In this document: in pieces, positions 1-64,000 of the stretch
Layout of the letters: every line of letters begins with the position of its first letter
Position numbering within the stretch: the first letter of the stretch is position 1
Assembly: GCA_038065495.1 (NCBI GenBank)
Contig: JBBTQW010000002.1
Span: 261,373 to 325,372 of the forward strand
Reading direction: 5' to 3'
DNA length: 64,000 nt
Source of the DNA: Patescibacteria group bacterium
GTDB taxonomy: Bacteria; Patescibacteriota; Minisyncoccia; Phycocordibacterales; JACOZG01
Notes under the pieces: model-generated
Told to the model about the DNA's origin: nothing
Seen by the model: the letters and a program-made list of their open reading frames with translations, nothing else
Databases searched by the model: none
Position numbers and translations under genes: made by a program

Positions 1-1580
1 TCTATACAATATATCTCGTTAATTTTCTTTAGCCTTGAGATCAGGCGGATATTGGTGTGTGGCCCACAACCAACCTCCAGCGCTTTCCCGATTTGCGCTG
101 GCAAAGTGCGATAATTATCAAATTGCTTTTTCCACCAGAAGTTCCAATCATCACCAGCATAAAAATCGCGATACCACAGTAGTTCGAAAAAATTCTTTGG
201 ACTTCTCTTTAGAGCTCTCAAAAACTTAAGTAGTATCTGTGAGCGAGAATTATTCTGATTAGCTTTTACCCAACAACTTCGTTCAAATTCTTGCGCGGCT
301 AACCACTTCTGCTGATCAACAGCCAGTACCGAACCGTCTTTGTGTTCGTCAGCCGGCTTTAATCCATAACCAGTGATATATTCTGCAACTTTCGTTTTTA
401 GATTAAACTCATTGCGTATCCGCTCGCAGCCAGCTTCGCCCATTTGTTGTGCTTGCTGGGGATTTTGTAGAAGATTAATAATTTTTTCTGCCATTTTTTT
501 AGTATCAAACGGATTAACCACATAACCGGTGACGCCATCTACAATCGCTTCCGCCGCACCACCGTAGACTGTGCCGACCACCGGCTTGCTCATGGCCATA
601 GCTTCCAAGACCACGCGTGGCAAAGAATCAAAACAGATTGATGGCACCAGAACCACGTCAGCAACAGCATAAATCTTCTTAGATTCTTCCTGCTCGAGCC
701 AACCCGTAAAAATTAATTTATCGGCCAACCCCAATTGCTCCGCGCGCGCTCTAATTTGGTCAGCAGAATGATCAATTTTGCCAGCCACTAACAGCACGGC
801 ATTAGACATAACAGGAGAAATTTCTACTAATGCTTCTAGCGCCTGTCCTCCGCCCTTTGCTCCACTTAATCTCCCACTAAATAAAATCACTTTCTTGTCA
901 GTCAAATTATATTTTTTTATTAGCTTACTAGTGATAATCTCGTCAATCTGCCAGTCTGCTAGATTGATACCCGTGTGCATCACTGATGCATTTTTGATAC
1001 CGTTCTGCGCCAGGGCTTTCTTGAGCGCTCCACTAACCGCAAACATTTGATCAACGTAGCGCAGATACTTCTTAATTAAAAAGTTACGTAATGGATTCCA
1101 GCGCTTGCCTGCTTGTTGCAGGTGATCAAGCCAAGTGGTATGGGCATCGAGATTCTCCAGATATTTTCTAGTGACCAATTTACCGTAATTAAAAGTCATC
1201 ACGTCACGCGCGGTAAAGACTACTGTCTTAGCATACTTTTTAGCAATCTTAAGGCAGTGATAAGACAGATGAAAGTGAACATTATTTGCATGCACCACGT
1301 CTGGCCGGATTGTGCTTAATATTCTCTTCACTTCTCGCACCACCGGTGGATTGTACAAACTCAAATAAGCTCGCCAAAAACTTGGATAATTACTCAGGAT
1401 CCGGTAAATTTTAATCCCGTCTTGTTCAAATTCTCCGGCGTCTTTTTTGAGCCGACAAGTGGTCACCAGATAAACACTCTGCCCGGCTTCTTTAAGACCA
1501 AGGGCTAGCTCATGAGTAGAAACAGTCGCCCCCGCAAAACCTTGCGAGGGAGCATTATCGTGAAGCAGAACTATTTTCAT
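1..1580 (-). CDS. GT4-family glycosyltransferase. The reading frame stays open past the window start. The C-terminal extension carries a possible SAM-binding motif (LEVGCGPHTN). Partial.
   Basis: ATG at 1580..1578 on the minus strand. Translation MKIVLLHDNAPSQGFAG...EAMAMSKPVVGTVYGGAAEAIVDGVTGYVVNP shows classic GT4/GT-B motifs. I found no in-frame stop down to position 1. The N-terminus follows the stop of the downstream CE4 gene after a 13-nt gap. Confidence 0.7.
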   Translation of the reverse strand, partial: MKIVLLHDNAPSQGFAGATVSTHELALGLKEAGQSVYLVTTCRLKKDAGEFEQDGIKIYRILSNYPSFWRAYLSLYNPPVVREVKRILSTIRPDVVHANNVHFHLSYHCLKIAKKYAKTVVFTARDVMTFNYGKLVTRKYLENLDAHTTWLDHLQQAGKRWNPLRNFLIKKYLRYVDQMFAVSGALKKALAQNGIKNASVMHTGINLADWQIDEIITSKLIKKYNLTDKKVILFSGRLSGAKGGGQALEALVEISPVMSNAVLLVAGKIDHSADQIRARAEQLGLADKLIFTGWLEQEESKKIYAVADVVLVPSICFDSLPRVVLEAMAMSKPVVGTVYGGAAEAIVDGVTGYVVNPFDTKKMAEKIINLLQNPQQAQQMGEAGCERIRNEFNLKTKVAEYITGYGLKPADEHKDGSVLAVDQQKWLAAQEFERSCWVKANQNNSRSQILLKFLRALKRSPKNFFELLWYRDFYAGDDWNFWWKKQFDNYRTLPAQIGKALEVGCGPHTNIRLISRLKKINEIYCI

Positions 1581-1593
1581 ACTGGAACCCATA

Positions 1594-2343
1594 TCATTCC
1601 CACTCTAACACCTCACTATTAGATAAACAAACAATGTTTTGATGTTCTCTGACAAACTTAAGGAACGATTCGAGCTCTGACCACATTTCATATTTTTCCA
1701 GTTCCCAAGAGTGACCGTAGAGGTGGAAATAGTTGCCTTCGGCGAGAGCTTTTTTAAACCATTTTCGAGCCAACGACTGCCAAGATAAACTCCATTGCTT
1801 TGGGGTATAAGCCCGCATGGGATCAAGAATCCTTCGCCAGTACAAATTATTAGAATCTAGCCACCGCAAGGGAAACGGCTGGCAGATGATAGTCACGTCC
1901 ATCAGAAATTTTTTCTCTTTTGCTTTCTGAATAGAAAGTTTTTTGGTCGTACGAACACCCATGAAACCCGACTCTCTGACAACTTTCGTAAGAAATTCAT
2001 TGGATTTCCCGCCCGGGAAGGCAAAAATCTTGGCTGGTGAACCGGTAATTTTCTGCAAAAACTCTTGGCTACCTGTTATTTCACTTTTTGCCTCTTCTGG
2101 CGATATCTCTGTCAATCTAGAGTGCGTGAGCGAATGTCCTCCGACCTCATGAGAAACAGCAAGAGAACGAATCTCTTCTTCCGTCAGCCGACGATTATAA
2201 GCAGAATACTTACCAGTTCTTCCAGCAAATTTTTCTGGTACATAAAATGTACCCTTAATGCCGTAACGGGCTAGTAAATCCGCCACTTTTAGATCAAGCA
2301 CCGAGCCGTCGTCCCAACTGGTAGTAAATAATATTTTATTCAT
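1594..2343 (-). CDS. Polysaccharide deacetylase, CE4/NodB family.
   Basis: Motifs LFTTSWDDG (TFDDG-like) and HSLTH (H-S/T-x-x-H). The ATG at 2343 forms an ATGA overlap with the stop of the upstream gene. The ORF track gives a longer form, 1594..2376. Confidence 0.7.
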   Translation of the reverse strand: MNKILFTTSWDDGSVLDLKVADLLARYGIKGTFYVPEKFAGRTGKYSAYNRRLTEEEIRSLAVSHEVGGHSLTHSRLTEISPEEAKSEITGSQEFLQKITGSPAKIFAFPGGKSNEFLTKVVRESGFMGVRTTKKLSIQKAKEKKFLMDVTIICQPFPLRWLDSNNLYWRRILDPMRAYTPKQWSLSWQSLARKWFKKALAEGNYFHLYGHSWELEKYEMWSELESFLKFVREHQNIVCLSNSEVLEWE

Positions 2344-3482
2344 CGGATGTCTCTTAGTAGCAAACAAAATTTCCAAAACAACTTACTGTTGAGGCCTTGC
2401 TTACCGGCAGAGAAACCATAAGAATATGGTATTTTAAACCATCCTCCGCTCGCGACGGAAGATCCATAGGCCATGTTCACCGCCCTTACATGATTATTTA
2501 AATTATCTGGAGATCTAAGATTGTTCCACTCTCTCGAAGCAGACAGATGTTGACGGACGATGTCCGAAAACTCTCCCTCGCCTTGATCATAGGCTTGGAA
2601 AAAGACTGAAAAAGACGTCGGTAATAATAATCGAAATGATTCGACTTTTTTGCCAAACACTTTTGAGTCCCAGATTAATGATTTATCAAATTCCTCGATA
2701 AATTGCTGGTGTGACCAGCCGGTAGTAAACTTTACAGCAAATTTATCATTAGAGAACTTAACGTTCTGGGCATTTCTATTTACAAGAGTCTCTTTGGAAA
2801 CAAAACCGTCGAGCTCCATCACCGCTCTGGAGACAAGCACTATCCCTTCTTCAAGAAGAACCGAGAGTTCTTGGATAGCCAAACTTTCGTCTAGAGCAAA
2901 CCAATTCTCGCGCAAACTTTGTATTCTCTGCCCAAAACCGTGATCAATATCTACTCCAGATATTTCCCGCACCATCCACGACGTATACACGAGCGAATAT
3001 AAAGATCCGATCAACTGACGAACGTTTTGCGGTGCTTTCTTAAATTTACTGAAAAGTAATAACTTATTGACTAAAACATCAAACAGGATAAAAGCGAGTG
3101 TCCACTGGCGATTATTCTCCGGTATCGCCAAAAAATTATGCTCTATTCCCGCAATAAGACGAAGATTTGTAGTTTCTTGAGGATAGAGAAAATAAAAATA
3201 TTCAGCAGAACTCTGGCTAAAGCTTAAGTACCGATGAGTAAAGATAAAATTAGCTTTTTCTGATAAAGACCATGGATTACTTAGTGGTTTGGGCGTCAGT
3301 TCGTCCTTGTAGATGAGAACTATGTCTAAGTCCGAGATGCCTGGACACCATTCTCCTCCCATCAGGTAAGCAGCACTTACCGTTGGATTGCTTAAAGCCT
3401 CTTTTCTAATCAAATCAACGCACTTTTCATAGTCGGCTCGCTCTAGGCGTATCGGTAAATTATAACTATTTTTTATATTCAT
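2340..3482 (-). CDS. Nucleotidyltransferase-fold protein, possibly a LicD/fukutin-like phospho-alcohol transferase.
   Basis: GG-x-PGISDLDIV is a minimal polymerase-beta-type NTase motif (G[GS]...D-x-D). The gene is a tandem paralog of the next gene and is 380 aa long. Confidence 0.4.
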   Translation of the reverse strand: MNIKNSYNLPIRLERADYEKCVDLIRKEALSNPTVSAAYLMGGEWCPGISDLDIVLIYKDELTPKPLSNPWSLSEKANFIFTHRYLSFSQSSAEYFYFLYPQETTNLRLIAGIEHNFLAIPENNRQWTLAFILFDVLVNKLLLFSKFKKAPQNVRQLIGSLYSLVYTSWMVREISGVDIDHGFGQRIQSLRENWFALDESLAIQELSVLLEEGIVLVSRAVMELDGFVSKETLVNRNAQNVKFSNDKFAVKFTTGWSHQQFIEEFDKSLIWDSKVFGKKVESFRLLLPTSFSVFFQAYDQGEGEFSDIVRQHLSASREWNNLRSPDNLNNHVRAVNMAYGSSVASGGWFKIPYSYGFSAGKQGLNSKLFWKFCLLLRDIR

Positions 3483-4521
3483 AAAGATGAAGAAATTCTC
3501 TTGTTAGCCGTTCTATTTCGATAAGACTTTGTGCTGGACGTTTTAGCAAAGCTGGTTTTCTGGCAATGGCCACTATAATTCTAGACAACCAATATGGCAA
3601 ACTTACAATTAGTCTAGCTGGGAGGTATTTTACAAAATTAGACACTTCCCACTTTCTCATAATATCAGTCGCTTGATCAAGTGACCGTGCATCAAAATCA
3701 TTTAATACCTGCTTGACCTTAAGAAACGATTCTCTTTTATATACATATACACCTCTCGTCTGCAGAAGAAGCGACGGCAATAAAAATGTGTGCGCTAAAT
3801 CATTTTTCCAATCATACTGATTTCGACTCCAATTTCCGTTTTTAACTTTACGACGAAAGTGTTCCGTAAATTTCTCGAAGACTGCCGCTTGTTCGCTGGT
3901 ATCATCTCGGACGTCAAAATGGATTTGTCCTGTTCCCAACAAAAGCAGAGCCTGTTCATAAGAGGGTAATGGCAAAAAAGACTGAGGATAATAACTTAGA
4001 TCAAATTCTGTGATGAAAGATAGTTGATGATGAGCCAGCGGATCAATCCAATAACACAACAACCCCAGTTTCAAAAAAACTTTTTTTACTCTCTGTAAAT
4101 TAGTTACAGAATCAAACACGGAATCCTTTAGAACAATCATCGTGTCCAGATCACTCCACATGGGGATAAAGTCCCGCGTGGCATAACTACCGTGGACGAC
4201 AAAAGAGTGGATAAACTCATGGACAGAAGCCGCCTGATCACGCATTAGTCTGACTATCCGATAAGCAAAGTCTTTCTTAGCCAATCCAGAGTCAAAAATA
4301 TCGGAAATAGAGACCGTCTTAACGGACAGTTCCGGCGAAAGTTTGAGTCTCGCTCCCCTCAACTGGCGATATTGTTTGATTAAGGTTGGTGCATCTCCGT
4401 CTGGAGATTTCATGAAAATGCGAAGGTTTGTATTGAAGATAAGTTGCAGAGAGTTGAGCTCTGCAACAGATTTGATTTGATCTTGGCTTGAGAAATTCCT
4501 AGAAGAAGCCGCAGTTTTCAT
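3466..4521 (-). CDS. LicD/fukutin-like nucleotidyltransferase-fold protein (putative CDP-alcohol phosphotransferase).
   Basis: HGSYATRDFIPMWSDLDTMIV resembles the LicD signature G-S/T-LLG-x-R-x-x-FIPWDDDID. 351 aa, ATGA-coupled to the GT-C gene. Confidence 0.45.
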   Translation of the reverse strand: MKTAASSRNFSSQDQIKSVAELNSLQLIFNTNLRIFMKSPDGDAPTLIKQYRQLRGARLKLSPELSVKTVSISDIFDSGLAKKDFAYRIVRLMRDQAASVHEFIHSFVVHGSYATRDFIPMWSDLDTMIVLKDSVFDSVTNLQRVKKVFLKLGLLCYWIDPLAHHQLSFITEFDLSYYPQSFLPLPSYEQALLLLGTGQIHFDVRDDTSEQAAVFEKFTEHFRRKVKNGNWSRNQYDWKNDLAHTFLLPSLLLQTRGVYVYKRESFLKVKQVLNDFDARSLDQATDIMRKWEVSNFVKYLPARLIVSLPYWLSRIIVAIARKPALLKRPAQSLIEIERLTREFLHLYEYKK

Positions 4522-6287
4522 GCCTTGTGGTAAATAGCCACTTCACCAAATTCTACAGATTTTTCTAGAAAATTATACCGATCTAAATCCCAAGTTGGAT
4601 CAGTTTTTTTGTCCCAAATAATGTACTCAATTTCATACTTATCAAACACTTCCTGTAACCACCGAGAGTCTGGAGTCTCAAGAGTTTTGGTGTAAAATCT
4701 AACAAATTCTTCTATCTTTTCGTCTGGTATCGCCTCATATGAACCAAGTGCCTCTCGGTAATATATCCCGTAAATATTTGAAGAGAGGTACGCCCTATCT
4801 GCAAAAAACCTGTCCCGAGCAGTATCTTCTTCAACTTTCTCCAGACGATAAAGAGTGGCCACCACTTCTAACAAACGTTCCTTTGTCGCCGCGAGAGAAT
4901 TACCGGCCACTCGATGATAAAAAACATTGAGAGGAGTATAGATGACGGTCAAATGCGATACTTCGTTATTGGCCAGAACAACCGCCTCTTTTTGAGCATG
5001 CTCGCTTAGCCAACGCATAACCGGACCATATTTTTGTCTTTCAATCGCAATCTCGCCACCATCTCGCCAGTCAGAAAAATAGGAGATGACCTGAGTAAAC
5101 ATCCCCGTAAAAATACTCGCTAAAATAATGACAACGGCCAATGATTTCTTGTAAAAGATGAGTCCGCGAGAAGTTAAAAAATGAAAAATCACAAAAAGAA
5201 TCATTATGAGAGCCAGCGGTTTATTGAAAAACCAATGGTAGTGATCTACCTGCATAATTCTCCCGGTCAGAATCTGTTGATTGTGCGTGACAAAAGCTGT
5301 GAGCAACAAAGCCAAACCAAAGAAATATCTCTCTTTATCTTCCCTGGGGAATCCAATTAAAAAGATCATCAGAGCTGCAATCGTCGTGAAACCAACAAAG
5401 ATGGGTGCGTGAGATAAAACTAGACCAAACCGAGCGCTGGCTTCTGTAAAAGTAGGGTACATGGAAGCTCGGTAGAGATTGATAAAGTACGGAATGGCGA
5501 CCAACAAACCACCAACAAAAACACCCGCGAGCTTAACACTCTCTCGCCACTTTCTCTGTATAAGAAAAGACAGAACCAGAACACCGCCAAAAGCATACAA
5601 AAAAGTCCAAGTGTAGAAATAATTATAGAAGTTTAAGCCAAGCAGGACAGCGCTAGCTATGCCATAACGCCAATTGCGCTTCTGATAAAATAACCAAAAA
5701 GCTATTAAAAAGGCGAAAAAGGGAATGTAGGTCATCACCGGATTAACCGGCCGGGAAAGTTGCAAAAAATTGACCGGACCCAGGCCCGAAAATATCCGTG
5801 AGAGTCCGGAAAAAGAGATGACTGAGTCACCCAACAAGATTACTGCCGCACTCGATAGAGCGAGAAGTTTATCTGCCGATAATAAAAAAACAAAAGCGTA
5901 GAGCAGTAGAGAGACAACAAAAGAGAGAACAACGCGCGACAAGAGCAAGGTATTATTGATATCCAAACCAAACAATTCCCCCATGTAGCCCACAACCATC
6001 GGTTGCAGTGGCTGCCAGAGATACGGTCCATCTTTGCCGTCTTTGTAGTAGACATTACCCATGCCTGGATGCCCATCCAATACCTCTCGTGCAAGCGCAG
6101 AGCGCGGCGAGTCTGGCAAGAGCTCTATTCCCTGGTAAATACCGTCATCTTTATGATCAATGCGAAAATAGACCTGTGGAAAGGCAACAATGATTGAGGT
6201 AAGTAAGGCTAGAACAAGCGCCCAACGATGTTTTTGCAATATTAAACCCAGTTTCATCATCAGTTCTATGACCATTGATTGTACCAC
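4518..6287 (-). CDS. Polytopic membrane protein with a C-terminal soluble domain. Putative GT-C-type (ArnT/PMT/GtrC-like) glycosyltransferase.
   Basis: About 11 predicted TM helices in the first ~400 aa, a loop rich in D/G/Y (IDHKDDGIYQG...YYKDGKDGPYLWQP) and a ~190-aa hydrophilic C-terminus. The architecture is typical of GT-C enzymes. The start may be M10 at 6260. Confidence 0.4.
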   Translation of the reverse strand: MVQSMVIELMMKLGLILQKHRWALVLALLTSIIVAFPQVYFRIDHKDDGIYQGIELLPDSPRSALAREVLDGHPGMGNVYYKDGKDGPYLWQPLQPMVVGYMGELFGLDINNTLLLSRVVLSFVVSLLLYAFVFLLSADKLLALSSAAVILLGDSVISFSGLSRIFSGLGPVNFLQLSRPVNPVMTYIPFFAFLIAFWLFYQKRNWRYGIASAVLLGLNFYNYFYTWTFLYAFGGVLVLSFLIQRKWRESVKLAGVFVGGLLVAIPYFINLYRASMYPTFTEASARFGLVLSHAPIFVGFTTIAALMIFLIGFPREDKERYFFGLALLLTAFVTHNQQILTGRIMQVDHYHWFFNKPLALIMILFVIFHFLTSRGLIFYKKSLAVVIILASIFTGMFTQVISYFSDWRDGGEIAIERQKYGPVMRWLSEHAQKEAVVLANNEVSHLTVIYTPLNVFYHRVAGNSLAATKERLLEVVATLYRLEKVEEDTARDRFFADRAYLSSNIYGIYYREALGSYEAIPDEKIEEFVRFYTKTLETPDSRWLQEVFDKYEIEYIIWDKKTDPTWDLDRYNFLEKSVEFGEVAIYHKA

Positions 6288-8137
6288 AGCTGAAATATTA
6301 ACAGGGTCCAGAGTAATTTTCTATTATCTTCTTGTCCCGAAAAATGTTCTTCTTTTAGCTTCTGAATATAATCGAAGTCAAACAAACCAGCTTTTTTTAT
6401 AGCCTGTTCGCTTAGTATTTCATTGCAGAAATCTTTAAGCTCATTCCTTAACCAGCCGGCCAAAGGGATACTAAATCCTTGCTTACGACGATAAATAATA
6501 TTCTCAGGCAATTTATCTTTCATTAGCTTTTTCAAGATATATTTTGTCGTAAACATTCTACTTTTATACTTATAAGCCAAAGAATTAACGTAGTTAGCGA
6601 AAGTGAAATCTAGAAATGGCGCCCTCACCTCAAGAGCGTGGAACATGCTTGCTCGATCAACTTTTACCAACACCTCGTCCATTAGGTAAGTCCGTAAATA
6701 TAGATAAATGAGCTTATTAGACCAACTCACATTCTTCACTTCTCCCAAATAATGATCAATCTCTTCATACTCGTTACGATCTTTTAGCTTTTCCCAAACT
6801 TCTTTTTTAAACAACTTCTCTCTATCTTCTCTCACGAAACTGCCCAACCATCTCTGGTGGCGATATTCTGTAGCCGAGCCGAAACCGTCGATAAATTTTT
6901 TAGCCTTAAACCTAAGACCAAAATAGCCGTAGCTTACTGGCAGTTTAGAAACTATTTTGCTGATTATCTTATTCCGAATAAAAGACGGTATCAGGCTATA
7001 CAGACCGGCGACCTTTTCTGCCTTAAATGTGGGATAGCCAGCAAAGAGTTCATCGCCACCGTCGCCACCAAGAGCAACCGAAACATGCTTCTTAGCAAAT
7101 TCTGATAGAAATAGGGTTGGGATAATTGAAGCATCGGCGAGCGGCTCATCAATCACTGCTCCAATGTGCGGAATCATTTCCAGTAGATCTTGCGCACTTA
7201 AAATTTTAGAATAGTGGTCTGTCCCAAGAAAATCACTAACCTGTTTAGCATAATCTGATTCATCAAAGTTCTCGTCTTCAAATCCGATCGAAAAGGTTTT
7301 AATCTTCTCTTTACTATTTTTCTGAGCATAGTAAGCCACAGTCGAACTATCGATCCCCCCACTTAGAAAAACGCCAAGAGGCACATCAGATATTAATCTT
7401 CTTTTTACGCTTTCTTCTAGTTTGTGATCTAAAACTTTTAAAGCTTCACCGAGAGAGACGTCTTGTTGGACAAAGCTCATGCGCCAAAAGATTTTCTTTT
7501 TTATCTCTCCATTCTGGAAAGACAAACAAGACGCTGGTTCTAATTTGTAAACATCTTTAAAAATACTGTTTGGCGTAGGAACATATTCATACGCTAAGTA
7601 TTTATTTAGTGATTCTAGACTAATTTCTTTTCTAAAAGACGGATGCTTTAGTAGCGCCTTTAGTTCCGAACCAAACATAAACGTGCCGTCAAATATTCCC
7701 CAATAAAGTGGCTTCTTACCAAATCTGTCTCGTGCTAGCAATAACTTATTTACCCGGAAATCGTATAGAGCAATTGCAAACATGCCGTTAAGTTTTTCAA
7801 AGCACTCTTCACCATATTCTTCATACAGCGCAAGTATAACTTCTGTATCAGTGCCTGTGGTGAACTGGCGTGATTTACTTAAAGAAAGCTCCTCTCTTAG
7901 CTCACGGAAGTTATATACTTCGCCATTAAAAACAATCGCCACCGTCATAGCTTGGTTCCACATTGGTTGCTTACCTTTCTCGCTAACATCAAGAATACTC
8001 AACCTGGTGTGAGCTAATCCAACTCCGTCTCGATAATACAGCCCTTTGTCGTCCGGGCCACGGTGCTCAATTGCGGCACGCATAGACTCAAGGTCATCTA
8101 AACTTCCTTTGCCAATAAAGCCAGCTATTCCACACAT
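6266..8137 (-). CDS. asnB: Asparagine synthase (glutamine-hydrolysing), AsnB-family amidotransferase.
   Basis: N-terminal MCGIAGFIG (Cys2 Ntn nucleophile) and the SGGIDSS PP-loop. 623 aa. Confidence 0.85.
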   Translation of the reverse strand: MCGIAGFIGKGSLDDLESMRAAIEHRGPDDKGLYYRDGVGLAHTRLSILDVSEKGKQPMWNQAMTVAIVFNGEVYNFRELREELSLSKSRQFTTGTDTEVILALYEEYGEECFEKLNGMFAIALYDFRVNKLLLARDRFGKKPLYWGIFDGTFMFGSELKALLKHPSFRKEISLESLNKYLAYEYVPTPNSIFKDVYKLEPASCLSFQNGEIKKKIFWRMSFVQQDVSLGEALKVLDHKLEESVKRRLISDVPLGVFLSGGIDSSTVAYYAQKNSKEKIKTFSIGFEDENFDESDYAKQVSDFLGTDHYSKILSAQDLLEMIPHIGAVIDEPLADASIIPTLFLSEFAKKHVSVALGGDGGDELFAGYPTFKAEKVAGLYSLIPSFIRNKIISKIVSKLPVSYGYFGLRFKAKKFIDGFGSATEYRHQRWLGSFVREDREKLFKKEVWEKLKDRNEYEEIDHYLGEVKNVSWSNKLIYLYLRTYLMDEVLVKVDRASMFHALEVRAPFLDFTFANYVNSLAYKYKSRMFTTKYILKKLMKDKLPENIIYRRKQGFSIPLAGWLRNELKDFCNEILSEQAIKKAGLFDFDYIQKLKEEHFSGQEDNRKLLWTLLIFQLWYNQWS

Positions 8138-8140
8138 AAT

Positions 8141-8533
8141 TTATATTTCATTTTTTACTAAAAAAATCGCCCGGTAGGTGAAAAAACTAAATGCAGCAAT
8201 AAGCGTGGTCATGATAACTTGTGCTATAAAGTACCAGACGCCGACCTTATCTACCAAAACAAACATTCCCAAGTCGTTTACACCCAAACTAGCCAGACTA
8301 ACGATTAGAAACAGCATTAACTGTCTGGGAGCATCGGCTCCGGCGCGACTCTGGAAGGTCCAAAACTTTTGCAGTAAGAAACTAGTGATAAACGCTAAGA
8401 CAAACGCCAAGGTTGATGAATATAGATACCAAATATCTAAAACCTCTCGAAAAAAAACCAGAGACAGAAACATTACTCCAGAAGCAACGGAGCCTGAAAC
8501 AATATATTTCAATACAGTACTTGAAACATTCAT
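8141..8533 (-). CDS. GtrA-family small membrane protein (polyprenol-phosphate-sugar translocation accessory).
   Basis: 130 aa, 4 TM helices, LQKFWTFQS motif typical of the GtrA family. Sits 2 nt downstream of the GT2 gene. Confidence 0.65.
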   Translation of the reverse strand: MNVSSTVLKYIVSGSVASGVMFLSLVFFREVLDIWYLYSSTLAFVLAFITSFLLQKFWTFQSRAGADAPRQLMLFLIVSLASLGVNDLGMFVLVDKVGVWYFIAQVIMTTLIAAFSFFTYRAIFLVKNEI

Positions 8534-8535
8534 TA

Positions 8536-9474
8536 CTAGCTAGTTATATGCTCGCTTATGATGTAGCCTGGCTCTTTCCCCGACTGGCGCACAACCAGTT
8601 CGCCCAAAAAGCCAGAAACAAAAGACTGGAAACCAACCACCACCAAGAGCACACCAAGAAGTAACAATGGCCTGTCGCCAACAAATTCATCTACAACGAT
8701 GATCAGCCAACTCATGTAAGCAAGGATGACAAACCCGATAAACCCTACTACAAAACCAAAGAAGCCGAACAAGTGCATCGGTCGATTACTAAAACGCCCC
8801 AAAAGAACAATAGATATAAAATCAAAAAAACTCTTGAAGAACCGGCCAAAATTGCCGTATTTACTCTCACCAAACTCTCGCTTGCGGTGATGCACCTTCT
8901 GCTCACTTACTTTATAACCCTTGCTGGCTACAATCGCCGGAATATACCGATGATGATCGCCGGTGAGAACCAAACTTTTTGCGACTTCACTCTTATACAA
9001 TTTATAACCGCAGTTCATGTCGTGGACATAAGCTCCTGTCACCAAGCCAGTTATCCAATTCGCAATTTTCGACACTAAGCCCTTACTCATCCCATCTAGA
9101 CGGTTTTGCTTCCAACCAACAACCAAGTCACCACCTCGTTTCACCTCGTCGAGAAAATTGGGAATTTCTGCCGGATCATCTTGTAAATCGCCGTCCATTG
9201 TAATGATATACCTGCCACGTGCCTGATCGAAACCCGCCTGCAACGCTTGCGATTTACCAAAGTTCCTGGCAAAACGAATAATCGTGGCTGGCTTGAACTG
9301 AGTTAAGACTTCAAATGTGTTATCACTAGAACCATCGTCAACAAAAATAATTTCAAAACTTTTGTCTAACTTCGTCAGCACACTAAGCAGCTCAGCATGA
9401 AGTTGGGGAACAGATTCCGCTTCGTTATAGACCGGAATAACCAGTGATAATTCCAGACTCGAGTCATTATTCAT
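8536..9474 (-). CDS. GT2 polyprenol-phosphate glycosyltransferase (DPM1/GtrB/ArnC-like) with C-terminal TM helices.
   Basis: LSLVIPVYNEAESV...FVDDGSSD...DGDLQDD (DxD motif), two C-terminal TM segments, 312 aa. Confidence 0.8.
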   Translation of the reverse strand: MNNDSSLELSLVIPVYNEAESVPQLHAELLSVLTKLDKSFEIIFVDDGSSDNTFEVLTQFKPATIIRFARNFGKSQALQAGFDQARGRYIITMDGDLQDDPAEIPNFLDEVKRGGDLVVGWKQNRLDGMSKGLVSKIANWITGLVTGAYVHDMNCGYKLYKSEVAKSLVLTGDHHRYIPAIVASKGYKVSEQKVHHRKREFGESKYGNFGRFFKSFFDFISIVLLGRFSNRPMHLFGFFGFVVGFIGFVILAYMSWLIIVVDEFVGDRPLLLLGVLLVVVGFQSFVSGFLGELVVRQSGKEPGYIISEHITS

Positions 9475-9506
9475 GAGTCATATTAAATCACAAAAGAATG
9501 TTGCTA

Positions 9507-10667
9507 TCAACTCTGGCCGCGAGATCCGCGCAAGTCACTAATCAGCCTGTCGATTGACTCCTGCACCGACAAGACGGAGATAGACAACACTTGCCGGAGA
9601 GCTTCTTCTTGATTATATGATCTAGCATTTAAAATCGAAAGTTCTGCTCTAACCCTACCGGGAGGCAAAACATTGCGATGAATAAACCCGCGCGGTGGTT
9701 GCACGCGTTCGTCCACCGGGCCAACAATATTTATGGTTGGGATATCAAATGCTTCCGCAATATAAATCGGCCCGGTATCGACACTGATAAACAGATTAAC
9801 TTTCGAGATAAAGGCCTTCAACTCATCAAGATCAAATCGACCAACTGTATTTATTATCGCCACTTTTTTCTTAGAGTGCCCGATTAATTCTTTTGCTTTT
9901 TCGTTGTCTCCCTTACCACCGGTGATGATTATTTTTGCATTATATTTCTCAACCAGATAATCAGCCACCGTGGCAAAACGTTCCGTCGGCCACTCCTTTA
10001 TTTTATTCCCCGCCGATGGTGATATTGCCACTACAAAATCTCTTTTAAAGTTAATATTTTCGTCAACAAAAAACTGTTCTGTTTTTTTATTAGCCCACTC
10101 AGAAAATCCAAGTTGTTTCTTGGTATCTTCGGAAAAAACGCCCAGGGACTCAAGGGCTCTGAGCCTTTCTCGAGGAGCGTACTCTCCGATCTGATAGGGA
10201 AAAGTGCACATGAGATGCCGAAGAATTCTGTATGGCCACGTCTCGGCTGGGGAAAAACCGCCTTGCACCACCGGCACCACTACGAGAGGAATGCCGGCCA
10301 AGTATAATAAAGCGGCAGAAACAAACGATGGTCCAGTAACTAATGCCGCATCAGCATGAGACTCTCCGGTACGCGCTACCGCTCGCGGCTCTTCCAGATC
10401 AAGATACTCGTCCACCAGGCCACTGTCCGCAAAGAGCGGCCGATGAAGCTTGCTTGTGCCCGCCACAATTAGCCGCGCCCCTGGCAAGTGCGCCCGGACA
10501 GCACGCAAGACTGGCGTAACGCAGACTACATCGCCTAGTTTTCCTGTCGGCACTACGATAATTCTGGAGACTTGAATGGGAGGCCTGTTAGCCTTACCAG
10601 AAATCAAAGCCCGAAGCAGACAGCCGAGCAAAAGCAAAAACCGGTAAGTTCTGCTCGAGCGCCTCAT
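9507..10667 (-). CDS. GT9-family glycosyltransferase (heptosyltransferase-like).
   Basis: KLGDVVCVTPVLRAVR near the N-terminus and FISVDTGPIYIAEAFDIPTINIVGP near the C-terminus match the GT9 RLGDV.../VGNDSGPMHLAAA... signatures. Confidence 0.65.
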   Translation of the reverse strand: MRRSSRTYRFLLLLGCLLRALISGKANRPPIQVSRIIVVPTGKLGDVVCVTPVLRAVRAHLPGARLIVAGTSKLHRPLFADSGLVDEYLDLEEPRAVARTGESHADAALVTGPSFVSAALLYLAGIPLVVVPVVQGGFSPAETWPYRILRHLMCTFPYQIGEYAPRERLRALESLGVFSEDTKKQLGFSEWANKKTEQFFVDENINFKRDFVVAISPSAGNKIKEWPTERFATVADYLVEKYNAKIIITGGKGDNEKAKELIGHSKKKVAIINTVGRFDLDELKAFISKVNLFISVDTGPIYIAEAFDIPTINIVGPVDERVQPPRGFIHRNVLPPGRVRAELSILNARSYNQEEALRQVLSISVLSVQESIDRLISDLRGSRGQS

Positions 10668-11839
10668 GTTGATCGCTTAATGAAACTCGCGATATTGGCA
10701 CCGCGACTCTCCCAAGTATATTTGTTTTTAGTAACCATTGCTTGAGCCGCTAGCCTATTCCCCAGTTCACCGTCATCGTAAATCTCCAGAATCGCCTTAG
10801 CCCAGCCACTTGCATTATTTTCGCCAACAATCAGTGCGTCTAGATTATTAGTTAAAACTTCCTCAATACACTCTGCCCGACCAGCAATAATCGGCCGACG
10901 AGCGGCCAGCGCCGGGAACATCTTGGCCGGAGAATCACCAATTAAATCTTTTTTTCGCTTCGGAATGAGGACCACATCAAAGGCCTGAAGGTAGTTTGGA
11001 ATTACGCTTCTCTCCTGCCAAGGCACAATGATAACACGACTAGACACATCAAATTCTCTAGCAATCTGCCGCAGCCACTCCGCATTGCCGCTAATCTCTC
11101 CTACAATCACCGCAGAAACATCAACTGGCAAATCAGCAAGACTTCTCACAATATCGTCCACCTCATAATAATCATTATTAGGGTTAGCCCCTATCACGCC
11201 AGTATAACCTACCAAAAAAGCATTCTGTGGTAACGACAACTGTTGCCGTAGCGTCTCTCTGTTTTTAGAATAATCAAACCAAGAGTCTTCAGCAGCGCTG
11301 CAAAGTGAGACGAGAATATTATTATTGGCCTTCTGGTAATAATTTTTAAGTCCCGAACTAATTGCCACTACGCCATCGGCCCACTGCACCGCCAGCTTAT
11401 TAAACCACTGCTTCGATCGTCGTTCCAAAACTGAGTGAATCTCAAAAAAAACTTTTTTTCGCAAAACAAGTTTGACCCACAAAGCTGCAAAAACTAGTGT
11501 GGAATCCCGAAAATACAGAGCATTAAATTTTCTGGCTTGAGCTGACAAAAAAAACATCAAGCTAACGTTGGCTGAGAAAAATGCTATCAGCTCATACCAT
11601 TTTTTGCCAGAACAAGGAGAAGTTGTATCCGTTGCCCCCAAACACGTTACTAAAAATGGTCGGAGAACCGCCATTCTCTCAAAGAAGGCTGCATCGCTTA
11701 CTACTTTTTTATTAGTAGTCACAAGCCTGACTCTCAAATCCTGCTCAGCATTGAGGGCCTCACAAGTTTTAGCCAGATTATAAACATTAGTTCTACCAGA
11801 CAAAAGATTAGCTCGTGAAATATGGATGATATCAGTCAT
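10664..11839 (-). CDS. GT4-family glycosyltransferase.
   Basis: GT-B C-terminal domain: VGYTGVIGANPN...VVLIPKRKKDLIGDSPAKMFPALAARRPIIAG. 391 aa. Confidence 0.6.
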   Translation of the reverse strand: MTDIIHISRANLLSGRTNVYNLAKTCEALNAEQDLRVRLVTTNKKVVSDAAFFERMAVLRPFLVTCLGATDTTSPCSGKKWYELIAFFSANVSLMFFLSAQARKFNALYFRDSTLVFAALWVKLVLRKKVFFEIHSVLERRSKQWFNKLAVQWADGVVAISSGLKNYYQKANNNILVSLCSAAEDSWFDYSKNRETLRQQLSLPQNAFLVGYTGVIGANPNNDYYEVDDIVRSLADLPVDVSAVIVGEISGNAEWLRQIAREFDVSSRVIIVPWQERSVIPNYLQAFDVVLIPKRKKDLIGDSPAKMFPALAARRPIIAGRAECIEEVLTNNLDALIVGENNASGWAKAILEIYDDGELGNRLAAQAMVTKNKYTWESRGANIASFIKRST

Positions 11840-11862
11840 TTATTTATTAAGCACCCGCTCGT

Positions 11863-12777
11863 CTACTTAGCCACAAGAGAGCGGAAACTGTTTACGATCT
11901 CCTCACCGCTCTTCTCTTGGTACGCCTCAAGGTGCATCTTGCGTTGTCTCTCCTGGAGATAATGAACAAACAAGATACTATCATAAGACTCTGGTGCAAT
12001 GCGAGCCCCGATTTTACCAAAATATTGCGGCAAATACCTCTCGCAATTAGTCCGCAATAAACCGATACGGCCTTCGGACTTGAGAAACAAATTAAAAAGA
12101 TCGAAACCAGGCAATTTGCTTATACCTACGTGGTCATAATCAATCAAATTAATCTGCTCTCCGTAAATCAGCACATTATCAAGAGTAAAGTCTCCATGCT
12201 GGACCAATACAGGTAATTTGACATTAGAATCGAAAGCTAGATGCTTGTAATAATTGCTCAACACAAGCGCTGAGTCTCCCGATAATCCTAACGTTTTGAT
12301 TGTCTTATTAGCCAGATCAGTGATATCTCCAGAGCCCCAAGTCTTCTCTGTGCTAGTTGCTAGATGTGATTGCCAGCCAATATATTTCTCAATCACAAGA
12401 GCAGTGTCTCGCTCCAACAACGAGAACTTCACCCCTGGGCAAACGGATTCGAGAGAAAAAACCAAATTATCCTTATCGTGCAGGTAGAGCGGCTTGGCAA
12501 ACATGTCGGCATAGACACTGCCACGCACCCCCTCAGCCAATGACTGAAGATTTGAATAATTATTCCTGATCACCTCGCCCGCGGAATAAGTACGTGTAGT
12601 TTTAGCACAAATCGTTGGTCTTCTTTCTCCCTCTTCAAACACGAACACGAGCACCTTGCTTTCTTCCGCTCCATACTCCGGCTCCGGCGTACTCATCTTC
12701 ATAAACGACAAACTAGAGCCTGGTTTTCGCAACCAGTTAGGATTTTCCCCCATCACTTGTTTAAGCCAGGAAATCAT
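11863..12777 (-). CDS. APH/choline-kinase-like phosphotransferase (protein-kinase fold). Putative sugar or alcohol kinase.
   Basis: Brenner motif VQHGDFTLDNVLIYG followed by INLIDYDHVG. 304 aa. Confidence 0.6.
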   Translation of the reverse strand: MISWLKQVMGENPNWLRKPGSSLSFMKMSTPEPEYGAEESKVLVFVFEEGERRPTICAKTTRTYSAGEVIRNNYSNLQSLAEGVRGSVYADMFAKPLYLHDKDNLVFSLESVCPGVKFSLLERDTALVIEKYIGWQSHLATSTEKTWGSGDITDLANKTIKTLGLSGDSALVLSNYYKHLAFDSNVKLPVLVQHGDFTLDNVLIYGEQINLIDYDHVGISKLPGFDLFNLFLKSEGRIGLLRTNCERYLPQYFGKIGARIAPESYDSILFVHYLQERQRKMHLEAYQEKSGEEIVNSFRSLVAK

Positions 12778-13721
12778 TTTTTAACCACCATGCCAAAGCT
12801 GAAGAAAAAATACCGGTAAACACGAAGCAAGAGCGGCCAGCGCGCCAAGAATCTAGCCACTTTTCTCTTCCAGCCGATAGAAGGCAAGAAAGTTCTAACA
12901 GCATAAGCGAATGCATTGATATTATCATATGGAATCATTAGTCTTGGGAGATTATAGCCCGGATAAGTGAGATAGAAGGTGGTATCAGCAAATCCACCCT
13001 TCTGCAACAATTTATCATAGCCACTTTTGGTATAAGTAAAAGCTTGATAACGTTTACCTCTCCGGAACAAAGTATAAATATTAGCCAACCAACGTGGCAA
13101 GTAACTAGTGAAGCGCAAACCACTATGATCAATGGCACGCAGGTAGGCAAAAGCGAATCGGTTCTCGATGCCAATATAGAGGTGCCCACCGGGTTTCAAT
13201 AATTCGTGGCAAATCTTGAGGCTAGCGATCTGGGCTTCGGAAGGATTGCTAAAACGATCTGTAACACCCACCCACTCCAAGACACCATTCATCACAATCA
13301 GATCGAAACTTTCTCTCTCAAACGGTAAATCAAAAATATCGCCAACGCAAACCTCGATATTGTTCAGATTTTCTTTTTCTGCTCTAAGCTTAAGAAACTT
13401 CATCCGCAAAAAAGAATTATCCACGGCAATTATTTTTTTAACTGCTCTTGCCAAGGGAACACTAATCCGCCCCATACCTGCGCCAATGTCGAGGACAAAA
13501 GACTCGCCAGACAAGGGAACAACAAAACGCCAATCTGCCCGGTTTTCCTCGAACGTGGAATCGAACCTGTCTCGATAGCGCGCCTTAAATTCGTCCCAAC
13601 CCTTTTCTTCTATAATCGCCAATGCTTTTTCTAATTCTTCTTTGGGTGCCTTGCCCCAGTAGCGATCGTCAGAAAAAAAAGGTATGCCCTCGATGACTTT
13701 TACTGGAGCTTTATTATTCAT
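12774..13721 (-). CDS. Class I SAM-dependent methyltransferase.
   Basis: Motif I VLDIGAGMGRISVPLA and an acidic motif II. 315 aa. Confidence 0.7.
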   Translation of the reverse strand: MNNKAPVKVIEGIPFFSDDRYWGKAPKEELEKALAIIEEKGWDEFKARYRDRFDSTFEENRADWRFVVPLSGESFVLDIGAGMGRISVPLARAVKKIIAVDNSFLRMKFLKLRAEKENLNNIEVCVGDIFDLPFERESFDLIVMNGVLEWVGVTDRFSNPSEAQIASLKICHELLKPGGHLYIGIENRFAFAYLRAIDHSGLRFTSYLPRWLANIYTLFRRGKRYQAFTYTKSGYDKLLQKGGFADTTFYLTYPGYNLPRLMIPYDNINAFAYAVRTFLPSIGWKRKVARFLARWPLLLRVYRYFFFSFGMVVKK

Positions 13722-14775
13722 GATTAATATTTTTCTTAAAATAATTGGCTAAGTCATGGGCAAAAATATCGGCCGAGCAAAATTCCTCAGCAAACTCTCT
13801 GGCCGCTCGCCCCAGACGACGACGCAAAGCTTCATCGTTCCACAACAAATTAACTGCCTCTCGCAAAGCTCCCTCACTCCCTTCCGGCACCAACCAACCG
13901 TTCTCACCATGTGTAATATAAGCAGAAACTGTTTCAGTTCTAGTCGCAATGATCGCTTTACCCATTGCCAGAGATTCGACCAAAGTAGAGCAACCCATCG
14001 CATCATTTAGCCCGCCTTGCATGTTTAGTGGCAAGATGACTAATCTCGCGCGTTTGTATTGCTCACGCAGTTCAACTGGCGAAAAGTCATAGCGCTTAAT
14101 GTGCCGTCCTGCTGCACCAAACTTGTTTGGATCCCACTCCCGAGCAGTAATCTTGATCTCTGGAACCAGCCCGTGGGTGGCTCCTGCCAAAGTCCGCAGA
14201 TCACGACCAGGATCACGACCAGGACTTAGAGCAAACTCCTCTTCTTTTAGCTCAAAATCTGGTGTAAAAAATCGAGTATCCACACCCAAATGCAAAAATT
14301 CTATCTTATCCGCAAGCTTGGGAAACATGTCCCTCATGTCCCTTGCTTCTCCCGGAGAAATGGTAATGATTCCGTCTGATCGCCCAACCATAAATTTGAG
14401 TGCCCTCTGCTTCAGTCTCACGCCAGTCCCCATCATACCCTTGAGACCGTAATCGAAGATGACCCAGCGAGGGCGCTTCAGTCCGAGAAACGCTTTGACA
14501 AAAAGGGATCCAAGAGCGGTAGAAGTAAAAACAAAATCGTACTTTCTCATCTTTAAGAAGAGCGGCAAATGAATATAATGCACATTGAGGACCCGAGTAC
14601 GGAGAAAGCGCGCAAACCAAACGGGGACAAACTGCTCTATTTCTAAGTATTCAGCCTTAACACCGTGAGAAGCGAGACGAAATAGGCCAAAGAAGTGACC
14701 ATCATGATCTCGCTTCTGGACAATTTTATCTTCTAGCCCAACACGAACACGATTGAATAAATAAAGTATCTTCAT
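13714..14775 (-). CDS. GT4-family glycosyltransferase.
   Basis: STLVESLAMGKAIIATRTETVSAYITHGENGWLVP matches the GT4 E-x7-E region. Confidence 0.7.
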   Translation of the reverse strand: MKILYLFNRVRVGLEDKIVQKRDHDGHFFGLFRLASHGVKAEYLEIEQFVPVWFARFLRTRVLNVHYIHLPLFLKMRKYDFVFTSTALGSLFVKAFLGLKRPRWVIFDYGLKGMMGTGVRLKQRALKFMVGRSDGIITISPGEARDMRDMFPKLADKIEFLHLGVDTRFFTPDFELKEEEFALSPGRDPGRDLRTLAGATHGLVPEIKITAREWDPNKFGAAGRHIKRYDFSPVELREQYKRARLVILPLNMQGGLNDAMGCSTLVESLAMGKAIIATRTETVSAYITHGENGWLVPEGSEGALREAVNLLWNDEALRRRLGRAAREFAEEFCSADIFAHDLANYFKKNINHE

Positions 14776-15800
14776 GCGGTTAGAAGCAATTTAATCAAGC
14801 TACCCAAATCGTGTTTATTTACTAATTGTAGTATAACGCTGGAAAGATCTTCTGATTTATCTTCAGTTTTTTTGAAAATCTTTTCTAAATAATCAGCAAG
14901 CTCAATGGAGGTAAAATCTCCCGGCAAAACAAAGCTCTCTGGCAATTGATTGTGGAAAAAAGGATTGACCACCAGCGGAATACTACCACAAGCCATCGCC
15001 TCAAAGATCGTCTTATCCATACTCCCGGCAGCGGTTAGATTAACATAAAGCTCGTGCTCGCGATAGAGTTGACGCGCTTGCTCTTGCGTTACCGAGCCGA
15101 TAAATTTAACTCTATCAGTTAGTTCGTATTCCGACACTTTATTTTTAATTTTTCTCTCGTATTCAGTATCTCGAGGCAAAGCCTCGCCGGCAATCGTGGC
15201 AAAAAACTGGACATTAAGCTTTTGCAATTCATTGAGTGCGTCAATAAATATTTCTACTTTCTTGACCGGCGCAATCCGGCCGAGAAATAAGATAGAACTT
15301 GTTTTTTTAATCACCGACGAGTCCGGTGTGAAAAAGTCAGTATTAATCCCAACTGGCATAATTTCTGTTTTGCTAAATTGGGCCGTGTAAGACTGTGGCG
15401 AGGTACAGAAGACTTTATCTGACAAATAAACGGCCAACCGCGTGAAAAAATTTCCTGTTGCATGATTCCGCCACATTGCCACTTTCTTACCCCACAATTT
15501 CCAGAACAAACTTCCCAGCAAAACATACTCCTGATTCATGTGCACGAAAACTCTGTCGTAATTCTTCCGCTCTTGCCAGATATATTTATAAAAATTCTTG
15601 AGATATTTTAGCTTAGACTCGCCATTTTCTTTCCCCAGTGAGAGCACTTTCACATTCGCTGGCAGATTATATCTTCCCCGCTCCAGACAAATTACTGTGA
15701 TAAATTCGCAATGCTTAGCAAATTCCTCAATCCAACGATGGAAAAATCCCAGCACCGGGTTATCCCGATCAACCGCTTGAGTAATAATCAGTAATCTCAT
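14772..15800 (-). CDS. GT4-family glycosyltransferase.
   Basis: SMDKTIFEAMACGSIPLVVNP. 342 aa, ATGA-coupled on both sides. Confidence 0.7.
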   Translation of the reverse strand: MRLLIITQAVDRDNPVLGFFHRWIEEFAKHCEFITVICLERGRYNLPANVKVLSLGKENGESKLKYLKNFYKYIWQERKNYDRVFVHMNQEYVLLGSLFWKLWGKKVAMWRNHATGNFFTRLAVYLSDKVFCTSPQSYTAQFSKTEIMPVGINTDFFTPDSSVIKKTSSILFLGRIAPVKKVEIFIDALNELQKLNVQFFATIAGEALPRDTEYERKIKNKVSEYELTDRVKFIGSVTQEQARQLYREHELYVNLTAAGSMDKTIFEAMACGSIPLVVNPFFHNQLPESFVLPGDFTSIELADYLEKIFKKTEDKSEDLSSVILQLVNKHDLGSLIKLLLTA

Positions 15801-16804
15801 AAATTTTCGATAATCGCCTGCGTGATTTCTCCCACCTGATAGCCGACGATTCTCGTTCCCACTTCCCTTGCTACACCCACATCGGTAGAGATAATTTTAC
15901 AACCAGCGGCTTGCGCCTCCATCAACGTCAAGCCATAGCCCTCAAAGAACGAGGTGAGCAGAAACAGATCAGCCGTTTTGTAATAAGTCGCTAAATTAGT
16001 TTGCCACGGTTCAAAAATTACATTATTCTCGAGCTTTAATTTTTTAACTACAAACTTGAGATTATCTTCTTCTGCGCCAGCACCAACGATAACCAAGCCA
16101 GCTTGCGGTTTTACTTTAATCACCTGCTGCCAAGCCTTCAGCGGCAAGTAGATATTTTTTTCCGGTTCTAATCGGGAAGCGATCAGAGCTATTTTGCTAA
16201 ACTCTGGATATTTCTGATGTAGATCAACCGTAATTTCTGCTTTTTTGATCTTATCAGTATCAACAAAAATTGGTTTAACCGTAATTTTACTTTCTACAAT
16301 TCCCCACTCCCGCACTAGAAAATTTTTAATCCTCTCAGAAACTACGCGAATCTGATCCGCGCGCGGCAGCACAAATTTAGCAATTTTTTTTCTGATTTTA
16401 TTACCAAAAGTATAAGCAAAATACTGACTGCCAATATCCGTGTGCACTTGAATTTCTAAATTAAGAAAATTAATCTTGCGCGCGCAACGCTTGAGCCACC
16501 AGCCGGTGAGACCGGTCAAGAACGGGTCTTGGCACGTCAGATTAGTAATCACCTGTTCGCTAATTATTTTTCCACCCAGCGCGATAGCATCGAAAATATA
16601 GAACCATTTGCTACTAGAATTCGTTGAATAAACGAAACAGTTCTCTGCGATCTTCTCTGGCTTAAAATTAAAATCTCTGGTGGCAAAGACAATAATGTGA
16701 GTTTCGTCACGCTCGCGCGCATAATCAATCTGCCGCGCACGAACGGCGCTGTCTGCTTTAAATAAATTTCTGTCTGTGCTGATAGAAAGTAGCTTGATCA
16801 TGAT
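15797..16804 (-). CDS. GT4-family glycosyltransferase.
   Basis: EGYGLTLMEAQAAGCKIISTDVG. The likely start is MIKLLSIS at 16804. The ORF track gives a longer form, ending at 16867. Confidence 0.65.
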   Translation of the reverse strand: MMIKLLSISTDRNLFKADSAVRARQIDYARERDETHIIVFATRDFNFKPEKIAENCFVYSTNSSSKWFYIFDAIALGGKIISEQVITNLTCQDPFLTGLTGWWLKRCARKINFLNLEIQVHTDIGSQYFAYTFGNKIRKKIAKFVLPRADQIRVVSERIKNFLVREWGIVESKITVKPIFVDTDKIKKAEITVDLHQKYPEFSKIALIASRLEPEKNIYLPLKAWQQVIKVKPQAGLVIVGAGAEEDNLKFVVKKLKLENNVIFEPWQTNLATYYKTADLFLLTSFFEGYGLTLMEAQAAGCKIISTDVGVAREVGTRIVGYQVGEITQAIIENL

Positions 16805-17820
16805 AGAAATTCTGTCGCAATTTCTCGCCAAGTATGCGTAAAAGTAAAACTCTGCGCTCGCCCACAAGCTGTTCTGTAATTTTTAGCATCAGCCAGCCAA
16901 GTAATTTTCTCAGCAATATCTTGCTGATTCTCCGGATCAACCCAGATCACCGCCTCACCCAAGCGCTCCCGCAAACCAGTTTCTTGCGTCAAGATCACCG
17001 GCTTGCTGAATCTGAGCGCATCTAGAACCAGATTAGGGCTGATATCGCCAAGCGACACAAGAATCACCGCATAACAACTTTTTATTTTCTCCAAAAATTG
17101 CTGATAACTCGCATTTTCCAAATCAAGTTTGAGATCTAAACTTGCTAAATTATTTCTGGCTAGAGTAAAAGCTTGCTCTAATTTATCTAAATTCTTCCAC
17201 TTCAACTTTCTCGTCCCGGCAATAAAATTTTTCTGTTTCGCTACTTCTGATTCAGCTTTCTCGCCAAAATAATTCTCTATAATCTTTACTTCACAGTTAA
17301 CTTTGGCATCATCTAACAGATAAGCCCCGCGCCAAATTTCTCTCTGCCAGCTGGTGCTAAAAACTAAAATATCACAATTCCAGACCGTCCACTTGCTTAG
17401 TTTAAAAATAATTTTCTCTTTTAGATTTAACTTAATCTCTCCAGATTTAATCTTTCCGTAAAACTCGCGCAACAAAACCAGATTTCCCGTCCGCTCCACG
17501 TAACCTTCCCAGAGAAAGTCGCCACCAGTTCTGATTATTATTTTCTGATTCAAGATCTTTGCCGCAAGCACACTCGGCCAAGCCACCGAGAAAGTATCTA
17601 AAGCTAAAATAAAATCTGGTCTAAAAAACAAACTCGCAAAAAATACTTTCCAGAAAAAATAAAAGTGCCTGATGCCCGTTGGCAAATAATTTTCTAGTTT
17701 GTAAGTTAGAACTCTCACAGAGTGATTTAGGCTAACAAACTCCTGTTCTAGATTCTTAGCATATTGCGCTGGTCCGCCGATCTGTGGCGGATAAATACCG
17801 GTCGCGATAATTATCTTCAT
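16798..17820 (-). CDS. GT-B glycosyltransferase, GT1/GT4-like.
   Basis: N-terminal MKIIIATGIYPPQIGGPAQYAKNL is a GT-B donor-less N-domain motif. 340 aa and very AT-rich. Confidence 0.55.
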   Translation of the reverse strand: MKIIIATGIYPPQIGGPAQYAKNLEQEFVSLNHSVRVLTYKLENYLPTGIRHFYFFWKVFFASLFFRPDFILALDTFSVAWPSVLAAKILNQKIIIRTGGDFLWEGYVERTGNLVLLREFYGKIKSGEIKLNLKEKIIFKLSKWTVWNCDILVFSTSWQREIWRGAYLLDDAKVNCEVKIIENYFGEKAESEVAKQKNFIAGTRKLKWKNLDKLEQAFTLARNNLASLDLKLDLENASYQQFLEKIKSCYAVILVSLGDISPNLVLDALRFSKPVILTQETGLRERLGEAVIWVDPENQQDIAEKITWLADAKNYRTACGRAQSFTFTHTWREIATEFLS

Positions 17821-18992
17821 GTTGTTAGTTTATAGAAAAGCTCATTAAATTTAACAACCAGTTTGCCCCAGTCATAATTTTCGATCACCAACTTTTTCGC
17901 ATTACTAATTATTTTCTCCACTTCTCGCTGATTTTCTGGCTCCAGAATAAACTTAACTTGTGTGGCAACCGAAGTTGGATTATCAACCTCACAGAGCCAG
18001 CCAGTTTCGTGCTGTTTTAAGAAATCCGGGATACCGCCGACTGGTGTGCCAATTACCGGCAAACCAGCCGCCATGGCCTCCAAGAACGAGTTCCCCAGGC
18101 CCTCCGAGCGCGCTGGCCGAGCGAAAATCGTCGCCTTGGCCAAGTACTGCCCCACCACCGAACTCGCCACCTGGCCCAAAAATGACACTCTGGCGGCCAA
18201 TCCCAGGCTCTCCGCTAGGCTCACCAGACTCGCCTTTTCTGGCCCTTCGCCAACAATCCAGAGCTTAACATCACCGGGCAATAATGCCAGTGCTTTAATC
18301 AAAACATCCACGCCGTTTTTGTAAACTAGTCTCGACGTCGTAATCACTATTTTTTCAAGTTTTTGCTCTTCGCTAACAGCTAACAGCTTAAAGCTATTCA
18401 CATCCACGCCGTTGGGAATGACTGTGACTGGACAGGTTGCGCGCATTTTAGTTCTGGCCCAATTAGCTAGATAATTAGAAATGGCTTGGATGTGATTCGC
18501 GCGAGTAAAAACGCCAAATATTTTTGGCAGGAGCAAGCGCGCGCGATAGGCGAGGCTGTCCAAGTCATCGCCTTCTTGAAGTGTGAGTAAAAACGGAATC
18601 TCTGGATGAGACTTCTTGAACCAAGCACCAGCTATCCCCGCTTGGTTGGCCATGATCGACCAAACTAGATCATATTTTCTTTCGCGCGCTAATTTCTTAG
18701 CCAAACTGGCAGCAAGCCATGGGAAAAGATATTTATTCCCAGAAAGGGGAAAACGCCACAAATCAGCAATATCTGGTTGATTTTTCCCCCAACCAACCCG
18801 ATAGATTGTTAACTTGCCCTTTCGCTCATAAGGAGGAAGTTGGCTGTCAAATCTGATGGTAACCAGGTCAAACTCAAAATTAGACCCCTGACTCTCAATG
18901 GATCTGTCGATCACTTCTTGCATTGCTAGCTCAGCCCCTCCCACCCTCAAAGGAGGTGCCACTAACGAAAAAACTAAGATTCTTTTGGTCAT
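17817..18992 (-). CDS. GT4-family glycosyltransferase.
   Basis: EGLGNSFLEAMAAGLPVIGTPVGGIPDFLKQHETGWL. Confidence 0.75.
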   Translation of the reverse strand: MTKRILVFSLVAPPLRVGGAELAMQEVIDRSIESQGSNFEFDLVTIRFDSQLPPYERKGKLTIYRVGWGKNQPDIADLWRFPLSGNKYLFPWLAASLAKKLARERKYDLVWSIMANQAGIAGAWFKKSHPEIPFLLTLQEGDDLDSLAYRARLLLPKIFGVFTRANHIQAISNYLANWARTKMRATCPVTVIPNGVDVNSFKLLAVSEEQKLEKIVITTSRLVYKNGVDVLIKALALLPGDVKLWIVGEGPEKASLVSLAESLGLAARVSFLGQVASSVVGQYLAKATIFARPARSEGLGNSFLEAMAAGLPVIGTPVGGIPDFLKQHETGWLCEVDNPTSVATQVKFILEPENQREVEKIISNAKKLVIENYDWGKLVVKFNELFYKLTT

Positions 18993-19771
18993 TTCTTAAT
19001 CACTACCACGAGATGACTGGCAACAGGATTAAACCACTGCCGTCCAGAAAAGAGCTGGTCTAATCTCTCTGTCCTACGTGCCAAGAACTCTCCTAACTGG
19101 CGCGACAACATATAGACCGGACGAAGAAAGGGCAACATTGTGCCATAGCATGTCACATTCTGAGTACCAAATTGCTTCTCAAATAAAGTGGTGATGCTAC
19201 CTGGCGTAACAAAGTTGCAATAAACCGGCGCCGGTCTGCGCAATAAATAAGCCGACAACTGCGACACTTTTTGGTATAGGTAAAAGCCGTCAAGCGCCCA
19301 GAAATTTACAAGAGTAACGATGAGGTGGCCGCCAGGGCGCAGCGCTCGCCAACATTCTCTATAACCAGCAATGATCTCTTCGTCCGGCAAATATCTAAAA
19401 ACCTCCATGGCAATCACTGCATCAAAACTATTAGCTTCAAACGGAATCGCTGTCACCGTACCAGCCACAATTGGTATCTGACCATTAGAGTTTAGTTGTG
19501 CAATCTCACGCATCCGCTCGGCCGGTTCAAGACCAACAACTTGGTAACCTTTTTCTTGTAACAAAGCCAGCAAGAAGCCCGTCCCAGAACCCACTTCTAA
19601 GATCTTGGCCCCACGTGGCAGACGCTTCCCCAAGAAAGGCCAGAGCCAGTTGAACAAGCACTTGCGTCCATACAAGAAGGCGTTGTAATGGGGGTTGGAG
19701 GAAAAAAGCCGATAACGCTCGGCGAAAAGTGGTGCGTTCTGATTGTGTACCGCAACCGATTCAGTGGACAT
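18989..19771 (-). CDS. Class I SAM-dependent methyltransferase.
   Basis: ILEVGSGTGFLLALLQEKGYQVVGLEP (motif I). Confidence 0.75.
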   Translation of the reverse strand: MSTESVAVHNQNAPLFAERYRLFSSNPHYNAFLYGRKCLFNWLWPFLGKRLPRGAKILEVGSGTGFLLALLQEKGYQVVGLEPAERMREIAQLNSNGQIPIVAGTVTAIPFEANSFDAVIAMEVFRYLPDEEIIAGYRECWRALRPGGHLIVTLVNFWALDGFYLYQKVSQLSAYLLRRPAPVYCNFVTPGSITTLFEKQFGTQNVTCYGTMLPFLRPVYMLSRQLGEFLARRTERLDQLFSGRQWFNPVASHLVVVIKK

Positions 19772-20627
19772 TGACCAATACTTTATCAGCGATTTCCTTC
19801 ATCGTCAAAATTTCTATCTTGCCTTGATCTCGTAAGTTCCGCGCGCGCTCGAGAAGGGCTTCCAAAATTTTGAACTGATTTTCGACATCATAAGAGAAAT
19901 TACTGGGATGAAACCAAAGGTGAAAAACCTCCCTGCGAGCAACAGCTCGATCCAAACCAGCATTCATCTTAGCAATCATTAAGCCTGGTGAGACAAGTCT
20001 TCTTAAGCCATCTCGTCCAAGTAACAAAAGACTATCGGGGATATTCACCAGACCATTATCGGCGATATGTGGCCGAACAGTATAGACACTAGGCAAAAAA
20101 TAATCTAACCAACGACAAAATCTTTTCACCAACCTCAAGGGAACGGCGTCAAACCACTTGCGAGAATTCCCGCGATAGCACACCAAGCCGCTAGAACGCA
20201 ATGAACCGAGCCACCTGACCTGATTGCGCGGAAAAACAAAGGAATGGAAAGGTAGTCCATGCTTATCGTGCACGCGTTTGGCATTTTGTAAATCTAACTC
20301 AACTATTCTTTGATCTACTTCGTTATAAATAATGTGCCCATAAGAATGACTGCCAATCTCCTGTGAGACTTTAGAATTATTAATCAGTTCTATTGTTCTC
20401 CTAGAATCAAACCAGAGATCGAGATGACCCTCTTCCGCAACAGGCTCCAGCAACCGCCCAACAATAGCCCAGGTTGCCGATACTTGGTACTGTTCGAATA
20501 ATTTCACTAACCGCTCAACAATCAAATATTCCTGTTTAATGAGTGACCGTTGTTTGCTATCAATTTTTCGGTCCACATAACCCCAGGCCAACTCATGGTC
20601 AATGCTGATAGTAAAAATACCCTTCAT
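19761..20627 (-). CDS. Divergent polysaccharide deacetylase-like protein (CE4-like).
   Basis: ISIDHE (divergent TFDDG position), SHSYGH (H-S-x-x-H) and FVFPRNQV. 288 aa, ATGA overlap with the upstream ATPase. Confidence 0.5.
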   Translation of the reverse strand: MKGIFTISIDHELAWGYVDRKIDSKQRSLIKQEYLIVERLVKLFEQYQVSATWAIVGRLLEPVAEEGHLDLWFDSRRTIELINNSKVSQEIGSHSYGHIIYNEVDQRIVELDLQNAKRVHDKHGLPFHSFVFPRNQVRWLGSLRSSGLVCYRGNSRKWFDAVPLRLVKRFCRWLDYFLPSVYTVRPHIADNGLVNIPDSLLLLGRDGLRRLVSPGLMIAKMNAGLDRAVARREVFHLWFHPSNFSYDVENQFKILEALLERARNLRDQGKIEILTMKEIADKVLVNVH

Positions 20628-22324
20628 ACTTCCAACATTTTCTTGAGTTCTTGCTCGGGAATTTCGCTTGGTTTACTGACTGGCGCGGAGTTTTGATTAG
20701 GTTGAGAAACAGGATTAGGAGCAATGGGAGTAGTATTAGATTTAGGCAAAGCTGACTGGACTTCTTGCTGGACCGAGGCAATCACTTGCTTGAGATCAGC
20801 GCTGTGGCGACCGGTGCTCTTCTCGCGATCAGTTGACTTCTCAGCCAAAGACTTGAGGGAAACTACTTTCTCTGGCTCTCTGGCTGTTTCGCGCACTGGT
20901 CTAACCACCTTTTCTGGCGACACACTTTGCGTTTGAGGCCTTCTCTCTAGCGCTGACTCGCGGCGCGGCTCACGCTTCGGTTCTCGCGCTTCTGGCGAGC
21001 CTTTCTCACCAGCGGTGGCCGGCTTAACCGCCATCCACTCGCCAATCTCCTGCTCGACCACCGAGCGCGGCTTGGCATAAGCTTGACGCGAGTTTTGGAT
21101 AATCTCTTCCCGAAACGAGTGCGTAAGTGGTTTGATCGGCGGCAGAGTAACGGCCGAGAACGGTTGCGAACCAACGCCGTTGATCATCATGGTGAGATAA
21201 ACCTGGGCAAAGCCAAGATTCACCATGTCTTCTTGCGTAAATGTCGGCGCAAAAATCTTCTCAAACACTTCGGCGTCAAACGGACCAACTCGGAACGACA
21301 CAATCGTACCAACGTTGCCGAAGACCGCCGCACGCACCTCCTCACTCATCTGCTCAATGTACTGATGCGCGATGGTAAGCGAAAGTTTGTATTTCCGCGC
21401 TTCGGAGAGAATATTCGCAAAAGACTCATTAGCGAAAGATTGGAATTCGTCCACAAACAAATAAAATGGTGGCACTAGCCTCATCTGCGCGGAGTTAAGA
21501 TTAGCGCGGCTCATGGCGGCGAGATAAATTTTCGTGATAATCATCGAGCCGAGAAGATTAGCATTACCTTCACCGATCTGACCTTTCGACAAGTTAATAA
21601 TTAAAATTTTCTTCTCGTCCATCACTTTGCGAAAGTCAAAAGAAGACTTGGGCTGGCCAATGATGTTTCTAATCAACGGATTAGAGGTAAACTGACCGAT
21701 TTTGTTCTGGATCGCCGGCGTCGCCTCGGCGGCAAAACGCTCGGTATAATTCGCAAACTCTTGCGTCCAGTAAGCCTTGACCGAAGCATCCGTGACATTG
21801 GCCACCACCTTGTTCCGATAAGCTTTTTCCGTCAGCATGCGGTTAACGCCGAGCAAAGTTGAGTCCGGATACTCGAGTAGTGCTAATAAAGTATTCTGGA
21901 GAATGTACTGCATCCGATCAGAGAAGCTCTCCTCGCCGAAAAGTTTTTTGAAAGCGCTCATCAAACCGTTAACGACTAAATGTCTCTGTTCCGGCCCCAC
22001 GTCTTCCATCACGTTAAACGAGATTGGATTCTCGAGATCAAATGGTGCAAAGTAGACCACGTCTTTGATCCGATTCTCTGGCACATATTCCAGAAGCTTT
22101 TCTGCCATACTGCCGTGCGGATCAATCACCGCCACGCCATGGCCATCGGCGATATCTTGCACCACCATGTTCTCGAGCATGGTACTCTTGCCCATGCCCG
22201 TCTTGCCGATCACATACACGTGCCGCGCGCGATCCTCAAACTTGATGCCAAAGCGCGTGCGCTTGCCCCGGAAGTCCGTCTCGGCAAAGTAAGTTTTATC
22301 TTTGATAATTTCGCTTTCAGCCAT
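20624..22324 (-). CDS. Soluble P-loop ATPase of the HerA/FtsK/VirD4 (TraG/TraD-like) superfamily with a disordered basic C-terminal tail.
   Basis: Walker A VIGKTGMGKST, Walker B LFVDEFQSF, and IAHQY. No N-terminal TM segment. The last ~150 aa are low-complexity, rich in K/R/E/P/S. Confidence 0.6.
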   Translation of the reverse strand: MAESEIIKDKTYFAETDFRGKRTRFGIKFEDRARHVYVIGKTGMGKSTMLENMVVQDIADGHGVAVIDPHGSMAEKLLEYVPENRIKDVVYFAPFDLENPISFNVMEDVGPEQRHLVVNGLMSAFKKLFGEESFSDRMQYILQNTLLALLEYPDSTLLGVNRMLTEKAYRNKVVANVTDASVKAYWTQEFANYTERFAAEATPAIQNKIGQFTSNPLIRNIIGQPKSSFDFRKVMDEKKILIINLSKGQIGEGNANLLGSMIITKIYLAAMSRANLNSAQMRLVPPFYLFVDEFQSFANESFANILSEARKYKLSLTIAHQYIEQMSEEVRAAVFGNVGTIVSFRVGPFDAEVFEKIFAPTFTQEDMVNLGFAQVYLTMMINGVGSQPFSAVTLPPIKPLTHSFREEIIQNSRQAYAKPRSVVEQEIGEWMAVKPATAGEKGSPEAREPKREPRRESALERRPQTQSVSPEKVVRPVRETAREPEKVVSLKSLAEKSTDREKSTGRHSADLKQVIASVQQEVQSALPKSNTTPIAPNPVSQPNQNSAPVSKPSEIPEQELKKMLEV

Positions 22325-22339
22325 CTCTATTTAGTATAA

Positions 22340-22375
22340 CTAAAAACTCCCCAGTTTGCACCGAGGAGTTTTTTT
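22340..22375 (-). terminator. Hairpin plus U-run after the surface-protein gene, immediately followed by a TATACT -10 box for the ATPase gene.
   Basis: aactcc...ggagtt 6-bp stem with a 14-nt loop, flanked by an A/T run. TATACT (RC at 22333..22338) lies 8 nt before the ATPase ATG. Confidence 0.35.
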
Positions 22376-22387
22376 GTCGCAGAAAGT

Positions 22388-25156
22388 TTAGTAGCTAAAC
22401 AAATTCGGAAACATGCCGTAGAGCCAACTGCCCAGACTATCACTAGCGCTGGCAGTTTGATTGCCGCCAGAGAGATAAGCGTGATTGCTCGCGACGATGT
22501 TGAATGGAACACTTACAGCAGAGTTGTACTCTGGGTTAGTCGATGAAACCACGACAATGACATAGCTACCGGGCGTCACAGGATTGGCCGTCAGATTTTG
22601 CCCAACTGTCCAGCGAAGTTTTTTCTCGTTTACAACAGCGATTTGTCGCAAATTAACTCGATTGGCACCATCAGACGGAGTGGCAATATAGACCGTATAG
22701 CTGTAGTTCCCCGACCGACTATCCTGCCACTCAATATTTCGTTGTTCGCCCAATCTCCAAGAATCACCGGCGCGTGGTCGATCAATAGAAATGGTGGAAA
22801 CCGGCACTGGAGCTGGGACTGGCGCAGGAGCCGGTGGTGTCGGCGTCGGAGTTACGACGGGTGGAACAGTTGGAGCAGGAACGGTAGGAATAGGCGGAGT
22901 TGGATTGACTACCGGCGGTGTTGTTGTAATTACACCGGCGGTTAAGCTCACGCTACCGAGACTGAAAGCCTGGACGGAAGACCGACCAGCCGCGCTAACT
23001 GGAGCCAGACTATCAATGACCTGGACCCAGTAATTGCCCGGCGCGAGCGTCTTGACGACGCCGTTGACGGTCACTCGACCAACAGTCCAGTTGAGGCTTT
23101 TTTCGCCAGTGTCATTGATCAAGCCGTACCAAGAACCACTCTGGGTGGAAGCATAAACTTTGTACCGACCAGGAGAATAGCTCTGGCCAAGATGTGACCA
23201 GTTGATCTCGCGCACGCTACCAATCGGCCAGACTTCGCCACCACGAGGGAGATTGACGGAGAGGATTGGAAGAACGGGAATTGGAACATTGTTAAGAGAG
23301 AAAGTGACACCGTTTGCTGTCACGTTGCTGGCATTGGAAATATCAAGATTATTGAAGTTTGAATCAATCCCCACAATACGAGAAGCTAAGAGAGTCGGAG
23401 AGAGCGAAACATTGTCGGCACCAGCGACAATATCAGCCTTGAATGTGATGTCTCTTCCGGGTTCAAGAAAAATTTTCAAATTCGTGAAGTCAGCGACTAT
23501 CGCGCCAGAAACTGGATCACAAGGACAACCAACCGACGAGGCACCATAAATATTAGTCCCATCAACTAAGCGAATATTGGTCAATTTTTTACCGGCAACC
23601 GTAGGATCAAGAGCAAGACCTAAGCCAGTAACTGTAGACGCACCATTATTTGACAGTAGGCGAAACACCCCCAAAACTACATTTTCAGTCACAGTAGTAG
23701 CTGAAGTTGTAACCGTTCTCGCGGCTGGAGAACTTGGACTGATTGCAGTGTAGATTTGCGCTCCGGTCACTCCTTTCATCTCAAACCCGACCATATTGCT
23801 CGCTCCAGTTGTAGGAGAAACCACTTGGACAGAATAGAACCCAGCAGGGTAAGGCCGACCGGAAACGGGTTCGATCATTGAGTGATAAATAGTCGTACCA
23901 TCTCCACCGACTACTGGATTTTCATTAGTCTGACTAACGAGAGCACCAGTTTGTCTGTTGTAGACCTTAATTGTATTCCCTGACGCGGGAAAACGCGTGC
24001 CGATAATTTGTAGGTAGCACTTTTCAGCTGGTGGGAGACAGCCCAAAACCGCAGCCGAAGTGATGTAAGGCGCGCGCTCACCGAAAACAGCGAGGGAATT
24101 ACTAATTGCTGGAGAATTGGTGAGAGTAATCCACTGACACCAACCATTAGAGGGGCAGAAAGCCATTGACCAAAGTACACTAGAGTAACTGCCACCAAAC
24201 ATTACTTGTGGATTGAAGTTCGCAACAATGCGAAAAGTCTGAGTAGTGCCGGCTGGGATACTTAGACCCTGGCTAATATCCGGCGTGGTCGTACCCGATC
24301 GCGGCCAGCTACTGCAGAAATGGTAATCTGGCAAACCCGGTACAGTGCAATTATTACTTTCTACATAAGGATACACCTGTATAATAAAACCTGGAGGCAA
24401 CACCACACCTTCTGCGCCAGCCGTGATATCCACATTGTAAGTGGCTGTTAGCGCTGATTCTTGCTGATTGCTATCGTAAGTGAGCGCAAGTGTAGGATTA
24501 GGTTGAGCGGTAACGGTTGGCGCGCCTGTCACAGACACGGCCACGCTCACCTGCGCTTGATTGCCATTCACGTCGGAACTGTAGAAAGTGGCCGTGTAAG
24601 TGCCAGAGTGCGTATAAGTGTGCTGGAAGCTTACGCCCCACTGATTAACTTGGCCGGAAGTCTGGGTGCCATCGCCCCATTCCACCGAGGCGCTGGTGAC
24701 CGTATTGATATTGGTCCACGAGTACCAGAAATTATTTTGATTAGTAAAAACGAGCGATGGGCCGGAAATTTGCGTAATCTCGAGCACTGGAGTAGCCGGT
24801 GCCACGCCAGAGCTATTGGCTTTGCCACTGATCACCGTGCCGGCTTTGTTGGTGGTTTTTTTACTGCCGGCTTTGATCGTTAACTTGTTGGGATTGGTTG
24901 GCGCCTTAGTTGGATCAACTTTGGCTGGGCCTTTGGCTTTGTCCCGAGCGGCTGTGAGCTGGGCAACAAGCGGATTAGGCACAGCTGGCTTAGCGGCCGA
25001 GACCGCTGCCACTTGTGTGGCGGCCGGCGTAGCCGGCCACAGCCAGCTAATTAAATTCTGGAAAAAAGACGGTCTAGTTTCCGTCGTCTGGGCGTAAACC
25101 GTGCCAGTTACAACCAGAGTAACGAGCACTAGAACCAAAAGTAGTTTCTTGATCAT
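22388..25156 (-). CDS. Large secreted surface protein: signal peptide, PKD domain, Ig-like beta-rich region, PT-rich linker and two C-terminal Kre9/KNH-like (PF10342-like) modules.
   Basis: Signal peptide MIKKLLLVLVLVTLVVTGTVYA. PKD signature VEWGDGTQTSG...FQHTYTHSGTYTATF. PT linker PVVNPTPPIPTVPAPTVPPVVTPTPTPPAPAPVPAPVP. Repeated module NLPRGGEVWPIG..EINWS...GRYKVYAST.SGSWYGLIN... 922 aa. Confidence 0.75.
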   Translation of the reverse strand: MIKKLLLVLVLVTLVVTGTVYAQTTETRPSFFQNLISWLWPATPAATQVAAVSAAKPAVPNPLVAQLTAARDKAKGPAKVDPTKAPTNPNKLTIKAGSKKTTNKAGTVISGKANSSGVAPATPVLEITQISGPSLVFTNQNNFWYSWTNINTVTSASVEWGDGTQTSGQVNQWGVSFQHTYTHSGTYTATFYSSDVNGNQAQVSVAVSVTGAPTVTAQPNPTLALTYDSNQQESALTATYNVDITAGAEGVVLPPGFIIQVYPYVESNNCTVPGLPDYHFCSSWPRSGTTTPDISQGLSIPAGTTQTFRIVANFNPQVMFGGSYSSVLWSMAFCPSNGWCQWITLTNSPAISNSLAVFGERAPYITSAAVLGCLPPAEKCYLQIIGTRFPASGNTIKVYNRQTGALVSQTNENPVVGGDGTTIYHSMIEPVSGRPYPAGFYSVQVVSPTTGASNMVGFEMKGVTGAQIYTAISPSSPAARTVTTSATTVTENVVLGVFRLLSNNGASTVTGLGLALDPTVAGKKLTNIRLVDGTNIYGASSVGCPCDPVSGAIVADFTNLKIFLEPGRDITFKADIVAGADNVSLSPTLLASRIVGIDSNFNNLDISNASNVTANGVTFSLNNVPIPVLPILSVNLPRGGEVWPIGSVREINWSHLGQSYSPGRYKVYASTQSGSWYGLINDTGEKSLNWTVGRVTVNGVVKTLAPGNYWVQVIDSLAPVSAAGRSSVQAFSLGSVSLTAGVITTTPPVVNPTPPIPTVPAPTVPPVVTPTPTPPAPAPVPAPVPVSTISIDRPRAGDSWRLGEQRNIEWQDSRSGNYSYTVYIATPSDGANRVNLRQIAVVNEKKLRWTVGQNLTANPVTPGSYVIVVVSSTNPEYNSAVSVPFNIVASNHAYLSGGNQTASASDSLGSWLYGMFPNLFSY

Positions 25157-25230
25157 GATAATTTAGAAATTAAAAATATTAATACTCAATTATTATCACC
25201 CAGAAAGCTTAATTATGCTATTTTATAGTA

Positions 25231-26022
25231 ATGAAACTGGGGATAAAAATTCTAAGCGCGATTTTGGCGCTATATATTTTCGTCTTTTTTGCCGTCAAAT
25301 TTGGTTGGACAAATGTAAGAGGCGTAGTAGACAAGCAACTAGCGCAAGTAAGCGCGCTTGAGCTCGTCACGCCAGCTTGGGCAGAGAGCGAAGAATGGCA
25401 AACTTTAAAATTAGCGATTCTAAAAGACAAAGCTGTCTTAGAAAAAGTCGCGAGCGAGACTGACTTGCCAGCCAGACTAATTGTTGCCGCGATTGTGCCA
25501 GAGCAATTGCGCTTATTCCACGACGAACGCGAGATTTTCAAACAAGTTTTCTTACCACTCAAGATTCTGGGCAATCAGACGCAGTTTTCTTGGGGCGTGG
25601 CGGGATTGAAGCCGGAAACGGCAGAAAAAATTGAGCAGAATTTATTAGATCAGACTTCGGTTTTTTACCCGGGTGCTAAATATCGTGATTTATTGAACTT
25701 GCAAACCACAGACACTGACCAAAATAGTGCTAGATTTGCGAGAATTACGGACGAGCAAGATCGCTATTTTTCTTATCTCTACACGGCGCTTTATTTGCGC
25801 CAAGTGATGAGCCAGTGGGAAAAAGCCGGCTTTGATATTTCCCAGAAACCAGAAATCCTCGCTACTTTATTTAATATCGGCTTCCAGAATTCTGTGCCAA
25901 AGGCTAACCCTCAGGCTGGTGGTAGTGAGATCGAAATTGCTGGCCAGAAGTACAGCTTTGGCAGATTAGCTTACGAGTTTTATTATTCTAGAGAATTAGA
26001 AACAGAATTTGTGAGAAACTAA
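25231..26022 (+). CDS. Membrane-anchored hypothetical protein.
   Basis: N-terminal TM helix (ILSAILALYIFVFFAV). 263 aa. A TATAGT box lies 1 nt before the ATG, so the transcript may be leaderless. Confidence 0.5.
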   Translation: MKLGIKILSAILALYIFVFFAVKFGWTNVRGVVDKQLAQVSALELVTPAWAESEEWQTLKLAILKDKAVLEKVASETDLPARLIVAAIVPEQLRLFHDEREIFKQVFLPLKILGNQTQFSWGVAGLKPETAEKIEQNLLDQTSVFYPGAKYRDLLNLQTTDTDQNSARFARITDEQDRYFSYLYTALYLRQVMSQWEKAGFDISQKPEILATLFNIGFQNSVPKANPQAGGSEIEIAGQKYSFGRLAYEFYYSRELETEFVRN

Positions 26023-26033
26023 AATTTTATAGA

Positions 26034-27194
26034 TTATAGATTCAAGAACGCCTGCCACACATTTGCTAGCCAGTTAAATTGAGAAAAACCAGAAGTACTC
26101 CGCACCAGCTCCACACTGCCAGCGCTCAAGACTTTCAGCGAACTCACGCCAGTATCTTTCACCACGGCAATCCAATAATTACCGGGTGAGAGGGTTCTGG
26201 GCACGCCATTTACCGTCACTCTCCCCACTTGCCAGTTTAAGCTTGGTTCGCCCGTCTGGTTGATCAAACCATAATAAGAGCCGTCCCAGGTAGAAGCGTA
26301 AATTTTATAGAGCCCTGGCGAATATTTATAATTAGTTTCGGACCAATTTATTTCTTTCGTCGCGCCAATCGTCCAGACTTCACCACCGCGCGGCAAGTTC
26401 ACGACTAAATCTGCACGAACCGGGTTAGCCGCGGGCGTGGAATTACTGCCAGTGACTGGTGGCACGGGATTAGTTGGTGGCGTTGGCGTGGGATTATTGG
26501 GAGCAATGTTCAAGTTAGCATTAATCGCCTGCGAGAGTTGCGCCCACGGTGCGCCCGGCAAATGGTAAGAATTGGCCGCCGTTTTGGCATTGTATTGACA
26601 ATAAGGCATGCCATTCTCATGACGATTGGGGACCGAGCCATCAATACAGCAACGCTTGTCATTAGCATACTTGGTGCCATCTAGACCTTTGGCCACTTTT
26701 CCAGTTTGACCCATAAATTTGCAAGCGGCGCCTTCCAAACCCTTAGGCTGGCAATATGGATAAGAGGGATATTCGGCAACCATCGCTCCCCGATCTTCGG
26801 TCGCATTGCAACACCAAACTTGTTTGCCGTCGGTAGTCGTACCAGCCAAGCTGGAGCCACCCGGGCAATTGGTGCTGGTGGGCTTGGGCGGCACGCACAC
26901 AGCCACATTGGCCACCGAACTATCAGAGACGCCACAAGAGTCCTGCTTGTAGCAACAAGTTGACTTAGTCCCAGCTGGGCAAAATTTGCCATTGCTCGGA
27001 GCCGCCTCGCACTTGGCTTTGATCGTCTGACAATAACCGACCCAGAAACCAGCTGGCTGCTCGTAGAGATTATTACAACAATAATCGCCACTTTTTGTAT
27101 AACCACTTGGACAATTAGCAGCTAGCGCCTGACTAGAAACTAAAAACAGAATAATTACTAAAACTGTGTAGAAATATTTTCTTAACTTGTTCAT
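26034..27194 (-). CDS. Secreted Cys-rich protein with a PT linker and a C-terminal Kre9/KNH-like module paralogous to the 922-aa protein.
   Basis: Signal peptide MNKLRKYFYTVLVIILFLVSSQALA. About 28 Cys in the first 200 aa (CPSGY..CCNN..C..C). PT linker PNNPTPTPPTNPVPPV. Module VNLPRGGEVWTIGATKEINWSETNYKYSPGLYKIYASTWDGSYYGLINQTGEPSLNWQVGRVTVNGVPRTLSPGNYW. Confidence 0.7.
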   Translation of the reverse strand: MNKLRKYFYTVLVIILFLVSSQALAANCPSGYTKSGDYCCNNLYEQPAGFWVGYCQTIKAKCEAAPSNGKFCPAGTKSTCCYKQDSCGVSDSSVANVAVCVPPKPTSTNCPGGSSLAGTTTDGKQVWCCNATEDRGAMVAEYPSYPYCQPKGLEGAACKFMGQTGKVAKGLDGTKYANDKRCCIDGSVPNRHENGMPYCQYNAKTAANSYHLPGAPWAQLSQAINANLNIAPNNPTPTPPTNPVPPVTGSNSTPAANPVRADLVVNLPRGGEVWTIGATKEINWSETNYKYSPGLYKIYASTWDGSYYGLINQTGEPSLNWQVGRVTVNGVPRTLSPGNYWIAVVKDTGVSSLKVLSAGSVELVRSTSGFSQFNWLANVWQAFLNL

Positions 27195-27257
27195 GTTTAT
27201 TTAGTTTTTTATTTATTATCTCAATTAGTATAGCGCAAGACCGTTTTTTCCAAGCCC

Positions 27258-27285
27258 TTGACAAGTTCTGTGTATTTGCTATAAT
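27258..27285 (+). promoter_or_regulatory. Near-consensus sigma70 promoter (TTGACA, 16-nt spacer, TATAAT).
   Basis: TTGACA at 27258..27263 and TATAAT at 27280..27285, followed by an AAAGGGG RBS at 27294..27300 and an ATG at 27308. Confidence 0.6.
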
Positions 27286-27307
27286 GGGGGTAGAAAGGGG
27301 TGTAAAC

Positions 27308-27439
27308 ATGAAAATACGCCTAACTACAGCCCTAATTGCTCTTATCACCATCTTTGGTTTGGCGACGATCGGTCTTGGAACCTGGCAGGTCTACAAAGAA
27401 GTAAGCCACACTATCGGCTTCTCCGGGCCATGTCGCTAA
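27308..27439 (+). CDS. 43-aa hydrophobic mini-protein (MKIRLTTALIALITIFGLATIGLGTWQVYKEVSHTIGFSGPCR).
   Basis: Consensus promoter, RBS, ATG, a single TM-like helix and an intrinsic terminator directly downstream. It falls below the ORF-track size cut-off. Confidence 0.45.
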   Translation: MKIRLTTALIALITIFGLATIGLGTWQVYKEVSHTIGFSGPCR

Positions 27440-27467
27440 GCAAGAACGAGATGATCAGTGAACCCAA

Positions 27468-27498
27468 AACCCCGAGCACGTTGCTCGGGGTTTGTTAA
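27468..27498. terminator. Bidirectional rho-independent terminator. It ends the mini-ORF on the plus strand and the rplB-containing ribosomal operon on the minus strand.
   Basis: ccccgagca-cgt-tgctcgggg forms a perfect 9-bp stem. TTTGTT follows on the plus strand and an AAAA run sits on the other side. Confidence 0.7.
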
Positions 27499-27526
27499 TT
27501 CTCGTGAAAAATTTAGTTTTACTGTT

Positions 27527-28366
27527 TTACTTTCTCCCTTTCTTCTGCCGGCGCGTAACACGGAAGACATCAGAATACTTTTTAACGCGGCGCGTTTTGC
27601 GACCACCAGTAATCTTGCCGTGAGCAGTCTTGGGCCGGCGCGTACCGCGACCTTGGCGGCCCTCACCACCACCGTATGGGTGGTCCACCGGATTCATCGC
27701 CGAGCCACGGACAGTGGGCCGGATACCCAACCAGCGTGAACGTCCAGCTTTGCCCAGGTTCATGAGCTTCTGCTCTTCGTTCGAGACCGCACCGATCGAG
27801 GCCCAAGCCGTTTCTCGCACTTGTCGCACTTCTGTTGATGGCAACTTGAGCGAAGTATAACCAGCGTCGTTGGAGAGAACCTGCGCAAAAGAGCCCGCCG
27901 AGCGCACCAGCTTGGCCCCGCCGCCGGGTTGCAACTCAATATTGTAGACGAAAGTGCCGACCGGGATCTTCTTGAGCGGCAAGCGATTGCCTGTCTTTAC
28001 TTCCGCTTCGGCAGAAATAGCAAATTTATCGCCCACGCGCATACTCGCTGGCAAGAGCACATAGCGCCGCTCACCATCGGCATACAGCGCAAGACCGATT
28101 AAGCCACTACGATTTGGGTCGTATTCTACACTCTCAATCTTGGCGGGAATGTTGATTTTGTTGTATTTAAAGTCAATCTCGCGGAAGAGTCGCTTGTGGC
28201 CACTGCCCTTGTGGCGCACGGTGATCCGGCCCACATTGTTACGACCCACCGCGCGCTTGCGACCGTAGGTGAGCGCCTTCGCCGGTTCATTGCGAGTAAT
28301 TGTGCCACGATAAGTCACTGTAGAGGCTTGGCGACGAGATGGCGTGTATGGATTATAAGCTTTCAT
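27527..28366 (-). CDS. rplB: 50S ribosomal protein L2.
   Basis: GRNNVGRITVRHKGSGHKRLFREIDF and the C-terminal GGGEGRQGRG. 279 aa. Confidence 0.92.
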   Translation of the reverse strand: MKAYNPYTPSRRQASTVTYRGTITRNEPAKALTYGRKRAVGRNNVGRITVRHKGSGHKRLFREIDFKYNKINIPAKIESVEYDPNRSGLIGLALYADGERRYVLLPASMRVGDKFAISAEAEVKTGNRLPLKKIPVGTFVYNIELQPGGGAKLVRSAGSFAQVLSNDAGYTSLKLPSTEVRQVRETAWASIGAVSNEEQKLMNLGKAGRSRWLGIRPTVRGSAMNPVDHPYGGGEGRQGRGTRRPKTAHGKITGGRKTRRVKKYSDVFRVTRRQKKGRK

Positions 28367-28367
28367 G

Positions 28368-28652
28368 TTATTTTAGTTTTTCACCAGCCTTGAGATAAAT
28401 TACGGCTTTTTTCATACCTGGCCGTTGGCCAATTTTACCTCTCACCAACACTTTTTTGCCAGTCAAGTTCATGATATTAATCTTTCTGGGTGTCACATTA
28501 TAGAGTTGCTTGATTGCCGCGCGGATGAGTGGCTTGTTCGCATCACGAGCGACTTCGAAGTTATAGACACCCTGGAGTGCCGACTTTTCCGTCGCCAGTG
28601 GCCGGCGGAGGACGAGTGTTTCTTGACTAAGTTGTTTGCCGAGTTTGGACAT
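28368..28652 (-). CDS. rplW: 50S ribosomal protein L23.
   Basis: 94 aa. Sits between L4 and L2, matching the conserved S10-operon order. KVLVRGKIGQRPGMKKAVIYLKAGEKL. Confidence 0.85.
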   Translation of the reverse strand: MSKLGKQLSQETLVLRRPLATEKSALQGVYNFEVARDANKPLIRAAIKQLYNVTPRKINIMNLTGKKVLVRGKIGQRPGMKKAVIYLKAGEKLK

Positions 28653-28658
28653 GATTAT

Positions 28659-29432
28659 TTATTTGGCTTTTGCGCGAGCTTCTAAGATTGGCAAGAGCAG
28701 TTCCGGATTAGCTAGCACCAGATACTGATAATTCAAAACTAATTCTGGATTCAAGTTCCGCGCTTCTTCCACCGCTACACCCGGCAAATTACGGAAGCTC
28801 TTCCAAGTCTTCTCATCCGCGCTAGGCAAAGCGAGTAGTGTTCTATTACCTTTTTTATAACTAATTTTTTCCAGACCCTTCACCTTGGCCAGATTATTAA
28901 CCACCTTCTGCGCGTCTTGCGCCTTTGGTTTAGCAAATTTTAACGCTTCTAGCAAGATCACTTCGCCCTCGCGCTGCTTCTGGGAAATTACCGTAAAGAG
29001 CGCTTTCGTCTTCATCTTTTTATTAATTTTCTTGTCGTAATTTTTCTCCACTCTTGGTCCGTGAGTCACGCCGCCACCGCGCCAGATTGGCGAACGGCTA
29101 GAACCGTGACGCGCGCGGCCGGTACCCTTCTGCCGCCAAGGCTTCCGGCCGCCGCCACGCACTTCGCCCCGTGTCTGGGTGCTAGCCGTGCCCGCGCGCT
29201 GATTAGACTGCATCGAGACTAGAACTTGGTGGACTAGATCGCCATTCCATGGCAAGCCAAAAATCGCTTCTGGCAAATCAATTTGCCCAGACTCTTTGCC
29301 AGCCTGGCTGTAGATTTTACCTTCCAGCTTTAGCTTGGCTGTTTTAGTCTTAGCTTTAGCTGTTTTTTCAACTTTCACAGCTTCTTCAGTTTTGGTTTTT
29401 TTACTGGCCATAAATTTCGAGTAGCGTACCAC
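28659..29432 (-). CDS. rplD: 50S ribosomal protein L4 with a Lys-rich N-terminal extension.
   Basis: QRAGTASTQTRGEVRGGGRKPWRQKGTGRARHGS core. 257 aa (the start may be M8 at 29411). Confidence 0.88.
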   Translation of the reverse strand: MVRYSKFMASKKTKTEEAVKVEKTAKAKTKTAKLKLEGKIYSQAGKESGQIDLPEAIFGLPWNGDLVHQVLVSMQSNQRAGTASTQTRGEVRGGGRKPWRQKGTGRARHGSSRSPIWRGGGVTHGPRVEKNYDKKINKKMKTKALFTVISQKQREGEVILLEALKFAKPKAQDAQKVVNNLAKVKGLEKISYKKGNRTLLALPSADEKTWKSFRNLPGVAVEEARNLNPELVLNYQYLVLANPELLLPILEARAKAK

Positions 29433-29955
29433 GACGACCCGGCACTGCGCCGCTAACTAAGAGTTGATTATTCTCTGAATCAACTGCCACTATTTTCAAC
29501 TTCTGGACCGTCACGCGCTCACCGCCCATACGGCCAGCCATGCGGATACCTTTCGCTACCCTGCCACCAGCACGGCCACCGCCGCCGCCAATCGCGCCCG
29601 GCTCGCGCTCGCTATGCTTCTGACCGTGCGTCCGTGGTCCACCGTGGAAGCCGTGTCGCTTAACCACACCCTGGAAGCCTTTGCCTTTAGAGATGCCAGA
29701 AACCGACACAGTATCACCGGCCACAAACTCAAAATTCGGCTCTTCCGCACCGCGCACTTCCCGCTTCACCGTCTTCACCTTCTTGCCTTTGGTCTCAGTT
29801 AGCGTGACCTGGCTCGCTTCGTAACCATCACGAGAAACCGTCTTCTTCTGCGACACAGAGAGAGCGCCCGTGGCAATAAGCGTCGCTGGAACCACCCGAC
29901 CAGCGTCGTTAAAGATTTGCGTCATCTTCAGTTTTTGGCCAATAATAAATTTCAT
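29401..29955 (-). CDS. rplC: 50S ribosomal protein L3.
   Basis: GKGFQGVVKRHGFHGGPRTHGQ and a Gly-rich loop. 184 aa. Confidence 0.9.
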   Translation of the reverse strand: MKFIIGQKLKMTQIFNDAGRVVPATLIATGALSVSQKKTVSRDGYEASQVTLTETKGKKVKTVKREVRGAEEPNFEFVAGDTVSVSGISKGKGFQGVVKRHGFHGGPRTHGQKHSEREPGAIGGGGGRAGGRVAKGIRMAGRMGGERVTVQKLKIVAVDSENNQLLVSGAVPGRRGTLLEIYGQ

Positions 29956-29992
29956 AACTGTACTGTAATAATTACAGAATCTTGCTTCCGCT

Positions 29993-30364
29993 CTACATCA
30001 TCTTCAGATCAATGTTCACACCCGAGGGCAGAGTCAAGTTGCTCATGCTCTCAATTATTTTTGCACTTGGATTGGAGATATCCAGCAAGCGCTTGTGAAT
30101 GCGCATCTCGAACTGCTCTCGCGCATTCTTGTGGACGAAAGCGCCACGATTCACCGTATACTTTTTGATCTCCGTTGGCAATGGGATCGGCCCCTCAATC
30201 TTGCCGTCATAACGCATCGCCGTGTCCATGATCTGCTTCACACTCGCATCCAAGATCTTACTCTCATAAGCCGAGATTCTGATCCGAATCCGCTGGATAT
30301 CCAGCGCCCCGCCGGCCTTGCTTGCTACTTTCTTCGTCTTCATTTTGCTAATCTCGGCGGGCAT
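29993..30364 (-). CDS. rpsJ: 30S ribosomal protein S10, possibly with a short N-terminal extension.
   Basis: QRIRIRISAYESKILDAS....GPIPLPTEIKKYTVNRGAFVHKNAREQFEMRIHKRLLDI. Confidence 0.9.
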   Translation of the reverse strand: MPAEISKMKTKKVASKAGGALDIQRIRIRISAYESKILDASVKQIMDTAMRYDGKIEGPIPLPTEIKKYTVNRGAFVHKNAREQFEMRIHKRLLDISNPSAKIIESMSNLTLPSGVNIDLKMM

Positions 30365-30378
30365 GTTTTTTATTTTAT

Positions 30379-31581
30379 TTAGGCGATAATCTTAGTCGCC
30401 ACGCCTGCTCCAACAGTCTTGCCGCCCTCACGGATAGCAAAGCGTTGTTTCTCTTCCAAAGCGACTGGCGCTACGAGCTTAACTTTGAAGGTAATTGTAT
30501 CGCCCGGCATCACCATCTTGCTCGCATCGGCGAGAGTCACTTCACCAGTCACGTCCGTTGTCCGGATATAGAACTGGGGCTTGTAGCCGGAGAGGAATGG
30601 CGTGTGGCGACCACCTTCCTCTTTCTTTAAGATATAAACTTCTGCCTCAAACTCTGTGTGTGGCGTTACTGAGCCAGATTTGGCGAGCACCTGACCGCGA
30701 GTCACGTCTTCTTTCTTCGTCCCGCGGAGGAGAATACCAGCATTATCGCCAGCCATACCCTCGTCGAGTTGCTTATTGAACATTTCGATACCCGTAATCG
30801 TCGTCTTAGCCGTTGGATTGATACCCACGATCTCAATTTCCTCACCCACCTTCACTCTTCCACGCTCAATACGGCCTGTGACAACAGTGCCACGGCCTTC
30901 GATCGAGAAGATATCCTCCACTGGCATCAAGAATGGCTTATCAACCTCGCGCACTGGATCTGGGAGATAAGTGTCGAGCGCCTCAATGAGAGCGAGCACT
31001 TTCAGCGCCCACTCGTCATCAGCCGTCTTAGCTTCAAGCGCCTTCAAGCCCGAACCACGGATTACTGGCACACCAGCGCCATCGTAGCCGTTTTTCGTCA
31101 AAAGCTCGCGCACTTCCTCCTCCACCAAATCAATCAATTCTGGATCATCCACCATGTCGCACTTGTTCAAGAAAACAACAATCTTCGGCACACCCACCTG
31201 ACGAGCCAAGAGAATGTGTTCCCGAGTCTGGGGCATCACGCCATCCGTAGCAGCAACGACGATCACTGCGCCGTCCATCTGAGCGGCACCGGTAATCATG
31301 TTCTTGATGTAATCCGCGTGACCAGGAGCATCGATGTGCGCATAGTGGCGCTTTGAAGTCCAATATTCTGAGTGATGGAGAGCGATAGTAATACCACGCG
31401 CCTTCTCTTCTGGAGCATTGTCAATACCGTCAATGCCTTCCACCCGCGCGCCATAACCTTTGTCTTTGTTAAGATCAAGCACGTGTAAAATACTCGCCGT
31501 GAGGGTGGTCTTGCCGTGGTCAACGTGACCAATTGTGCCGACGTTTACGTGCGGCTTACTGCGATCAAATTTATCTGCCAT
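30379..31581 (-). CDS. tuf: Elongation factor Tu.
   Basis: [22 protein letters not shown], and 400 aa overall. Confidence 0.97.
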
Positions 31582-31650
31582 AATTTTTTATTATTTATTA
31601 AACTTACTAATTTATAAGCGAAAGAAAACTAGCGCAAAATGCGTTGCTCT

Positions 31651-31679
31651 ATACTAGCAGAAGGCGAAATAACAGTCAA
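31651..31679 (-). promoter_or_regulatory. Dedicated tuf promoter (TTGACT, 17-nt spacer, TAGTAT).
   Basis: RC of 31674..31679 is TTGACT and RC of 31651..31656 is TAGTAT. The spacer is 17 nt. The site lies about 70 nt upstream of the tuf ATG. Confidence 0.45.
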
Positions 31680-31685
31680 ATATAG

Positions 31686-32273
31686 CTATTTCGTGAAGCG
31701 GAAGGTGGAGAGGATTTGTTTAAATACCGGTTCGGGGTTATAAGCATTTCGCTTAGAACTAAAAAACCATCGATACACTGTATTACCAAGATCAAGATAG
31801 GCTTCAATAATTTCCGCATCTTCGGCTTCTGGCTCGAATGTGTCAAATCCCTCGCTAGCGATCGAAATCATACCATTCTGACCTTTGGTAAGTTTGTAAT
31901 AGTTACCGCCAGTATAACTGGGCACACCATTAATCGTGAAAGACATTGTCACGTCACCAGAAACCGAAAGGTCTTCGATCCGCACCCCAAAGAAACTTGC
32001 CCCAGGATAAACCTCAACGATGTTTTCAGATAATTTCCAACTTGTCGGATACTTAAACTCAAACCCATATTTCTCGTTTTTGTAAGTTTTCCAATCTTTT
32101 GTTTCATCTACAACTGGCGCTGGCTTCGTGGTGAAAGAATTATCGGGAGTGTTTAAGATTGGCGCCGTGGCACTGGGCTGATAAGAATAATCTGGTTGCA
32201 CTTGATTGTAGAAAGTGTAACCAGCAAAACCAAGAACCACGAGCACAAGCAAGATGATGATTGTATTTTTCAT
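31686..32273 (-). CDS. Membrane-anchored, secreted hypothetical protein (195 aa) carrying a YGFEFKYPTSW motif.
   Basis: ATG at 32273 and N-terminal TM segment MKNTIIILLVLVVLGFAGYTF. The 511-aa ORF-track call is an artefact: its upstream part runs antisense through the GC-rich lipoprotein gene. Confidence 0.6.
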   Translation of the reverse strand: MKNTIIILLVLVVLGFAGYTFYNQVQPDYSYQPSATAPILNTPDNSFTTKPAPVVDETKDWKTYKNEKYGFEFKYPTSWKLSENIVEVYPGASFFGVRIEDLSVSGDVTMSFTINGVPSYTGGNYYKLTKGQNGMISIASEGFDTFEPEAEDAEIIEAYLDLGNTVYRWFFSSKRNAYNPEPVFKQILSTFRFTK

Positions 32274-32393
32274 GCCACTAATCTTAGCAACTAAATTTAG
32301 ATTTGACAAAATTAGGGCGATTTTGATAAAGTGAAAGTTGCTGTTTTCTAGGTCATTGTGAGCTAGAAATAAATTAGGAACACTACTTTTTTC

Positions 32394-33041
32394 TTGGAGG
32401 AAAAGCAGATGAAACCGCGTATTGTGGCCGCTTTGGCTGTGGCTTGGGTTATGCTGCTCAGTGGTTGCGCTTCTTCGGAGAGAGACACCCTCTCTCTGTC
32501 GGGCTTCAAGTCCGTTACCGTCGTGGTGAAGGTGCAGGAGAACCTGCCTTACGCTTCCGACAAGCTGACCGAGCTGGCGCAAAGGGGTATAGACGATGTC
32601 ATTGCCAGCAACCTGACCTGGTCCAAGACGGCGAAACCGCGAGCCGAGCTGACGCTGGAAATCACCGACATCTACGAGCCGTCTGAAGCAGCGCAATTGA
32701 CGATCGGCATTCCTTACCAGATCAAGTACACGCTTACCGGCCGAGATGCCGAGACGAAAGCGCCATTGGGTGTGGTCTACGGCTTGAGTAAAGCGCGAGT
32801 GAGAGCCAGTATCTTGGTGGAAGGTTCGCAAGCCGCGTTCTTCGACAAGAACTTCGAGCGCGGCTGGAGCGACGGGACCCGCCAGAGTCCGATTGTGGGA
32901 CAACTGGTCGTCAATTTCGAGCGAGATATCAATCACGCGAGAAAAAGACAGCCCTCTCTTGCTCCCACTCCCCAGCCACAGTCGCCTCAAGACAAGCTGG
33001 TGGTGAACAAGGGACGACTCGTCGCACTCAACGGAAACTAA
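32394..33041 (+). CDS. Lipoprotein (lipobox LLSGC). GC-rich and carries a strong Shine-Dalgarno site.
   Basis: MKPRIVAALAVAWVMLLSGC. GGAGG 9 nt before the ATG. GC visibly higher than its neighbours. Convergent with fusA across a shared terminator. Confidence 0.65.
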   Translation: MEEKQMKPRIVAALAVAWVMLLSGCASSERDTLSLSGFKSVTVVVKVQENLPYASDKLTELAQRGIDDVIASNLTWSKTAKPRAELTLEITDIYEPSEAAQLTIGIPYQIKYTLTGRDAETKAPLGVVYGLSKARVRASILVEGSQAAFFDKNFERGWSDGTRQSPIVGQLVVNFERDINHARKRQPSLAPTPQPQSPQDKLVVNKGRLVALNGN

Positions 33042-33077
33042 AGGGGGTGATCCTACTCTTTCTAGTTCGAAATTCAA

Positions 33078-33132
33078 AAACTCCGACACGACATGTGATC
33101 CATGTGCCGTGACGGAGTTTCTTTTTTTATTT
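33078..33132. terminator. Long bidirectional intrinsic terminator shared by the lipoprotein gene (plus strand) and fusA (minus strand).
   Basis: actccgacacg...cgtgacggagt forms an 11-bp stem with one mismatch. The loop is itself palindromic (acatg/catgt). A TTTCTTTTTTTATTT run follows on the plus strand and an AAAAA run precedes it. Confidence 0.75.
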
Positions 33133-33138
33133 AAAAAA

Positions 33139-35280
33139 TTATTTCCTAGCTTCCACAATCTTGGCCGCCACACTAGCTGGCACGATTTCGTATTTATCAA
33201 ATTCCATAGTAAAGTTGCCACGACCTTCCGTCATCGAGCGGAGCGTGGTCATGTAGCCGAACATCTCGGAGAGTGGCACAGTGGCGCGCACGGCTTTGAT
33301 CAAACCTCTGTCTTCCGTCCCCTCAATCTGCCCGCGACGGCCAGCGAGCGAACCAGTGATATCACCCATAAACTTTTCCGGCACGGTGATCTCCACTTTC
33401 ATCACTGGCTCAAGCAAGACGGGATTGCAACGCTTAGCACCTTCTTGGAAGGCCATGGAAGCAGCAATTTTAAACGCCATTTCGGACGAGTCCACTTCGT
33501 GATAAGAACCATCATAAAGCTCGCAAGAAACATCCACCATGGGGAAGCCCGCCACCACGCCGCGCTCCATTGCCTCGCGCAAGCCCTTCTCCACCGGCGT
33601 AATAAACTCTTGCGGCACCACACCACCCTTGATAGCGTTGATAAACTCAAAGTGCGCCTCGCGTGTTACATTTTTTGCAATCTTTTTATCTGGATTAACC
33701 GGCTCAAGTGGTTTAAATCTGATTCTGACGTGGCCATACTGACCGCGGCCGCCAGACTGCTTGATATATTTGCCTTCGGCCTCGGCGGCCACGGTGATGG
33801 TCTCGCGATAAGCCACTTGCGGCCGGCCCACATTGGCCTCCACGCCAAACTCGCGCTTCATCCGGTCCACGATAATCTCGAGATGCAACTCGCCCATGCC
33901 GGAGATGATCATTTCGCCAGTTTCTTCGTCACTCTTGATGCGGAAAGTGGGATCTTCGTCAGAAAGCTTTCTTAGGGCAATACCCATTTTCTCCTGATCA
34001 ACTTTGGTCTTTGGCTCAATTCTTAATGAAATAACTGGCTCGGGGATATCAATGCCTTCGAGCAAGACCGGCTTATCCGGATCAGTCAGCGTGTCGCCAG
34101 TTTTGGTATCTTTCAAGCCCACCGCGGCGGCGATATTACCAGCGAAAATTTCTTTGATTTCTTGGCGGTCATTGGCATGCAAGCGCACAATGCGGCTGAT
34201 GCGCTCTTGCTGGCCGGTGCGGGCATTGAGCACATAAGAACCAGCAGCGAGCTTGCCCGCGTAGACGCGGAAGAATGTGAGCGAGCCCACAAATGGATCC
34301 GTGGCGGTTTTGAAGGCGAGCGCAGCAAAAGGCGCTTCGTCCGCCGCTGGCACGAGGATATTCTCACCGGTTTTCTCATCAATCGCTCTGGCCGGCGGAA
34401 TGTCGAGTGGGCTTGGTAAATAATAAGCAATCGCGTCGAGCGCCAATTGCACGCCTTTATTCTTGAGCGCCGAACCGCAGAAGACTGGGAAAATTTTGTT
34501 CGTGATCGTGGCTTGGCGCAAGAGTTGGCGCAAACGCGCGAGATCAATCTCTTTGCCCTCCAGATAATCCGTCATCGCGGCGTCGTCCTGCTCCACAATC
34601 TTCTCGATTGTCGCGGCGCGCTCTTTCTTGGCCTGCTCCAGCAAGTGCGCTGGGATGTCTTTGGTCTTCGTTACAATCTCGCCCTTATCGCCGCTAAAAG
34701 TAATGTATTCTAGGGTGAGCAAGTCCACAATGCCCTTAAAGTCTGCCTCGAGACCGTCCGGAATCTGCAACTTTACCGCTTTGGGCGAGAGTCGGTTAAG
34801 AATAGAATTAAAAGAGTTCTCAAAAGAGGCGCCAGTCCGGTCAAGCTTATTGATAAAACAAATTCGTGGCACTTTGTAATCATCCGCGTAACGCCAGTTG
34901 GTCTCGCTCTGCGGCTCCACTCCGGCCACACCGTCAAAGACGACAATCGCGCCATCCAGCACGCGCAAACTCCGCTTCACCTCGATTGTAAAGTCGATGT
35001 GCCCGGGTGTATCGATAATATTTAACCGCACTTTCTCGCTCTCCTGATCTTTTAGCTCTGTTGGCAGCCAGTAGGCCGTAGTAGCCGCCGCGGTAATGGT
35101 GATGCCACGCTCGCGCTCTTGCTCCATCCAGTCCATTACCGTGTCGCCCTCATGCACCTCGCCAATTTTGTGCGAGATACCAGTGTAAAATAAAATACGT
35201 TCAGAAACAGTCGTTTTACCAGCGTCGATGTGCGCGATAACGCCAAGATTACGGATTTTATCAATTGGATAGTCGGCCAT
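33139..35280 (-). CDS. fusA: Elongation factor G.
   Basis: NLGVIAHIDAGKTT, DTPGHIDF, and 713 aa overall. Confidence 0.97.
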   Translation of the reverse strand: MADYPIDKIRNLGVIAHIDAGKTTVSERILFYTGISHKIGEVHEGDTVMDWMEQERERGITITAAATTAYWLPTELKDQESEKVRLNIIDTPGHIDFTIEVKRSLRVLDGAIVVFDGVAGVEPQSETNWRYADDYKVPRICFINKLDRTGASFENSFNSILNRLSPKAVKLQIPDGLEADFKGIVDLLTLEYITFSGDKGEIVTKTKDIPAHLLEQAKKERAATIEKIVEQDDAAMTDYLEGKEIDLARLRQLLRQATITNKIFPVFCGSALKNKGVQLALDAIAYYLPSPLDIPPARAIDEKTGENILVPAADEAPFAALAFKTATDPFVGSLTFFRVYAGKLAAGSYVLNARTGQQERISRIVRLHANDRQEIKEIFAGNIAAAVGLKDTKTGDTLTDPDKPVLLEGIDIPEPVISLRIEPKTKVDQEKMGIALRKLSDEDPTFRIKSDEETGEMIISGMGELHLEIIVDRMKREFGVEANVGRPQVAYRETITVAAEAEGKYIKQSGGRGQYGHVRIRFKPLEPVNPDKKIAKNVTREAHFEFINAIKGGVVPQEFITPVEKGLREAMERGVVAGFPMVDVSCELYDGSYHEVDSSEMAFKIAASMAFQEGAKRCNPVLLEPVMKVEITVPEKFMGDITGSLAGRRGQIEGTEDRGLIKAVRATVPLSEMFGYMTTLRSMTEGRGNFTMEFDKYEIVPASVAAKIVEARK

Positions 35281-35303
35281 TTTTCTCTAAAAAATAAAAA
35301 TAA

Positions 35304-35783
35304 TTAGCTCTGCGGCTTGCGTGCAAAGTGGGCGAAAGCGCGGTTAGCCTCGGCCATGCGGTGCACGTTCTCGCGGCGCTTGATTGTCTCGCCCTCGCCC
35401 TTGGCGGCAGCCATAATCTCATCGGCCAGCTTATTCTTCATTGGCTTACCTTGCCGGCCACGCGTAAACTCCAGCATCCAGCGATAAGCCAGCGTTAAGC
35501 GCCGCTCTTCGCTGACCTCGTGCGGGATCTGATAGTTGGCACCGCCCACGCGCCGGGTTTTGATTTCCATCAGCGGCGCGGCGTTATTAATCGCGGTTTC
35601 CAACACTTCCAACGGCTCTTTCTTCGTCACTTTCTTGACCTCATCCAGCGCACCATACACAATCGCCCGAGCAATACTCTTGTGACCTTTTTCCATCACA
35701 TAATTAATCAACTTAGCCACTTTTACCGAATCATAACGATGATCGGGAGCGAGAATTCTCTTTGATTTTAATTTACGACGCAT
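35304..35783 (-). CDS. rpsG: 30S ribosomal protein S7.
   Basis: 159 aa: KLINYVMEKGHKSIARAIVYGAL....MEIKTRRVGGANYQIP. Confidence 0.92.
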   Translation of the reverse strand: MRRKLKSKRILAPDHRYDSVKVAKLINYVMEKGHKSIARAIVYGALDEVKKVTKKEPLEVLETAINNAAPLMEIKTRRVGGANYQIPHEVSEERRLTLAYRWMLEFTRGRQGKPMKNKLADEIMAAAKGEGETIKRRENVHRMAEANRAFAHFARKPQS

Positions 35784-35809
35784 TTATTTTATTTTTGAAA
35801 AAATTTAGA

Positions 35810-36220
35810 TTACTTTGGCTTCTTAACACCATATAAACTGCGCCCCTTCATGCGCTTATCCACGCCAGAGGCATCTAGCACGCCACGCACAATGTGATAA
35901 CGCACGCCGGGCAAGTCTTTCACCCGTCCACCTCGGATCACGACAACAGAGTGCTCTTGCAAATTGTGGCCAATGCCTGGGATATAAGCTGTTACCTCCA
36001 TGCCGTTCGTCAATCTCACGCGCGCGATCTTCCGGATAGCCGAGTTTGGCTTCTTAGGCGTAGTCGTCTTGACCTGCGTGCAAACTCCACGCTTAAAGGG
36101 CGCCGGATAGAAGATCGGCTTATTCTTGAGGTTATTAAAGCCTCGGGCCATCGCCACGCTCTTGGTCTTGCGCCGGATAATCTGGCGCTTGCGCTTTACT
36201 AATTGATTGATGGTAGACAT
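35810..36220 (-). CDS. rpsL: 30S ribosomal protein S12.
   Basis: [12 protein letters not shown]...[61 protein letters not shown] at 36220. The ORF-track GTG form at 36235 overlaps an upstream hairpin. Confidence 0.92.
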
Positions 36221-36226
36221 TTGCGA

Positions 36227-36283
36227 GAAAAACACCCGCCGAAGCGAGTGTTTCTATCTTAGCAGATTGCAACTGGGTGTCAA
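36227..36283 (-). promoter_or_regulatory. rpsL promoter (TTGACA, 16-nt spacer, TAAGAT) followed by a UUCG-tetraloop hairpin and a U5 run. The hairpin doubles as terminator for the upstream surface-protein gene.
   Basis: RC of 36278..36283 is TTGACA and RC of 36256..36261 is TAAGAT. Hairpin at 36232..36251 has 8 bp including one G-U and a uucg loop. U-run at 36227..36231. The rpsL ATG sits 6 nt after the U-run. Confidence 0.4.
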
Positions 36284-36287
36284 ACGG

Positions 36288-37715
36288 CTAATTAGTCGTG
36301 ATGGCAAAAACAGTGAAATTGACGGTATTGCTCGTGCCGTTCGCGTTGGTAACTGAAACCGGATAAACGCCGGGTGGCGTGAGATATTGTGCTACCAGAC
36401 AAGGCGGATTACCAGCCGAACAAGCGTAATACCGACTTGTTGGAACAGTGAAGGTGAGCGTGGTGCCGTTATTAGTTGAATTGAGACTGTAGCTTGGATT
36501 AAGCTCGGTGTTCAAATCACCAAACTTGATCTTGTTACCACTTGAAGTGAAACCGGAACCAGTGATGGTTACTTGCGCGCCGACTGCGGCGCTGGCTGGC
36601 GAGAGAGCGGAGATAGCTGGCGACTGAGTGACGCCCGAAGTGATGGTGAAGGGATTATTGCTAGAATCGCAATTAGTAGTTGCGCCAGCGGGACAAATTC
36701 TCATCAAATACTGACCAGCAGGGATTGGTTTATCGGCAATATCAGTCGCGACAATCCAGTGATAAATACCACCGAGACCACCAGCAATATTTTTATCTAG
36801 TACATAAGGGGGAAGGAAAACGGGCAGAGGACAAAGTCCAGCATTGGGTCCGACGAGGATACAACTCGGCACATAGTGGTCTAAATATAAATCAACTTTA
36901 CCCCAATCAGCCGACGGAAGACAGGTGGAGCAAAGAGCGATATTATTTGCCCACTTGATATCCTGAACCGAATTAGCCACCCAAGTTTCTCCCCCATTTG
37001 GCGAAGTGACAGTGATACCAGATTGATTAGAATCGGCTGGCGAAACTCTAATCGAGTAAGCTTGGCTGACTGTTTGTGTACCATTGGTAACCTGAACGGT
37101 AAAGTTGTAGGAGCCCGCGAGCGAAGCGAAACCAAAAATCGCCGTTCTGGTTAAGTTTGGTGCGTCACACGGTGGCATAACGATACCGGGACAAGTGACG
37201 ATGTGCGGATCACCAAGCTCCAATCCCCTTGGCAGAGCACCCCCAGAGATAGACCACTTCAGATCATCCGTGCTCTTAAACCCAACAGCCATTAACTGCT
37301 GTCGGTAGAAATCATCAACATTGGCAACATTAGGTACTAGTACCCTAACCTCTGCGTCAGGTAAAATTGTTGGAGTGATGAAGAATCTTTGCTGACACCC
37401 ATACAAACTATCCAACTTCGCCCGAGTAATTGGCCCAACATAACCGGTGCCGGGATGGATCACGTTATTCTCTTCCTGCCAAGCGATCACCGCCACCTTG
37501 GTTAGCGCGCCAAAGTAACCTGTTGGTGTGGTGATGTGGAGGTAGCCGCCCTGAATCAGAAATTGCTGCAGCGCGCTAACTTCTGCTCCTAGGCTACCAA
37601 TGGTTAGATTTCTGGTTAAGACAGGCGCACAGCTCGGCGGAAGTGGCGTTAGAGCAAAAACAGTCTGAGAAAACAAAACACCAAAAACTAAAGCCAGGAT
37701 AAAGAATTTTTTCAT
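36288..37715 (-). CDS. Secreted protein: signal peptide, PG_binding_1-like domain, Ig-like domains and a Kre9/KNH-like module.
   Basis: MKKFFILALVFGVLFSQTVFA. GAEVSALQQFLIQGGYL....GYFGALTKVAVIAWQ (peptidoglycan-binding repeat). ITVTSPNGGETWVANSVQDIKWA (PF10342-like). Confidence 0.7.
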   Translation of the reverse strand: MKKFFILALVFGVLFSQTVFALTPLPPSCAPVLTRNLTIGSLGAEVSALQQFLIQGGYLHITTPTGYFGALTKVAVIAWQEENNVIHPGTGYVGPITRAKLDSLYGCQQRFFITPTILPDAEVRVLVPNVANVDDFYRQQLMAVGFKSTDDLKWSISGGALPRGLELGDPHIVTCPGIVMPPCDAPNLTRTAIFGFASLAGSYNFTVQVTNGTQTVSQAYSIRVSPADSNQSGITVTSPNGGETWVANSVQDIKWANNIALCSTCLPSADWGKVDLYLDHYVPSCILVGPNAGLCPLPVFLPPYVLDKNIAGGLGGIYHWIVATDIADKPIPAGQYLMRICPAGATTNCDSSNNPFTITSGVTQSPAISALSPASAAVGAQVTITGSGFTSSGNKIKFGDLNTELNPSYSLNSTNNGTTLTFTVPTSRYYACSAGNPPCLVAQYLTPPGVYPVSVTNANGTSNTVNFTVFAITTN

Positions 37716-37745
37716 ACTAATTTAGAGTTTAGTTAGTTAATTTCT

Positions 37746-38207
37746 CTACTTCACTTCTATCAAGAAAGTGGCTGCCCCAGTTTGCTTAGTCAGATTAGTC
37801 GCCGAAGCTTTTATCAAGTATTTGCCGGCAGTTTTATAAGTGTGATTAAAAGTCACCAATTGCTCGTGCTGGCCGGATAAATGTGACGGCGTAAGAGTGA
37901 AGTTGGCCAAGCCATCGCCCCAGTCCAGGCGATAAGTCATCGGCGCGTCTTGTTGCTCGGTGGCTACCAGCGTCCACTGGCCATTCTCACCCACTGCAAT
38001 TGTCTCCGGACCAGTAATAGAACTAACAATGGGGCCAAGAATTAGCGCACTAGCCGTAACAGCCGGCTTCTGACTCTGCCGGGCGACGATGAGCTGGAGA
38101 ATCGCTAAGATCTGCTCGCGTGGCGTGCTGGCGGCACTGGTAAGAACTGGCACGATTACTGACGCCATCACTAGCGTCAGTAAGAATATTTTTAATTTTT
38201 TAGTCAT
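37746..38207 (-). CDS. Small secreted protein with a PKD domain.
   Basis: Signal peptide, YRLDWGDGLANFT...FNHTYKTAGKYLIKASATN, 153 aa. Confidence 0.65.
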   Translation of the reverse strand: MTKKLKIFLLTLVMASVIVPVLTSAASTPREQILAILQLIVARQSQKPAVTASALILGPIVSSITGPETIAVGENGQWTLVATEQQDAPMTYRLDWGDGLANFTLTPSHLSGQHEQLVTFNHTYKTAGKYLIKASATNLTKQTGAATFLIEVK

Positions 38208-38256
38208 ATCTGCCTATTATAACAGAACAACCGAAATATTTTCTAGTTTAACTTTA

Positions 38257-39714
38257 CTAACGTACATTCACACTCAAGCTCGTCCGTGCAGTAAGGCCGG
38301 CGCTATCGGTAACAGTGAAAACTGGTGAGAACGTGCCAGCGCGAGTGTAGTTGTGAGTAAAGGTCGCACTTTGAGTAAACATGGCACTCCGCGCCACCGA
38401 GGCCGAGCTAACGCTGGAGCTATCGCCCCAGTCTACCGTGTAAGTAAGCGCGCTATTTTCCAGATCAGTAGCACTAACCGTCCAAGTGCCAGTGGCGCCA
38501 AGCCCAAGAATCGTTGGCCCAGAGACAGCCGAGATTACCGGTGGCTGATTGGTCTGATTAGCCGTCGTCAAGCGGATCGCTCCGGAGCTCGCCTTGGCCA
38601 AGACCTGGGGCATGGGATTAGGCAAGAGACAACCGCCATAGCATGGCGTGCGGTCAAAGAGCGCAACTTCTATGAGATACTCGCCTGGTCTAACGGTGTC
38701 ACACATGTCGCCCCAGCAGCCGGTGCTTGGCACAGTGATCGTCCAGCTACCATTGCGCGTAAACTCGCCAGCGGCAAAGCGCTTGAGATTAACATTAGTC
38801 GAGCCGAGCAAGTTAAGTTGTAATACAGCGCCAGTTGGGATCTCGCCAGCAATCTGCCAAGTAATCGTCTGACTAGAACCAGCTGCCCAAGAATTGCCAC
38901 CGGTTGGCGCGAGCACCTGCATCGTGGGATTAGGCAAGCTGGTGCCAACTCTAATGTTTAATCTTGAGCTATCGCTTTTCCCAGTCTGATCCGTGACGGT
39001 AAAAATAGCAGTATAAGTGCCGGGATTATTGTAGGTGTGAGTGAAAGTCGCGGTCTGACTCACGCGATCATTCTCATTATTACTCTTCAGCACATTAGCG
39101 GCAGAAATGGTGTCGCCCCAGTCCACACGGTAAGTGAGCGAACTCTTAGCTGGCGCGGTCGCGCGGATTGTCCAAGTGCCAGTCACGCCCGGATTGAGAT
39201 TATTGGGACCAGAAACACTCTGGATGACCGGTGTGCGGTTGTTGCTATTTGTCACGCAAGGGTAGAGCGCTTGCAACTTGGCGCGAGTGAGTGGGCCCAC
39301 GTAGCCAGTCTGGATAATCCCCGACTTGATCTGAAAGTGGATCACGGCCGAAGCGGTAGCCTCACCGAAAACATTTTTATCATCACCAGCAAACTCAAAG
39401 CCAGAAGCGGTGAGCGCCGCGTGCAGATCAACTACGTCCTGGCCGCGTGCGCCAACGCCCAGATTGCGCTCAAAGCGCGAGCAAGATTTTTTATCTTTAT
39501 CATCATTCTTGTCGCTATTCTTAACATCACTCTTATCGATCATCATCGAAGAACTGCGCCACCAACCCCAGCGCGACAAGAGATCCCGCAACACTTGGAA
39601 GCGTGGTGAAGACTTATCGTCGTTATTATCGTTATTTTCTGCCAGCGCTGGTGTAATGAGAAAACTAAAGAGCATCACGCTTAGCAAACCTAAGACGAAA
39701 ATTCGTCGATTCAT
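38257..39714 (-). CDS. Secreted protein with a PG_binding_1-like domain and two PKD domains.
   Basis: Likely start MNRRIFVLGLLSVMLFSFLITPALA. GQDVVDLHAALTASGFEF...FGEATASAVIHFQ. YRVDWGDT...FTHTYNNPGTYTAIFTVTD and YTVDWGDSS...FTHNYTRAGTFSPVFTVTD. Confidence 0.7.
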   Translation of the reverse strand: MNRRIFVLGLLSVMLFSFLITPALAENNDNNDDKSSPRFQVLRDLLSRWGWWRSSSMMIDKSDVKNSDKNDDKDKKSCSRFERNLGVGARGQDVVDLHAALTASGFEFAGDDKNVFGEATASAVIHFQIKSGIIQTGYVGPLTRAKLQALYPCVTNSNNRTPVIQSVSGPNNLNPGVTGTWTIRATAPAKSSLTYRVDWGDTISAANVLKSNNENDRVSQTATFTHTYNNPGTYTAIFTVTDQTGKSDSSRLNIRVGTSLPNPTMQVLAPTGGNSWAAGSSQTITWQIAGEIPTGAVLQLNLLGSTNVNLKRFAAGEFTRNGSWTITVPSTGCWGDMCDTVRPGEYLIEVALFDRTPCYGGCLLPNPMPQVLAKASSGAIRLTTANQTNQPPVISAVSGPTILGLGATGTWTVSATDLENSALTYTVDWGDSSSVSSASVARSAMFTQSATFTHNYTRAGTFSPVFTVTDSAGLTARTSLSVNVR

Positions 39715-39832
39715 TTTATTGTTTCTCATATCAATATTGTAAGTTGGTTTAGTAATTTGTTTGTTTTCTATCATCTTTATTACTGACGAGCAAGACGAGA
39801 AAAGGTTACAGTTAGCGAACTGGAGTTTTAGA

Positions 39833-39872
39833 AATAAAAAAACAGCGTGGTCGGGTTTCCCCGAGCACGCTG
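39833..39872 (-). terminator. Intrinsic terminator downstream of the 90-aa gene.
   Basis: cagcgtg-gtcggg-tttcc-ccgagc-acgctg forms a nested stem of at least 12 bp, followed on the minus strand by U7. Confidence 0.6.
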
Positions 39873-39899
39873 TGAATTTCTTACCGACACTCTTTGATT

Positions 39900-40172
39900 T
39901 CAGAGAGTCTTCGGTAGCTGTGTCGGCGGAAGCAACTTTGGCTCTGGAATAGGAACAATGTAGGCGACCACAGCTTCAAGCTTTGGGTCGATGTCATTCG
40001 AGACATTAACCCTGGCCTGGAACTGACAAACGTCGGAATTAATATGATCACCAAAGGGCTTCCAACCACTTGAGACCAATTCCAGGGCTGCCTGACTACT
40101 ATCGTCATATGGCCCATACATCACCCTTTTCTTAGCTCCCGCTGGTCCTGAAACAACAACAATAGCGAACAT
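39900..40172 (-). CDS. Hypothetical 90-aa protein.
   Basis: AGGAG 8 nt upstream of the ATG. A strong terminator follows. No recognisable domain. Confidence 0.45.
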   Translation of the reverse strand: MFAIVVVSGPAGAKKRVMYGPYDDSSQAALELVSSGWKPFGDHINSDVCQFQARVNVSNDIDPKLEAVVAYIVPIPEPKLLPPTQLPKTL

Positions 40173-40333
40173 TTTGTCTCCTCTTGAGCATTTTCTGTTA
40201 GACTCTGCTTGCTACACCGCAAGTCAAAGAGCTGCATTCGCCAGCGCCCACTATAGCAGTCTCACAGAATTTGTCAAGTCTTTTTACGTATTTTTAACCC
40301 AAAACAGCCAAAATATGGCCAACTACAGCCACT

Positions 40334-40954
40334 TTACGCACTTCCCACGATTAGCTTAAACAGTCCAAAAACAAGAGATTCGAGAACCGTTGTAGAAGAA
40401 ATCAGAAACAAGAAAATGATCAGAATAATCAGCTGATAGCGTTGCCAGAACGCCTCAAACCAGTGGAACGAAGCCGGCAAAATGGCAAAAAGTACTTTTG
40501 AGCCATCTAGCGGCGCGATGGGCAAGAGATTGAAAACCGCGAGCATAATATTGAGCAAGATGAGCGAAGCGACGAGTGAAACAGCACTAGCCGGCAAGAG
40601 CGCCGCGCGCGCGAGGAGGCCAAAGATGATGGCGATCAACAAGTTGACACCTGGGCCAGCGAGAGCCACGAGCGCCGGCCCCCACTTGCCCGCCCGCAGA
40701 TTGTACGGATTATACGGCACCGGCTTGGCCCAGCCGAAGATGAATCCGCCCGGCAAGAGCCAGAGCACAAAGGGCACGAGCAATGAGCCAATCGGATCGA
40801 TGTGCTTGAGCGGATTGAGCGTGAGCCGGCCAGCCAGGCGCGCCGTGGGGTCGCCGAGCAAATCTGCCACGTAGCCGTGAGCCACCTCGTGCAGAACAAC
40901 AGAAATGACTAAAATCAGGATTAAGAAAACCGGATCAAGAGCAAATGGTTGCAT
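40334..40954 (-). CDS. Site-2-protease-family (M50B) membrane zinc metallopeptidase.
   Basis: VLHEVAHGYVA (HExxH) and LTLNPLKHIDPIGS. 206 aa with multiple TM helices. Confidence 0.75.
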   Translation of the reverse strand: MQPFALDPVFLILILVISVVLHEVAHGYVADLLGDPTARLAGRLTLNPLKHIDPIGSLLVPFVLWLLPGGFIFGWAKPVPYNPYNLRAGKWGPALVALAGPGVNLLIAIIFGLLARAALLPASAVSLVASLILLNIMLAVFNLLPIAPLDGSKVLFAILPASFHWFEAFWQRYQLIILIIFLFLISSTTVLESLVFGLFKLIVGSA

Positions 40955-40986
40955 AATTATCGTTTTGTGCTAACATTCTAGCACTT

Positions 40987-41187
40987 ATGAAAAGTTGTCC
41001 AAGTTGCGAGCGGAGTTCCCACATGGCCGGCGGCTACTCTAACCGCACGCGTGCCACTAAGTTTACGCCTACCGGCAAAGTCCGCAAATATCCCAACATG
41101 CAGTGGGCTGGCCTCCCCACCGGTGGCCGCATCAAGCTCTGCACCAAGTGCATTAAAGCGGGCAAACATCTCACGCTGAAAGTTTAA
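40987..41187 (+). CDS. rpmB: 50S ribosomal protein L28 (zinc-ribbon type).
   Basis: C-x-x-C near the N-terminus, then KYPNMQ...IKLCTKCIKAGK, matching the L28 PNLQ...VC..CL..GK pattern. 66 aa. Confidence 0.6.
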   Translation: MKSCPSCERSSHMAGGYSNRTRATKFTPTGKVRKYPNMQWAGLPTGGRIKLCTKCIKAGKHLTLKV

Positions 41188-41196
41188 AAAGTAAAA

Positions 41197-42114
41197 TCAA
41201 GACTCCAGAAAAACCGGCTGTAGTGGCTGGTTTTTATTTTTGTCACTAATTTCAAAAACGATTGTGCCAGTTTGATTAGTCTGCAAAGTTTTGATATTTA
41301 AATTCTCGAAAGTGGCGAGAGTGGCTGGATAAGGATGGCCGTAGCGATTATCCGTGCCGACGGAAATTACAGCGTAACTTGGTGAGACTTTTTGCACAAA
41401 GTTTCTGCCCGAAGAAGTTTTGGAACCATGGTGGCCAACTTTGAGAATTATAGCTTCTAGTGATTGCTTATTTTCACTTTCATTTGCGCTGGCGATTAAT
41501 TTGTCTTCCAGATCAGTTTCCATATCGCCCGTGAGCATCGCCAACCCGCGGCCGTTCACAGTCAGCCTAGCCACGACCATGGAGTCGTGAATCTCTTTGG
41601 CACTGCGCCCACGCCAATCCTCGAACGGCGCCAGAATTTCTAAAGCTGCCCCACGCGCCAGACTAATTTTCTCACCACGGAACGCCGGGATAATTGGAAT
41701 TTTCTTTTCTGCCAGCAAGCGATGCCATTCGGCATAAATCGCACTGCTGTAGACGGCACCGGCTTCCATCACCGCGCCCACTTCGTACCGGTTTAGAATT
41801 TCCACCAAGCCCGCGATATGATCCGCGTGCGGATGCGAGACGATTAGCAAATCAAGTGACCGATCAGAGACGGGCATCAACGCTGGTAATCTGGCTAAGA
41901 TTTTCTGATCTGGTCCGCCGTCAATCAAGATCTGATGACCAACCGAATCCTGAATAAAAATTGCATCGCCCTGGCCGATGTCGAGCATCGCGAGCGTCAA
42001 TTTTCCGCCATGCTCGGCCAAAAAAACTGCACGCCAAACAAAAATATTAGCCAGAAATAAAATCAAGACTATCGCCCATTTGATTTTGGTAATTTTTGTT
42101 TTACTAAAAAACAT
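41197..42114 (-). CDS. ComEC C-terminal metallo-beta-lactamase domain protein (separate ORF).
   Basis: N-terminal TM helix, then LDIGQGDAIFIQ...LLIVSHPHADHIAGL (MBL HxHxDH). 305 aa. Confidence 0.75.
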   Translation of the reverse strand: MFFSKTKITKIKWAIVLILFLANIFVWRAVFLAEHGGKLTLAMLDIGQGDAIFIQDSVGHQILIDGGPDQKILARLPALMPVSDRSLDLLIVSHPHADHIAGLVEILNRYEVGAVMEAGAVYSSAIYAEWHRLLAEKKIPIIPAFRGEKISLARGAALEILAPFEDWRGRSAKEIHDSMVVARLTVNGRGLAMLTGDMETDLEDKLIASANESENKQSLEAIILKVGHHGSKTSSGRNFVQKVSPSYAVISVGTDNRYGHPYPATLATFENLNIKTLQTNQTGTIVFEISDKNKNQPLQPVFLES

Positions 42115-42145
42115 TTGACAAATTATAGCATCAGTAATAAGCTGG

Positions 42146-42312
42146 GTCCGACTGGCTGGGAGAAATCAAGTAAGTTTAACCTCCTTTCAGCCCTTGGTTT
42201 CTCACTTCGGTTCTCGCCCCCCGTCGGCGAGGATAGGTGAGGTCCAAACAGCCAGTCGGTGAGCTTGCGAAAGTTGTCTCCGGACAATCGTAACAAGCTC
42301 ATTTTTTTATAA
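42146..42312 (+). ncRNA. Candidate structured small RNA (~165 nt) antisense-oriented between the two comEC ORFs.
   Basis: Possible promoter: TTGACA at 42116..42121, 17-nt spacer, TAAGCT. An 11-bp perfect long-range stem (42148..42158 with 42249..42259) encloses nested helices (gagaaa/uuucuc, a CUUCGG tetraloop, cucgcc/ggcgag). It ends with a 7-bp hairpin (42261..42300) plus a U7 run. Confidence 0.4.
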
Positions 42313-42325
42313 AATAATTTTGTTC

Positions 42326-43789
42326 TTACTTCTTCTGACGATGGAAATAGTAATAAAATATATAAACCAGAACAGTTAACCAAAGTGGAAAGTAAGCAAT
42401 ATTAACAGAAGCAAACGGAATCTGAGCGGCAAATTTCGCTATTAGCAAATCATAACTAAGTAGTAAATAAGCGAGATAAGTGAATGGCGGGAACGGGAGC
42501 AAGAAAACCACAAAGCCGAGTAGCATGGTGAGTGGCACAAAACCCAAAACTAATAAATTAACCGGCAAAGCGATGAGCGAGAGATTGCCCATCTTGTACA
42601 AGATCCACGGTAGAACAGCTAACTGCGCAGAAAGGGTTGTAGTTGTCGTCTCGCGCAAACCAAATCTCTCGGGTAAAAATGCTAAATATTTTTTGATTAG
42701 CGGCGGTCCGGCGATCACACCAAGAGTGGCGAGGAAGGAAAGTTGGAAGCTGATGTCGGAAATTAAAATTTTCGGCTGGAAGAGGATCATCACAAAGGCG
42801 GCAAGGAAGAGCGCATCGAGTGACTGATAAACGCGACCAGTCGCTCGCGCGAGCAAGGCCACCAGGGCCATGATCGCCGCCCGCACGGCCGTGCTACTCG
42901 CGCCCGTGGCGAGCGTGAAGAGGATCACGCTCGCCCCGCCGGCTAGGATGCCGGCGAGCGGCGGCAAAAAGCTCAAGGCTTTGGCCGTCGCCTCGGCGGC
43001 AATGGTAATGTTGTAGCCGGATAACACAATCAAGTGCGACAAGCCAACAGTGCGGAAGCGTTCGCCCCAGTCCTCGCTCAAGCCTTTCGCCCCAATCGCA
43101 ATGCCAGCGAGGAGCGCGCTCTGCGGCTCGGGCAAACTGGACCCGAGCCGCCGCAAAAATAACTTTTTGAAGCCAAAAAGTTTGGCGCGCGCGCTCACCA
43201 CCCAGCTTTCATCCATGCCAATTTTTTCTATCTTGGGGTTACTGATGAGATAATAAATATCGTCTTTGGCCAGATAATTCTGATAATCAAAGGTTCGGCC
43301 CGCGTCGGTCTCAAAGTTTTCTGGTGCTTCCAGCTTGCCACTCACGCGCAAGCGCTCGCCATAAGCATGGCTCGGATATTTCCCGGCTGACAAAATAATT
43401 TTGCCGCCGGATTTCTTGTTTATTTCATCTGGCAAATCTGGTGAGAAAATTAGCCGCAAGCTGCTCTCGCGCTCGTCCGGCTCGCCCACCACCGTGCCAG
43501 TCAATTCTATTTTTTCACCAATAAACTGATCTAGATATTTCTCTGTTGGACCCAACGCCCGCGTGCCCCACATAGCACTGAGCGCAAAAATTAGCAAAAC
43601 AAAACTGACTAACTTAATTAAATTATTATTTTTCCCAGATTTTCTATACAACCAAAAAACTAAAAATAAAATGCTAGAAATTATTACTAGCAAAAATAAA
43701 ACTGTGAAATCAAAACGCACGAGCGTGCCCGCGCCAATGCCTACAAAAAAGCTCGCAAAAAATAAACTACGCCAGTTCATTCCCGCCAT
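42326..43789 (-). CDS. comEC: ComEC/Rec2 DNA-uptake channel (DUF4131 plus competence domain). No MBL domain in this ORF.
   Basis: Polytopic membrane protein. LSHLIVLSGYNITIAA matches the ComEC SHLLAISGLH motif. 487 aa. Confidence 0.75.
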   Translation of the reverse strand: MAGMNWRSLFFASFFVGIGAGTLVRFDFTVLFLLVIISSILFLVFWLYRKSGKNNNLIKLVSFVLLIFALSAMWGTRALGPTEKYLDQFIGEKIELTGTVVGEPDERESSLRLIFSPDLPDEINKKSGGKIILSAGKYPSHAYGERLRVSGKLEAPENFETDAGRTFDYQNYLAKDDIYYLISNPKIEKIGMDESWVVSARAKLFGFKKLFLRRLGSSLPEPQSALLAGIAIGAKGLSEDWGERFRTVGLSHLIVLSGYNITIAAEATAKALSFLPPLAGILAGGASVILFTLATGASSTAVRAAIMALVALLARATGRVYQSLDALFLAAFVMILFQPKILISDISFQLSFLATLGVIAGPPLIKKYLAFLPERFGLRETTTTTLSAQLAVLPWILYKMGNLSLIALPVNLLVLGFVPLTMLLGFVVFLLPFPPFTYLAYLLLSYDLLIAKFAAQIPFASVNIAYFPLWLTVLVYIFYYYFHRQKK

Positions 43790-44216
43790 TCATTTCGTCC
43801 ATCGCCTCATTCGCTAATTTATCAGCCAGTTCATTTTCTTCGCGTCTAATGTGCGTAAAAGTGGCACTCGCCAATTTCAAGTAACTAACAATATCTTTCA
43901 CTTCTGTCGCCAGAACTTTCAATCTTGCTTCTTTCACTTTATACTCACCTCGCAATTGCTTCACGACTAATTCGCTATCAAGTTTTATTTCTAAATCTAA
44001 ATCTTTCAGCTCTTCTTTATCTTTGAATAATTCCCAAACCGTTTGCAGACCAAAAATCAGCGCCTGATATTCGGCCTCGTTATTCGTCAAATCTTTCCCG
44101 AGAAACTTCTTCGCAGTTTGGATCACTTCATCAGTGGCATCAAAAATCGCGACGCCCGCACCCGCTGGTCCGGGATTACCGCGCGCGCCACCATCCGTGT
44201 GTAGAATAATTTTCAT
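43767..44216 (-). CDS. rnhA: Ribonuclease HI.
   Basis: HTDGGARGNPGPAGAGV, NNEAEYQAL, DSELVV, and H...REEN..AD. 149 aa. Confidence 0.82.
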   Translation of the reverse strand: MKIILHTDGGARGNPGPAGAGVAIFDATDEVIQTAKKFLGKDLTNNEAEYQALIFGLQTVWELFKDKEELKDLDLEIKLDSELVVKQLRGEYKVKEARLKVLATEVKDIVSYLKLASATFTHIRREENELADKLANEAMDEMNGGNELA

Positions 44217-44264
44217 GAGTTTAGATTACTTAAACTGTATTGTAAGCGAGAAAGATATTTTAGA

Positions 44265-44472
44265 CAAAAAAAACACTGCTCCCGGGCTGAGGAGCAGTGC
44301 GATTGAAGGTCAGGTTACCCACTATGCGAGCGGCACTTCTCGGCCGAATCACCCATCATCAGTGGCCAAGAGGGGCACGTGCATGCGCTTCAAGCATAAA
44401 CCCTGGGCAAACCTACCGCGTGGAACAAAAGATCGCCGCTCAAGATAATAGCGCGAGGAGAAACTTTGTCAA
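44265..44472 (-). ncRNA. Candidate sRNA (~170 nt) with its own promoter and intrinsic terminator, directly downstream of recJ.
   Basis: Promoter: RC of 44467..44472 is TTGACA (overlapping the recJ stop) and RC of 44445..44450 is TATTAT, 16-nt spacer. The 5' GAGCGGC pairs with a 3' GCCGCUC. GC-rich body with no credible ORF. Terminator: cactgctcc-cgggctga-ggagcagtg (9-bp perfect stem, 44274..44299) plus a U9 run. Confidence 0.45.
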
Positions 44473-46130
44473 GCCGTAATATCCACAATCCGCAACCGCA
44501 ACTCCGGCTGGCGCTTGAAGTAAGATTTTTCTAGTGTCGCCGTGAGATTAATTCTGTTTCCCACTTCTAATTTTACATTTTTAAATTTATCTAAAGCTGT
44601 GAAGAAACCAATCGCGCAGATTATTGCGCCACTACTTTTCTGGAATCCAAGCTCGAGATGAATACCACCGTTGCCGAAAGTCTTAGCCTGCGCGATTTCT
44701 AGATTTGGCAGCGAGAAAACCGGTTTAGGATTGCCCGTCCCAAATGGCGCGAGTTGCTCGAGCAAGTGCCAAGCATATTCGCTCACGTCATCTATCGAGA
44801 TAACGGCATCTGGTTCAACTTGCTCTGGCTTTTTTATTTTCTCTATTTTTTCATAAGCTTTTAGCAATCTTTCTTCTAACTCACCAACTTTCTCTGGCGA
44901 GATTGAGAAACCACCAGCCATCGCATGACCACCGAAAGCGGTGAAAAATTGCTCACCGCCAGCTTCTCTCATTAAATCAACCAGATTCACCGAGCCGTCA
45001 GATCGGCAAGAGCCTTTTATTTCATTCCCATTTGCACCCCACACAAAGACCGGTCGCTGATATTTATTCTCTACCAGCCTGCTCGCACCGAGACCGAGCA
45101 CGCCCGGCGACCAACTCTCATCGCCGATCACAATTACCGCCGGCAAATCAGCTTCAGCAATCGCACTCAATCTGGCTTCGCAAGTCTCCATAATCTTCTC
45201 CACACTCTTCTTACGCTCGCCATTTTTCTTTTCCAAATGTTTCGCCATTTCTTGCGCTTCGGCAATATTGCTTGTAGTGAGGAGAAAAAAAGCTTCAGAG
45301 GCGTGACTCATCCGCCCGGCAGAGTTAATTCTCGGCCCGATCGTAAAGCCGACATCATCTTCGTTCAAGTTCTCTTGCTTCAACTTTGCCGCTGAGAATA
45401 AAGCCCGCAAGCCCGGCCGTCTACTTCTCTGCAACATCAGCAAGCCAAACTTCGCCAGCGCGCGATTTTCGTCGGTCAACGGCACACGATCAGAGATCGT
45501 CGCAATTGCGACTAAATCTAACAGTGTTTTCTCCCAATTTTTATCAAGATTAAACTCGCCACGCCGGATTAGCGCCTGCACGACTTTGAAGATTACGCCC
45601 GAGCCACACAACATTTTATCGGGATAAGTATCTCCCAGCTGTTTCGGATTAATAATCGCGTACGCTTCTGGCAAGGTCTCGGGAGGAAGATGATGATCAG
45701 TAATTATCACATCCAGATTTAACTTATTCGCCAGTTTTACTTCTGTAAAATCAGTAATTCCACAATCGATCGTGATTACCAACTTCGCGCCGTTATCCGC
45801 AAACTCTTGAATACTCTTTTCTGATAAGCCGTAACTTTCCGTATGTCTATTGGGAATATAAACCTCTAGATTTGTATAATTTATTTTTTTGAAAAACTCA
45901 CTCAAGATTACCGCGCCTGGCACGCCGTCAGCATCGTAATCAGAGAAAATTATTATCTTCTCGCTATTTTTTATCGCCAACAAAATTCTCGCAACAACTT
46001 TCTCCATATCTTTTAACAAAAAAGCATCATAAATATCGCGCAAATAGCTTGGCGTGAGAAATTTCTCGCGCTGTTCTGGCGTCTCAATCCCACGCGCGAG
46101 CAAGAGCTGATTTAACAAATCGTCAGACAT
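44469..46130 (-). CDS. recJ: Single-stranded-DNA-specific exonuclease RecJ (DHH/DHHA1).
   Basis: IIIFSDYDADGVPGAVIL...VIITDHH, and 553 aa. Confidence 0.85.
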   Translation of the reverse strand: MSDDLLNQLLLARGIETPEQREKFLTPSYLRDIYDAFLLKDMEKVVARILLAIKNSEKIIIFSDYDADGVPGAVILSEFFKKINYTNLEVYIPNRHTESYGLSEKSIQEFADNGAKLVITIDCGITDFTEVKLANKLNLDVIITDHHLPPETLPEAYAIINPKQLGDTYPDKMLCGSGVIFKVVQALIRRGEFNLDKNWEKTLLDLVAIATISDRVPLTDENRALAKFGLLMLQRSRRPGLRALFSAAKLKQENLNEDDVGFTIGPRINSAGRMSHASEAFFLLTTSNIAEAQEMAKHLEKKNGERKKSVEKIMETCEARLSAIAEADLPAVIVIGDESWSPGVLGLGASRLVENKYQRPVFVWGANGNEIKGSCRSDGSVNLVDLMREAGGEQFFTAFGGHAMAGGFSISPEKVGELEERLLKAYEKIEKIKKPEQVEPDAVISIDDVSEYAWHLLEQLAPFGTGNPKPVFSLPNLEIAQAKTFGNGGIHLELGFQKSSGAIICAIGFFTALDKFKNVKLEVGNRINLTATLEKSYFKRQPELRLRIVDITA

Positions 46131-46163
46131 GAGTTAGCATTATAGCAAATCGCTAAATAGAAC

Positions 46164-46493
46164 ATGGAAAACTGCATTTTTTGTAAAATCGCCAGTAAAC
46201 AGATTCCCGCCGAAATTGTCCATGAAGATGAGAATTTTCTCGCTTTCTTAGACATCAATCCCAAAGGGTCTCACCACACACTCTTGATTCCCAAAGCTCA
46301 CTATCACTGGTTCTACGAATTGCCGGATGAACTTTATGACGAAATGTTCAGAAAAGTGAAAACACTTGTGCCGATTCTTAAAGAAAAAGCCGGGGCTGAT
46401 TATGTAAAACTGGGAATTGTGGGCACCGACGTGCCGCATGTCCACGTCCACCTGATTCCCCGAAAGTTGTCAGAAAAAGATAATGTGATCTAA
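46164..46493 (+). CDS. HIT-family (histidine triad) nucleotide hydrolase.
   Basis: CIFCKI...HVHVHLIP. Confidence 0.85.
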   Translation: MENCIFCKIASKQIPAEIVHEDENFLAFLDINPKGSHHTLLIPKAHYHWFYELPDELYDEMFRKVKTLVPILKEKAGADYVKLGIVGTDVPHVHVHLIPRKLSEKDNVI

Positions 46494-46566
46494 CAGATGT
46501 TGACAAAAAATCCAACTTGCGCTAGGGTCAGTGCAGTCAGCAAAAGCACAGAAAGCGAGGTTAACT

Positions 46567-46689
46567 ATGAAAAAGCTGTGCTATATGTTCCTTACGGTGT
46601 GTGTCCTGGGCTTTGGCGCCGGTTGTGAGCAGCAGCTCATGACGGCCGAACTGCAGGAGAGCATCACCCGCGCCTTCTTTGGCGGATAG
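46567..46689 (+). CDS. 40-aa GC-rich mini-ORF, lipoprotein-like (MKKLCYMFLTVCVLGFGAGCEQQ...).
   Basis: GAGG-type RBS 7 nt upstream. Hydrophobic N-terminus ending in AGC. Followed by a hairpin plus T7 terminator. Confidence 0.3.
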   Translation: MKKLCYMFLTVCVLGFGAGCEQQLMTAELQESITRAFFGG

Positions 46690-46693
46690 ATCC

Positions 46694-46752
46694 AGCTCCG
46701 CCAGCGCCAACCACCCTCTCGAGCCTAAAAACTTGAGGGGGTGCGTTTTTTT
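46694..46752. terminator. Intrinsic terminator. It is strong for the plus-strand mini-ORF and abuts the pgk stop on the minus strand.
   Basis: ccctctcgag/cttgaggggg forms a 10-bp stem (2 G-U) at 46714..46741, followed by T7. Confidence 0.55.
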
Positions 46753-47887
46753 ATTTATTAAAAAATTTCTGCTCACTTGCTTCTAGCGCTTCGATCCCCG
46801 GCAAAGTGCCAGTCGCCAAGAAGTCCAACATCGCGCCACCGCCGGTGGAGACAAAGCCGAACTTATCAAACAAGTTTAATTTCTCAAGCGCGGCAATCGT
46901 ATCGCCGCCGCCCACCACACTGTGCGCGCCACTCGCGGCCAGCACTTGCGCCAGGTCATGCGTGGGCGACACAAAGCCTTGCTCGTAATTACCCAGCGGG
47001 CCGTTCCAGAGCACCGTCTTAGCCTCACTAATCAACTCACTCAACTGACCCAGCGCCGCTGGACCGGCATCGACAATAATCCCGTCTCTCGGCACTTGAT
47101 CTGGTGTTGTGCTACCAACCTCATCTCCCCTTTTTACTAAAACTTCGCTTGGCAAAACAATTTTTGGATCAGTTGCTAGGCTTTCCAGATCTTTGAGACT
47201 GTCATCGCAAAGTGATTGCCCAATTTCGTAACCCAAAAGTTTAAAAATTGGGTGCGCCAGCGCACCGCCGATAAAAATCTTCTCAGCTAGTGGCAAAAAT
47301 TTCTGCACCAGTGACAACTTAGTGCCAAATTTCGCGCCGGCAATGATCACCACCAGTGGTTGCTCTGGCTTAAATAATTCACTCAACTGTTTTACTTCTT
47401 CCGCAAACTGCAAACCAGCATAACTCGGCAATAATCTGGGCAAAGAAACAATCGAGGCATGCGCGCGGTGTGAGACCGGAAAATCTTCGTTAATATAAAT
47501 ATCGCCAAGCTTGGCCAACTCTTGCGCGAATTCGCTAGAATTATTTTCTTCTCTCGGATCTAAACGCAAATTCTCTAGCAAAACTACTGATCCTTCAGCC
47601 CAGTGCGCAGAATCCGGCACATCGTTTACATTTTTGACAAAAATTACGGGGAAAAACTGTTGTAAATAATCAGCGATTAGCGCCAAACTCGCGCCCGGCT
47701 CGCTCGAGTGGCTCAAGAGTGTCACCCGTGCGCCCGCGTTTAATAATTTTTTTATCGTCGGGATCGCGCGCTTGATCCGAAAGTCATCGCGCACTGTGCC
47801 ATTCTCAATCGGCACATTCAAGTCCACGCGCAAGAGCACACGTTTGCCGACTAATTCTACATCCGTGAGATCAGCGAGCAAGTTCAT
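46751..47887 (-). CDS. pgk: Phosphoglycerate kinase.
   Basis: VLLRVDLNVP, a Gly-rich nucleotide loop, and 378 aa. Confidence 0.92.
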   Translation of the reverse strand: MNLLADLTDVELVGKRVLLRVDLNVPIENGTVRDDFRIKRAIPTIKKLLNAGARVTLLSHSSEPGASLALIADYLQQFFPVIFVKNVNDVPDSAHWAEGSVVLLENLRLDPREENNSSEFAQELAKLGDIYINEDFPVSHRAHASIVSLPRLLPSYAGLQFAEEVKQLSELFKPEQPLVVIIAGAKFGTKLSLVQKFLPLAEKIFIGGALAHPIFKLLGYEIGQSLCDDSLKDLESLATDPKIVLPSEVLVKRGDEVGSTTPDQVPRDGIIVDAGPAALGQLSELISEAKTVLWNGPLGNYEQGFVSPTHDLAQVLAASGAHSVVGGGDTIAALEKLNLFDKFGFVSTGGGAMLDFLATGTLPGIEALEASEQKFFNK

Positions 47888-48644
47888 CAGCGATTTTTAG
47901 AATTTGCGTAAAGTGATCGGCTCTTAGAGATGCCCGGCCAACGAGTAAACCGTCAGCCGCGCCTTCACTCAAGAAACTGCCAGCATTTTTGATATCCACC
48001 GAGCCACCATAGAGCACCGGCACAGCCAGCGCGCTAGCATGACCGCACCAGTGGCTCAAGATTTTGCGAATAAAAATCGCGGTTTCCAAGAAACTGTGCG
48101 GCGTGTCACTAGATTTTGCTTGCTCGCCAATCGCCCACACCGGCTCATAGGCAATAACAATCTGCTTAGCAAATTTTTTAGAAACTTTCTCCAGCGCGCT
48201 AGTAATCTGCTCGCGAATAATTTTTAAATACTCACCGTGACTATCCCGCTCTCGTTCGCCCACGCACAAGATCACTCGCAAATCCTGCGCTAGCGCGAGC
48301 TTGAGCTTCTGATTTATAACCGAGTCAGAATCGCCCAAGGCGCGCTTTTCCGAATGTCCGAGCAATAAATACTGCCCGCCTGATTTCCGCACCATCCCGG
48401 GGCCAATCTGGCCCGTCCAAGGGCCTTCTAGAGCCCAGAAAGTGTCTTGCGCGCCCAGCGCCAATCTAGCGCCAAGCTTAGCCCTATTAGCGAGATTTTC
48501 TAAAAAGATCACCGGCGGACAAACTACCGTTTCCACGCGCTTCAAGCCTTGCGCCACGCGCTTCACTTTGCCCCACAACTCCTGCGCCTCGCGCGGCGAG
48601 CTGGGATTAGCTTTCCAGTTTCCGACAATTAGCTTGTTTTTCAT
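47871..48644 (-). CDS. tpiA: Triosephosphate isomerase.
   Basis: LIVGNWKAN, AYEPVWAIG, LYGGSV. An extended -10 (TGCTATAAT, RC of 48663..48671) sits upstream. Confidence 0.92.
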   Translation of the reverse strand: MKNKLIVGNWKANPSSPREAQELWGKVKRVAQGLKRVETVVCPPVIFLENLANRAKLGARLALGAQDTFWALEGPWTGQIGPGMVRKSGGQYLLLGHSEKRALGDSDSVINQKLKLALAQDLRVILCVGERERDSHGEYLKIIREQITSALEKVSKKFAKQIVIAYEPVWAIGEQAKSSDTPHSFLETAIFIRKILSHWCGHASALAVPVLYGGSVDIKNAGSFLSEGAADGLLVGRASLRADHFTQILKIADELAR

Positions 48645-48687
48645 TCTGTTAATTTAACCAGAATTATAGCAGATTTAGAATTTTAAG

Positions 48688-48730
48688 ATAAAAAAATGAC
48701 CCTTAGTCTGCCGGAGCAAACCAAGGGTCA
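48688..48730 (-). terminator. Intrinsic terminator at the end of the pilus region.
   Basis: tgaccctt...aagggtca 8-bp stem plus a U-run on the minus strand. Confidence 0.6.
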
Positions 48731-48751
48731 AAGTGATTGAGCGCTAGAGCG

Positions 48752-49192
48752 TCATTTGGGTTTAGAGCCAGAGCGCTTGAACTTGCGGGAGAAGACACGG
48801 CCCCCGGCAGCCCATGAGCACGGATCCTCGACGGAGTCGGTACGAACGCCCCAACCGTCGTCGAACTGATAAACGCCCAAGGCACGGAGCACGCCATCTT
48901 TGTCCTCAACGTAGAAAATGTTGGCAGCACCGTTGCGAACCAGCTTCTTGTTGTAGCGAATATTGTAGAGCACTACTCCAAGAGTTGTCGGCTCTGGCTG
49001 ACAGTGCTTGGCGATTGCCTGATCATTCATCGGCTGTCCCAGCTCGCGCGAGTGGAGCAGAATTTTCTCCTCGACCACCTCCATTGAGCCGAAATACTCG
49101 AGAAAGTCGCGGCTAACTCTAGTAATCGGATTTGGGTCGGGAGCAAAAACCTCTCGCGCCAAACCAAGCGACCCCTGTGATTTCTTAGCCAT
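48752..49192 (-). CDS. Hypothetical 146-aa protein, GC-rich, with its own strong RBS.
   Basis: AAGGGG 8 nt before the ATG at 49192 (MAKKSQ...). No recognisable domain. The ORF track gives 164 aa from an upstream ATG. Confidence 0.5.
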   Translation of the reverse strand: MAKKSQGSLGLAREVFAPDPNPITRVSRDFLEYFGSMEVVEEKILLHSRELGQPMNDQAIAKHCQPEPTTLGVVLYNIRYNKKLVRNGAANIFYVEDKDGVLRALGVYQFDDGWGVRTDSVEDPCSWAAGGRVFSRKFKRSGSKPK

Positions 49193-49284
49193 TTTCTGGC
49201 CCCTTTCTATATATTTTATATTTTGAAGACCTTGTTTCGAACGCAACCCACACCCTAGTAAGAAAAACAGAAACTGTCAAGCCC

Positions 49285-50742
49285 TCACAACTCGCGCCAA
49301 GAGATTGTCTGATACTGATCGGAAGTAAGGGGAAAAGAGGGTGGCGGGCCGTAGAGTAGATTGGCATCGTAGATGATTGTGCGCGTGGCGTAGCCGGTGC
49401 CGTCGGTGTAGGCAAAGCCGTAACGCTGATTGGTAGCGATCATGCCCACCAAGCGGAGCGAAGTGCGCGAATTATTCGTACAAGATGAGCCGTAATAATA
49501 ACGGCCAACAAAGCCGTTCTTGGCCACCAGCGCGGCGTCGAGCTCTAGATCATCAGCACTATTCTTGCCGACCAAGATATTATTCTGCGCGATAAGTGAT
49601 AGGACGTCCGTGCCATTGTAATTGGTGTAACTCAAATCGTTATTTACTATGATGTTCGTATTAGTTGAGGAATTCTCGGGGAATTTGCCGGAGGCGATCG
49701 TTAAACGCGCGCTGTTAATCGTGCCCTCCACCCACACATGATCTTCGAGAAAGATTAAACCATTAGCGGGGAAAGCGTAATTCTGGAGGAAGGTGCGCGT
49801 ACTGATACTCCACGTGCCCCAGCCGGTCTGGTTCTGGCTGTTACTGCAACCGGAGCCGGCGCTGGAAAGTGTGTTCACCCTGTATAAGTCAAAAGTGTCA
49901 TTAGTTTTGAGAATAACTTGATAACCTTGCGCGCCGGAGGAGGCGAAGTAGCGACCGCTAGTCTGCGCTTGCGTCTTGATATTCGAGAGATCAGCGGTAA
50001 AGCCATTGAAGTCGACAGCCGGGACGGGAAACTGCCGACCAGCCTCGAAGATGTCGGCGCGGTTGGGCACCGCGCTTGGCGGCGCTTCTAAGGCCCGGAA
50101 AGTGTCAGTAATACCGCTACCGGGTGGTGCATTCACGTGAGTGTGCACGCCAAATTCGACAGCACCACTGTGGTCAGGATCATCGTAGCTCGCTACCGCG
50201 CTAGTGACAATATTGTGGACGAGACCGTCGAAGCGGATACCGGCATTGGAGTGGATGGGTCCGAAAACTTCCGTTCCGGCGCCAAAGCGCATATTGGAAT
50301 TAGCAACGAAAGCGTACTTGGCCAGCGAGGGAATGGCGAACTTGGCCTCGATCTTTCTGCTCAAACTGGCGTCACTAGCTACTTTGCCTTCGGAAACAAC
50401 CGTAACAATCGTTGAACCCACGATGGGTGGCGTGATGGTGAGTGTGTAAGTGCCGAGAACCGTGCCGTTCTTATCGGTATAATTATGGACATAGGGGCCC
50501 GCCGCGCCGGTGCCGTCCTGATAATCCTGGGCCGCATGCGCCAAGTGCCAGCGATAATACTCAATCCCCGCCTCCGCGATCTGGAAGGCTTGCTCGCGCG
50601 CCGTAGTCTGCCGGGCTGCGCGATAATTGCTCGCGCCCCAAGAGATCAAGCCGCCGAGAATAACTACACCAACAGAGCCAAAGACGAGCGCTTGAATCAA
50701 GAGGTAGCCAGACTTTTTATTTTTTTTATTTTTTATTTTCAC
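49285..50742 (-). CDS. PilX-like minor pilin or pseudopilin (485 aa).
   Basis: KKSGYLLIQALVFGSVGVVILGGLISWG is a prepilin-like N-terminus with Q at +5. AREQAFQIAEAGIEYY resembles the PilX N-domain. Large beta-rich C-terminal domain. Confidence 0.55.
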   Translation of the reverse strand: MKIKNKKNKKSGYLLIQALVFGSVGVVILGGLISWGASNYRAARQTTAREQAFQIAEAGIEYYRWHLAHAAQDYQDGTGAAGPYVHNYTDKNGTVLGTYTLTITPPIVGSTIVTVVSEGKVASDASLSRKIEAKFAIPSLAKYAFVANSNMRFGAGTEVFGPIHSNAGIRFDGLVHNIVTSAVASYDDPDHSGAVEFGVHTHVNAPPGSGITDTFRALEAPPSAVPNRADIFEAGRQFPVPAVDFNGFTADLSNIKTQAQTSGRYFASSGAQGYQVILKTNDTFDLYRVNTLSSAGSGCSNSQNQTGWGTWSISTRTFLQNYAFPANGLIFLEDHVWVEGTINSARLTIASGKFPENSSTNTNIIVNNDLSYTNYNGTDVLSLIAQNNILVGKNSADDLELDAALVAKNGFVGRYYYGSSCTNNSRTSLRLVGMIATNQRYGFAYTDGTGYATRTIIYDANLLYGPPPSFPLTSDQYQTISWREL

Positions 50743-50759
50743 AGTTTTTTTAAATTATC

Positions 50760-51383
50760 TCACAGATTATCTTTGAGACTTCTGATTGCCACCTGACTCT
50801 CATAAGTCGTGGTCACTGGCGCACGGTTGGGATCAGCTTCGATACTAAACTGAACTTTGACTAATCTGACATTTGGTAAATTAATTGGTAGCGTGAGTGC
50901 CGTGCTCGTGCCAGCATAATTCTTATCGAAATAAGTGAAAATTATGCTATTACTGTTTACCAAGTTTGGCACGAAGTTGCTGACCTGCTCGTTCGCGTCT
51001 AGATAAGTCAGCGGACTGCCAGTTGGTTTGATAATTCCTCGCCGCAAAATATTACCACTCAAGAAATAGCGCAAACGCTCGTGCAGGCCATCGCCATCAA
51101 TGTCGCTGTAAAAAGTTAATTTATCTTTATCAGCGAGTGCAATCGCAAAGGCGCCAGTGTCGGAAGGCGCAGCTTGCCTCAACTCGGCCACCAATCTCTT
51201 CAGAGCAATTCTGGCATCTTGTTCGGCTTGGATAGAGTTAGTGAGAAAACTATTCTGCCGCCAAATATCAACTTGGAAAGTCGCCAGCACCACGCTGATC
51301 AAGCCCAGAATCGCCACCACAATCAGAATCTCAACCAAACTAAAACCTTTTTGCTTATTTTTTAATAAAAATATTTTAGACAT
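50760..51383 (-). CDS. Type IV pilin-like protein (prepilin-type N-terminal cleavage/methylation domain).
   Basis: KGFSLVEILIVVAILGLISVV is the canonical G/F-x-x-x-E class III signal. 207 aa. Confidence 0.75.
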   Translation of the reverse strand: MSKIFLLKNKQKGFSLVEILIVVAILGLISVVLATFQVDIWRQNSFLTNSIQAEQDARIALKRLVAELRQAAPSDTGAFAIALADKDKLTFYSDIDGDGLHERLRYFLSGNILRRGIIKPTGSPLTYLDANEQVSNFVPNLVNSNSIIFTYFDKNYAGTSTALTLPINLPNVRLVKVQFSIEADPNRAPVTTTYESQVAIRSLKDNL

Positions 51384-51384
51384 A

Positions 51385-53208
51385 TTATGGCGACATTAGA
51401 ACTTCGAAAGTTTGCCATGGCTGTGTGGCAGAAACAGAATTATTTTGGTAATTCTGATAACCGGTCGCCGTCACGTTGAGATTATAATCACTCGCGCTGG
51501 TGAGATTATTAAAGAAAACTTGTCCGGACGGTAGGCAACCCGAGCCGTAGACCAAGCTAACATCAGACAAGACGGGCGTGAAATTCGGATCAATCGTGGA
51601 GAAATAGGCGCGATAACGGATAAACTCGTCGCTATTGTGAATCGCATTGATTGGATCGCCAGAGACAGTGTAGAACGTGTTGCTCGTTCCATCCGGGCCG
51701 AGATAATTCCACGTGCTGGTGGCATTATCATTGCCCGTCGCGATTTGGAATCGGAGAGTTGTGGAAGCGCTCTGGGAGGCCGGTGTCCAGTTGATATTAT
51801 AGAACGCGCTGGCCGTGCTAGAGCCGGTGTCGAAAATTGAGGAAGTAAGCACACCGCTGGCCGAATAATTGCCGAAAACGGAGCGCAACTGCGCCTGACC
51901 GAGCACGCCAGCCGTGTCCACATTGCCGTCATCACTGAAGTATTGATTAGCGCTCACAAAGTCCACTTGCCCCGCGCCGCCCGACCAATCTGTCTGGCGG
52001 AAGAAGCCACGATTGGTCACGAGATTCTGACTAAAGCCGCCCCGCGAGAGCGTGACGCTAGCGTCGTCGATGGGCAAGAGACTGGCGGCATCTTTCACCG
52101 TCACCAGCAAGGCATTGGGATTGGCTGGCGCAGTAACCAGCAAGACATTCTGATCCGTATTGGGCGCAAGTGAGAAAGGCAAGAGTGGCACCGAACCAGC
52201 GAGATCCGTGCCGGCGTCACTCACACTCAAGCTGTAAGTGTCCCATTCTAGATTAGCGATAGTTTTGTGCCCAGCGCCATCCAGCGTGTGATTCTGATTA
52301 TATTTCAAAACATTGGGACTCGTGCCAAGTAATTTATTCCCCTGTAGATTAAAGCCGGCACTCGGCGTGCTCACGCAAGCACTATTGATACCAGAGAAAT
52401 TGATCTGACTGGTGCGATCAATCGAGAGCGTCACTTGTGTAACCTGACCAACAGAAACGGTGGAGTGCGGATTGACCGGATTGGGATTGCCCACCGCGCC
52501 GGCTGGATAAGTTCTATCTGTGGAATAACCGCTTTTGCTAACCGTGATCTCGTAAGCAAAGTTCCCGGGTGGCACATCAACTAGTTGGAGCATGCCGGCA
52601 TTGTTCGTCACATCATCAATACTAATCGCCGGATTAACTAAGTTGTTCGCAATGTGCACGTTTGCATTAGCCACTGGCTGACCATTGGCGTCTAGCACAC
52701 GCACAAAGAGCGCGCCGTTGCCACTGGAAGTTTCTAAACTCTTCGGTGCTACCGTAGCGACAAAAGCGAGCGGTTGCGCTAGTTTGCAGGCTGAACAATT
52801 CATGTCCAATTGCACGAGCTTATAATCCGCTGGACTCAAATCGTTTGGCGCACCGCCGATGGTGCCGTCGAAAATGTCGTCCACGTTACGCACAGTCGTG
52901 GTGGAAGTGAAAGTGATGCCAGCGTCCGTGACGTTCTGCACGCTCTGGATCAAGCCGTTCGGGATGCCGCCCACCTCGCCCACTTGGGCATAAGGCATAT
53001 TGCGGATAATCTCTAATTGTTGATTGGCCAGTAGAGTGGCCGCTGTCCGAGCACGCGACGCTTTGACCAGATCAGTAACCGCAAAGAAGCCCTGATAAAT
53101 CGCCAGCGCGATGACAGAAAATACAAACACGCCAACAAGTGTCTCTACCAACGTAAAGCCAGTTTTTCTATTTTTTAAATTATTTTTTTCTAAAAATTTA
53201 TTTGGCAT
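51385..53208 (-). CDS. Large type IV pilin-like protein (607 aa) with a prepilin N-terminus.
   Basis: KTGFTLVETLVGVFVFSVIALAIY, then a ~560-aa beta-rich globular region. 1 nt after pilC. Confidence 0.7.
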   Translation of the reverse strand: MPNKFLEKNNLKNRKTGFTLVETLVGVFVFSVIALAIYQGFFAVTDLVKASRARTAATLLANQQLEIIRNMPYAQVGEVGGIPNGLIQSVQNVTDAGITFTSTTTVRNVDDIFDGTIGGAPNDLSPADYKLVQLDMNCSACKLAQPLAFVATVAPKSLETSSGNGALFVRVLDANGQPVANANVHIANNLVNPAISIDDVTNNAGMLQLVDVPPGNFAYEITVSKSGYSTDRTYPAGAVGNPNPVNPHSTVSVGQVTQVTLSIDRTSQINFSGINSACVSTPSAGFNLQGNKLLGTSPNVLKYNQNHTLDGAGHKTIANLEWDTYSLSVSDAGTDLAGSVPLLPFSLAPNTDQNVLLVTAPANPNALLVTVKDAASLLPIDDASVTLSRGGFSQNLVTNRGFFRQTDWSGGAGQVDFVSANQYFSDDGNVDTAGVLGQAQLRSVFGNYSASGVLTSSIFDTGSSTASAFYNINWTPASQSASTTLRFQIATGNDNATSTWNYLGPDGTSNTFYTVSGDPINAIHNSDEFIRYRAYFSTIDPNFTPVLSDVSLVYGSGCLPSGQVFFNNLTSASDYNLNVTATGYQNYQNNSVSATQPWQTFEVLMSP

Positions 53209-53209
53209 C

Positions 53210-54439
53210 TTAAATAGTTTCGCTTAGCGAGTACATTGGTCCGAGCATGGAGATGGCGAAGAAGCCGACAAAAATACCAATCACCACCATTAGCGCTGGT
53301 TCGATAATCGTGGAGAGATTCTTAGTCGCTTGTTCCACTTCGTCTTCAAAGAACGTGGCGCCTTTCAAGAGCATTGCTGGCAAATTACCAGTTTCTTCGC
53401 CCACTTCGGCCATCTCGCCAACCAGAATAGGGAAAATATCTTCGTGACTTTTGAACACCGCTGATAATGTCCCGCCTTTCTCGACCACCACAGCCGCTTC
53501 TAGTAAAACGCTCTGATAAAACGGGTTTTGCAAAACTTTGCCAGTGATCGCCAGCGCCTCTAGCATGCTAACGCCAGATGAGATGAGTGAAGAAATCGTG
53601 CGCATCGTAACGGCCGCGTTTAGATTTTTCACGATCGTGCCGATCGCCGGTGTATGTAGCCAGATTCTGGTCAGGGATTTGTGGCCAGATTTGGTCCTGG
53701 CTAATTTGAGAAAAATCACGATAATCGCGGCTAAACTAAGCAAAAAAGAGATGGTGTAGTTAGACAAAAAATCACTAACACCAATCACGATTCTCGTTGA
53801 GAGCGGCAAATCAACGTTGAGATCACGAAACAGCGCCGTGAGTTGCGGCACGAGAAAGATCATCATCAAGATCGCAATCGCGATAATCACCACCACAATA
53901 ATCGCCGGGTAGAGCATGGCGCCTTTTACTTTGCGCTGGAGATCATAGCTCTTGGCTAACTGTTGATGTACTACTTCGAGCGCTTGCGTGAGATTCCCCG
54001 ATTCCTCGCCCGCGCCAACCATAGCGATAAAAACGGGTGGGAAAACATCGGGGAAACTAGCGAGCGAGGCCGAGAATGGCTCGCCAGAATTTACTTTTGC
54101 GCTAAGTTGCGCGATCACGCTCTTGAACTTCTCATTAGCCACTTGCCGCTCCAGAATCGCCAGAGCGCGAGAGAGTGATAAGCCCGCGCCGATCATGGCC
54201 GAGAGCGAGGAAGCGAAAACAATCTTGTCTTTAATCTTGATCCGACCAAAGGGACTGGCAAAGTGGAAGCGATGCTTCTTGCCCAGCTCGGCGACTAGTC
54301 TGGCTTGAGTGACTGTCAAACCTTCCGCATGCAGTTCGCGCGCCAGCGCGTAACGATCCGGCGCCTCACGCTCGCCGCTCATTGTGGTGCCATCAGATCG
54401 AGAAGCTTTGAAAGAATATTTCATGAAAGAATTACTCAC
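53210..54439 (-). CDS. pilC: Type IV pilus assembly platform protein PilC (GspF family).
   Basis: Two GspF-type repeats with TM helices. 409 aa. Overlaps pilB. Confidence 0.82.
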   Translation of the reverse strand: MSNSFMKYSFKASRSDGTTMSGEREAPDRYALARELHAEGLTVTQARLVAELGKKHRFHFASPFGRIKIKDKIVFASSLSAMIGAGLSLSRALAILERQVANEKFKSVIAQLSAKVNSGEPFSASLASFPDVFPPVFIAMVGAGEESGNLTQALEVVHQQLAKSYDLQRKVKGAMLYPAIIVVVIIAIAILMMIFLVPQLTALFRDLNVDLPLSTRIVIGVSDFLSNYTISFLLSLAAIIVIFLKLARTKSGHKSLTRIWLHTPAIGTIVKNLNAAVTMRTISSLISSGVSMLEALAITGKVLQNPFYQSVLLEAAVVVEKGGTLSAVFKSHEDIFPILVGEMAEVGEETGNLPAMLLKGATFFEDEVEQATKNLSTIIEPALMVVIGIFVGFFAISMLGPMYSLSETI

Positions 54440-56189
54440 TCACCACGCGCAACACTTCCTCAATGCTCGTCACGCCTTGTGCGGCTTGAAAAATGCCATC
54501 TTCCAACATCGTGAGCATTCCCTCTTTCTTGGCTTGTTCCTCAATTTGCGAAGTGGTGGCACTTTTCATTACTAGATCTTTAATCGTTGCTGACATTTTG
54601 AGAACTTCGTGGATGCCCACTCGACCACGATAAGAGTCCTCACTATTTGCTCCAGCTTTTGGTTTATAAAAAGAAATATTTTCCCACTTCGCGGCTGGCG
54701 CTACTACTTTTTCTGTTTTCAAGATTTCCAACACTCGCTCCAAATCCACTTTCTCACCCAACTTTTTCAATTCTGCACTAGATAATAAATATTTTTCTTT
54801 CGCGCCTTCTAATCTCCGCACCAATCTCTGCGCGATGATCACATTAATAGTAGAAACGAGCAAGAACGGCTCCGCGCCCATGTCCAAGAATCTTGGGATC
54901 GCACCAGCGGCGGAATTTGTGTGCAGAGTGGAAAGAACCAAGTGACCAGTCAGCGCCGCATTAATCGCCAAGCCAGCTGTTTCTTTATCTCGAATCTCGC
55001 CGACCATAATAATATCCGGATCTTGGCGCACAAGCGCTCTTAAGCCATTACCAAAAGTGAGACCAATCTCGGGCTTCACTTGCGTCTGGTTCACGCGCGG
55101 CATCTGATACTCAATCGGATCTTCGATGGTTGAGATGTTTACATCCGGCTGATTCAAGATTTCCAGAACAGTATACAAAGTAGTAGATTTACCCGAACCA
55201 GTCGGGCCAGTCACCAAGATCATGCCAGTTGCCTGTTGCGTGGCCGCTTGCACGCGCTCCAAACCCTCGCCGTGGAACCCGCCTTGCTCTAGCGATAAAC
55301 CACGCGCCGTGTCGGGCAATAAGCGCATCACGATCTTCTCGCCAAAATAGGTTGGTAAAATAGAAACGCGAAACGAGACGCCCTGACCGTCCAGTTCAAT
55401 CTTAAACCGCCCATCTTGCGGCAAGCGCTTTTCGTCTAATCTCAAGTTTGCTAAAACTTTGATCCTCGCCACCAAGGCCGGTCCAGCATTCTTGGGCAAG
55501 ACCATCGCGTCGTGGAGCAAGCCGTCTATCCGATATCTAATAATCACCTCTCTCTCAAAGTTCTCGATATGAATGTCGGAAGCTTGCTGGGTAATCGCAT
55601 GCGAGAGCAATGTATCGACAATGCGCACCACTGGCAAATCTTCGGCCAGCTTCTTGAGCTCACCTTCGCCAATTTCTTTTCCGCCATCAGTGTCGTCCAG
55701 CTTTTTTAGTTTAGCCGCTTCTTGGCCCACTAAGTCACCAAACTCGGCTTTTAAGCTTTTTTGATACTGCAAGAGCGCACTCTTGAGCGAAGCGGCGTCG
55801 GTTAATCTCGGCAAAATCTTGAGACCAGAACCTTTTTTGATAAAATCAATCGCGGTCAAGTCATCCGGGTCGAGCATCGCCACCTCCAGCGAGTCATTAT
55901 CTTTTTTCTTAAAAGCCACAATATTATGCCGCCGTGCAATTGGCTCGGGAATCGTGTACAGCACATCTTTATCTATTTTATCTTTCTTTAAATCCACAAA
56001 CGGAATGCCCAAGATGTAAGCCTTGGCACGACGAAGATCGTCTTCCGTAATCTTGCCGCTGGCGAGCAGTAGTTCTTCGAAACTTTTTTTCTCACTCTCA
56101 ACCTGTTCGGCGATATTCACCAAATCTTTCTTGCTCGCTAAACCAGAGTCGAGTAGAAAAGTTTGTAATTGTTCCGGATCAATCCACAT
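54432..56189 (-). CDS. pilB: Type IV pilus assembly ATPase PilB (GspE family).
   Basis: GILVTGPTGSGKSTTLY, an Asp box, a His box, N-terminal GSPII_E_N-like domain, and 585 aa. Confidence 0.88.
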   Translation of the reverse strand: MWIDPEQLQTFLLDSGLASKKDLVNIAEQVESEKKSFEELLLASGKITEDDLRRAKAYILGIPFVDLKKDKIDKDVLYTIPEPIARRHNIVAFKKKDNDSLEVAMLDPDDLTAIDFIKKGSGLKILPRLTDAASLKSALLQYQKSLKAEFGDLVGQEAAKLKKLDDTDGGKEIGEGELKKLAEDLPVVRIVDTLLSHAITQQASDIHIENFEREVIIRYRIDGLLHDAMVLPKNAGPALVARIKVLANLRLDEKRLPQDGRFKIELDGQGVSFRVSILPTYFGEKIVMRLLPDTARGLSLEQGGFHGEGLERVQAATQQATGMILVTGPTGSGKSTTLYTVLEILNQPDVNISTIEDPIEYQMPRVNQTQVKPEIGLTFGNGLRALVRQDPDIIMVGEIRDKETAGLAINAALTGHLVLSTLHTNSAAGAIPRFLDMGAEPFLLVSTINVIIAQRLVRRLEGAKEKYLLSSAELKKLGEKVDLERVLEILKTEKVVAPAAKWENISFYKPKAGANSEDSYRGRVGIHEVLKMSATIKDLVMKSATTSQIEEQAKKEGMLTMLEDGIFQAAQGVTSIEEVLRVVSE

Positions 56190-56198
56190 GTTCTATTA

Positions 56199-56256
56199 AT
56201 TATAGCAAAAACAAAACAAAAATCCCTGTGCTAGAAAATCTAGACAGGGATTTTTG
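56199..56256. promoter_or_regulatory. Bidirectional hairpin terminator between the tail-collar gene and pilB, plus an extended -10 (TGCTATAAT) 9 nt upstream of the pilB ATG.
   Basis: atccctgtgctaga...tctagacagggat forms a ~13-bp stem with one bulge (56222..56250), flanked by an A-run and T5. RC of 56199..56207 is TGCTATAAT. Confidence 0.5.
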
Positions 56257-56275
56257 TGGAAAGAAATAAACTTAT

Positions 56276-57400
56276 CTAATTTTTGACGCAGAAAGCAACA
56301 GAGATAGACGGTATTGGGTGACTGTGGATTGGCCGACTCAACAAACTAGTACCAAGTTCTGGACCAATAGCAAAAATGCCCTCCGCTTCGTGACTCTTGG
56401 AATAATCAGGTCCGGTTTTGGCGGTCCAATTGGTAGTGCCAGGGGCATGTGCGGAATCGGAACCAATCACAAACCGCGCGTTGAAAGAGGGATCGAGACT
56501 CCAACCAGCCGGGCAAGTGCCAGCTTTGGTCATCACCACTGAACCAGCCGGAAACGCGTCACTACCACCACCCGTCGGAGGAGTTGGGGTGCCAGAGCCG
56601 CCGCCCAAGCAATTTACTGTATTCCCATTGCTATCAGTTGTGCAAATAGAGCCACCTCTAACAGCTGCGCCGCTAACCGTCCCACCAGAACTGACATTGT
56701 TCGAAACAGTCACACTCCCACCAGAAACATTAAGATTCCCACCCACTCGCGCGGCACCAGCCACATCGAGTTTGACGCCAGAAATTGCCCCGGCACTGAC
56801 TCCAGTGCCAATACCAAGGGCACCACCGTTGATAATTACATCACGTTGGCCACCAACCGCGGCCGGAGTAAGCACCATATTGCCGCTACCGCTCGCGCGT
56901 AGGATCAAACTCGCATGATTAGCGTCACCAGCGACGCCGGAAAGAAGCCCCTTATTCTCACCAACAATACCAACATTACCGCCAGCCACGGTTAGTTTGG
57001 AATTCGGAGTATTGGTGCCGATGCCAACGTTATCGCCAATATTAAGAGGAAAAAGACTGGAGCCAGTCCGAGACCAGAAGTTTGTGCTTGGATCGCCAGA
57101 GCCCCCACCAGAACTAGGCGTGGCCCACTGCGCAAAACCAGTCACCGGATCAGCAGTCAGAAACTGCCCGGCAAGCGGCTTAAATCCATTAACGAGCAAC
57201 TCTCCCAAGAGATTCAGCCCGCCAAGCTCCAAGCGCCCAGATTTACTTTGTTGGCTACTGCTTACATTAATCGGTTCGGCGGTATTAGGACAACCCGCTC
57301 CTGGCCCAGAACAATCAGCTGGAGCATCGTTCCAAGCCGCCATCACGCTCCCGGCGAGAACTAAAGCAAAAATTGGCAAAATAATTTTTAAATATTTCAT
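56276..57400 (-). CDS. Secreted Gly-rich beta-helix-like protein with a C-terminal phage-tail-collar-like domain.
   Basis: Signal peptide MKYLKIILPIFALVLAGSVMA. Gly-rich repeats (GGNVGIVGENKG, GALGIGTGVSAG, GGNLNVSGGSV). C-terminal PAGWSLDPSFNARFVIG...RPIHSHPIPS resembles the Collar P.GW...R...H.H pattern. Confidence 0.55.
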   Translation of the reverse strand: MKYLKIILPIFALVLAGSVMAAWNDAPADCSGPGAGCPNTAEPINVSSSQQSKSGRLELGGLNLLGELLVNGFKPLAGQFLTADPVTGFAQWATPSSGGGSGDPSTNFWSRTGSSLFPLNIGDNVGIGTNTPNSKLTVAGGNVGIVGENKGLLSGVAGDANHASLILRASGSGNMVLTPAAVGGQRDVIINGGALGIGTGVSAGAISGVKLDVAGAARVGGNLNVSGGSVTVSNNVSSGGTVSGAAVRGGSICTTDSNGNTVNCLGGGSGTPTPPTGGGSDAFPAGSVVMTKAGTCPAGWSLDPSFNARFVIGSDSAHAPGTTNWTAKTGPDYSKSHEAEGIFAIGPELGTSLLSRPIHSHPIPSISVAFCVKN

Positions 57401-57420
57401 ATTTTTTTAAATAATAATTT

Positions 57421-57732
57421 TTATTGCGCTTTTAAAGATTCTAATAATTTCTCGCGGTCAGCGTCGGTTAGCTTGGTGGGTTTGCTGGACTTCAGGCCTT
57501 TTAGCAACGCCGCGCGTTCGGCTTCGGTCAACGAGGTTGGCTCGGTAGCGCGGAGTGACTGGAGTAATTGCGCGCGGCGAGCCTCTTCGGCATCTTCCTC
57601 GGAAGCAGCTGGCGCAGGCGCAGGCGCGCCGTCGCGGTAATTGGAAACATAATAAACACCGATCCACACGATTGCCGTAATGGCGGCTAATATAGCGATC
57701 ACTTTGTAAAATTTTTCGGCAGACATGCTCAA
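57421..57732 (-). CDS. Small membrane-anchored protein with a 15-aa tandem repeat (SLTEAERAALLKGLK, KLTDADREKLLESLK).
   Basis: N-terminal TM helix, a PAPAPA linker, three copies of an L-T-x-A-x-R-x-x-L-L-x-x-L-K motif. An extended -10 (TGTTACAAT, RC) sits 6 nt before the ATG. Confidence 0.5.
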   Translation of the reverse strand: MSMSAEKFYKVIAILAAITAIVWIGVYYVSNYRDGAPAPAPAASEEDAEEARRAQLLQSLRATEPTSLTEAERAALLKGLKSSKPTKLTDADREKLLESLKAQ

Positions 57733-57776
57733 ATTGTAACACAGGCTGGTTTAACTTGTTTAGATTTACTAGCCAG

Positions 57777-57805
57777 TTGACTGTTGATAACTCTAAGTAT
57801 ATAGT
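57777..57805 (+). promoter_or_regulatory. nusA promoter (TTGACT, 17-nt spacer, TATAGT).
   Basis: TTGACT at 57777..57782 and TATAGT at 57800..57805. Confidence 0.5.
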
Positions 57806-57877
57806 GGTAGCAGACCTGTCCCGACCTCGGAACGGGCGTTTTTACTCAAAAATTTTCTAAAAAACTAATAAATTATT

Positions 57878-59134
57878 ATGATGGATCTCAAAACAATGCG
57901 CTCGGCTCTGGAACAACTGGAAGAAGAGCGTGGTATCCCTAAAGAGAAAATCCTAAGCGCGATTGAAGACGCGCTAATTGCCGCGTATAAAAAAGATTAC
58001 GGTCAGAAGGACCAAATAGTGCGCACCAAGTTTGATTACGCTACCGGCAAAGTAGACTTTTATCAGGTCAAGATTGTGGTGGATGAGAGTATGCTCTTGA
58101 GCGAAGACGAATTAAGCAAAAGTGAAAATCTGGATGAGGTGGAAGCTGGCAAGACAGAACAAACAGAGTTAAAGCCTGATGAGAAAGTAAAATTTAACGA
58201 AGAGCAACACATCATGCTCGCGGATGCGAAGAAAATAAAAGCTGACGCTAAGCTGGGCGATGAACTAATTTTCCCACTCGAGGCCAAAGATGATTACGGT
58301 CGCATCGCGGCGCAAACGGCCAAGCAAGTGATTATCCAGCGCTTGCGCGAGGCCGAGAAGCAGTCGGTACTCACCGAATATTCTGGCCGTGAGGGTGAGA
58401 TTATGAATGGCAAAGTGCAGAAGATGGAACGCGGCAATGTGTTTGTAGATCTCGGACGCACTACCGGTCTACTCGCTCGTGAAGAGCAAATCCCGGGCGA
58501 ATATTATCGCCAAGGCGAACGCATCAAGACCTATCTCTATGATGTGGAAGAAACGCCAAGAGGAATCAACTTGCGTCTCTCGCGCGCGCATCCTAAATTT
58601 GTGGAAAAATTGTTTGCCGTGGAAGCGCCAGAGATCGCCAGCGGCGTGGTGAGCATCCGGGCCATTGCTCGCGAGCCGGGCGCGCGGACCAAGATTGCCG
58701 TCCACTCTAGCGACCCAAATGTGGATCCAGTTGGATCCTGTGTGGGCCAGCGCGGCGTACGCGTGAATACAGTAATCTCCGAACTCGGCGGCGAGAAAAT
58801 TGATATTATTGAGTGGAGCGAGGATCCCGAAACTTTTATCTCCAGCGCGCTCTCACCGGCGAAAATTAACAAAGTCACACTATTTAAAGAAGATAACCGC
58901 GCGCAGATTGAGGTGGACGCGGATCAGTTCTCACTAGCCGTCGGTCGCGGTGGGCAGAATGCTCGCCTCGCCGCGCGTCTCACCGGCTGGAAAATCGACA
59001 TTATTCCCCCAGCTTCGATGACGGAGACGAAAAAAGCTGAAACTCCAGAAGTAACTCCAGAAAATGTTGCAGAAGTAAAAACTGAAAGTTCTGAAATTGA
59101 AAGTGAGAAGACCGAAACAGAGAAGTCAGAATAA
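57878..59134 (+). CDS. nusA: Transcription termination/antitermination factor NusA (short form, acidic tail, no AR domains).
   Basis: N-terminal domain, S1 and two KH domains (GxxG motifs VGQRGVRV and VGRGGQNARLA). 418 aa. Confidence 0.88.
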   Translation: MMDLKTMRSALEQLEEERGIPKEKILSAIEDALIAAYKKDYGQKDQIVRTKFDYATGKVDFYQVKIVVDESMLLSEDELSKSENLDEVEAGKTEQTELKPDEKVKFNEEQHIMLADAKKIKADAKLGDELIFPLEAKDDYGRIAAQTAKQVIIQRLREAEKQSVLTEYSGREGEIMNGKVQKMERGNVFVDLGRTTGLLAREEQIPGEYYRQGERIKTYLYDVEETPRGINLRLSRAHPKFVEKLFAVEAPEIASGVVSIRAIAREPGARTKIAVHSSDPNVDPVGSCVGQRGVRVNTVISELGGEKIDIIEWSEDPETFISSALSPAKINKVTLFKEDNRAQIEVDADQFSLAVGRGGQNARLAARLTGWKIDIIPPASMTETKKAETPEVTPENVAEVKTESSEIESEKTETEKSE

Positions 59135-59157
59135 TTTTAGTTTTTAGAAAATTAAGA

Positions 59158-59190
59158 AAGCCCGCGACTTTTCAGTCGCGGGCTTTTGTT
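59158..59190. terminator. Strong intrinsic terminator after nusA.
   Basis: gcccgcgact-tttc-agtcgcgggc forms a 10-bp perfect stem, followed by TTTTGTT. An A-rich run sits on the other side. Confidence 0.8.
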
Positions 59191-59208
59191 CACAAAATGA
59201 CTCTATTT

Positions 59209-59721
59209 CTACTTCACTTCAACGAAGCAGAGCAGAATACCCCCAACCCACTCGGTTTCTCCGTCAATAACCATCGACTGAAAAACTGGATTGCTTTGAA
59301 TCTTCGTACTGGGCAGGTTGTTATGATCATTTGAATCATAAGAAAGGGCGTGATAGCCGTGGTAACAGCTTGAACACTCCTCAAAGTTTCCCTGCTCTTT
59401 GAGCAAGTCCAAACCAAGTTGACCCAGCAAGACACCTCCTTTGAGGTTAATGAACGCGAGGTGCTCTTGGCAAGTACTAGTCAGACCATTTCTAGAGTGG
59501 CAGTAGCCACTCACACTAAACTTACGTCCGTCGGGGTGCGTAACAATGCCGAGATTAAGATCAGCCACAAGCGCGAACCTATCCGCCAGAGGGATGGATT
59601 CATCGATGACCTTCTGCAAGAAGTCACTGATCTTTCTGGGATCTCTCTTGCCGTCGAGCACAAGCTTATTAACACTAGCTTGCACTTTCCACAAACGTAC
59701 GATTTCGGAGTCACTACTCAT
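59209..59721 (-). CDS. Hypothetical Cys/His-rich protein (170 aa).
   Basis: CHSRNG...CQEH...ECSSCYHGYH may form a metal-binding cluster. No family recognised. Confidence 0.45.
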   Translation of the reverse strand: MSSDSEIVRLWKVQASVNKLVLDGKRDPRKISDFLQKVIDESIPLADRFALVADLNLGIVTHPDGRKFSVSGYCHSRNGLTSTCQEHLAFINLKGGVLLGQLGLDLLKEQGNFEECSSCYHGYHALSYDSNDHNNLPSTKIQSNPVFQSMVIDGETEWVGGILLCFVEVK

Positions 59722-59895
59722 GACACTTTCTCCTGTAAAAGAACCATCTGTCCGCTACTAACGGACATACCCCGGTAAAAACTGCCGGAATTCAGTTGCA
59801 GTGAAATACTGCTCCAACTCCCATTCTATCACAAACAGGTTTGAAAGTCAAGTGGTTATCAAAAAATGGCCTAAAATATAGCTTTTTCAATATAT

Positions 59896-59923
59896 TTGAC
59901 AGATATTACTCACGCGCTAAAAT
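59896..59923 (+). promoter_or_regulatory. ppa promoter (TTGACA, 16-nt spacer, TAAAAT) placed 6 nt before the ATG, so the transcript is likely leaderless.
   Basis: TTGACA at 59896..59901 and TAAAAT at 59918..59923. The ATG is at 59930. Confidence 0.5.
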
Positions 59924-59929
59924 AGTGAG

Positions 59930-60463
59930 ATGAACTTATGGCACGATATTGAACCGGGGACGAAAGACGCGATTAATGTGATCGTGGAGATTAATAAAGG
60001 CAGTAAAAATAAGTATGAGGTGGATAAAGAAACAGGCCTGATTGCGCTAGATCGAGTCTTGCACAGTGCCCAAGATTTCCCTTGCGATTACGGCTTCGTG
60101 CCCCAAACACTCTGGGACGACAATGATCCGGTAGATGTGATTCTGCTCACGACTAATCCCCTCGTGCCGGGCTTGCTAGTGCGAGCGCGGCCGGTCGCTA
60201 TTATGAATATGATTGACTCTGGCGATGCGGATGACAAGCTCATCGCCGTGCCAGTGGACGATCCAAGATGGCAGAAAGTGCAAGATCTCGCTGATCTGAA
60301 CCCGCATACGCTGAAAGAGTTGCAACACTTCTATGAGACTTACAAGCAGCTGCAAGGCAAAGAAGTGAAGATTAACGGCTTTAAGGGCAAAACAGAAGCC
60401 GAGCAAGCCTTTGCTCGCGGCTGTGAGCTATATGCCCAGAAATTTAGTGTTGAGAAAAAATAG
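59930..60463 (+). CDS. ppa: Inorganic pyrophosphatase (family I).
   Basis: VIVEINKGSKNKYEVDKETG, DNDPVDVILL, and DDKLIAVPVDDPRW. Confidence 0.88.
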   Translation: MNLWHDIEPGTKDAINVIVEINKGSKNKYEVDKETGLIALDRVLHSAQDFPCDYGFVPQTLWDDNDPVDVILLTTNPLVPGLLVRARPVAIMNMIDSGDADDKLIAVPVDDPRWQKVQDLADLNPHTLKELQHFYETYKQLQGKEVKINGFKGKTEAEQAFARGCELYAQKFSVEKK

Positions 60464-60519
60464 GTTATAATGGGAAAATAGTTTAGATTATTAGGTTTTT
60501 TAATAAAAAAGAAATAAAT

Positions 60520-61209
60520 ATGCGCAAGTTATTAGTGTTGTTGCTTGTAAGTTTGTTTTGTTTGCCAGTTCTAGCTAGCGCCGAAGAGGGTTATCTCAAG
60601 ACGCTCAAGCCAATCCCCGCCGAGCGCGAGGCAAAGCTGAAAGAGATGAAAGCGAAACTAGAGGCGAGCCGGCAAGAAATAGAACTAAAAAAGAAAGATC
60701 TGCTGGAAAAACGCGACGCGAACAAAGAAGCGCGTGATGTGCGGCAAGAAGATCGTCAGGAGGATAGACAAGAGAAGCGCGCCGGTCAGATTGGTAATTA
60801 TGTTGAGAAAATCACAGAGCGCGTGAGCTTGGTGTTGAAAAATCTGGAGAATCTGGATAACAAGCTCAAGACTCATCTGGATAAGCTCGCCAGCCAGGGA
60901 ACGGATGTAACGAGCTGGAAAGCGAGCGAGGCAAAACTAGCTGCTGATATTGCGGCGGCCAAGGCGGCGCTGGCTGACTTACCAAGCAAACTAGCCACAC
61001 TAACCGCAACGGAAAAACTGACGGTAACGGAAGCCAAGACTGTGCGCGAGGCGGTGGCTAGCGTCTTGAAAATCGTCAAGACCATTGGCCAAGACTTGCA
61101 CAAACTGGTGCAGGAGATCCGTGCCGCCATGCCTAAGCCGGCCAACACACTTAAGCCAAGCGCGACGGAAGCTAGAACCGCTTCCCCAGCGGCGGTGGAA
61201 ATGCAGTAG
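60520..61209 (+). CDS. Secreted coiled-coil, charged protein.
   Basis: Signal peptide MRKLLVLLLVSLFCLPVLASA. An RQEDRQEDRQEKR repeat. Predicted alpha-helical. Confidence 0.5.
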   Translation: MRKLLVLLLVSLFCLPVLASAEEGYLKTLKPIPAEREAKLKEMKAKLEASRQEIELKKKDLLEKRDANKEARDVRQEDRQEDRQEKRAGQIGNYVEKITERVSLVLKNLENLDNKLKTHLDKLASQGTDVTSWKASEAKLAADIAAAKAALADLPSKLATLTATEKLTVTEAKTVREAVASVLKIVKTIGQDLHKLVQEIRAAMPKPANTLKPSATEARTASPAAVEMQ

Positions 61210-61236
61210 AAATTAGAAAAATAATAAACATAAAAC

Positions 61237-61542
61237 ATGAACGGAGACAACACTATGGATCAGAACAACAACTCCAGCGGCTCGCTGGTGGGCTCGATCA
61301 TCGTCGTGATTATCTTGATCATCGGCGCGATTTATTTGTTTAGTTCTAAAACTAATGCGCCGGTAATGCCGGCCAGCGAAACTGGCTTGAGTAGTGAGCA
61401 AAATATGCCGGGCACTACGGAAACAGTCACGACAGAAATTGTAACGGAAGAAACGCTAAGTGCGGACGCCGATATGAGCGCGCAAGAAGCGGCAGAATTG
61501 GAAACTAGCATTAACACGCTCAACCAAGAAGCGGGTTTGTAA
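61237..61542 (+). CDS. Small single-pass membrane protein with an acidic, T/E-rich tail.
   Basis: LVGSIIVVIILIIGAIYLF TM helix. 101 aa. Confidence 0.45.
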   Translation: MNGDNTMDQNNNSSGSLVGSIIVVIILIIGAIYLFSSKTNAPVMPASETGLSSEQNMPGTTETVTTEIVTEETLSADADMSAQEAAELETSINTLNQEAGL

Positions 61543-61604
61543 AACTCGCCAGAAATGCTTTAATTAGAGGCCGGCTTTAAGCTGGCTTTTAATTTGTTAA
61601 AAAT

Positions 61605-62561
61605 ATGGAACTAAAAATCACTAAATTAGAGAATAGCGAAGTGGAACTGACAGGCGAAATTGCCGCGGAAAAATTTGAAAGCTTTAGAACCAGAGCGCTA
61701 GCTAAGCTCAACCAAGAAGTGAAGATAGACGGCTTCCGAACCGGACACATTCCGGCGGATATCTTGGCGAGCAAAATTGGCGAAGAAAAGATTTTACTCG
61801 AGATGGCGGAACTAGCGCTACAAAATATTTATCCCGAAATTTTGCAAGCAAACAAAATCGACGCACTTGGCCGACCAGCGATTACCCTCACGAAAATTGC
61901 AAAAGGCAATCCGCTCGGTTTCGTGATCAAGACGGCAGTTAGACCAGAATTTACTCTGCCGGATTACACAAAATTAGAGAAACCAGAGACAGAAATAATT
62001 CCGGAAATTACAGAAAAAGAAGTAGACGAAGTGGTGGAAAATATTAAGAAGAATCAGGAAACGCAAAAAATAGAACCAGAAAAAATTACAGAAATCACAG
62101 CCGAACAGCGCGAAATAATTAAGCAGAACTTGAAGCTAGAACGCGAGCGGAGAAACAGAGAAAAAACGCGACTGAAGATTATGGATAATTTGCTAGAACA
62201 AGCAAAAATTACTTTGCCAAATGTGCTGGTAGAAAGTGAATTAGATAAAATGGCGCATGAGATGAAGCACCAGATCGAGCAAATGGGTCTCAAGTTTGAG
62301 GATTATCTCAAGCACATCAAGAAAGAAGAAAAAGATTTGCGCGCGGATTGGCAGAGCGAAGCGGAAAAGCGTTTAAAGACCGGTTTGCTGATTGCCGAAA
62401 TTGCTAAGCAAGCGAAACTAGAACCAAAACCTGAAGAAATCGAGAAAGAGGTGAAACATTTGCAAGAACACTACAAGGATGTCCCGGCCGAGAATTTGCG
62501 GCATTATGTGAGCGAGATGCTCTTGGTAGAGATGGTTTGGAAATTATTGGAAAATAAATAA
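61605..62561 (+). CDS. tig: Trigger factor lacking the FKBP/PPIase domain.
   Basis: N-terminal ribosome-binding signature GFRTGHIPADIL (GFRxGxxP). 318 aa. Followed by clpP. Confidence 0.65.
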   Translation: MELKITKLENSEVELTGEIAAEKFESFRTRALAKLNQEVKIDGFRTGHIPADILASKIGEEKILLEMAELALQNIYPEILQANKIDALGRPAITLTKIAKGNPLGFVIKTAVRPEFTLPDYTKLEKPETEIIPEITEKEVDEVVENIKKNQETQKIEPEKITEITAEQREIIKQNLKLERERRNREKTRLKIMDNLLEQAKITLPNVLVESELDKMAHEMKHQIEQMGLKFEDYLKHIKKEEKDLRADWQSEAEKRLKTGLLIAEIAKQAKLEPKPEEIEKEVKHLQEHYKDVPAENLRHYVSEMLLVEMVWKLLENK

Positions 62562-62595
62562 AGACCGCTGGGCGTACCATGCGGTCTTTCTGTGG
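62555..62595. terminator. Hairpin between the convergent tig and MYG1-like genes.
   Basis: agaccgc-(12-nt loop)-gcggtct forms a 7-bp stem flanked by U-rich (plus) and A/T-rich (minus) runs. Confidence 0.45.
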
Positions 62596-62610
62596 TTGGA
62601 GTCGGGGAAT

Positions 62611-63603
62611 TTATGCCTCGACTGCAACCGGAACTGGTGACGAGTTCGGTACCGAAGTAGAACCTTCGGCAAAAGCTCGCTTGACGCAAGCCACGATCTC
62701 ATCGAGAGAGAGCTTGCTCGGTGGGACATCTGTGGCCGTGAGACTGCCATTGAACAGGCCAATCGCGGCCAACCACCAACATTCGGCGCCCGCCACTCGA
62801 CCCTCGGCCAACAAGGCTTGAAAATCAACAGACTCACAGCCGTGCAGGCTTCGTTCGGCCAAACGAATTTGCCGGGCGATCTCTGGCAATCTCTGCTGTG
62901 CCGGACCACGGACGAAAATGTAGTGGTGGCCAGTATCGGGATTGCTCTGTACTACGGTGACACTGCCGCCCTTAACGAAATGGCGATAGCCGGCCGCCCG
63001 ATTGGTCTCTGGGTTAGCGGTGGTGACCACAACCAATGTGTGTGACTTGCCACCAATCTGGGCCAGTCGTTCTGGAAGAACGAACCCGTCCAGAAAATTG
63101 AGCGCCGCCAAGAAAGTCTCCTGCTCCTTCAGTTTGGCATCGAGAGCGTCGAAGACCCAATTCATTACCCATTTTGGATCCATCCCAGACTTGTGCATCG
63201 ACTTAACGATCGAGCCCAAGCTGAACGCCCCAAAACCGGCCTCAAGATCCTCTTTTCTCACATGTTCAAGGATCATGTCCAGCTCTCGCCGTTCCAGCAA
63301 ACCCAGATGCCGAGCAACCAGCGTGGCGGTGCACTCACCCACCTTGCGGCTGCTTCCGTCTGCCGGATGTTCATCGAAGCGGCCACCGCCGATACCGATG
63401 AACAATGTTCCCTCGGCCTCATGCTCCTGCCACGACTTCCCGTCCGGCGGCTGATTCCCATCGCCCCAGAACTCCACCGGAGCTTCTGGAACTCCTGGGA
63501 AAAGCTTCTGCCCGAAAACCCACAACAGCCAAATGGCCACAATCTCATCGAGATGAGGCCAACAGTGAGTCACAATCCTGTTAACCGTAAATGGTTTTGC
63601 CAC
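62611..63603 (-). CDS. MYG1/UPF0160-like metal-dependent hydrolase. GC-rich, antisense insert between tig and clpP.
   Basis: RIVTHCWPHLDEIVAIWLL resembles the MYG1 GTHxGxFHxDExLAxxLL motif. GIGGGRFDEH resembles MYG1 GG.YDP..RFDHH. Likely GTG start at 63603, with AGGAG 6 nt upstream. The ORF track extends to 63735. Confidence 0.5.
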   Translation of the reverse strand: MAKPFTVNRIVTHCWPHLDEIVAIWLLWVFGQKLFPGVPEAPVEFWGDGNQPPDGKSWQEHEAEGTLFIGIGGGRFDEHPADGSSRKVGECTATLVARHLGLLERRELDMILEHVRKEDLEAGFGAFSLGSIVKSMHKSGMDPKWVMNWVFDALDAKLKEQETFLAALNFLDGFVLPERLAQIGGKSHTLVVVTTANPETNRAAGYRHFVKGGSVTVVQSNPDTGHHYIFVRGPAQQRLPEIARQIRLAERSLHGCESVDFQALLAEGRVAGAECWWLAAIGLFNGSLTATDVPPSKLSLDEIVACVKRAFAEGSTSVPNSSPVPVAVEA

Positions 63604-63783
63604 GAGAAACTCCTCTTGTTTGATTGACGAAGATCGAGATTTAGAGAGCTTAGGCAAAAACTGCCCAATACCACTCTCAACCCCAATTATAGCAAATACA
63701 CAGAGCTTGTCAAGGGCTAGGCTAAAAAGGTTCAACTAGGGTCACATTTGCAAAATTAGGGGAAATTCGTTAAGATTCGCCAC

Positions 63784-64000
63784 ATGTTAATCCCAACTGT
63801 CATTGAGAAGTCCCCTTTCGGCGAGCGTGCTTACGATATTTATTCGCGCTTGTTAAGAGATCGAATAATCTTCCTCGGCGGGCCAATTGACGATCATGTG
63901 GCCAATATCATCATCGCGCAACTCTTGTTTCTGGAAAGTGAAGGTCCGAAGAAAGATATCACGATGTACATCAACTCTCCCGGCGGTAGCGTGAGCGCTG
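63784..64000 (+). CDS. clpP: ATP-dependent Clp protease proteolytic subunit. The N-terminal part runs off the window.
   Basis: [72 protein letters not shown]. Confidence 0.9.

Follow-up and report, generated by a model that had tools for sequence, protein, structure and literature searches.

A probable small RNA gene, antisense to comEC and lying between its two halves, in a clade of Patescibacteria

Cis-encoded antisense RNAs with stem-loop recognition structures include CopA/CopT of plasmid R1, RNAI/RNAII of ColE1 and the chromosomally encoded GadY, and RsaE/RoxS (Rfam RF01820) represents the sRNAs with C-rich loops of Gram-positive bacteria. In the bidirectional promoters described from E. 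coli and Salmonella, sequence symmetry typically places one −10 element on top of the other. Divergent transcription is reported to be common at compact bacterial promoters (PMC10268837, PMC12825309), and mutually exclusive polymerase binding has been described at bidirectional promoters (PMC12825309). For the Patescibacteria/CPR, the literature searched contained no description of a regulatory RNA and no transcript data for the lineage studied here.

We analysed a stretch of 64,000 nucleotides (below, the window) of a contig from an uncultured patescibacterium, in which comEC is split into two halves. This gene is central to the DNA scavenging by which these bacteria are proposed to live. The 211-nt spacer between the halves (positions 42115–42325) houses an RNA element, which a first-pass annotation of the DNA had proposed as a novel structured sRNA candidate; the absence of an Rfam match and the covariation described below favour that proposal for the predicted transcript. 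The RNA of the comEC spacer is probably a new bacterial sRNA that runs from its own promoter to its own terminator, cis-antisense to comEC. The candidate combines covariation support with a fixed genomic address inside comEC, which is unusual, as is its promoter arrangement, and it comes from a phylum that has been little studied.

The flanking genes are indeed comEC halves, as had been claimed: Pfam distinguishes a ComEC N-terminal half (ComEC-N) from a separate gene for the metallo-beta-lactamase (MBL) half (Table 1). The MBL protein is a 100% match to the NCBI entry 'MBL fold metallo-hydrolase [Patescibacteria group bacterium]'. Its homologues carry the labels Nomurabacteria, Saccharibacteria and similar and the protein names ComEC/Rec2 or MBL fold hydrolase. 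On the strand of the comEC halves, an RNase H-like gene and recJ lie upstream. A retron ncRNA beside the gene annotated as 'RVT_3' was considered and discarded, since the product is an RNase H-type protein and not a reverse transcriptase. The minus strand carries 52 of the 58 long ORFs of the window, and the ORF list contains no plus-strand gene downstream of the RNA that could be a candidate for regulation. No minus-strand terminator separating the spacer from the ComEC-N stop (42326) was seen in the sequence, in its folding or with the scanner, so that read-through of ComEC-N transcripts into the spacer is plausible. The G+C content swings between 0.31 and 0.69 (200-nt windows) within genes at 42300–43700 (ComEC-N) and at 40500–40900.

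Table 1. Coordinates of the features in and around the comEC spacer, numbered from the first letter of the window.
Feature	Position	Strand	Basis or remark
MBL (metallo-beta-lactamase) half of ComEC, 305 aa	41197..42114	−	Pfam Lactamase_B 2.6e-12
ComEC N-terminal half (DUF4131 + Competence channel domain), 487 aa	42326..43789	−	Pfam Competence 8.5e-40, DUF4131 1.1e-22
Extended −10 TGCTATAAT of the MBL promoter (predicted)	42122..42130	−	7 nt upstream of the MBL ATG; inside the −35/−10 spacer of the sRNA promoter
sRNA promoter, −35 hexamer TTGACA	42115..42120	+	Read in the sequence; TTGAC(A/G) at the same place in 8/8 related spacers
sRNA promoter, −10 hexamer TAAGCT	42138..42143	+	17 nt after the −35; conserved in relatives
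Predicted sRNA transcript, ~159 nt	42150..42308	+	Start inferred from the position of the −10, end from the U-tract
P1, 5' strand CCGACUGGCUG	42148..42158	+	11-bp perfect helix in the MFE and centroid folds; closes the three-way junction
P1, 3' strand CAGCCAGUCGG	42249..42259	+	Pairs perfectly with CCGACUGGCUG
P2 hairpin	42160..42203	+	11-bp base GAGAAAUCAAG (42160–42170) / CUUGGUUUCUC (42193–42203), including GAGAAA/UUUCUC
P3 hairpin	42204..42243	+	Inner stem CUCGCC/GGCGAG (42213–42218 with 42226–42231), loop CCCCGUC
Intrinsic terminator	42260..42308	+	Basal stem UGAGCUUG (42260–42267) / CAAGCUCA (42294–42301), 8 bp; U7 at 42302–42308

Most of what had been read in the element stands. The promoter-like TTGACA-17-TAAGCT, the 11-bp perfect long-range helix (P1) and the terminator hairpin with its UUGUC-UCCG-GACAA apical stem and U7 are all in the sequence on the plus strand, and the claimed GAGAAA/UUUCUC and CUCGCC/GGCGAG internal helices correspond to the base of P2 and to the inner stem of P3. 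One feature has to be withdrawn: the CUUCGG tetraloop hairpin is absent from both the MFE and the centroid folds and has no counterpart in relatives, and its bases are predicted to pair with UGAGGU as the outer extension of P3. With this extension, which contains G-U pairs, and the inner stem, P3 has about 15 pairs in total. The apical region of P2 presents ACCUCCUUUC (42179–42188). The −10 hexamer agrees with the consensus TATAAT at three of six positions (T1, A2 and T6). In the relative L002, the two outermost P1 positions (42148–42149) are unpaired, which fits a transcript start near 42150. The U7 tract ends 18 nt short of ComEC-N; read on the minus strand, the hairpin has A7 before it and no U-run after it, so the predicted terminator would act on plus-strand transcription only.

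The plus strand folds with −69.7 kcal/mol against −48.1 ± 4.0 kcal/mol for 200 dinucleotide shuffles (z = −5.4), and none of the 200 is as stable. A stable fold is also found for the minus strand (−63.3 kcal/mol, z = −4.5). A generic promoter/terminator scanner called neither the sRNA promoter nor the terminator, the latter because its long interrupted hairpin lies beyond the loop limit of the scanner; the credibility of both signals rests on their conservation in relatives.

Homologues were found with the MBL protein of the window, and their contigs were fetched and the spacers compared. Six relatives carry the promoter and RNA as a unit between ComEC-N and MBL, antisense as in the window, with MBL identities to the window of 91% (L002), 80% (L007), 77% (L003), 57% (L008), 56% (L021) and 54% (L025). 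The unit consists of TTGACA, a 17-nt spacer, TAnnCT, the closing helix, two hairpins and the terminator with its U-run. Variants of the −10 hexamer are TAAGCT, TAGACT, TAGTCT, TAGGCT and TACACT, with T1, A2, C5 and T6 invariant, and the −35/−10 spacing in the eight loci compared is 17 nt except for 16 nt in L023. This last relative (MBL identity 60%) has an intact promoter block, TTGACG-16-TACACT with TATAAT 7 nt before the MBL ATG, and after it only a 4-bp hairpin UUGGUCGGCCAA with a U-rich tail (L023:2416–2500, minus strand of the locus). We read this copy as a minimal or decayed version of the element, and the structured body is evidently dispensable there.

The whole block is missing from five further relatives (MBL identities of 70% in L004, 61% in L019, 60% in L024, 58% in L022 and 50% in L026), where the comEC halves overlap or, in L026, are separated by 21 nt. 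In a neighbour-joining tree of the MBL proteins, the RNA-less taxa are nested within the RNA-bearing clade, which indicates that the RNA is ancestral to the clade and that several joint losses of RNA and promoter took place. In the window, the spacer is flanked by an imperfect direct repeat of 16 nt (42090–42105 and 42315–42330); read on the minus strand, AGTAAAACAAAAATTA lies in MBL codons 4–9 and AGTAAGAACAAAATTA spans the ComEC-N stop. This repeat may have survived from an old insertion or duplication or have arisen by chance in A-rich sequence, and it is unconvincing in L003 and L007. A recent mobile-element insertion as the origin of the spacer was rejected, given the MBL tree and the lack of a convincing repeat in these two relatives.

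The known range of the RNA is seven metagenomic contigs of one clade. Metagenome scans with the conserved promoter pattern gave no matches for further members, and a scan of a genome collection with the MBL protein added L008 as the sole new case among close relatives. A loosened promoter pattern gave 86 generic promoter-like matches on viral contigs, and blastn against phage records gave no match to the element. No paralogue of the RNA was found in the 64-kb window, where the only other hairpin with a CGGCCC loop is a 6-bp one near 51700 on the minus strand (51695–51712); it lies within a 607-aa ORF (51385–53208) and was judged to be due to chance.

Folded singly, all seven members form the P1–P2–P3 three-way junction and the terminator (z from −4.7 to −6.7), at element lengths from 84 nt (L021) to 161 nt (window). 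The architecture is kept in all six relatives with abundant compensatory changes. Since MAFFT misaligned the helices, also in N-padded versions, segments of the seven sequences, which represent about three to four lineages, were aligned by hand around the structure and pairs were counted in Python; a second count, with a pair-count tool, used a skeleton alignment that had constant spacers in place of the unpaired segments. In this hand-made, structure-guided alignment, which inflates pair counts, 98.6% of 210 cells form a standard pair (63.0 ± 2.8% after shuffling, 40–45% with the partner slid by 1–3 columns), 31 of the 36 pairs are changed on both sides (17.5 and 3–7, respectively), and the covariation score is 0.78 (0.23 and 0.07–0.10). 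None of 500 shuffles reached the observed value on any measure. The unbiased support comes from the single-sequence folds.

All five helices contribute: 11 of 14 pairs are changed on both sides in P1 (helices 1–2), and covariation is seen in six of seven pairs of the P2 base (helix 3), all six of the P3 inner stem (helix 4) and eight of nine of the basal stem of the terminator (helix 5), whose hairpin and U-run are present in all seven members. P1 occurs as at least five unrelated sequences (CCGACUGGCUG, GGUaGGUCGUC in L003/L007, GGUUGGCGAUCU, GUUGAGuuCUCC and GGUCCCC); it is wholly different in L003/L007, L008, L025 and L021, with pairing retained. The P3 loop is CGGCCC in L003, L007, L021 and L025 and GGCCC in L008, on a stem that covaries, and it is replaced by CCCCGUC in the window and by AAAC in L002. 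In six of the seven members, P2 has a CCU-containing pyrimidine loop whose bases are mostly unpaired in the predicted ensemble. The RNA body is 35–43% identical to that of L003 against 72–85% for the flanking coding DNA, and no 60-nt bin of the region diverges more from L002 than its 3' half, at 52% identity. To judge from these alignments, selection acts on the helices, a few loop motifs and the promoter. A covariance model built from the single sequence of L021 found other members only at E values of 0.27–0.97 and missed the copy in the window, and it was not relied on.

Two further sequence features concern the relatives. Between the window (41500–43000) and L002, identity is mosaic, blocks of 100% alternating with blocks of 77–88%, which suggests inter-strain recombination or locally accelerated change. 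In L021 (2382–2433) and L003 (2326–2400), both on the minus strand, the GGCCC of the P3 loop is complementary to GGGCC in the 5' foot of the terminator. This complementarity, which the copy in the window does not have, allows a putative pseudoknot or alternative anti-terminator fold, and the self-complementary GGCC makes kissing dimers possible.

Several observations indicate that the RNA is read from the plus strand, where it had been placed at the outset. There are eight G-U pairs against one A-C in the plus-strand reading, the plus strand is more stable in six of the seven members (in L003 the minus strand is slightly better), and the U-run after the terminator hairpin occurs on the plus strand only, in all seven. 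The T1, A2, C5 and T6 of the −10 hexamer are invariant despite their position in the non-critical spacer of a minus-strand promoter.

This second, predicted promoter belongs to the MBL gene, and its block on the minus strand reads TGCTATAAT-TTGTCAA-ATG. All RNA-bearing relatives and L023 have TGnTATAAT or TATAAT 7–9 nt before the MBL ATG. An extended −10 only 7 nt before the start codon implies a leaderless MBL mRNA. TGnTATAAT is found at the same distance of 7–9 nt before the ATG of recJ (46130, minus strand) and of the ORFs ending at 38207 and 56189, which are operon-first genes, and an SD-like motif (GGAG, GAGG or AGGA at −25 to −4) precedes only three of the 58 ORF starts of the window. 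Together, the rarity of SD motifs and the closeness of TGnTATAAT to the ATG indicate that this genome relies as a rule on leaderless or SD-less initiation. A 33-nt divergent spacer of like design (46131–46163) separates recJ from a plus-strand ORF at 46164.

The two promoters of the comEC spacer are interleaved: the plus-strand −35 covers the minus-strand start site, and RNA polymerase would therefore occupy only one promoter at a time. Unlike in the E. coli and Salmonella promoters described above, the −10 elements are separate (42122–42127 on the minus strand and 42138–42143 on the plus strand), the plus-strand promoter has a perfect −35 of its own, and the predicted products are a leaderless mRNA and a structured sRNA. 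What the locus shares with the bidirectional bacterial promoters of PMC12825309 and PMC10268837 is a pair of start sites on opposite strands, here about 36 bp apart, with interleaved elements. All five RNA-less relatives also lack the MBL promoter block, so that the RNA occurs only at loci where MBL has its own predicted leaderless promoter. At L004, the only RNA-less junction inspected for an SD motif, an SD-like GAGGAG precedes the overlapping MBL start, and MBL may be translated there by coupling to ComEC-N.

That the element is a genuine, structure-constrained and independently transcribed RNA gene appears highly probable from these comparisons. For its mode of action we propose, tentatively and as something short of probable, a combination of cis-antisense pairing and promoter competition. 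The sigma-70-type promoter TTGACA-17-TAAGCT would start plus-strand transcription at about 42150 and yield a product of about 159 nt, a three-way junction in which P1 closes P2 and P3, with the intrinsic terminator ending it before antisense entry into ComEC-N. The sRNA would regulate the expression of comEC in cis. Any ComEC-N transcript extending through the spacer would be its perfect complement, and the model assumes that such read-through takes place. Exposed hairpin loops would nucleate a duplex with the read-through comEC mRNA, and the ensuing processing would uncouple the channel half from the nuclease half. Firing of the sRNA promoter would at the same time compete with firing of the MBL promoter, and pairing and competition together would uncouple the nuclease half from the channel half or adjust the one to the other.

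This proposal resembles CopA/CopT, RNAI/RNAII and GadY in that the RNA is small, has its own predicted promoter and intrinsic terminator, forms stable hairpins with exposed loops, and lies opposite its presumed target with helices kept while the sequence drifts. Such drift is tolerated by a cis-antisense RNA because target and regulator are the same DNA. Unlike these systems, the RNA lies opposite an intercistronic spacer and not a leader or coding region, it is a closed three-way junction and not a set of simple tandem hairpins, no sequence homology to them was detected, and its target, the read-through comEC mRNA, is presumed. The CGGCCC loop, invariant in four relatives on a covarying stem, is a feature that cis-antisense action does not need and hints at a sequence-specific contact with a trans target or a protein.

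A base-pairing sRNA acting in trans, whose C-rich loops would seed on mRNAs elsewhere and for which comEC would be a mere conserved address, is a somewhat unlikely alternative. As a stand-alone gene with predicted promoter and terminator, the element has the makings of one, with candidate seeds in the CGGCCC loop of P3 in relatives (GGCCC in L008) and in the P2 loop CCUCCUUUC or another CCU-rich loop, predicted to be unpaired. Its layout of two hairpins with C-rich loops and a terminator would also resemble that of RsaE/RoxS, with which it shares a size of about 100–160 nt and C/U-rich loops (CCUCCU, CGGCCC) followed by the terminator; unlike RsaE/RoxS, it has no Rfam match, its loops are not conserved across the family and its host is nearly SD-less. 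Shine-Dalgarno targets are thus nearly absent, the replacement of the P3 loop in the window copy and in that of L002 is atypical of a seed, none of the 58 start regions stood out as a target in a duplex screen with the P2 loop, and the loss of the RNA whenever the MBL promoter is lost ties it to its locus. An anti-Shine-Dalgarno mimic, suggested by the resemblance of the P2 loop ACCUCCUUUC to the 16S 3' tail, was downgraded because the genome barely uses SD sequences. Another alternative is a by-product of a bidirectional MBL promoter, with an insulator that stops antisense transcription into ComEC-N and no regulatory role. Divergent transcription is common at compact bacterial promoters (PMC10268837, PMC12825309), the promoter block, mini hairpin and U-run of L023 would be the minimum for an insulator, and the RNA has been lost repeatedly and evolves fast in primary sequence. 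We nevertheless consider this reading unlikely: a terminator alone would do, yet 23 of the 27 pairs of P1–P3 have been changed in a compensatory manner in the lineages compared, the specific CGGCCC loop is retained, and the perfect TTGACA is conserved at the right spacing while the extended −10 of the minus strand needs no −35.

The functional molecule might instead be the minus-strand comEC mRNA, in which the spacer would affect processing or stability between the cistrons or prevent translational coupling, the plus-strand signals being incidental. The spacer sits precisely where two cistrons of the same pathway meet, its helices are strand-symmetric except for G-U pairs, and the minus strand folds well, slightly better than the plus strand in L003. 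This reading is nonetheless quite improbable, since eight plus-strand G-U pairs would become C-A mismatches and the converse holds in one case, the plus strand is the more stable in six of the seven members, the conserved U-run and −35/−10 make sense only on the plus strand, and MBL has its own predicted promoter 7 nt before its ATG. A divergent housekeeping or catalytic RNA missed by Rfam (SRP, 6S, tmRNA, RNase P, a hammerhead-like ribozyme, a riboswitch or a tRNA-like RNA) can be set aside almost entirely, even though divergent RNAs are possible in the CPR and the element has the shape of a three-way junction. Rfam 15 at gathering thresholds is empty for the whole 64 kb, gives only chance-level matches in the region 42000–42420 at E ≤ 10 (E 0.37–9) and nothing on the element in the six homologous loci at E ≤ 1, in keeping with the original remark that the element does not match SRP, tmRNA, RNase P or 6S; ARAGORN finds no tRNA or tmRNA genes in the window. 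The junction strands vary in length and sequence with the lineage (J12 is G, AC, A or AUGA; J23 is absent, A, ACC or CGC; J31 is CCAAA, ACAA, UC, AC, GUU or absent), which leaves no ribozyme or riboswitch core, catalytic or ligand-binding; in L021 the core measures no more than about 53 nt, no plus-strand gene follows downstream, and repeated loss in close relatives is unexpected for a housekeeping RNA. A small protein was also rejected, as the members, with lengths of 84–161 nt and indels, share no ORF or common reading frame.

Taken together, the narrow range and the inferential basis of the function make the RNA a solid new family rather than a surprise. The sRNA is linked, in a testable way, to expression of the nuclease half through the leaderless promoter interleaved with its own, both being lost together, and our preferred reading is cis-antisense action with promoter competition. 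A more elaborate form, which we regard as speculative and unlikely, would be a compact RNA toggle, in which the promoter block gives either the leaderless MBL mRNA or the antisense sRNA, and kissing CGGCCC loops inactivate the read-through transcripts. If true, such a toggle would fix the channel-to-nuclease ratio; in organisms dependent on scavenged nucleotides, it would thereby perhaps also decide how much DNA is consumed as food and how much is retained for transformation.

Follow-up and report, generated by a model that had tools for sequence, protein, structure and literature searches.

A candidate small RNA gene in the variable recJ-rnhA spacer of a narrow Patescibacteria lineage

Introduction

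The GC-rich sequence just 3′ of recJ in an uncultured groundwater Patescibacteria bacterium raises the question of whether it encodes a small RNA (sRNA) of its own and, if so, of what kind. Patescibacteria have tiny genomes and few regulators. Our search of the literature on this group (the candidate phyla radiation) found almost nothing on regulatory RNAs and nothing on sRNAs or 6S RNA. A preliminary description, made from the DNA letters alone, had proposed an sRNA candidate at this locus. The unit to which it pointed stands up to comparison with related genomes, although it must be read on the minus strand and its predicted fold differs from the one first drawn.

Results

The candidate has its own promoter and terminator

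The window, by which we mean the whole 64-kb stretch of DNA analysed, lies in the Patescibacteria, as judged from its RecJ homologues, which carry Patescibacteria group, Nomurabacteria, Vogelbacteria and Paceibacterota labels. The gene order on the minus strand is tpiA, pgk, (HIT, on the plus strand), recJ, the candidate RNA, rnhA and comEC, with the candidate unit running from about 44472 down to 44265. The RNA region has a GC content of ~55%, compared with 47% for the window and ~40% for the flanking coding sequence. The features of the transcription unit and its two neighbours are as follows.

44469 to 46130, minus strand: recJ, 553 aa (open reading frame list; Pfam DHH, DHHA1 and RecJ_OB; a 100% identical protein is named RecJ by NCBI)
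44467 to 44472, minus strand: −35 hexamer TTGACA (promoter scan; TTGACA or TTTACA in 5/5 copies)
44445 to 44450, minus strand: −10 hexamer TATTAT after a 16-nt spacer (promoter scan; TATGAT, TATACT or TATGGT at the same distance in relatives)
44265 to 44440, minus strand: predicted sRNA transcript of ~175 nt, its ends placed by the promoter and terminator
44265 to 44300, minus strand: intrinsic terminator, a stem-loop at 44300-44273 followed by T8 (terminator scan: 11 pairs, 6-nt loop)
44239 to 44267, minus strand: promoter-like site of rnhA, TTGTCT-17-TACAAT, overlapping the T-tail of the sRNA terminator (promoter scan)
43767 to 44216, minus strand: rnhA, RNase HI family, 149 aa, the downstream neighbour (Pfam RNase_H and RVT_3; homologues named ribonuclease HI family)

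The TTGACA-16-TATTAT promoter that had been noticed at the end of recJ matches 11 of 12 consensus positions and was the top site in the 2 kb covered by the promoter scan; the recJ stop codon TGA (44471-44469) falls inside its −35 hexamer. Transcription would start at A44440 or G44439, 5-6 nt past the −10 box, giving an RNA close to the ~170 nt first estimated. The absence of a credible frame from that transcript also held, since comparison across copies revealed no credible or conserved ORF on either strand of the sRNA. The terminator had been described as a perfect 9-bp hairpin followed by U9; the nine Watson-Crick pairs are there, but the stem gains a G-U pair at either end and the run is T8. 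This hairpin is intact in every minimum free energy (MFE) and centroid fold and ends ~50 nt before rnhA. The sequence TTCTCGCTTACAAT upstream of rnhA is conserved in relatives with the RNA and without it alike.

Farther downstream, comEC consists of two separate ORFs on the minus strand (window 41197-43789), one with the Competence and DUF4131 domains (42326-43789) and one with the metallo-beta-lactamase part (41197-42114), a split that is also present in relatives. A stretch within comEC (42750-43200) reaches 60-70% GC against the window mean of 47%.

Five homologous copies share the unit

We compared loci with RecJ homologues of 64-89% identity, together with two close RNase H homologues, and found four homologous copies besides that of the window. 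A long form is present in the window and in L012 (RecJ 84%), and a short form of ~130 nt in L014 (RecJ 83%), L010 (RecJ 89%) and L023 (RNase H 92%). All five have the promoter (TTGACA or TTTACA, a spacer of 16-17 nt, and TATTAT, TATGAT, TATACT or TATGGT), a homologous terminator with hairpin and T-run, a GGGUY..UAAGCUUGAGC block, an invariant UCGC and CCYUCAWYC before the terminator. The preliminary proposal of a promoter-to-terminator sRNA gene is thus supported by conservation of promoter, RNA body and terminator in five copies. In L023 the promoter stands behind an upstream terminator hairpin and not behind recJ, suggesting that the unit does not depend on recJ transcription and arguing that the sRNA would be transcribed independently.

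Gene callers place a 74-aa gene over the RNA in L010 (4213-4437) and a 68-aa gene in L023 (1224-1430), which would make the unit a small-protein gene. The ATG frame of these two copies, however, is not preceded by a Shine-Dalgarno (SD) sequence and reads on across the terminator. In L014 the frame ends after 8 codons, and there is no start codon at that place in the window or in L012. Substitutions among the copies preserve base pairs and not codons, so that a coding function is almost certainly not what the unit provides.

Covariation supports two helices of the predicted fold

The window copy has the following predicted parts, in 5′ to 3′ order along the RNA.

44418 to 44440, minus strand: variable 5′ tail with GAGCGGC (44441-44435) and with the block GAUCUUUUGUU, which L012 also has (alignments A1 and A2)
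44404 to 44417, minus strand: 5′ strand of P1, GGUAGGUUUGCCCA (covariation with 44321-44308)
44396 to 44403, minus strand: J1/2, the 5′ side of an internal loop or bulge, GGGUUUAU (alignments A1-A3; GGGUY..UAW motif kept in all copies)
44387 to 44395, minus strand: 5′ strand of P2, GC-UU-GA-A-GC, within the best-conserved block (partner strand 44331-44326; both sides changed in two of the pairs)
44332 to 44386, minus strand: long-form apical domain, comprising the two palindromes GCAUGC and GCACGUGC, a bulge rich in C (GUGCCCC) and hairpin P3 (MFE folds)
44371 to 44364 with 44345 to 44338, minus strand: hairpin P3, UCUUGGCC with GGCCGAGA (kept in L012 with U-A/U-G changes)
44326 to 44331, minus strand: 3′ strand of P2, GCUCGC, with UCGC invariant, overlapping the GCCGCUC of the preliminary description (alignment, pair counts and RNAalifold)
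44308 to 44321, minus strand: 3′ strand of P1, UGGGUAACCUGACC, whose plus-strand complement includes AGGTCAGG (covariation)
44301 to 44307, minus strand: single-stranded pyrimidine-rich linker UUCAAUC (unpaired in all folds; conserved block in A1-A3)

The architecture common to all folded copies is a 5′ tail, P1, an asymmetric internal loop, P2, a variable apical part, the linker and the terminator. P1 has 10-13 bp, the asymmetric loop 4-13 nt on one side and 4-9 nt on the other, and P2 6-11 bp, followed by the apical hairpin; the linker and the end of P1 together form the conserved CCYUYAWYC (also given as CCYUCAWYC) before the terminator. Short forms are without the 5′ tail listed above and measure only ~85 nt from the start to the end of P1. 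The string GCCGCUCGC is the P2 3′ strand, and its partner is the nearby GCUUGAAGC.

The window sequence alone folds no better than its shuffles (z = −1.48 for the RNA strand and −1.11 for the other strand), so the evidence for structure comes from the comparison with relatives. Raw-sequence MAFFT misaligned the P2 3′ strand between long and short forms, and we therefore used a hand-curated, N-padded alignment (A2 and A3), built segment by segment on structure and checked against every sequence. In this alignment, which is fitted to the structure and whose five sequences amount to ~3-4 independent lineages, 98.9% of the cells of the 19 P1 and P2 pairs form standard pairs, and 7 of the 19 pairs changed on both sides in a compensatory manner. 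Pair 4 of P1, for example, is A-U, G-C or U-A, and pair 7 is U-A, G-C or A-U. None of 500 shuffles reached the observed P1/P2 covariation score, and sliding the partner strand by 1-3 columns as a control lowered pairing to 30-45%. RNAalifold recovered the same P1 and P2 from the hand-curated alignment. On the unfitted MAFFT alignment of the two long forms it recovered P1 again, with compensatory changes, and preferred a different interior made of a GGG:CCC hairpin and P3. The preliminary description had called for a check of structural conservation in relatives; P1 and P2 are kept in five copies, and covariation in this hand-fitted, five-sequence alignment supports a conserved secondary structure for these two predicted helices.

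The interior of the window copy is nearly isoenergetic, at −63.7 kcal/mol for the rod with P2 and −65.2 kcal/mol for the three-way junction of the MFE fold. P1 appears secure in these models, and the long-form interior may switch between the rod and an alternative fold. The palindromic core first remarked on is present, as overlapping GCAUGC and GCACGUGC at about 44386-44375; GCACGUGCCC is conserved in L012, whereas GCAUGC is not.

The helix that had been proposed to close the RNA, between GAGCGGC (44441-44435) and GCCGCUC (44334-44328), joins segments that are indeed complementary but is not a real closing helix. Its probability in the ensemble is 0.026 and it is incompatible with the covarying P1. 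It is also specific to the window, as the 5′ end of L012 offers no complementary sequence and the short forms could not make it at all; moreover, ~10% of shuffles contain a perfect 7-mer match of this kind between tail and body. The idea of an end-to-end rod survives in outline, since the RNA is broadly rod-like, with closure by P1 (44417-44404 with 44321-44308) and continuation by P2.

The RNA matches no known family

Rfam 15 gave no match at gathering score in the whole 64-kb window. At E ≤ 10, both strands of 44100-44600 gave none except an irrelevant truncated match inside recJ, indicating that the unit is not a known family that has been misread. The preliminary description had raised the prospect of a known family on the other strand, and this search found none there. 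Thirteen related loci (six at E ≤ 1 and seven at E ≤ 0.1) gave nothing of note save two elements of L023 that lie outside the short-form RNA and upstream of it. The first, at L023:1047-1101 on the plus strand, matches the type III hammerhead ribozyme with 42.9 bits (E = 2.6e-6), a little short of the gathering score of 48.5, and its CUGAUGAG...GAAAC core is visible. The second, at L023:518-651 on the plus strand, resembles a miniature tmRNA of 134 nt (RF00023); at 31.7 bits (E = 2.7e-9) it too stays below the gathering score, and ARAGORN did not call it. Their occurrence among orphan small ORFs suggests mobile or satellite-like DNA in the recJ-rnhA region.

From these searches, assignment to 6S, SRP, RNase P, tmRNA, riboswitches or known ribozymes is unsupported. 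In 6S RNA, a long rod equivalent to ~50-60 bp is interrupted at its centre by a large bubble, in mimicry of an open promoter. The resemblance to 6S or SRP-like rods that had been remarked on did not hold: neither the RNA nor its homologous loci match a 6S covariance model, and the rod of ~30 bp, with only a small asymmetric loop, is too short for such mimicry. Small and large SRP models likewise found nothing on either strand, and the RNA is without domain IV loops and a GNAR tetraloop. The SRP-like string noticed on the opposite strand does exist, as AGGTCAGG at 44307-44314 of the plus strand, but it is merely the complement of the P1 3′ strand. RNase P RNA, tmRNA and tRNA were not found by Rfam, and ARAGORN called nothing in the whole 64-kb window, neither a tRNA gene nor a tmRNA. 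We also rejected a hammerhead reading of CUGAUGA in the window P3 loop, which is not conserved in L012 and has no Rfam match, and a reading of P2 (GAGC...GUUC) as group II intron domain V, which no model supports.

A highly diverged housekeeping rod, either 6S-like and binding RNA polymerase or SRP-like, would account for the rod with its internal loop, the GC content above that of the flanks and the promoter, and no 6S RNA has turned up in the literature on this phylum. Against this, Rfam at E ≤ 10 matched neither strand, the RNA has no SRP domain IV motif, the ~30-bp rod with its 4-13 / 4-9 nt loop is too short to imitate an open promoter, and close relatives with the same gene order have unrelated cassettes in place of the RNA. 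A housekeeping RNA would be expected to be stably present across related genomes. The RNA instead comes and goes among close relatives, which argues against such a role, and we consider a housekeeping identity extremely unlikely.

The recJ-rnhA spacer is a hypervariable slot

A covariance model built on the RNA core (R1), run with default filters and with filters off, matched only the five copies and two truncated ones from the L010 population (L011 and L029). Homologous copies scored 47-102 bits, with the window RNA matched at 44421-44295 (76.9 bits), and neither blastn-short nor R1, with filters on or off, found a further copy in the 64-kb window. Seven loci are without the RNA despite tpiA-pgk-HIT-recJ-rnhA-comEC synteny (L013, L015, L016, L018, L019, L020 and L024). 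GenBank phages and PLSDB plasmids gave no match to the RNA, and in viral contigs, searched for two conserved blocks, nothing turned up beyond chance matches within genes. A metagenome scan with the terminator tail and rnhA promoter as anchor returned one true relative, from an already-sampled population, and three chance matches. A RecJ scan of genome contigs returned only ~50%-identical relatives, all without the RNA, in which recJ is still followed by rnhA, either directly after the recJ stop (L002-L004) or after ~100-270 nt of unrelated sequence (L001 and L005). The five copies come mostly from groundwater metagenomes. Sources of relatives are the assemblies ERZ1292623 and ERZ1292627 of Hainich H51 groundwater and the Logan runs SRR15507657 and ERR3478686.

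The spacer between recJ and rnhA (44217-44468 in the window) has unrelated contents in L010, L013, L015, L016/17, L018, L019, L020-22, L023 and L024. In L013, L015, L016, L019 and L024 it is filled by orphan genes for small proteins, which have strong promoters and leaders with an SD sequence, and in L018 by a TrmB-type regulator; the small proteins had no Pfam match above cut-off and no PHROG match. In L010 and L023, a second cassette with its own promoter, encoding an orphan, lipoprotein-like small protein, lies between the RNA and rnhA. The spacer is thus a hypervariable slot, with unrelated orphan cassettes in sister lineages.

Several other features of the slot were observed. Each of its orphan small-protein genes has a strong TTGACA-17-TATAAT promoter, and several cassette leaders begin with AGGGGUUGGA, which resembles GGUUGGAU of the sRNA P1 5′ strand. 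A different GC-rich, promoter-to-terminator and apparently non-coding unit of ~190 nt, with a folding energy of −85.8 kcal/mol, occupies the same slot in the lineage with 64% RecJ identity (L020:4215-4440, identical in L021 and L022); it matches neither Rfam nor R1. In L018, a long GC-rich stretch without a called gene (2670-3330) follows the TrmB-family gene that comes after recJ; it has a promoter-like TTGACA...TATATAC on the reverse strand, together with a shared bidirectional terminator. This stretch, which had no Rfam match at E ≤ 0.1, may be another unannotated RNA.

The layout of promoter, structured RNA, terminator and gene is also that of a cis-acting 5′ leader, a riboswitch or protein-dependent attenuator that would control read-through into rnhA-comEC, and the two near-isoenergetic interiors of the long form, with and without P2 enforced, fit such a switch. 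The unit directly downstream of the RNA, however, differs between copies, being rnhA in the window, L012 and L014 and the lipoprotein-like cassette, with its own promoter, in L010 and L023, which argues against a leader. In addition, rnhA keeps a conserved promoter of its own, folding and inspection by eye revealed no anti-terminator alternative among the MFE and centroid folds, and no riboswitch family in Rfam matches. We regard a leader as highly unlikely.

The RNA could also be a relic, or neutral cargo of a swappable cassette, that is transcribed but does nothing of consequence beyond ending recJ transcription and keeping it apart from rnhA. The very narrow family, the unrelated small-protein cassettes, different non-coding RNA or TrmB regulator in the same slot of sister lineages, and the more distant relatives with nothing between recJ and rnhA would all fit. 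Yet the compensatory changes in seven helix pairs indicate selection on the RNA fold and not merely on a terminator, and the promoter is conserved in all copies, making neutral cargo quite unlikely.

Pairing with initiation regions of the window is no better than that of shuffled RNAs

A pyrimidine-rich apical stretch is shared by the short forms (UACCUCCUUUCC in L010 and L023, UUUUCCUUUC in L014) and appears in the long forms as CCCCUCUUGG or CCCGUUCUUGG, partly buried in P3. The short-form loop UACCUCCUUUCC resembles the anti-SD tail of 16S rRNA. Genes of the window, however, almost never have an SD sequence before the first ATG, and many look leaderless. TATAAT lies 7-9 nt before the ATG of recJ (46130) and of the genes starting at 42114, 38207 and 56189 (all on the minus strand), which implies that leaderless mRNAs are the default in this organism. 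In the window, the minus-strand gene with its start at 59721 is alone in showing a clear AGGAG, and clear SD sequences are confined to accessory cassette genes. A general anti-SD mechanism was rejected on these grounds, and a general SD-masking role is unlikely.

Among 58 translation-initiation regions in the 64-kb window, the best duplex with the sRNA equalled the mean for shuffled RNAs, and the top match proved artefactual, coming from a spurious ORF that runs antisense to the sRNA. Pairing of the sRNA with the adjacent cassette leader in L010 and L023 was also no better than with shuffles.

Discussion

Here, we describe an RNA unit that is probably an independently transcribed, non-coding and structured sRNA gene, specific to a narrow lineage of Patescibacteria. 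At the level of sequence, our comparison establishes its predicted promoter and terminator, its non-coding status, the homology of its five copies and the covariation of P1 and P2. In the arrangement that we propose, a sigma-70-type promoter overlapping the recJ stop would start an RNA of ~175 nt, an intrinsic terminator would end it ~50 nt before rnhA, and rnhA would use its own promoter. The RNA would fold into an irregular rod closed by a 13-bp P1. Next to P1 would come the G-rich bulge or loop with its conserved GGGUY..UAW, then P2 and an apical domain that varies between copies and whose 5′ side is rich in pyrimidines, with the CCYUCAWYC linker left single-stranded between P1 and the terminator.

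The RNA is an accessory one in a hypervariable cassette slot and not a housekeeping one, and its absence from sister lineages and its two very different sizes suggest that it may be dispensable. Its role is most likely that of a lineage-restricted, trans-acting regulatory RNA. We speculate that the conserved unpaired elements base-pair with mRNA elsewhere in the genome, a tentative suggestion that we would not call probable; that they bind a protein seems rather unlikely. A further reading takes the recJ-rnhA spacer as a dedicated slot for exchangeable promoter-payload-terminator cassettes, with the RNA as a payload that has a specific accessory function. It might, for example, regulate those few cassette genes that were acquired horizontally and have an SD sequence in an otherwise leaderless genome, or it might serve in defence against phages or in interaction with the host. 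We find this distinctly unlikely, but if true it would mean that ultra-small episymbiotic bacteria have a functional RNA class not described before, in a variable locus that is itself of a new kind. As a lineage-specific sRNA gene, the unit would rank among the few concrete sRNA candidates for Patescibacteria, with a structure supported by covariation, and its position in a slot where cassettes are swapped points to a previously unnoticed hotspot of accessory content. With a very narrow distribution of five copies and no functional lead, its practical importance is limited for now.

Comparison with known systems helps to place the candidate. It resembles attenuation leaders and riboswitches in the order of promoter, structured domain closed by P1, terminator and gene, but its downstream gene varies and has a separate promoter, and neither an anti-terminator nor a match to a known aptamer is evident. 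With 6S RNA (RF00013 and relatives) it shares a rod-like shape, an internal loop, its own promoter and a similar total length (~175 nt). Unlike 6S, its rod is about half as long, its loop is small and asymmetric, its terminator hairpin is a separate 3′ module, it is not conserved among close relatives and no model matches it. The bacterial small SRP RNA, 4.5S, is likewise a GC-rich, hairpin-like molecule, and the plus strand of the candidate has an SRP-recalling string, AGGUCAGG, which is here a mere complement of the P1 3′ strand. The candidate is also like trans-encoded sRNAs with sigma-70 promoters and intrinsic terminators, such as the C-rich-loop RsaE/RoxS of Firmicutes, in being a stand-alone, non-coding promoter-to-terminator unit of 130-200 nt. 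Its conserved helices, its unpaired segments rich in pyrimidines and the single-stranded stretch before its terminator add to this likeness. It departs from these in having no sequence or covariance-model likeness to any Rfam sRNA, in the partial burial of the long-form pyrimidine stretch, and in a host whose housekeeping genes are without SD sequences, which leaves, at most, a few accessory genes with SD sequences open to SD masking. Judged by its sequence, the RNA would be a stand-alone bacterial sRNA gene of a known kind that matches no described family, and it has several features of such genes: a conserved promoter, an intrinsic terminator, non-coding sequence and a covarying structure.

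What the first reader, a model, noticed from the sequence alone, without database searches (positions are those of the whole stretch)
48752..57732. Type IV pilus operon with three large pilin-like proteins, no canonical small major pilin, and no pilM/N/O/D/T in cis
The operon is P(TGCTATAAT)-pilB-pilC followed by 607-aa, 207-aa and 485-aa proteins, each with a prepilin-type N-terminus (GFTLVE, GFSLVE, and a variant G-YLLIQ with a PilX-like helix). The 607-aa and 485-aa proteins are far larger than ordinary pilins and could be tip adhesins or receptor-binding pseudopilins. The cluster lies about 5 kb from comEC and recJ, which fits a DNA-uptake and attachment apparatus as proposed for episymbiotic CPR bacteria. 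Components elsewhere must supply the peptidase and the alignment complex.
Basis: partly seen in the sequence, partly recalled or inferred. Interest (0 to 1): 0.6.

Follow-up and report, generated by a model that had tools for sequence, protein, structure and literature searches.

The report
Pilus operon with ComZ-like tip
This is the conserved core operon of a type IV pilus in Parcubacteria-type ultrasmall bacteria: a motor, a membrane platform and three pilin-like proteins that most likely form the pilus tip, whose cap is predicted to look like ComZ, the DNA-binding tip pilin of Thermus.

Summary
On the minus strand, a TGCTATAAT promoter 9 nt before the ATG drives pilB-pilC and then 607-, 207- and 485-aa proteins with prepilin-type N-termini. 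The window holds no small pilin and no pilD, pilM, pilN, pilO or pilT.

- **Conservation:** The five-gene block keeps this order in about 80 Paceibacteria species loci, out of at least 586 species with a relative.
- **Glu+5:** It is invariant in the 607- and 207-aa families. It is never present in the 485-aa family, which is the signature of a capping pilin such as GspK, PilX or ComGG.
- **485-aa protein:** The AlphaFold2 model has a pilin fold plus a β-solenoid. Its only strong PDB match is ComZ (E 1e-11). It is about as conserved as PilB (about 63% identity).
- **607-aa protein:** It is a modular pilin carrying a stalk of CnaB/prealbumin-like β-sandwich domains.
- **Distant relatives:** These carry pilM, pilN and pilO in the same operon.

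Best reading: a motor, a platform and a three-subunit tip and priming complex, with the major pilin, the peptidase and PilMNO encoded elsewhere. Whether the tip binds DNA or host surface is unresolved. The comEC/recJ proximity is weak evidence. I rate it a new variant of a known kind.

The parts
56199..56207 (-). Extended -10 promoter element TGCTATAAT, 9 nt upstream of the pilB ATG. This implies a near-leaderless transcript.
   Evidence: Read directly. It follows the terminator hairpin of the upstream gene. The same TGCTATAAT motif precedes tpiA.
54432..56189 (-). pilB: assembly ATPase of the PilB/GspE family with an N-terminal MshEN domain (585 aa).
   Evidence: Pfam T2SSE E 1.6e-123 and MshEN 1.5e-13. 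NCBIfam type_IV_pilB scores 531 bits and gspE 521 bits, both below the equivalog cut-offs. Median 65.5% identity across related loci.
53210..54439 (-). pilC: polytopic platform protein (409 aa). It overlaps pilB by 8 nt.
   Evidence: Pfam T2SSF E 1.9e-57 with two stretches. NCBIfam GspF and PilC models match full-length. Gene spacing.
51385..53208 (-). 607-aa modular pilin. It has a class III signal peptide (…RKTG|FTLVE), a pilin helix and sheet (about residues 20-153), and then tandem β-sandwich domains and a jelly-roll-like module.
   Evidence: N_methyl and CarboxypepD_reg. Gly17 is nearly invariant and Glu22 invariant in 40 homologues. AF2 pLDDT 73.6. Foldseek matches B. anthracis TIE 6FWV at 5.5e-12, and PitA, SpaA and SdrD B domains. 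Residues 17-278 and 288-361 form the scaffold shared with the 721- and 1399-aa versions in distant lineages.
50760..51383 (-). 207-aa minor pilin (…KQKG|FSLVE), 1 nt after the 607-aa gene.
   Evidence: N_methyl E 2e-8. Gly13 and Glu18 are invariant in 40 homologues. Some sources label homologues PulJ or PilW. No structure was predicted for it.
49285..50742 (-). 485-aa capping pilin. Gly-1 is conserved and Glu+5 is absent (Gln, His or Ser instead). A pilin-like domain carries a large β-solenoid, as in ComZ.
   Evidence: No Pfam or NCBIfam family. AF2 pLDDT 80.6: helix 13-69, four strands 84-136, a solenoid, and a last strand 478-484. Foldseek PDB gives ComZ 6QVI at E 1e-11, with the next hit, an ice-binding protein, at E 0.08. 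Mean column identity is 64% in alignment A1.
48752..49192 (-). 146-aa basic hypothetical protein (pI 9.1). It lies inside the transcription unit, 92 nt after the 485-aa gene, and is specific to this lineage. Whether it belongs to the system is uncertain.
   Evidence: NCBI names it hypothetical AAB364_02645, and it is a singleton cluster. It has no homologue in any of the related loci. It has no Pfam hit. pI.
48697..48730 (-). Intrinsic terminator (15-pair stem followed by a T-run) that ends the unit.
   Evidence: with the sequence.
56216..56257 (-). Terminator hairpin of the upstream gene (56276-57400). It marks the 5' boundary of the pil unit.
   Evidence: Fold energy -25.1 kcal/mol, z -7.3, with 0 of 200 shuffles folding as well.

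Best explanation
This is the conserved core operon of a type IV pilus machine in Paceibacteria (Parcubacteria). One near-leaderless transcript encodes five core proteins: the assembly ATPase PilB, the platform PilC and three minor pilins.

**Proposed mechanism**
1. A prepilin peptidase encoded elsewhere processes the minor pilins.
2. The three nucleate on the PilC platform as the priming complex.
3. The 485-aa protein goes in first. It lacks Glu+5 because no subunit sits above it. It caps the filament with a rigid β-solenoid, as proposed for ComZ and GspK.
4. The 207-aa and 607-aa pilins dock beneath it, their Glu+5 pairing with the N-terminus of the preceding subunit.
5. PilB then polymerises a small major pilin, encoded at another locus, beneath this complex. 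The trio ends up at the pilus tip.
6. The 607-aa subunit projects a stalk of Ig-like domains from that tip.

The tip is the ligand-binding end. I think the ComZ-like cap most likely captures DNA, a ligand common to all these organisms. The stalk may add surface adhesion.

**Shown:** gene content, operon boundaries, N-terminal signatures, conservation, synteny and the predicted folds.
**Inferred:** the order of assembly, the tip location and the ligand.
For: - **Operon anatomy.** Promoter, gene spacings of -8, 1, 1 and 17 nt, and flanking terminators.
- **Motor and platform.** PilB and PilC domain hits.
- **Glu+5 pattern.** Invariant Gly-1/Glu+5 in the 607- and 207-aa families. Gly-1 without Glu+5 in every 485-aa homologue examined. 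PMC12040237 states that only the capping pilin (PilX, ComGG) naturally lacks E5.
- **ComZ-like fold.** The model of the 485-aa protein has a pilin helix and sheet, then a β-solenoid, then a final strand. Foldseek matches ComZ along the full length at E 1e-11, ten orders of magnitude better than any other PDB chain. The runners-up are ice-binding-type solenoids. Those are what PMC6561018 reports for ComZ's solenoid, and it reports that ComZ also lacks Glu5.
- **Fixed gene block.** pilB-pilC-600aa-200aa-490aa keeps this order in 80 species loci from at least 586 species.
- **Distant relatives.** They keep the trio and add pilM, pilN and pilO in the same operon. This ties the trio to a PilMNO-type pilus machine.
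- **Small pilin.** One locus (L077) has a canonical 142-aa pilin 133 nt downstream of the cap gene. Such pilins therefore exist in the clade.
- **Conservation.** The cap has median 63% identity, against PilB 65.5%, PilC 46%, Pgk 46% and RecJ 49%. This favours an invariant partner or ligand.
- **Literature.** Méheust 2019 reports ComEA in only 31% of CPR genomes and suggests an alternative DNA-binding mechanism.
Against: - No sequence-level link to ComZ. A profile of the family finds nothing relevant in PDB sequences.
- Foldseek TM-scores to ComZ are low (0.24-0.28, rmsd about 15 Å). The match rests on local 3Di similarity of a predicted model.
- Canonical tip complexes have four subunits. Only three are present here.
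- The 207-aa protein was not modelled, so its GspI- or GspJ-likeness is untested.
- The mature cap is acidic (pI 5.7).
- DNA binding by ComZ itself has only in-vitro support.
- In Saccharibacteria the essential role of type IV pili is unrelated to ComEC (PMC10633639), and mutants of one pilus system keep wild-type competence (PMC11623550).
- The 80 loci were chosen by similarity to the cap protein, which inflates its apparent conservation somewhat.
- The major pilin, PilD and PilMNO of this genome were not seen.
Confidence: 0.7

Rival explanations
1. It is a host-attachment pilus only. The trio forms an adhesin tip that binds the surface of the host cell, as shown for PilX2 of Saccharibacteria, and has no role in DNA uptake.
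For: The C-terminal part of the 607-aa protein resembles the CnaB/prealbumin stalks of Gram-positive adhesins and sortase pilins. Distant lineages swap its central module for a β-propeller or extend it to 1399 aa, or give the cap Big_2/PA14 domains. This is the pattern expected of ligand-binding modules. Saccharibacterial PilX2, a large pilin with a non-canonical signal peptide, promotes host binding, and its mutants keep competence.
Against: Within Paceibacteria the cap is about as conserved as the ATPase, and the 607-aa protein about as conserved as glycolytic enzymes. That is hard to reconcile with recognising diverse host surfaces. The only strong structural match of the cap is a competence pilin.
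Confidence: 0.3
2. The operon is self-sufficient. The 207-aa or the 607-aa protein is the major subunit, giving an unusual thick or decorated filament with no separate small pilin.
For: No small pilin lies in the window or within ±10 kb in 78 of 80 related loci. In comG-type operons the gene after the platform gene is the major pilin. Both proteins have canonical Gly-1 and Glu+5.
Against: A 590-residue mature subunit with five extra domains is sterically unlikely to form the repeating core. Small canonical pilins exist in the clade, one of them directly after the operon (L077). Pilin families are widespread in CPR genomes (PMC6744442). Sources label 207-aa homologues PulJ or PilW, which are minor-pilin names.
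Confidence: 0.1
3. It is a type II secretion-like pseudopilus that pushes proteins through the wall, not a surface pilus.
For: PilB and PilC score almost as well against GspE and GspF models as against PilB and PilC models. The minor pilins resemble GspI, GspJ and GspK in logic.
Against: No secretin or GspC, GspL or GspM lies in the window. CPR bacteria lack PilQ and an outer membrane (PMC6744442). Relatives carry PilM, PilN and PilO. A 600-aa stalked subunit makes no sense inside a periplasmic piston.
Confidence: 0.05
4. The β-solenoid cap is an enzyme displayed at the pilus tip, either a glycan depolymerase or a nuclease. Its conservation would then reflect catalysis.
For: β-solenoids are usually hydrolytic enzymes, as PMC6561018 notes. 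The family has an invariant cluster of His, Asp and Glu residues: H66, H69, D73, D76, H86, D188, D190, H191, E196, H200 and H202. This suggests a metal site.
Against: There is no significant match to tailspike or depolymerase structures in PDB or in viral models. No known catalytic motif was recognised, and there is no Pfam family.
Confidence: 0.1

Closest known systems
ComZ with PilA2, the competence pilins of Thermus thermophilus HB27 (PDB 6QVI, 6QVF; PMC6561018)
   Same: About 500 residues. A pilin-like domain has a large β-solenoid placed before the last strand. There is no Glu5. The gene lies next to a small pseudopilin-like partner gene. A tip location is inferred. The solenoid resembles ice-binding proteins.
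   Different: No detectable sequence similarity. The organism is a monoderm CPR bacterium rather than a diderm. The gene sits with pilB and pilC rather than in a pilA1-4 locus. It has a His/Asp-rich invariant cluster. DNA binding is untested.
Core minor-pilin tip complexes: GspH-I-J-K of type II secretion, FimU/FimT-PilV-PilW-PilX of type IVa pili, and ComGD-GE-GF-GG of Com pili
   Same: Adjacent genes. One cap subunit lacks Glu5 and the others keep it. The proposed role is priming assembly and then sitting at the tip.
   Different: Three members rather than four in cis. Two of them are very large modular proteins. The set is encoded directly behind pilB-pilC without the major pilin. Conservation is far higher than is usual for pilins.
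Modular minor pilins PilB (vWA module) and PilC (lectin module), with PilA, of Streptococcus sanguinis type IV pili (PMC8179133, PMC9934059)
   Same: A monoderm organism. A small pilin plus two pilins of about 50-60 kDa, each with a functional module grafted onto a pilin module.
   Different: The grafted modules differ: a β-solenoid, and a CnaB-like stalk with a jelly roll. I took the comparison from the abstracts of those papers and my own knowledge. It was not tested here.
PilX1 and PilX2 of Nanosynbacter lyticus TM7x (Saccharibacteria; PMC11623550)
   Same: Patescibacterial large pilins with a non-canonical signal peptide and C-terminal accessory domains, proposed to sit at the tip.
   Different: Those carry a jelly-roll or a seven-bladed propeller, lie in loci with small major pilins, PilD, PilT and PilMNO, and are poorly conserved outside Saccharibacteria. 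Homology to the proteins here was not tested.

Membership tests
Type IV pilus (type IVa-like) assembly system | PilB/GspE-family hexameric assembly ATPase | tested here: met
   T2SSE E 1.6e-123 plus MshEN. Full-length match to TIGR02538 at 531 bits, below the 675-bit equivalog cut-off.
Type IV pilus (type IVa-like) assembly system | PilC/GspF platform protein | tested here: met
   T2SSF E 1.9e-57 with two repeats. Full-length GspF and PilC model matches.
Type IV pilus (type IVa-like) assembly system | Subunits with a class III signal peptide (Gly-1, hydrophobic helix, Glu+5) | tested here: met
   N_methyl hits. Gly-1 and Glu+5 are invariant in orthologues of the 607- and 207-aa proteins.
Type IV pilus (type IVa-like) assembly system | Prepilin peptidase (PilD, Peptidase_A24) | not testable with these tools
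   Absent from the 64-kb window. The rest of the 443-kb contig and genome could not be fetched. PMC6744442 reports PilD as widespread in CPR.
Type IV pilus (type IVa-like) assembly system | A small, abundant major pilin | tested here: not met
   None in the window, and only 2 of 80 related loci have one within ±10 kb. 'Not met' applies to the locus, not to the genome.
Type IV pilus (type IVa-like) assembly system | PilM-PilN-PilO alignment complex | tested here: inconclusive
   Absent from the window. Present inside or directly after the homologous operon in two distant lineages: L084 and L086 both have PilM_2, L084 has PilO at 22 bits and a weak PilN hit, and L086 has a weak PilO hit.
Core minor-pilin tip complex (GspK/PilX/ComGG-capped) | One subunit that naturally lacks Glu+5 (the cap) | tested here: met
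   The 485-aa family has Gln, His or Ser at +5 and never Glu, in the 40 aligned homologues and wherever the motif was listed among the 83 locus homologues. The criterion comes from PMC12040237.
Core minor-pilin tip complex (GspK/PilX/ComGG-capped) | Four cognate subunits (H/I/J/K equivalents) | tested here: not met
   Only three pilin-like genes lie in the operon here and in all related loci.
Core minor-pilin tip complex (GspK/PilX/ComGG-capped) | Physical assembly into a helical stack at the filament tip | not testable with these tools
   No multimer prediction or experiment was available.
ComZ-type competence pilin | Pilin-like domain with a large β-solenoid inserted before the last strand | tested here: met
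   AF2 secondary-structure order. Foldseek gives ComZ at E 1e-11 and probability 1.00 over about 570 columns, but with TM of only 0.24-0.28.
ComZ-type competence pilin | Sequence homology to ComZ | tested here: not met
   The family profile against all PDB sequences gives no ComZ hit even at E 10.
ComZ-type competence pilin | Binds DNA and is required for transformation | not testable with these tools
   This needs biochemistry or genetics.
Com pilus (comG-type) of monoderms | ComGA/ComGB with the major pilin ComGC as the next gene, and no PilMNO | tested here: not met
   PilB carries the long N-terminal region of type IVa PilB. It scores 251 bits against ComGA, below the 300-bit cut-off. No small pilin follows pilC. 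Relatives have PilMNO in cis.
Type II secretion system | Secretin GspD and GspC/L/M in a diderm envelope | tested here: not met
   None in the window. PMC6744442 reports no PilQ-type secretin in CPR.

The most novel reading that the evidence does not exclude
The ultra-conserved 485-aa cap is the missing extracellular DNA receptor of Parcubacteria-type CPR bacteria. Most CPR genomes lack ComEA. On this reading a ComZ-like β-solenoid at the pilus tip, possibly using its invariant His/Asp metal site, captures or nicks environmental or host DNA. It passes the DNA to the split ComEC. Pilus-tip DNA scavenging would then be a core, vertically inherited trait of the class.
Probability: 0.25. Interest if true: 0.75.

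Novelty: new variant of a known kind. Interest (0 to 1): 0.5.

Why it matters
Type IV pili are thought to be central to how CPR/Patescibacteria attach to hosts and acquire DNA and nucleotides. Outside Saccharibacteria, nothing is known about their tips.

- **A defined target.** This analysis picks out a fixed five-gene module present in hundreds of Paceibacteria species. Two of its three pilin-like proteins are annotated only as 'hypothetical' or 'carboxypeptidase regulatory-like'.
- **A concrete prediction.** The cap is predicted to be a structural counterpart of ComZ, the Thermus tip pilin that binds DNA in vitro.
- **A tractable experiment.** A soluble, highly conserved 51-kDa protein can be made and tested for DNA, glycan or metal binding without culturing the organism.
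- **A possible explanation.** It may explain how CPR genomes without ComEA bind DNA.
- **An unusual pilin.** It is also a case of a pilin evolving as slowly as the motor ATPase.

Tried and rejected
- **Fetching the source genome.** Exact look-ups of window proteins to reach the rest of the contig failed. Only accession numbers and names were recovered. pilD, pilM, pilN, pilO, pilT and short pilins could therefore not be searched genome-wide.
- **Sequence profiles against PDB.** The profile for the cap found nothing relevant. The profiles for the other two matched only N-terminal pilin helices.
- **NCBIfam.** It matched only the N-terminal 20-60 residues of the 607- and 207-aa proteins (GspI, GspJ, PilV and ComGE/GF models at E about 1e-3). 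No assignment to a particular minor-pilin class is possible.
- **Pfam on all family members.** PilX_N appeared in only 4 of 40 cap homologues, and DUF1494 in 11 of 40 homologues of the 207-aa protein. Both results are uninformative.
- **Viral structure library.** The search for tailspike-like enzymes found nothing at E ≤ 0.001.
- **comEC/recJ synteny.** I considered it as functional evidence and rejected it as strong evidence. The whole region is collinear in this clade, including nusA, ppa, tig, tpiA and pgk, and the linkage is lost in distant lineages.
- **The two upstream genes.** I considered them (57421-57732, a bitopic coiled-coil protein, and 56276-57400, a secreted Gly-rich protein) as hidden PilN/PilO-like parts. 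I rejected this because a strong terminator separates them from pilB, they have no PilN or PilO hits, and they are not conserved at this position.
- **Literature.** A search for any link between ComZ and CPR/Patescibacteria found none in the held library.

Full report
**What is there**

The ORF list and Pfam place five core genes on the minus strand:
- pilB at 54432-56189 (T2SSE E 1.6e-123 and MshEN)
- pilC at 53210-54439 (T2SSF E 1.9e-57)
- a 607-aa protein at 51385-53208 (N_methyl and CarboxypepD_reg)
- a 207-aa protein at 50760-51383 (N_methyl)
- a 485-aa protein at 49285-50742 with no Pfam or NCBIfam family

The N-termini read …RKTG|FTLVE, …KQKG|FSLVE and …KKSG|YLLIQ.

A six-frame scan of all 64 kb for a prepilin motif followed by a hydrophobic stretch returns these three N-termini. 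Its only other hit is internal to a glycosyltransferase. Pfam scans of every large ORF in the window found ribosomal and translation genes, a long glycosyltransferase cluster, a VirD4-like ATPase, PKD/PG-binding proteins, a split ComEC, RecJ, TpiA, Pgk and NusA. They found no prepilin peptidase, no PilM, PilN or PilO, and no second ATPase.

The window comes from an NCBI 'Patescibacteria group bacterium' MAG. The contig is 443 kb and the proteins are MEK7650743-49. In that record the 607-aa protein is named 'carboxypeptidase regulatory-like domain-containing protein' and the 485-aa protein 'hypothetical'.

**Operon boundaries**

The gene upstream of pilB (56276-57400) ends in a strong hairpin followed by a T-run. 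It folds at -25.1 kcal/mol, z -7.3. TGCTATAAT follows at 56207-56199, only 9 nt before the pilB ATG, so the transcript is nearly leaderless.

The spacings are pilB/pilC -8 nt, pilC/607 1 nt, 607/207 1 nt and 207/485 17 nt. After a 92-nt gap comes a 146-aa basic ORF (48752-49192). A 15-pair terminator at 48730-48697 follows, and then the same TGCTATAAT motif precedes tpiA.

The 146-aa ORF is a singleton and is absent from every relative.

**Conservation**

Each of the three pilin-like proteins heads a large family. All named members are Patescibacteria or Parcubacteria lineages:
- The 607-aa protein has more than 2000 hits at about 50% identity over the full length.
- The 485-aa protein has more than 4000 hits at about 65% identity, none with a Pfam domain and all labelled 'hypothetical'.
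- The 207-aa protein has homologues at about 45-55% identity.

A scan of one genome per species found relatives of the 485-aa protein in at least 586 species. In the 80 best loci the order pilB-pilC-600aa-200aa-490aa is essentially invariant. It is embedded in the collinear stretch nusA | … | tpiA-pgk-HIT-recJ-rnhA-comEC(N)-comEC(MBL)-M50.

Median identity to the window protein across those loci:

| Protein | Median identity |
|---|---|
| 485-aa cap | 63% |
| PilB | 65.5% |
| NusA | 62% |
| 607-aa | 47.5% |
| 207-aa | 42.6% |
| PilC | 45.7% |
| Pgk | 46% |
| RecJ | 49% |

The loci were chosen by similarity to the 485-aa protein, which flatters it somewhat. Even so, a pilin-like protein about as conserved as the motor ATPase is unusual.

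At 50% clustering the family has 1451 representatives at E ≤ 0.001 and 356 at E ≤ 1e-30.

- In 40 aligned homologues of the 607-aa protein, Glu+5 is invariant and Gly-1 nearly so.
- In the 207-aa family both are invariant.
- In the 485-aa family Gly-1 is nearly invariant, but position +5 is Gln, His or Ser and never Glu.

PMC12040237 states that all pilins except the capping pilin need E5, and that PilX and ComGG are recognised as caps by lacking it. The pattern here is therefore one cap and two ordinary subunits.

**Structure of the 485-aa protein**

AlphaFold2 with 40 homologues gives pLDDT 80.6. The model has a long helix (13-69), four strands (84-136), a long run of short parallel strands, and a final strand (478-484) with invariant residues.

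Foldseek against the PDB gives ComZ of Thermus thermophilus (6QVI) at E 1e-11 and probability 1.00, aligned over the whole length. The next hit is an ice-binding protein at E 0.08. Thermus PilA2 and S. sanguinis PilA appear far down the list.

PMC6561018 describes ComZ as follows:
- a GspK-like pilin domain with a β-solenoid inserted before the last strand
- a solenoid that resembles ice-binding proteins
- Gly instead of Glu at position 5
- tight binding to the adjacent small pilin PilA2
- DNA binding in vitro
- a proposed role as cap of the competence pilus

The match has limits. TM-scores are 0.24-0.28. A profile of the family finds no ComZ at the sequence level. Only 4 of 40 members give weak PilX_N hits. 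No tailspike-like enzyme matches were found in PDB or in viral models.

The family also has an invariant His/Asp/Glu cluster and two invariant cysteines. I cannot explain these; a metal site is possible.

**Structure of the 607-aa protein**

AlphaFold2 gives pLDDT 73.6. The model has a pilin helix and sheet (about 20-153) followed by a chain of β-sandwich domains and a less confident jelly-roll-like module.

Foldseek matches B. anthracis TIE (5.5e-12), PitA, SpaA, BcpA and SdrD B domains. These are the CnaB/prealbumin stalks of Gram-positive surface proteins.

Residues 17-278 and 288-361 form the scaffold shared with much larger or differently built versions in distant lineages. One is 721 aa with a β-propeller insert and another is 1399 aa. 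It is therefore a modular pilin whose outer modules are exchangeable over long evolutionary distances.

**Distant relatives link the trio to a PilMNO machine**

- **L084:** pilB-pilC-pilM-pilN-pilO-(93 aa)-1399aa-198aa-cap.
- **L086:** pilB-pilC-721aa-192aa-cap-pilM-(176 aa)-pilO.
- **L087:** the trio stands without pilB and pilC, and the cap is 1445 aa with Big_2/PA14 domains.

None of these loci has tpiA, pgk, recJ or comEC next to it. The proximity to comEC and recJ is therefore clade-level collinearity rather than functional clustering.

Within ±10 kb of the operon, only 2 of 80 loci have an extra small pilin. One of them is a canonical 142-aa pilin 133 nt after the cap gene (L077).

**Interpretation**

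The best-supported reading is that the operon encodes the motor, the platform and a three-subunit priming and tip complex. The cap is ComZ-like and the 607-aa subunit carries a stalk. The major pilin, the peptidase and, in this clade, PilMNO are encoded elsewhere.

Published surveys report PilB, PilT, PilC, PilM, PilN, PilO and PilD as widespread in CPR and PilQ as absent. They report ComEC without the MBL fusion, as seen here. They also report ComEA in only 31% of CPR genomes (PMC6744442).

The ligand of the tip is open:
- **For DNA:** the ComZ-like fold and the extreme conservation favour a universal ligand.
- **For host surface:** the stalk and the module swapping point this way, as does work in Saccharibacteria. 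There a large pilin promotes host binding, and the essential role of type IV pili is unrelated to ComEC.

The two roles are not exclusive.

**Novelty**

Type IV pili in CPR, modular minor pilins and ComZ are each known. I could not find in the held literature a fixed pilB-pilC-trio module across Paceibacteria whose cap is a predicted ComZ counterpart. I rate it a new variant of a known kind, of moderate interest. Its main value is a concrete, expressible target for testing how these uncultured bacteria bind DNA or hosts.

Noticed in passing
window 41197-43789 (-): ComEC is split into two genes: DUF4131+Competence (42326-43789) and a separate MBL-fold protein (41197-42114). The same split occurs in about 36 related loci. 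It agrees with the published absence of the ComEC-MBL fusion in CPR.
   Followed up: partly
window 20624-25156 (-): A VirD4/TraG/TrwB-like coupling ATPase (566 aa) lies next to a 922-aa ORF with no Pfam hit. This may be part of the Patescibacterial type IV secretion machinery.
   Followed up: no
window 48752-49192 (-): A 146-aa basic protein (pI 9.1, AAB364_02645) sits between the cap gene and the operon terminator. It is a singleton with no homologue in any related locus and no family hit.
   Followed up: partly
window 56199-56207 and about 48661-48669 (-): The same extended -10 element TGCTATAAT sits 9 nt before the pilB ATG and about 18 nt before the tpiA ATG. This suggests leaderless or very short-leader mRNAs. 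Most genes in the operon have no obvious Shine-Dalgarno sequence.
   Followed up: partly
window 56276-57732 (-): Two genes lie upstream of pilB: a 374-aa secreted Gly-rich protein and a 103-aa membrane-anchored protein with a repeated L..L..LK motif. Relatives carry variable secreted proteins here, some with a Peptidase_S74 (tail-fibre chaperone) domain.
   Followed up: partly
window 49285-50742 (-), protein residues 62-202: The cap family has an invariant cluster: YYRWHLAH, D73, D76, H86, HSN at 164-166, DDPDH at 187-191, E196 and VHTH at 199-202. It also has two invariant cysteines (C299, C421). A metal site is possible. No known motif was recognised.
   Followed up: no
window 36288-39774 (-): Three adjacent secreted proteins carry PG_binding_1, PKD and TIG/Big domains, between the ribosomal protein genes and the M50 protease gene.
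   Followed up: no
window 1594-20627 (-): A cluster of about 19 kb, all on one strand, encodes glycosyltransferases (GT1/GT4, GT2, GT9), methyltransferases, asparagine synthase, GtrA and a polysaccharide deacetylase. It is presumably for a surface glycan.
   Followed up: no
L087 13913-18340: In a distant lineage the pilin trio lies without pilB and pilC, next to ten tandem genes with the T4SS_pilin domain. There the cap homologue is 1445 aa with Big_2, PA14 and DUF4215 domains.
   Followed up: no
L004-L083 record titles: Many species-representative MAGs titled 'uncultured Candidatus Saccharibacteria bacterium' carry the same synteny as loci titled Paceibacterota, Zambryskibacteria, Vogelbacteria or Nomurabacteria. 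The Saccharibacteria label is probably generic or wrong.
   Followed up: no

Follow-up and report, generated by a model that had tools for sequence, protein, structure and literature searches.

Besides the canonical DHH/DHHA1 phosphoesterases treated below, the protein analysed here comes closest to two described systems. MYG1 is a DHH-type 3'-5' RNA exonuclease, the DHH motif of which lies at residues 106-108 in the human protein (PMC6582341). ChrB_C (PF09828) is the domain with which the regulator of the chr operon senses chromate, a sensor rather than an enzyme, and R180, R187 and H229 of ChrB (O. tritici numbering) are essential to chromate sensing (PMC3817168). A direct profile comparison of ChrB with MYG1 gave no signal, and a literature search found no paper tying ChrB to DHH and none on the protein family described below.

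The stretch of DNA that was analysed (hereafter the window) comprises 64,000 nt of the forward strand of a Patescibacteria group bacterium (GCA_038065495.1, JBBTQW010000002.1, 261,373-325,372). The initial annotation had placed a minus-strand gene of ~330 aa between tig and clpP, which is confirmed by the open reading frame and by the profile matches of the flanking genes. The features of this region are the following.

61605..62561, plus strand: tig, trigger factor of 318 aa with N and C domains only (TIGR00115, 188 bits; PF05697, PF05698)
62561..62588, no strand assigned: GC-rich hairpin AAAGACCGC...GCGGTCTTT where tig and the DHH-like gene converge
62611..63603, minus strand: DHH-like/ChrB_C-like coding sequence of 330 aa (GTG 63603..63601, stop 62613..62611; from the ORF, the Shine-Dalgarno sequence, homologue N-termini and promoter position)
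62668..63078, minus strand: DHHA1-like domain of the C-terminal part (residues 176-312), carrying R247, E250 and N285-G286-S287 (from full-length Foldseek matches and conservation)
63079..63603, minus strand: N-terminal alpha/beta domain and long linker helix, residues 1-175 (hhalign to ChrB and MYG1; domain model pLDDT 92.6)
63367..63396, minus strand: motifs II/III, G70-I-G-G-G-R-F-D77-E78-H79, aligning to MYG1 D-V-G-G...R-Y-D-H-H
63544..63570, minus strand: motif I, THCWPHLDE (T12-H13-x3-H17-x-D19-E20), conserved family-wide and aligning to MYG1 T-H-x4-H-x-D-E
63610..63614, minus strand: Shine-Dalgarno sequence AGGAG, read from the sequence, with a 6-nt spacer to the GTG
63686..63713, minus strand: sigma-70 promoter TTGACA-16 nt-TGnTATAAT, 12/12 matches with extended -10
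63784..64000, plus strand: 5' part of clpP, which runs off the window (ATG at 63784; PF00574, 1.7e-23)

The longest minus-strand form of the reading frame (62611..63735) encodes 374 aa and adds exactly the 44 residues reported earlier, although it begins with TTG and not with ATG. The GTG start is accepted because it has three independent supports: the Shine-Dalgarno sequence, the fact that 21 homologues start 5-8 residues ahead of the T-H motif, and the position of the promoter, which falls inside the 44-codon TTG extension. The AGGAG-6 nt-GTG start put forward in the initial annotation is thus borne out, whereas the end coordinate given there, 63784, is the first base of clpP, since the clpP ATG sits at that position. 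The promoter (63713..63686) is the sole 12/12 sigma-70 site within 61400-64000 and leaves a predicted 5' UTR of ~75 nt, with a predicted TSS at about 63679; a search of 61000-64000 against Rfam for a riboswitch or ncRNA in this leader returned zero matches. The hairpin folds at -20.7 kcal/mol (z -3.3, with 0/200 shuffles equally stable) and is a candidate bidirectional terminator, its U-rich tail being better on the minus strand. With its promoter, SD-GTG start, 330-aa coding sequence and hairpin terminator, the interval is one autonomous transcription unit.

Over its N-terminus, the ClpP encoded in the window shares 70-93% identity with that of relatives. In nine of these, tig is followed by clpP with gaps of ~20-700 nt; a DHH-like homologue is present in 0/9, and no remnants of such a gene were found in their tig-clpP gaps. 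Other genes are present in the junction in some relatives. Since all nine examinable relatives run from tig to clpP without it, the placement of the DHH-like gene is lineage-specific, and the earlier view that it interrupts a junction normally free of it holds. The tig-clpP gap is permissive for gene placement.

Whether this placement reflects horizontal acquisition, as the initial annotation had argued, is a separate matter. The GC content of the gene is indeed clearly above that of tig (0.562 vs 0.415), and it ranks 2/57 in the window for GC (z 1.8) and 7/57 for GC3 (z 1.3); its codon-usage bias has a z of 0.15 and its delta* a z of 1.0, while among the 27 genes of 700-1400 nt it ranks 2/27 for codon bias and 3/27 for dinucleotide signature. 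The elevation is thus real but inside the range of the window: the composition lies in its upper tail and is no outlier, and GC1 and GC2 are high because the protein is rich in Gly, Ala, Arg and Pro. The flanks contain no integrase, tRNA or mobile-element signature, only short chance direct and inverted repeats. With such modest composition, homologues set among housekeeping genes in 11 contexts and no mobile-element signature, horizontal acquisition is unproven, and nothing shows an import from outside Patescibacteria. A recent transfer from another Patescibacteria lineage, as opposed to relocation or ancestral presence, would account for a self-contained unit equipped with a perfect promoter and a terminator of its own, for the GC, codon-bias and dinucleotide ranks, for a position unique among relatives and for the long branch on which the window copy lies, its best homologue being 44% identical. 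However, the z-scores and the amino-acid content just mentioned, as well as the clean flanks, speak against it, no close donor was found, and 44% is comparable with the best matches of tig itself (54%, 48% and 43%), as expected if the gene descended vertically in a lineage that has been sparsely sampled. Such a transfer can be entertained, although we hold it to be doubtful.

The 330-aa protein received no family assignment from Pfam, NCBIfam, PHROGs, PADLOC or the PDB, searched with the single sequence and with a profile; EGFR-kinase matches in the PDB were rejected as a short chance similarity to the motif I helix. The protein falls into a large family of prokaryotic proteins without a Pfam or NCBIfam model, with 225 homologues at E<=1e-3 in a word-index search and at least 2,023 representative clusters (50% identity) at E<=1e-3, or 1,072 at E<=1e-30. 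Close homologues are all uncharacterised proteins, and the organism named by the source is a member of Patescibacteria four times and WOR-3 once. The premise that the gene belongs to a mostly eukaryotic family, sporadic in bacteria and hence likely to have been transferred, does not apply because the family is large and prokaryotic and those members that have a named source come, as the host does, almost exclusively from Patescibacteria. At 11 homologue loci all contexts differ, each lying among housekeeping genes, and no conserved gene neighbourhood that might hint at a substrate was found across them.

Two motifs dominate the conservation of the N-terminal domain. In motif I, H13 is found in 245/261 members, H17 in 234/261, D19 in 238/261 and E20 in 237/261; the T, H, H, D and E of the THxxxxHxDE pattern described earlier are all there, but the spacing between the histidines is x3, one residue shorter than claimed. 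The GGGRFDEH motif is present as described, at residues 72-79, and in motifs II/III G70 is conserved in 252/261 members, D77 in 254/261, E78 in 239/261 and H79 in 253/261. Canonical DHH residues are rare at these positions (D17 in 10/261, D70 in 4/261, H78 in 5/261). A basic Cys4 tail ends ~88% of the members, full-length variants without it numbering 32/261.

The full-length AlphaFold (AF2) model is confident (pLDDT 89, pTM 0.85). All its PDB matches at E<=1e-3 in Foldseek are DHH/DHHA1 enzymes (the PAP phosphatase 8a8k, GdpP and family II PPase), followed below these by TM1595, DhhP, RecJ, AlaRS C-Ala and Cdc45; the DHH/DHHA1 matches have E-values of 3e-5 to 1e-3 and probabilities of 0.87-1.0, with low TM-scores of ~0.3. 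In BFVD, 12 of the 20 matches at E<=1e-3 are named, and all of these are DHH-type (DHH phosphohydrolases, exopolyphosphatases, NrnB), the remaining eight being unnamed or ORFans; RecJ comes next at E ~1e-2. Canonical DHH/DHHA1 proteins (NrnA, GdpP, DhhP, family II pyrophosphatase, the archaeal PAP phosphatase 8a8k and RecJ) are the only significant full-length structural matches, and they appear to have in common with the window protein a two-domain architecture with a linker helix, although the latter has no PF01368 or PF02272 sequence match. The PDB sequence file includes crystal structures of MYG1 (24ah and others); none came up among the Foldseek matches, the library of which may not contain them. 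When the N-terminal domain was modelled alone, no significant PDB fold match was obtained (best E 0.4), so that profile alignment and the fold matches of the full-length model are what support its DHH assignment. The likeness of the C-terminal domain to DHHA1 domains, and to the DHHA1-like C-Ala domains of AlaRS that also match it, is the more robust part of the fold assignment. The canonical DxD, motif II D, DHH and GGGH correspond in the family to HxD(E), G, DEH and NGS. A metal site, if there is one, would be non-canonical because an invariant Gly takes the place of the motif II Asp, and D-E-H that of D-H-H.

Of the named families, ChrB_C is the closest to the N-terminal domain and the best supported. 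The domain aligns with the ChrB C-terminal domain over 130 columns (hhalign 95.7%, E 1e-8), which establishes homology at the profile level. The window protein itself has no PF09828 match at E<=10, and the family consensus scores 20.5 bits against a gathering threshold of 25 bits; three members (P0073, P0097 and P0081) pass that threshold with 28.9, 27.6 and 26.0 bits, and 41/70 match PF09828 at E<=10. A tblastn search of 7.3 Gb of plasmids with the N-domain consensus gave 13 matches, ten of them ChrB-domain genes, and in 4/4 fetched plasmid regions a chromate transporter gene (chrA) adjoins the ChrB-domain gene. T12, D19, D77, C91 and D119 are common to ChrB_C and the window protein, and the block C-x-x-x-L/V-x-A-K-x-L-G-x-x-D-P-A-L...I-V-x-x-x-D-L is common to ChrB_C and the family.

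That the protein is a non-catalytic ligand-binding domain or sensor, in which the polar cluster binds a metal or a small anion for regulation, would be in accord with this kinship, with the shared residues and with the fact that the same domain senses chromate in ChrB (PMC3817168). However, the oxyanion-binding residues are not kept, since the columns of the sensing arginines R180 and R187 are H13 and E20 in the family, and H229 falls at R86/K87. The His ligands H13 and H79 are not conserved in ChrB, which has an invariant Arg in the first of these columns and a hydrophobic residue in the second, while the H17 column is variable. The window protein also lacks the DNA-binding domain ChrB_N, a DHHA1-like domain of a kind typical of enzymes following instead, and neither the ORFs within ~5 kb upstream of the gene (on the other side clpP runs off the window) nor the 11 homologue contexts include a chromate transporter. 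Finally, the His/Asp/Glu pattern agrees with the catalytic motifs of MYG1 at each position. A purely sensory role thus seems unlikely.

The window copy is a divergent member of its family. It departs from it at 20 of the 84 positions that are conserved at >=85%, six of these in the missing Cys4 tail, which 67/69 aligned members have, and it carries A196 and G205 in place of the D and R typical of the family (D196A, R205G). All N-domain motif residues are kept, as are R247, E250, N285, G286 and S287. The losses of the tail, D196 and R205 could mean a reduced or changed function. They are also what would be seen in a decaying, functionless remnant of a family gene, a reading that we consider very improbable in view of the intact 330-codon frame with its consensus promoter, SD and terminator, the retained motifs of both domains, the recurrence of tail-less full-length members in the family and the confidently predicted structure.

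The relation to MYG1, which the initial annotation had taken for family membership, is a remote one that concerns the N-terminal domain. A bacterial and vertebrate MYG1 profile, strengthened by six bacterial MYG1 proteins from plasmids, aligns with this domain over 118 columns (hhalign 68.6%, E 4.6e-5, score 44.3), while controls (30 column shuffles and a reversal) give scores <=23 and E>=0.04; a vertebrate-only profile gives 2.4% probability and E 0.019 against the family. Cross-searching the family and MYG1 with HMMER yields 2-7 bits, in register and not significant, and the C-terminal halves show no profile signal (hhalign E 0.13, 6 columns). The N-terminal domain is thus a remote homologue of the MYG1 DHH domain, the link being weaker than that to ChrB and above the controls. 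The size and two-domain layout are comparable, and MYG1 motifs I (T-H...H-x-D-E), II (x-V/I-G-G), III (R-F/Y-D-x-H) and IV (D...G) align in register. However, motif I (T-H-x-G-x-F-H-x-D-E in MYG1, T-H-C-W-P-H-L-D-E here) is one residue shorter between its histidines, the motif II Asp of D-V-G-G is replaced in G70-I-G-G, D-H-H-Q becomes D77-E78-H79-P80 and motifs II and III lack the 6-residue loop that separates them in MYG1. The C-terminal H-x-S-G-F-I-G-G of MYG1 is also absent, the family having L-N-G-S-L-T-A, and the Cys4 tail of most family members is not found in MYG1. The window protein has no MYG1 match in Pfam (E<=10) or NCBIfam (E<=1), and of 70 family members none matches PF03690, which true MYG1 proteins carry, or an NCBIfam MYG1 model, with E-values of up to 10 allowed. 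Because no PF03690/MYG1 match was obtained in Pfam, NCBIfam or PDB sequence searches, the protein is not a member of UPF0160; what survives of the earlier assignment is the distant kinship of one domain, membership itself being largely refuted. A true MYG1/UPF0160 orthologue, i.e. a 3'-5' RNA exonuclease, imported horizontally from outside the phylum into the tig-clpP junction can be dismissed as extremely improbable despite the likeness of motifs I and III, the N-domain profile score, the GC rank and the absence of the gene from the junction of nine relatives, since bacteria do have true MYG1 proteins, which share 30-36% identity with the gibbon MYG1 query P0264, whereas BLAST and HMMER detect no similarity of the family to MYG1, and the named sources of its close homologues are Patescibacteria or WOR-3.

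On balance, we favour the view that the autonomous unit encodes a divergent member of an unnamed DHH-like family, in a lineage-specific placement and acting as a metal-dependent phosphoesterase, which is also the most likely function that we infer for the family. In the N-terminal domain H13, H17, D19, E20, D77, E78, H79 and D119 sit at DHH motif I, III and IV positions and may form a putative cluster. The substrate would be a nucleotide or short nucleic acid held in the inter-domain cleft, and the basic Cys4 tail may be an added zinc- and nucleic-acid-binding element. In the window copy the substrate-binding half would have been remodelled, because the tail, D196 and R205 are lost. Its tig-clpP position is a matter of lineage-specific placement, not demonstrably of horizontal import.

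More tentatively, the family may be an undescribed branch of the DHH superfamily that bridges MYG1-type exonucleases and ChrB_C, which are otherwise unconnectable by sequence; the signature of this branch would be T-H-x3-H-x-D-E, G-x-G-G-G-R-F-D-E-H and N-G-S, together with the Cys4 tail. If so, the ChrB sensor would have evolved from a metal-dependent phosphoesterase, with the His/Glu ligands swapped for oxyanion-binding arginines, and the three-way profile link between ChrB_C, the family and MYG1 points to an origin of chromate sensing in this domain that can be tested. For the window the result is mostly deflationary: what had looked like a eukaryote-like MYG1 import is a native-looking member of a 'dark' family. 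The family is worth some attention in its own right: it comprises thousands of clusters, lacks a model in Pfam and NCBIfam and combines a confidently predicted fold with an unusual, strictly conserved His/Asp/Glu set. Where small Patescibacteria genomes have few recognisable nucleases or nanoRNases, a conserved enzyme of DHH-like type could reasonably be proposed for a step in RNA or nucleotide turnover that is missing. Were the family such a branch of the DHH superfamily, Patescibacteria would also have a widespread uncharacterised nucleotide- or RNA-processing enzyme.

The antisense gene between tig (trigger factor) and clpP is real, since the interval contains one minus-strand ORF (62611..63735; 374 aa counted from the first TTG) with trigger factor and ClpP genes on its flanks. 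The features of the junction are as follows.

Ending at 62561, plus strand: tig (TIGR00115, 188 bits; Trigger_N and Trigger_C)
62561..62588: hairpin past the stop of the studied gene, dividing it from the convergent tig (-20.7 kcal/mol, z -3.3)
62611..63603, minus strand: the studied gene, 330 aa from its GTG start
63713..63686: perfect sigma-70 promoter (TTGACA-16 nt-TG-n-TATAAT, 12/12 matches)
63784: ATG of clpP (ClpP PF00574, 1.7e-23)

The in-frame GTG at 63603, which has AGGAG upstream at a spacing of 6 nt, is the favoured start in view of this Shine-Dalgarno sequence, of the N-termini of 21 homologues, which start 5-8 residues ahead of the T-H motif, and of the position of the promoter, which falls within the 44-codon extension of the long ORF. 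The initial annotation was therefore right about the start and about the length of the extension, although the latter begins with TTG rather than ATG, and 63784, which it took as the end of the gene, is actually the first base of clpP. The NCBI record (P0001, 'MAG: hypothetical protein, Patescibacteria group bacterium', 348 aa) starts at an intermediate TTG devoid of a Shine-Dalgarno sequence. With its own promoter, start signal and the hairpin between the convergent genes, the studied gene is a complete, autonomous transcription unit. As for clpP, its ATG lacks a Shine-Dalgarno sequence (63740-63786) and a weak -35/-10 pair (TTGCAA-17 nt-TAAGAT) stops 8 nt before it, which suggests a leaderless or near-leaderless mRNA. 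The region upstream of clpP is also AT-rich and devoid of a Shine-Dalgarno sequence in the relatives with adjacent tig-clpP that were looked at (loci L004-L006), and clpP transcription may thus be independent of tig in this group.

Sequence beyond tig is available for nine relatives, whose tig is 22-54% identical, and in each of them tig is followed by clpP on the same strand. The two genes lie about 20-60 nt apart in five, including the closest (L012), and about 570-700 nt apart in the remaining four; a homologue of the studied gene is absent from every one of these gaps. At a further locus (L015, tig 39%), the roughly 4 kb downstream of tig lack clpP. The gene is thus not syntenic in all relatives and its placement is lineage-specific. 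The junction is itself a recurrent insertion site, since a different antisense gene, encoding an ORF6N-domain protein (PF10543, 2e-31), occupies the roughly 700-nt gap in two relatives (L013 2986-3531 and L014 1308-1853, minus strand; tig 48%). An ORF6N gene is also found upstream of tig in L005, and the 570-600 nt gaps of L004 and L005 contain no convincing gene. The wider block nusA-ppa-x-x-tig-clpP is conserved in L006, where nusA directly adjoins ppa, the inorganic pyrophosphatase gene. Between these two genes (57878-59134 and 59930-60463, in the plus-strand block), the host has a second antisense ORF (59209-59721, minus strand, 170 aa, no Pfam match), so this conserved block carries two antisense additions. 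The ppa-tig interval (60520-61542) contains two small plus-strand ORFs, one of 229 aa (no Pfam match above threshold; by eye, coiled-coil-like with a hydrophobic N-terminus) and one of 101 aa (no Pfam match; by eye, one hydrophobic stretch). Both show weak conservation (34-35% identity) ahead of tig in L018, the closest metagenomic relative. The trigger factor (61605-62561, 318 aa) has Trigger_N and Trigger_C but no FKBP/PPIase domain, as in the Pfam-tested relatives (L012 129-1049, 307 aa, slightly incomplete match; L004 4992-6050, 352 aa), and this looks like a lineage-wide trait.

Horizontal acquisition into the junction was originally suggested, and the absence of this placement from the nine relatives fits that idea, but the evidence for transfer is weak. 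Although the GC content of the gene is high (0.562, rank 2/57 genes, z 1.8), GC3 (0.610, rank 7/57, z 1.3) and dinucleotide signature (z 1.0) are less deviant and the codon-usage distance is ordinary (z 0.15), and there are no flanking repeats, tRNA or integrase. The window is uneven in GC (about 40-44% in 1-17000, about 47-53% in 18000-64000), which makes the background for judging one gene heterogeneous. The homologues occur in eleven contexts, all different, among housekeeping genes, and the best is 44% identical, which is comparable with tig's own best matches. The available genomes do not separate horizontal transfer inside the phylum from relocation in the genome itself or from ancestral presence followed by loss elsewhere. 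Acquisition of a eukaryote-like MYG1 is unsupported, considering the modest composition z, the lack of flanking mobile signs and the absence of any PF03690 match.

Searches of Pfam, NCBIfam, PADLOC, PHROGs and PDB sequences, permissive thresholds included, returned no match for the protein. It is not an orphan: a word-index search found 225 homologues of ~350 aa, all unnamed (named sources being Patescibacteria, Brennerbacteria, Pacebacteria and one WOR-3), and, when the cluster representatives were searched exhaustively with a profile, 2,023 clusters matched at E<=1e-3, of which 1,072 pass E<=1e-30. No member matches an NCBIfam model. The studied protein is 37-44% identical to its homologues and about equally distant from all. 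It belongs, as a divergent member, to a large family of uncharacterised two-domain DHH-like proteins.

A confident AlphaFold model (70-sequence alignment, pLDDT 89, pTM 0.85) predicts two domains. Its significant Foldseek matches in the PDB are exclusively DHH/DHHA1 proteins, namely the archaeal PAP phosphatase (8a8k, E 3e-5), GdpP and family II pyrophosphatase; next come TM1595, DhhP, RecJ, the DHHA1-like C-Ala domain of AlaRS and Cdc45. Among 20 BFVD matches at E<=1e-3, each of the 12 with a name is a DHH-type enzyme (DHH phosphohydrolases, exopolyphosphatases, NrnB), while eight are unnamed or ORFans; RecJ comes lower (E about 1e-2). TM-scores are low (about 0.3) and rmsd large, as expected of hinged two-domain proteins. 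When the N-terminal domain is modelled by itself (pLDDT 92.6), nothing in the PDB matches it significantly (best E 0.4). The model-based evidence for the fold is therefore solid as regards the overall architecture and the DHHA1-like C-terminal domain, and weak for the N-terminal domain alone. Solved MYG1 exonuclease structures (24ah, 24bl and others) are present in PDB sequences and absent from the Foldseek matches of both models, being either missing from the library or poorer matches than other DHH enzymes.

Judging from profile comparisons, the nearest named relative is ChrB_C (PF09828). Weak matches occur in 41/70 family members, three of five scanned individually exceed the 25-bit cut-off, and alignment of the family with six plasmid ChrB proteins gives 95.7% probability (hhalign, E 1e-8, 130 columns). 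A tblastn search of 7.3 Gb of plasmids with the N-domain consensus gave 13 matches, each weak (E 0.4 to 10), 10 of them annotated as ChrB-domain genes, and a chromate transporter gene adjoins all four regions fetched. The ChrB residues indispensable for sensing chromate (R180, R187 and H229; PMC3817168) fall opposite H13, E20 and R86/K87, and the same pocket is thus Arg-lined in the sensor, whereas it is His/Asp/Glu-lined in the family. In addition to full-length ChrB, plasmid chr loci (L022 378-848, L025 64-519, L023 5164-5312) encode proteins of ~150 aa next to chrA that consist of ChrB_C alone, which shows that the domain homologous to the N-domain of the family also functions as a module on its own.

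The proposed MYG1-like identity holds in part. The family matches a vertebrate-only MYG1 profile with an E of only 0.019, and adding six bacterial 'MYG1 family proteins' yields 68.6% and E 4.6e-5 over 118 columns (hhalign); reversed and 30 column-shuffled controls never score >23 or reach E <0.04. T12-H13/H17-x-D19-E20 lies opposite T-H...H-x-D-E (motif I is indeed present, with spacing T-H-x3-H-x-D-E instead of x4), G70-x-G-G opposite D-V-G-G, R-F-D77-E78-H79 opposite R-Y-D-H-H, and D119 opposite the D-x-x-D-N-G motif. The C-terminal halves give no signal, and ChrB and MYG1 compared directly show no connection. The register and controls, taken with the missing C-terminal signal and PF03690 match, point to remote homology of the DHH domain, the level at which the motif-based intuition was right, and not to UPF0160 membership.

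Across 261 family sequences, H13, H17, D19, E20, G70, D77, E78, H79, C91 and D119 are near-invariant in the N-domain, as are D196, R205, R247, E250 and N285-G286-S287 in the C-domain. A few members have canonical DHH residues (D at 17 in 10, D at 70 in four, H at 78 in five), which fits an origin from a DHH-type site. Since MYG1 is a DHH-motif 3'-5' RNA exonuclease (PMC6582341), the conserved pocket suggests that family proteins would be metal-dependent phosphoesterases whose active site lies in the cleft between the domains. In 229/261 members (about 88%), the C-terminal end carries a basic Cys4 tail (C-x2-G-x-C...C-x-W-Y...R-C-R), which plausibly binds zinc and nucleic acid. The studied copy lacks this tail and has A196 and G205 where the family has D and R, but keeps all N-domain motif residues; it is divergent, possibly altered in function and not obviously dead. 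On the boldest reading left standing, the family would link phosphoesterases of the MYG1 type with the chromate sensor ChrB. The initial observation is confirmed and its interpretation partly supported, and the family fits best as a new variant along a continuum of DHH, MYG1 and ChrB_C.
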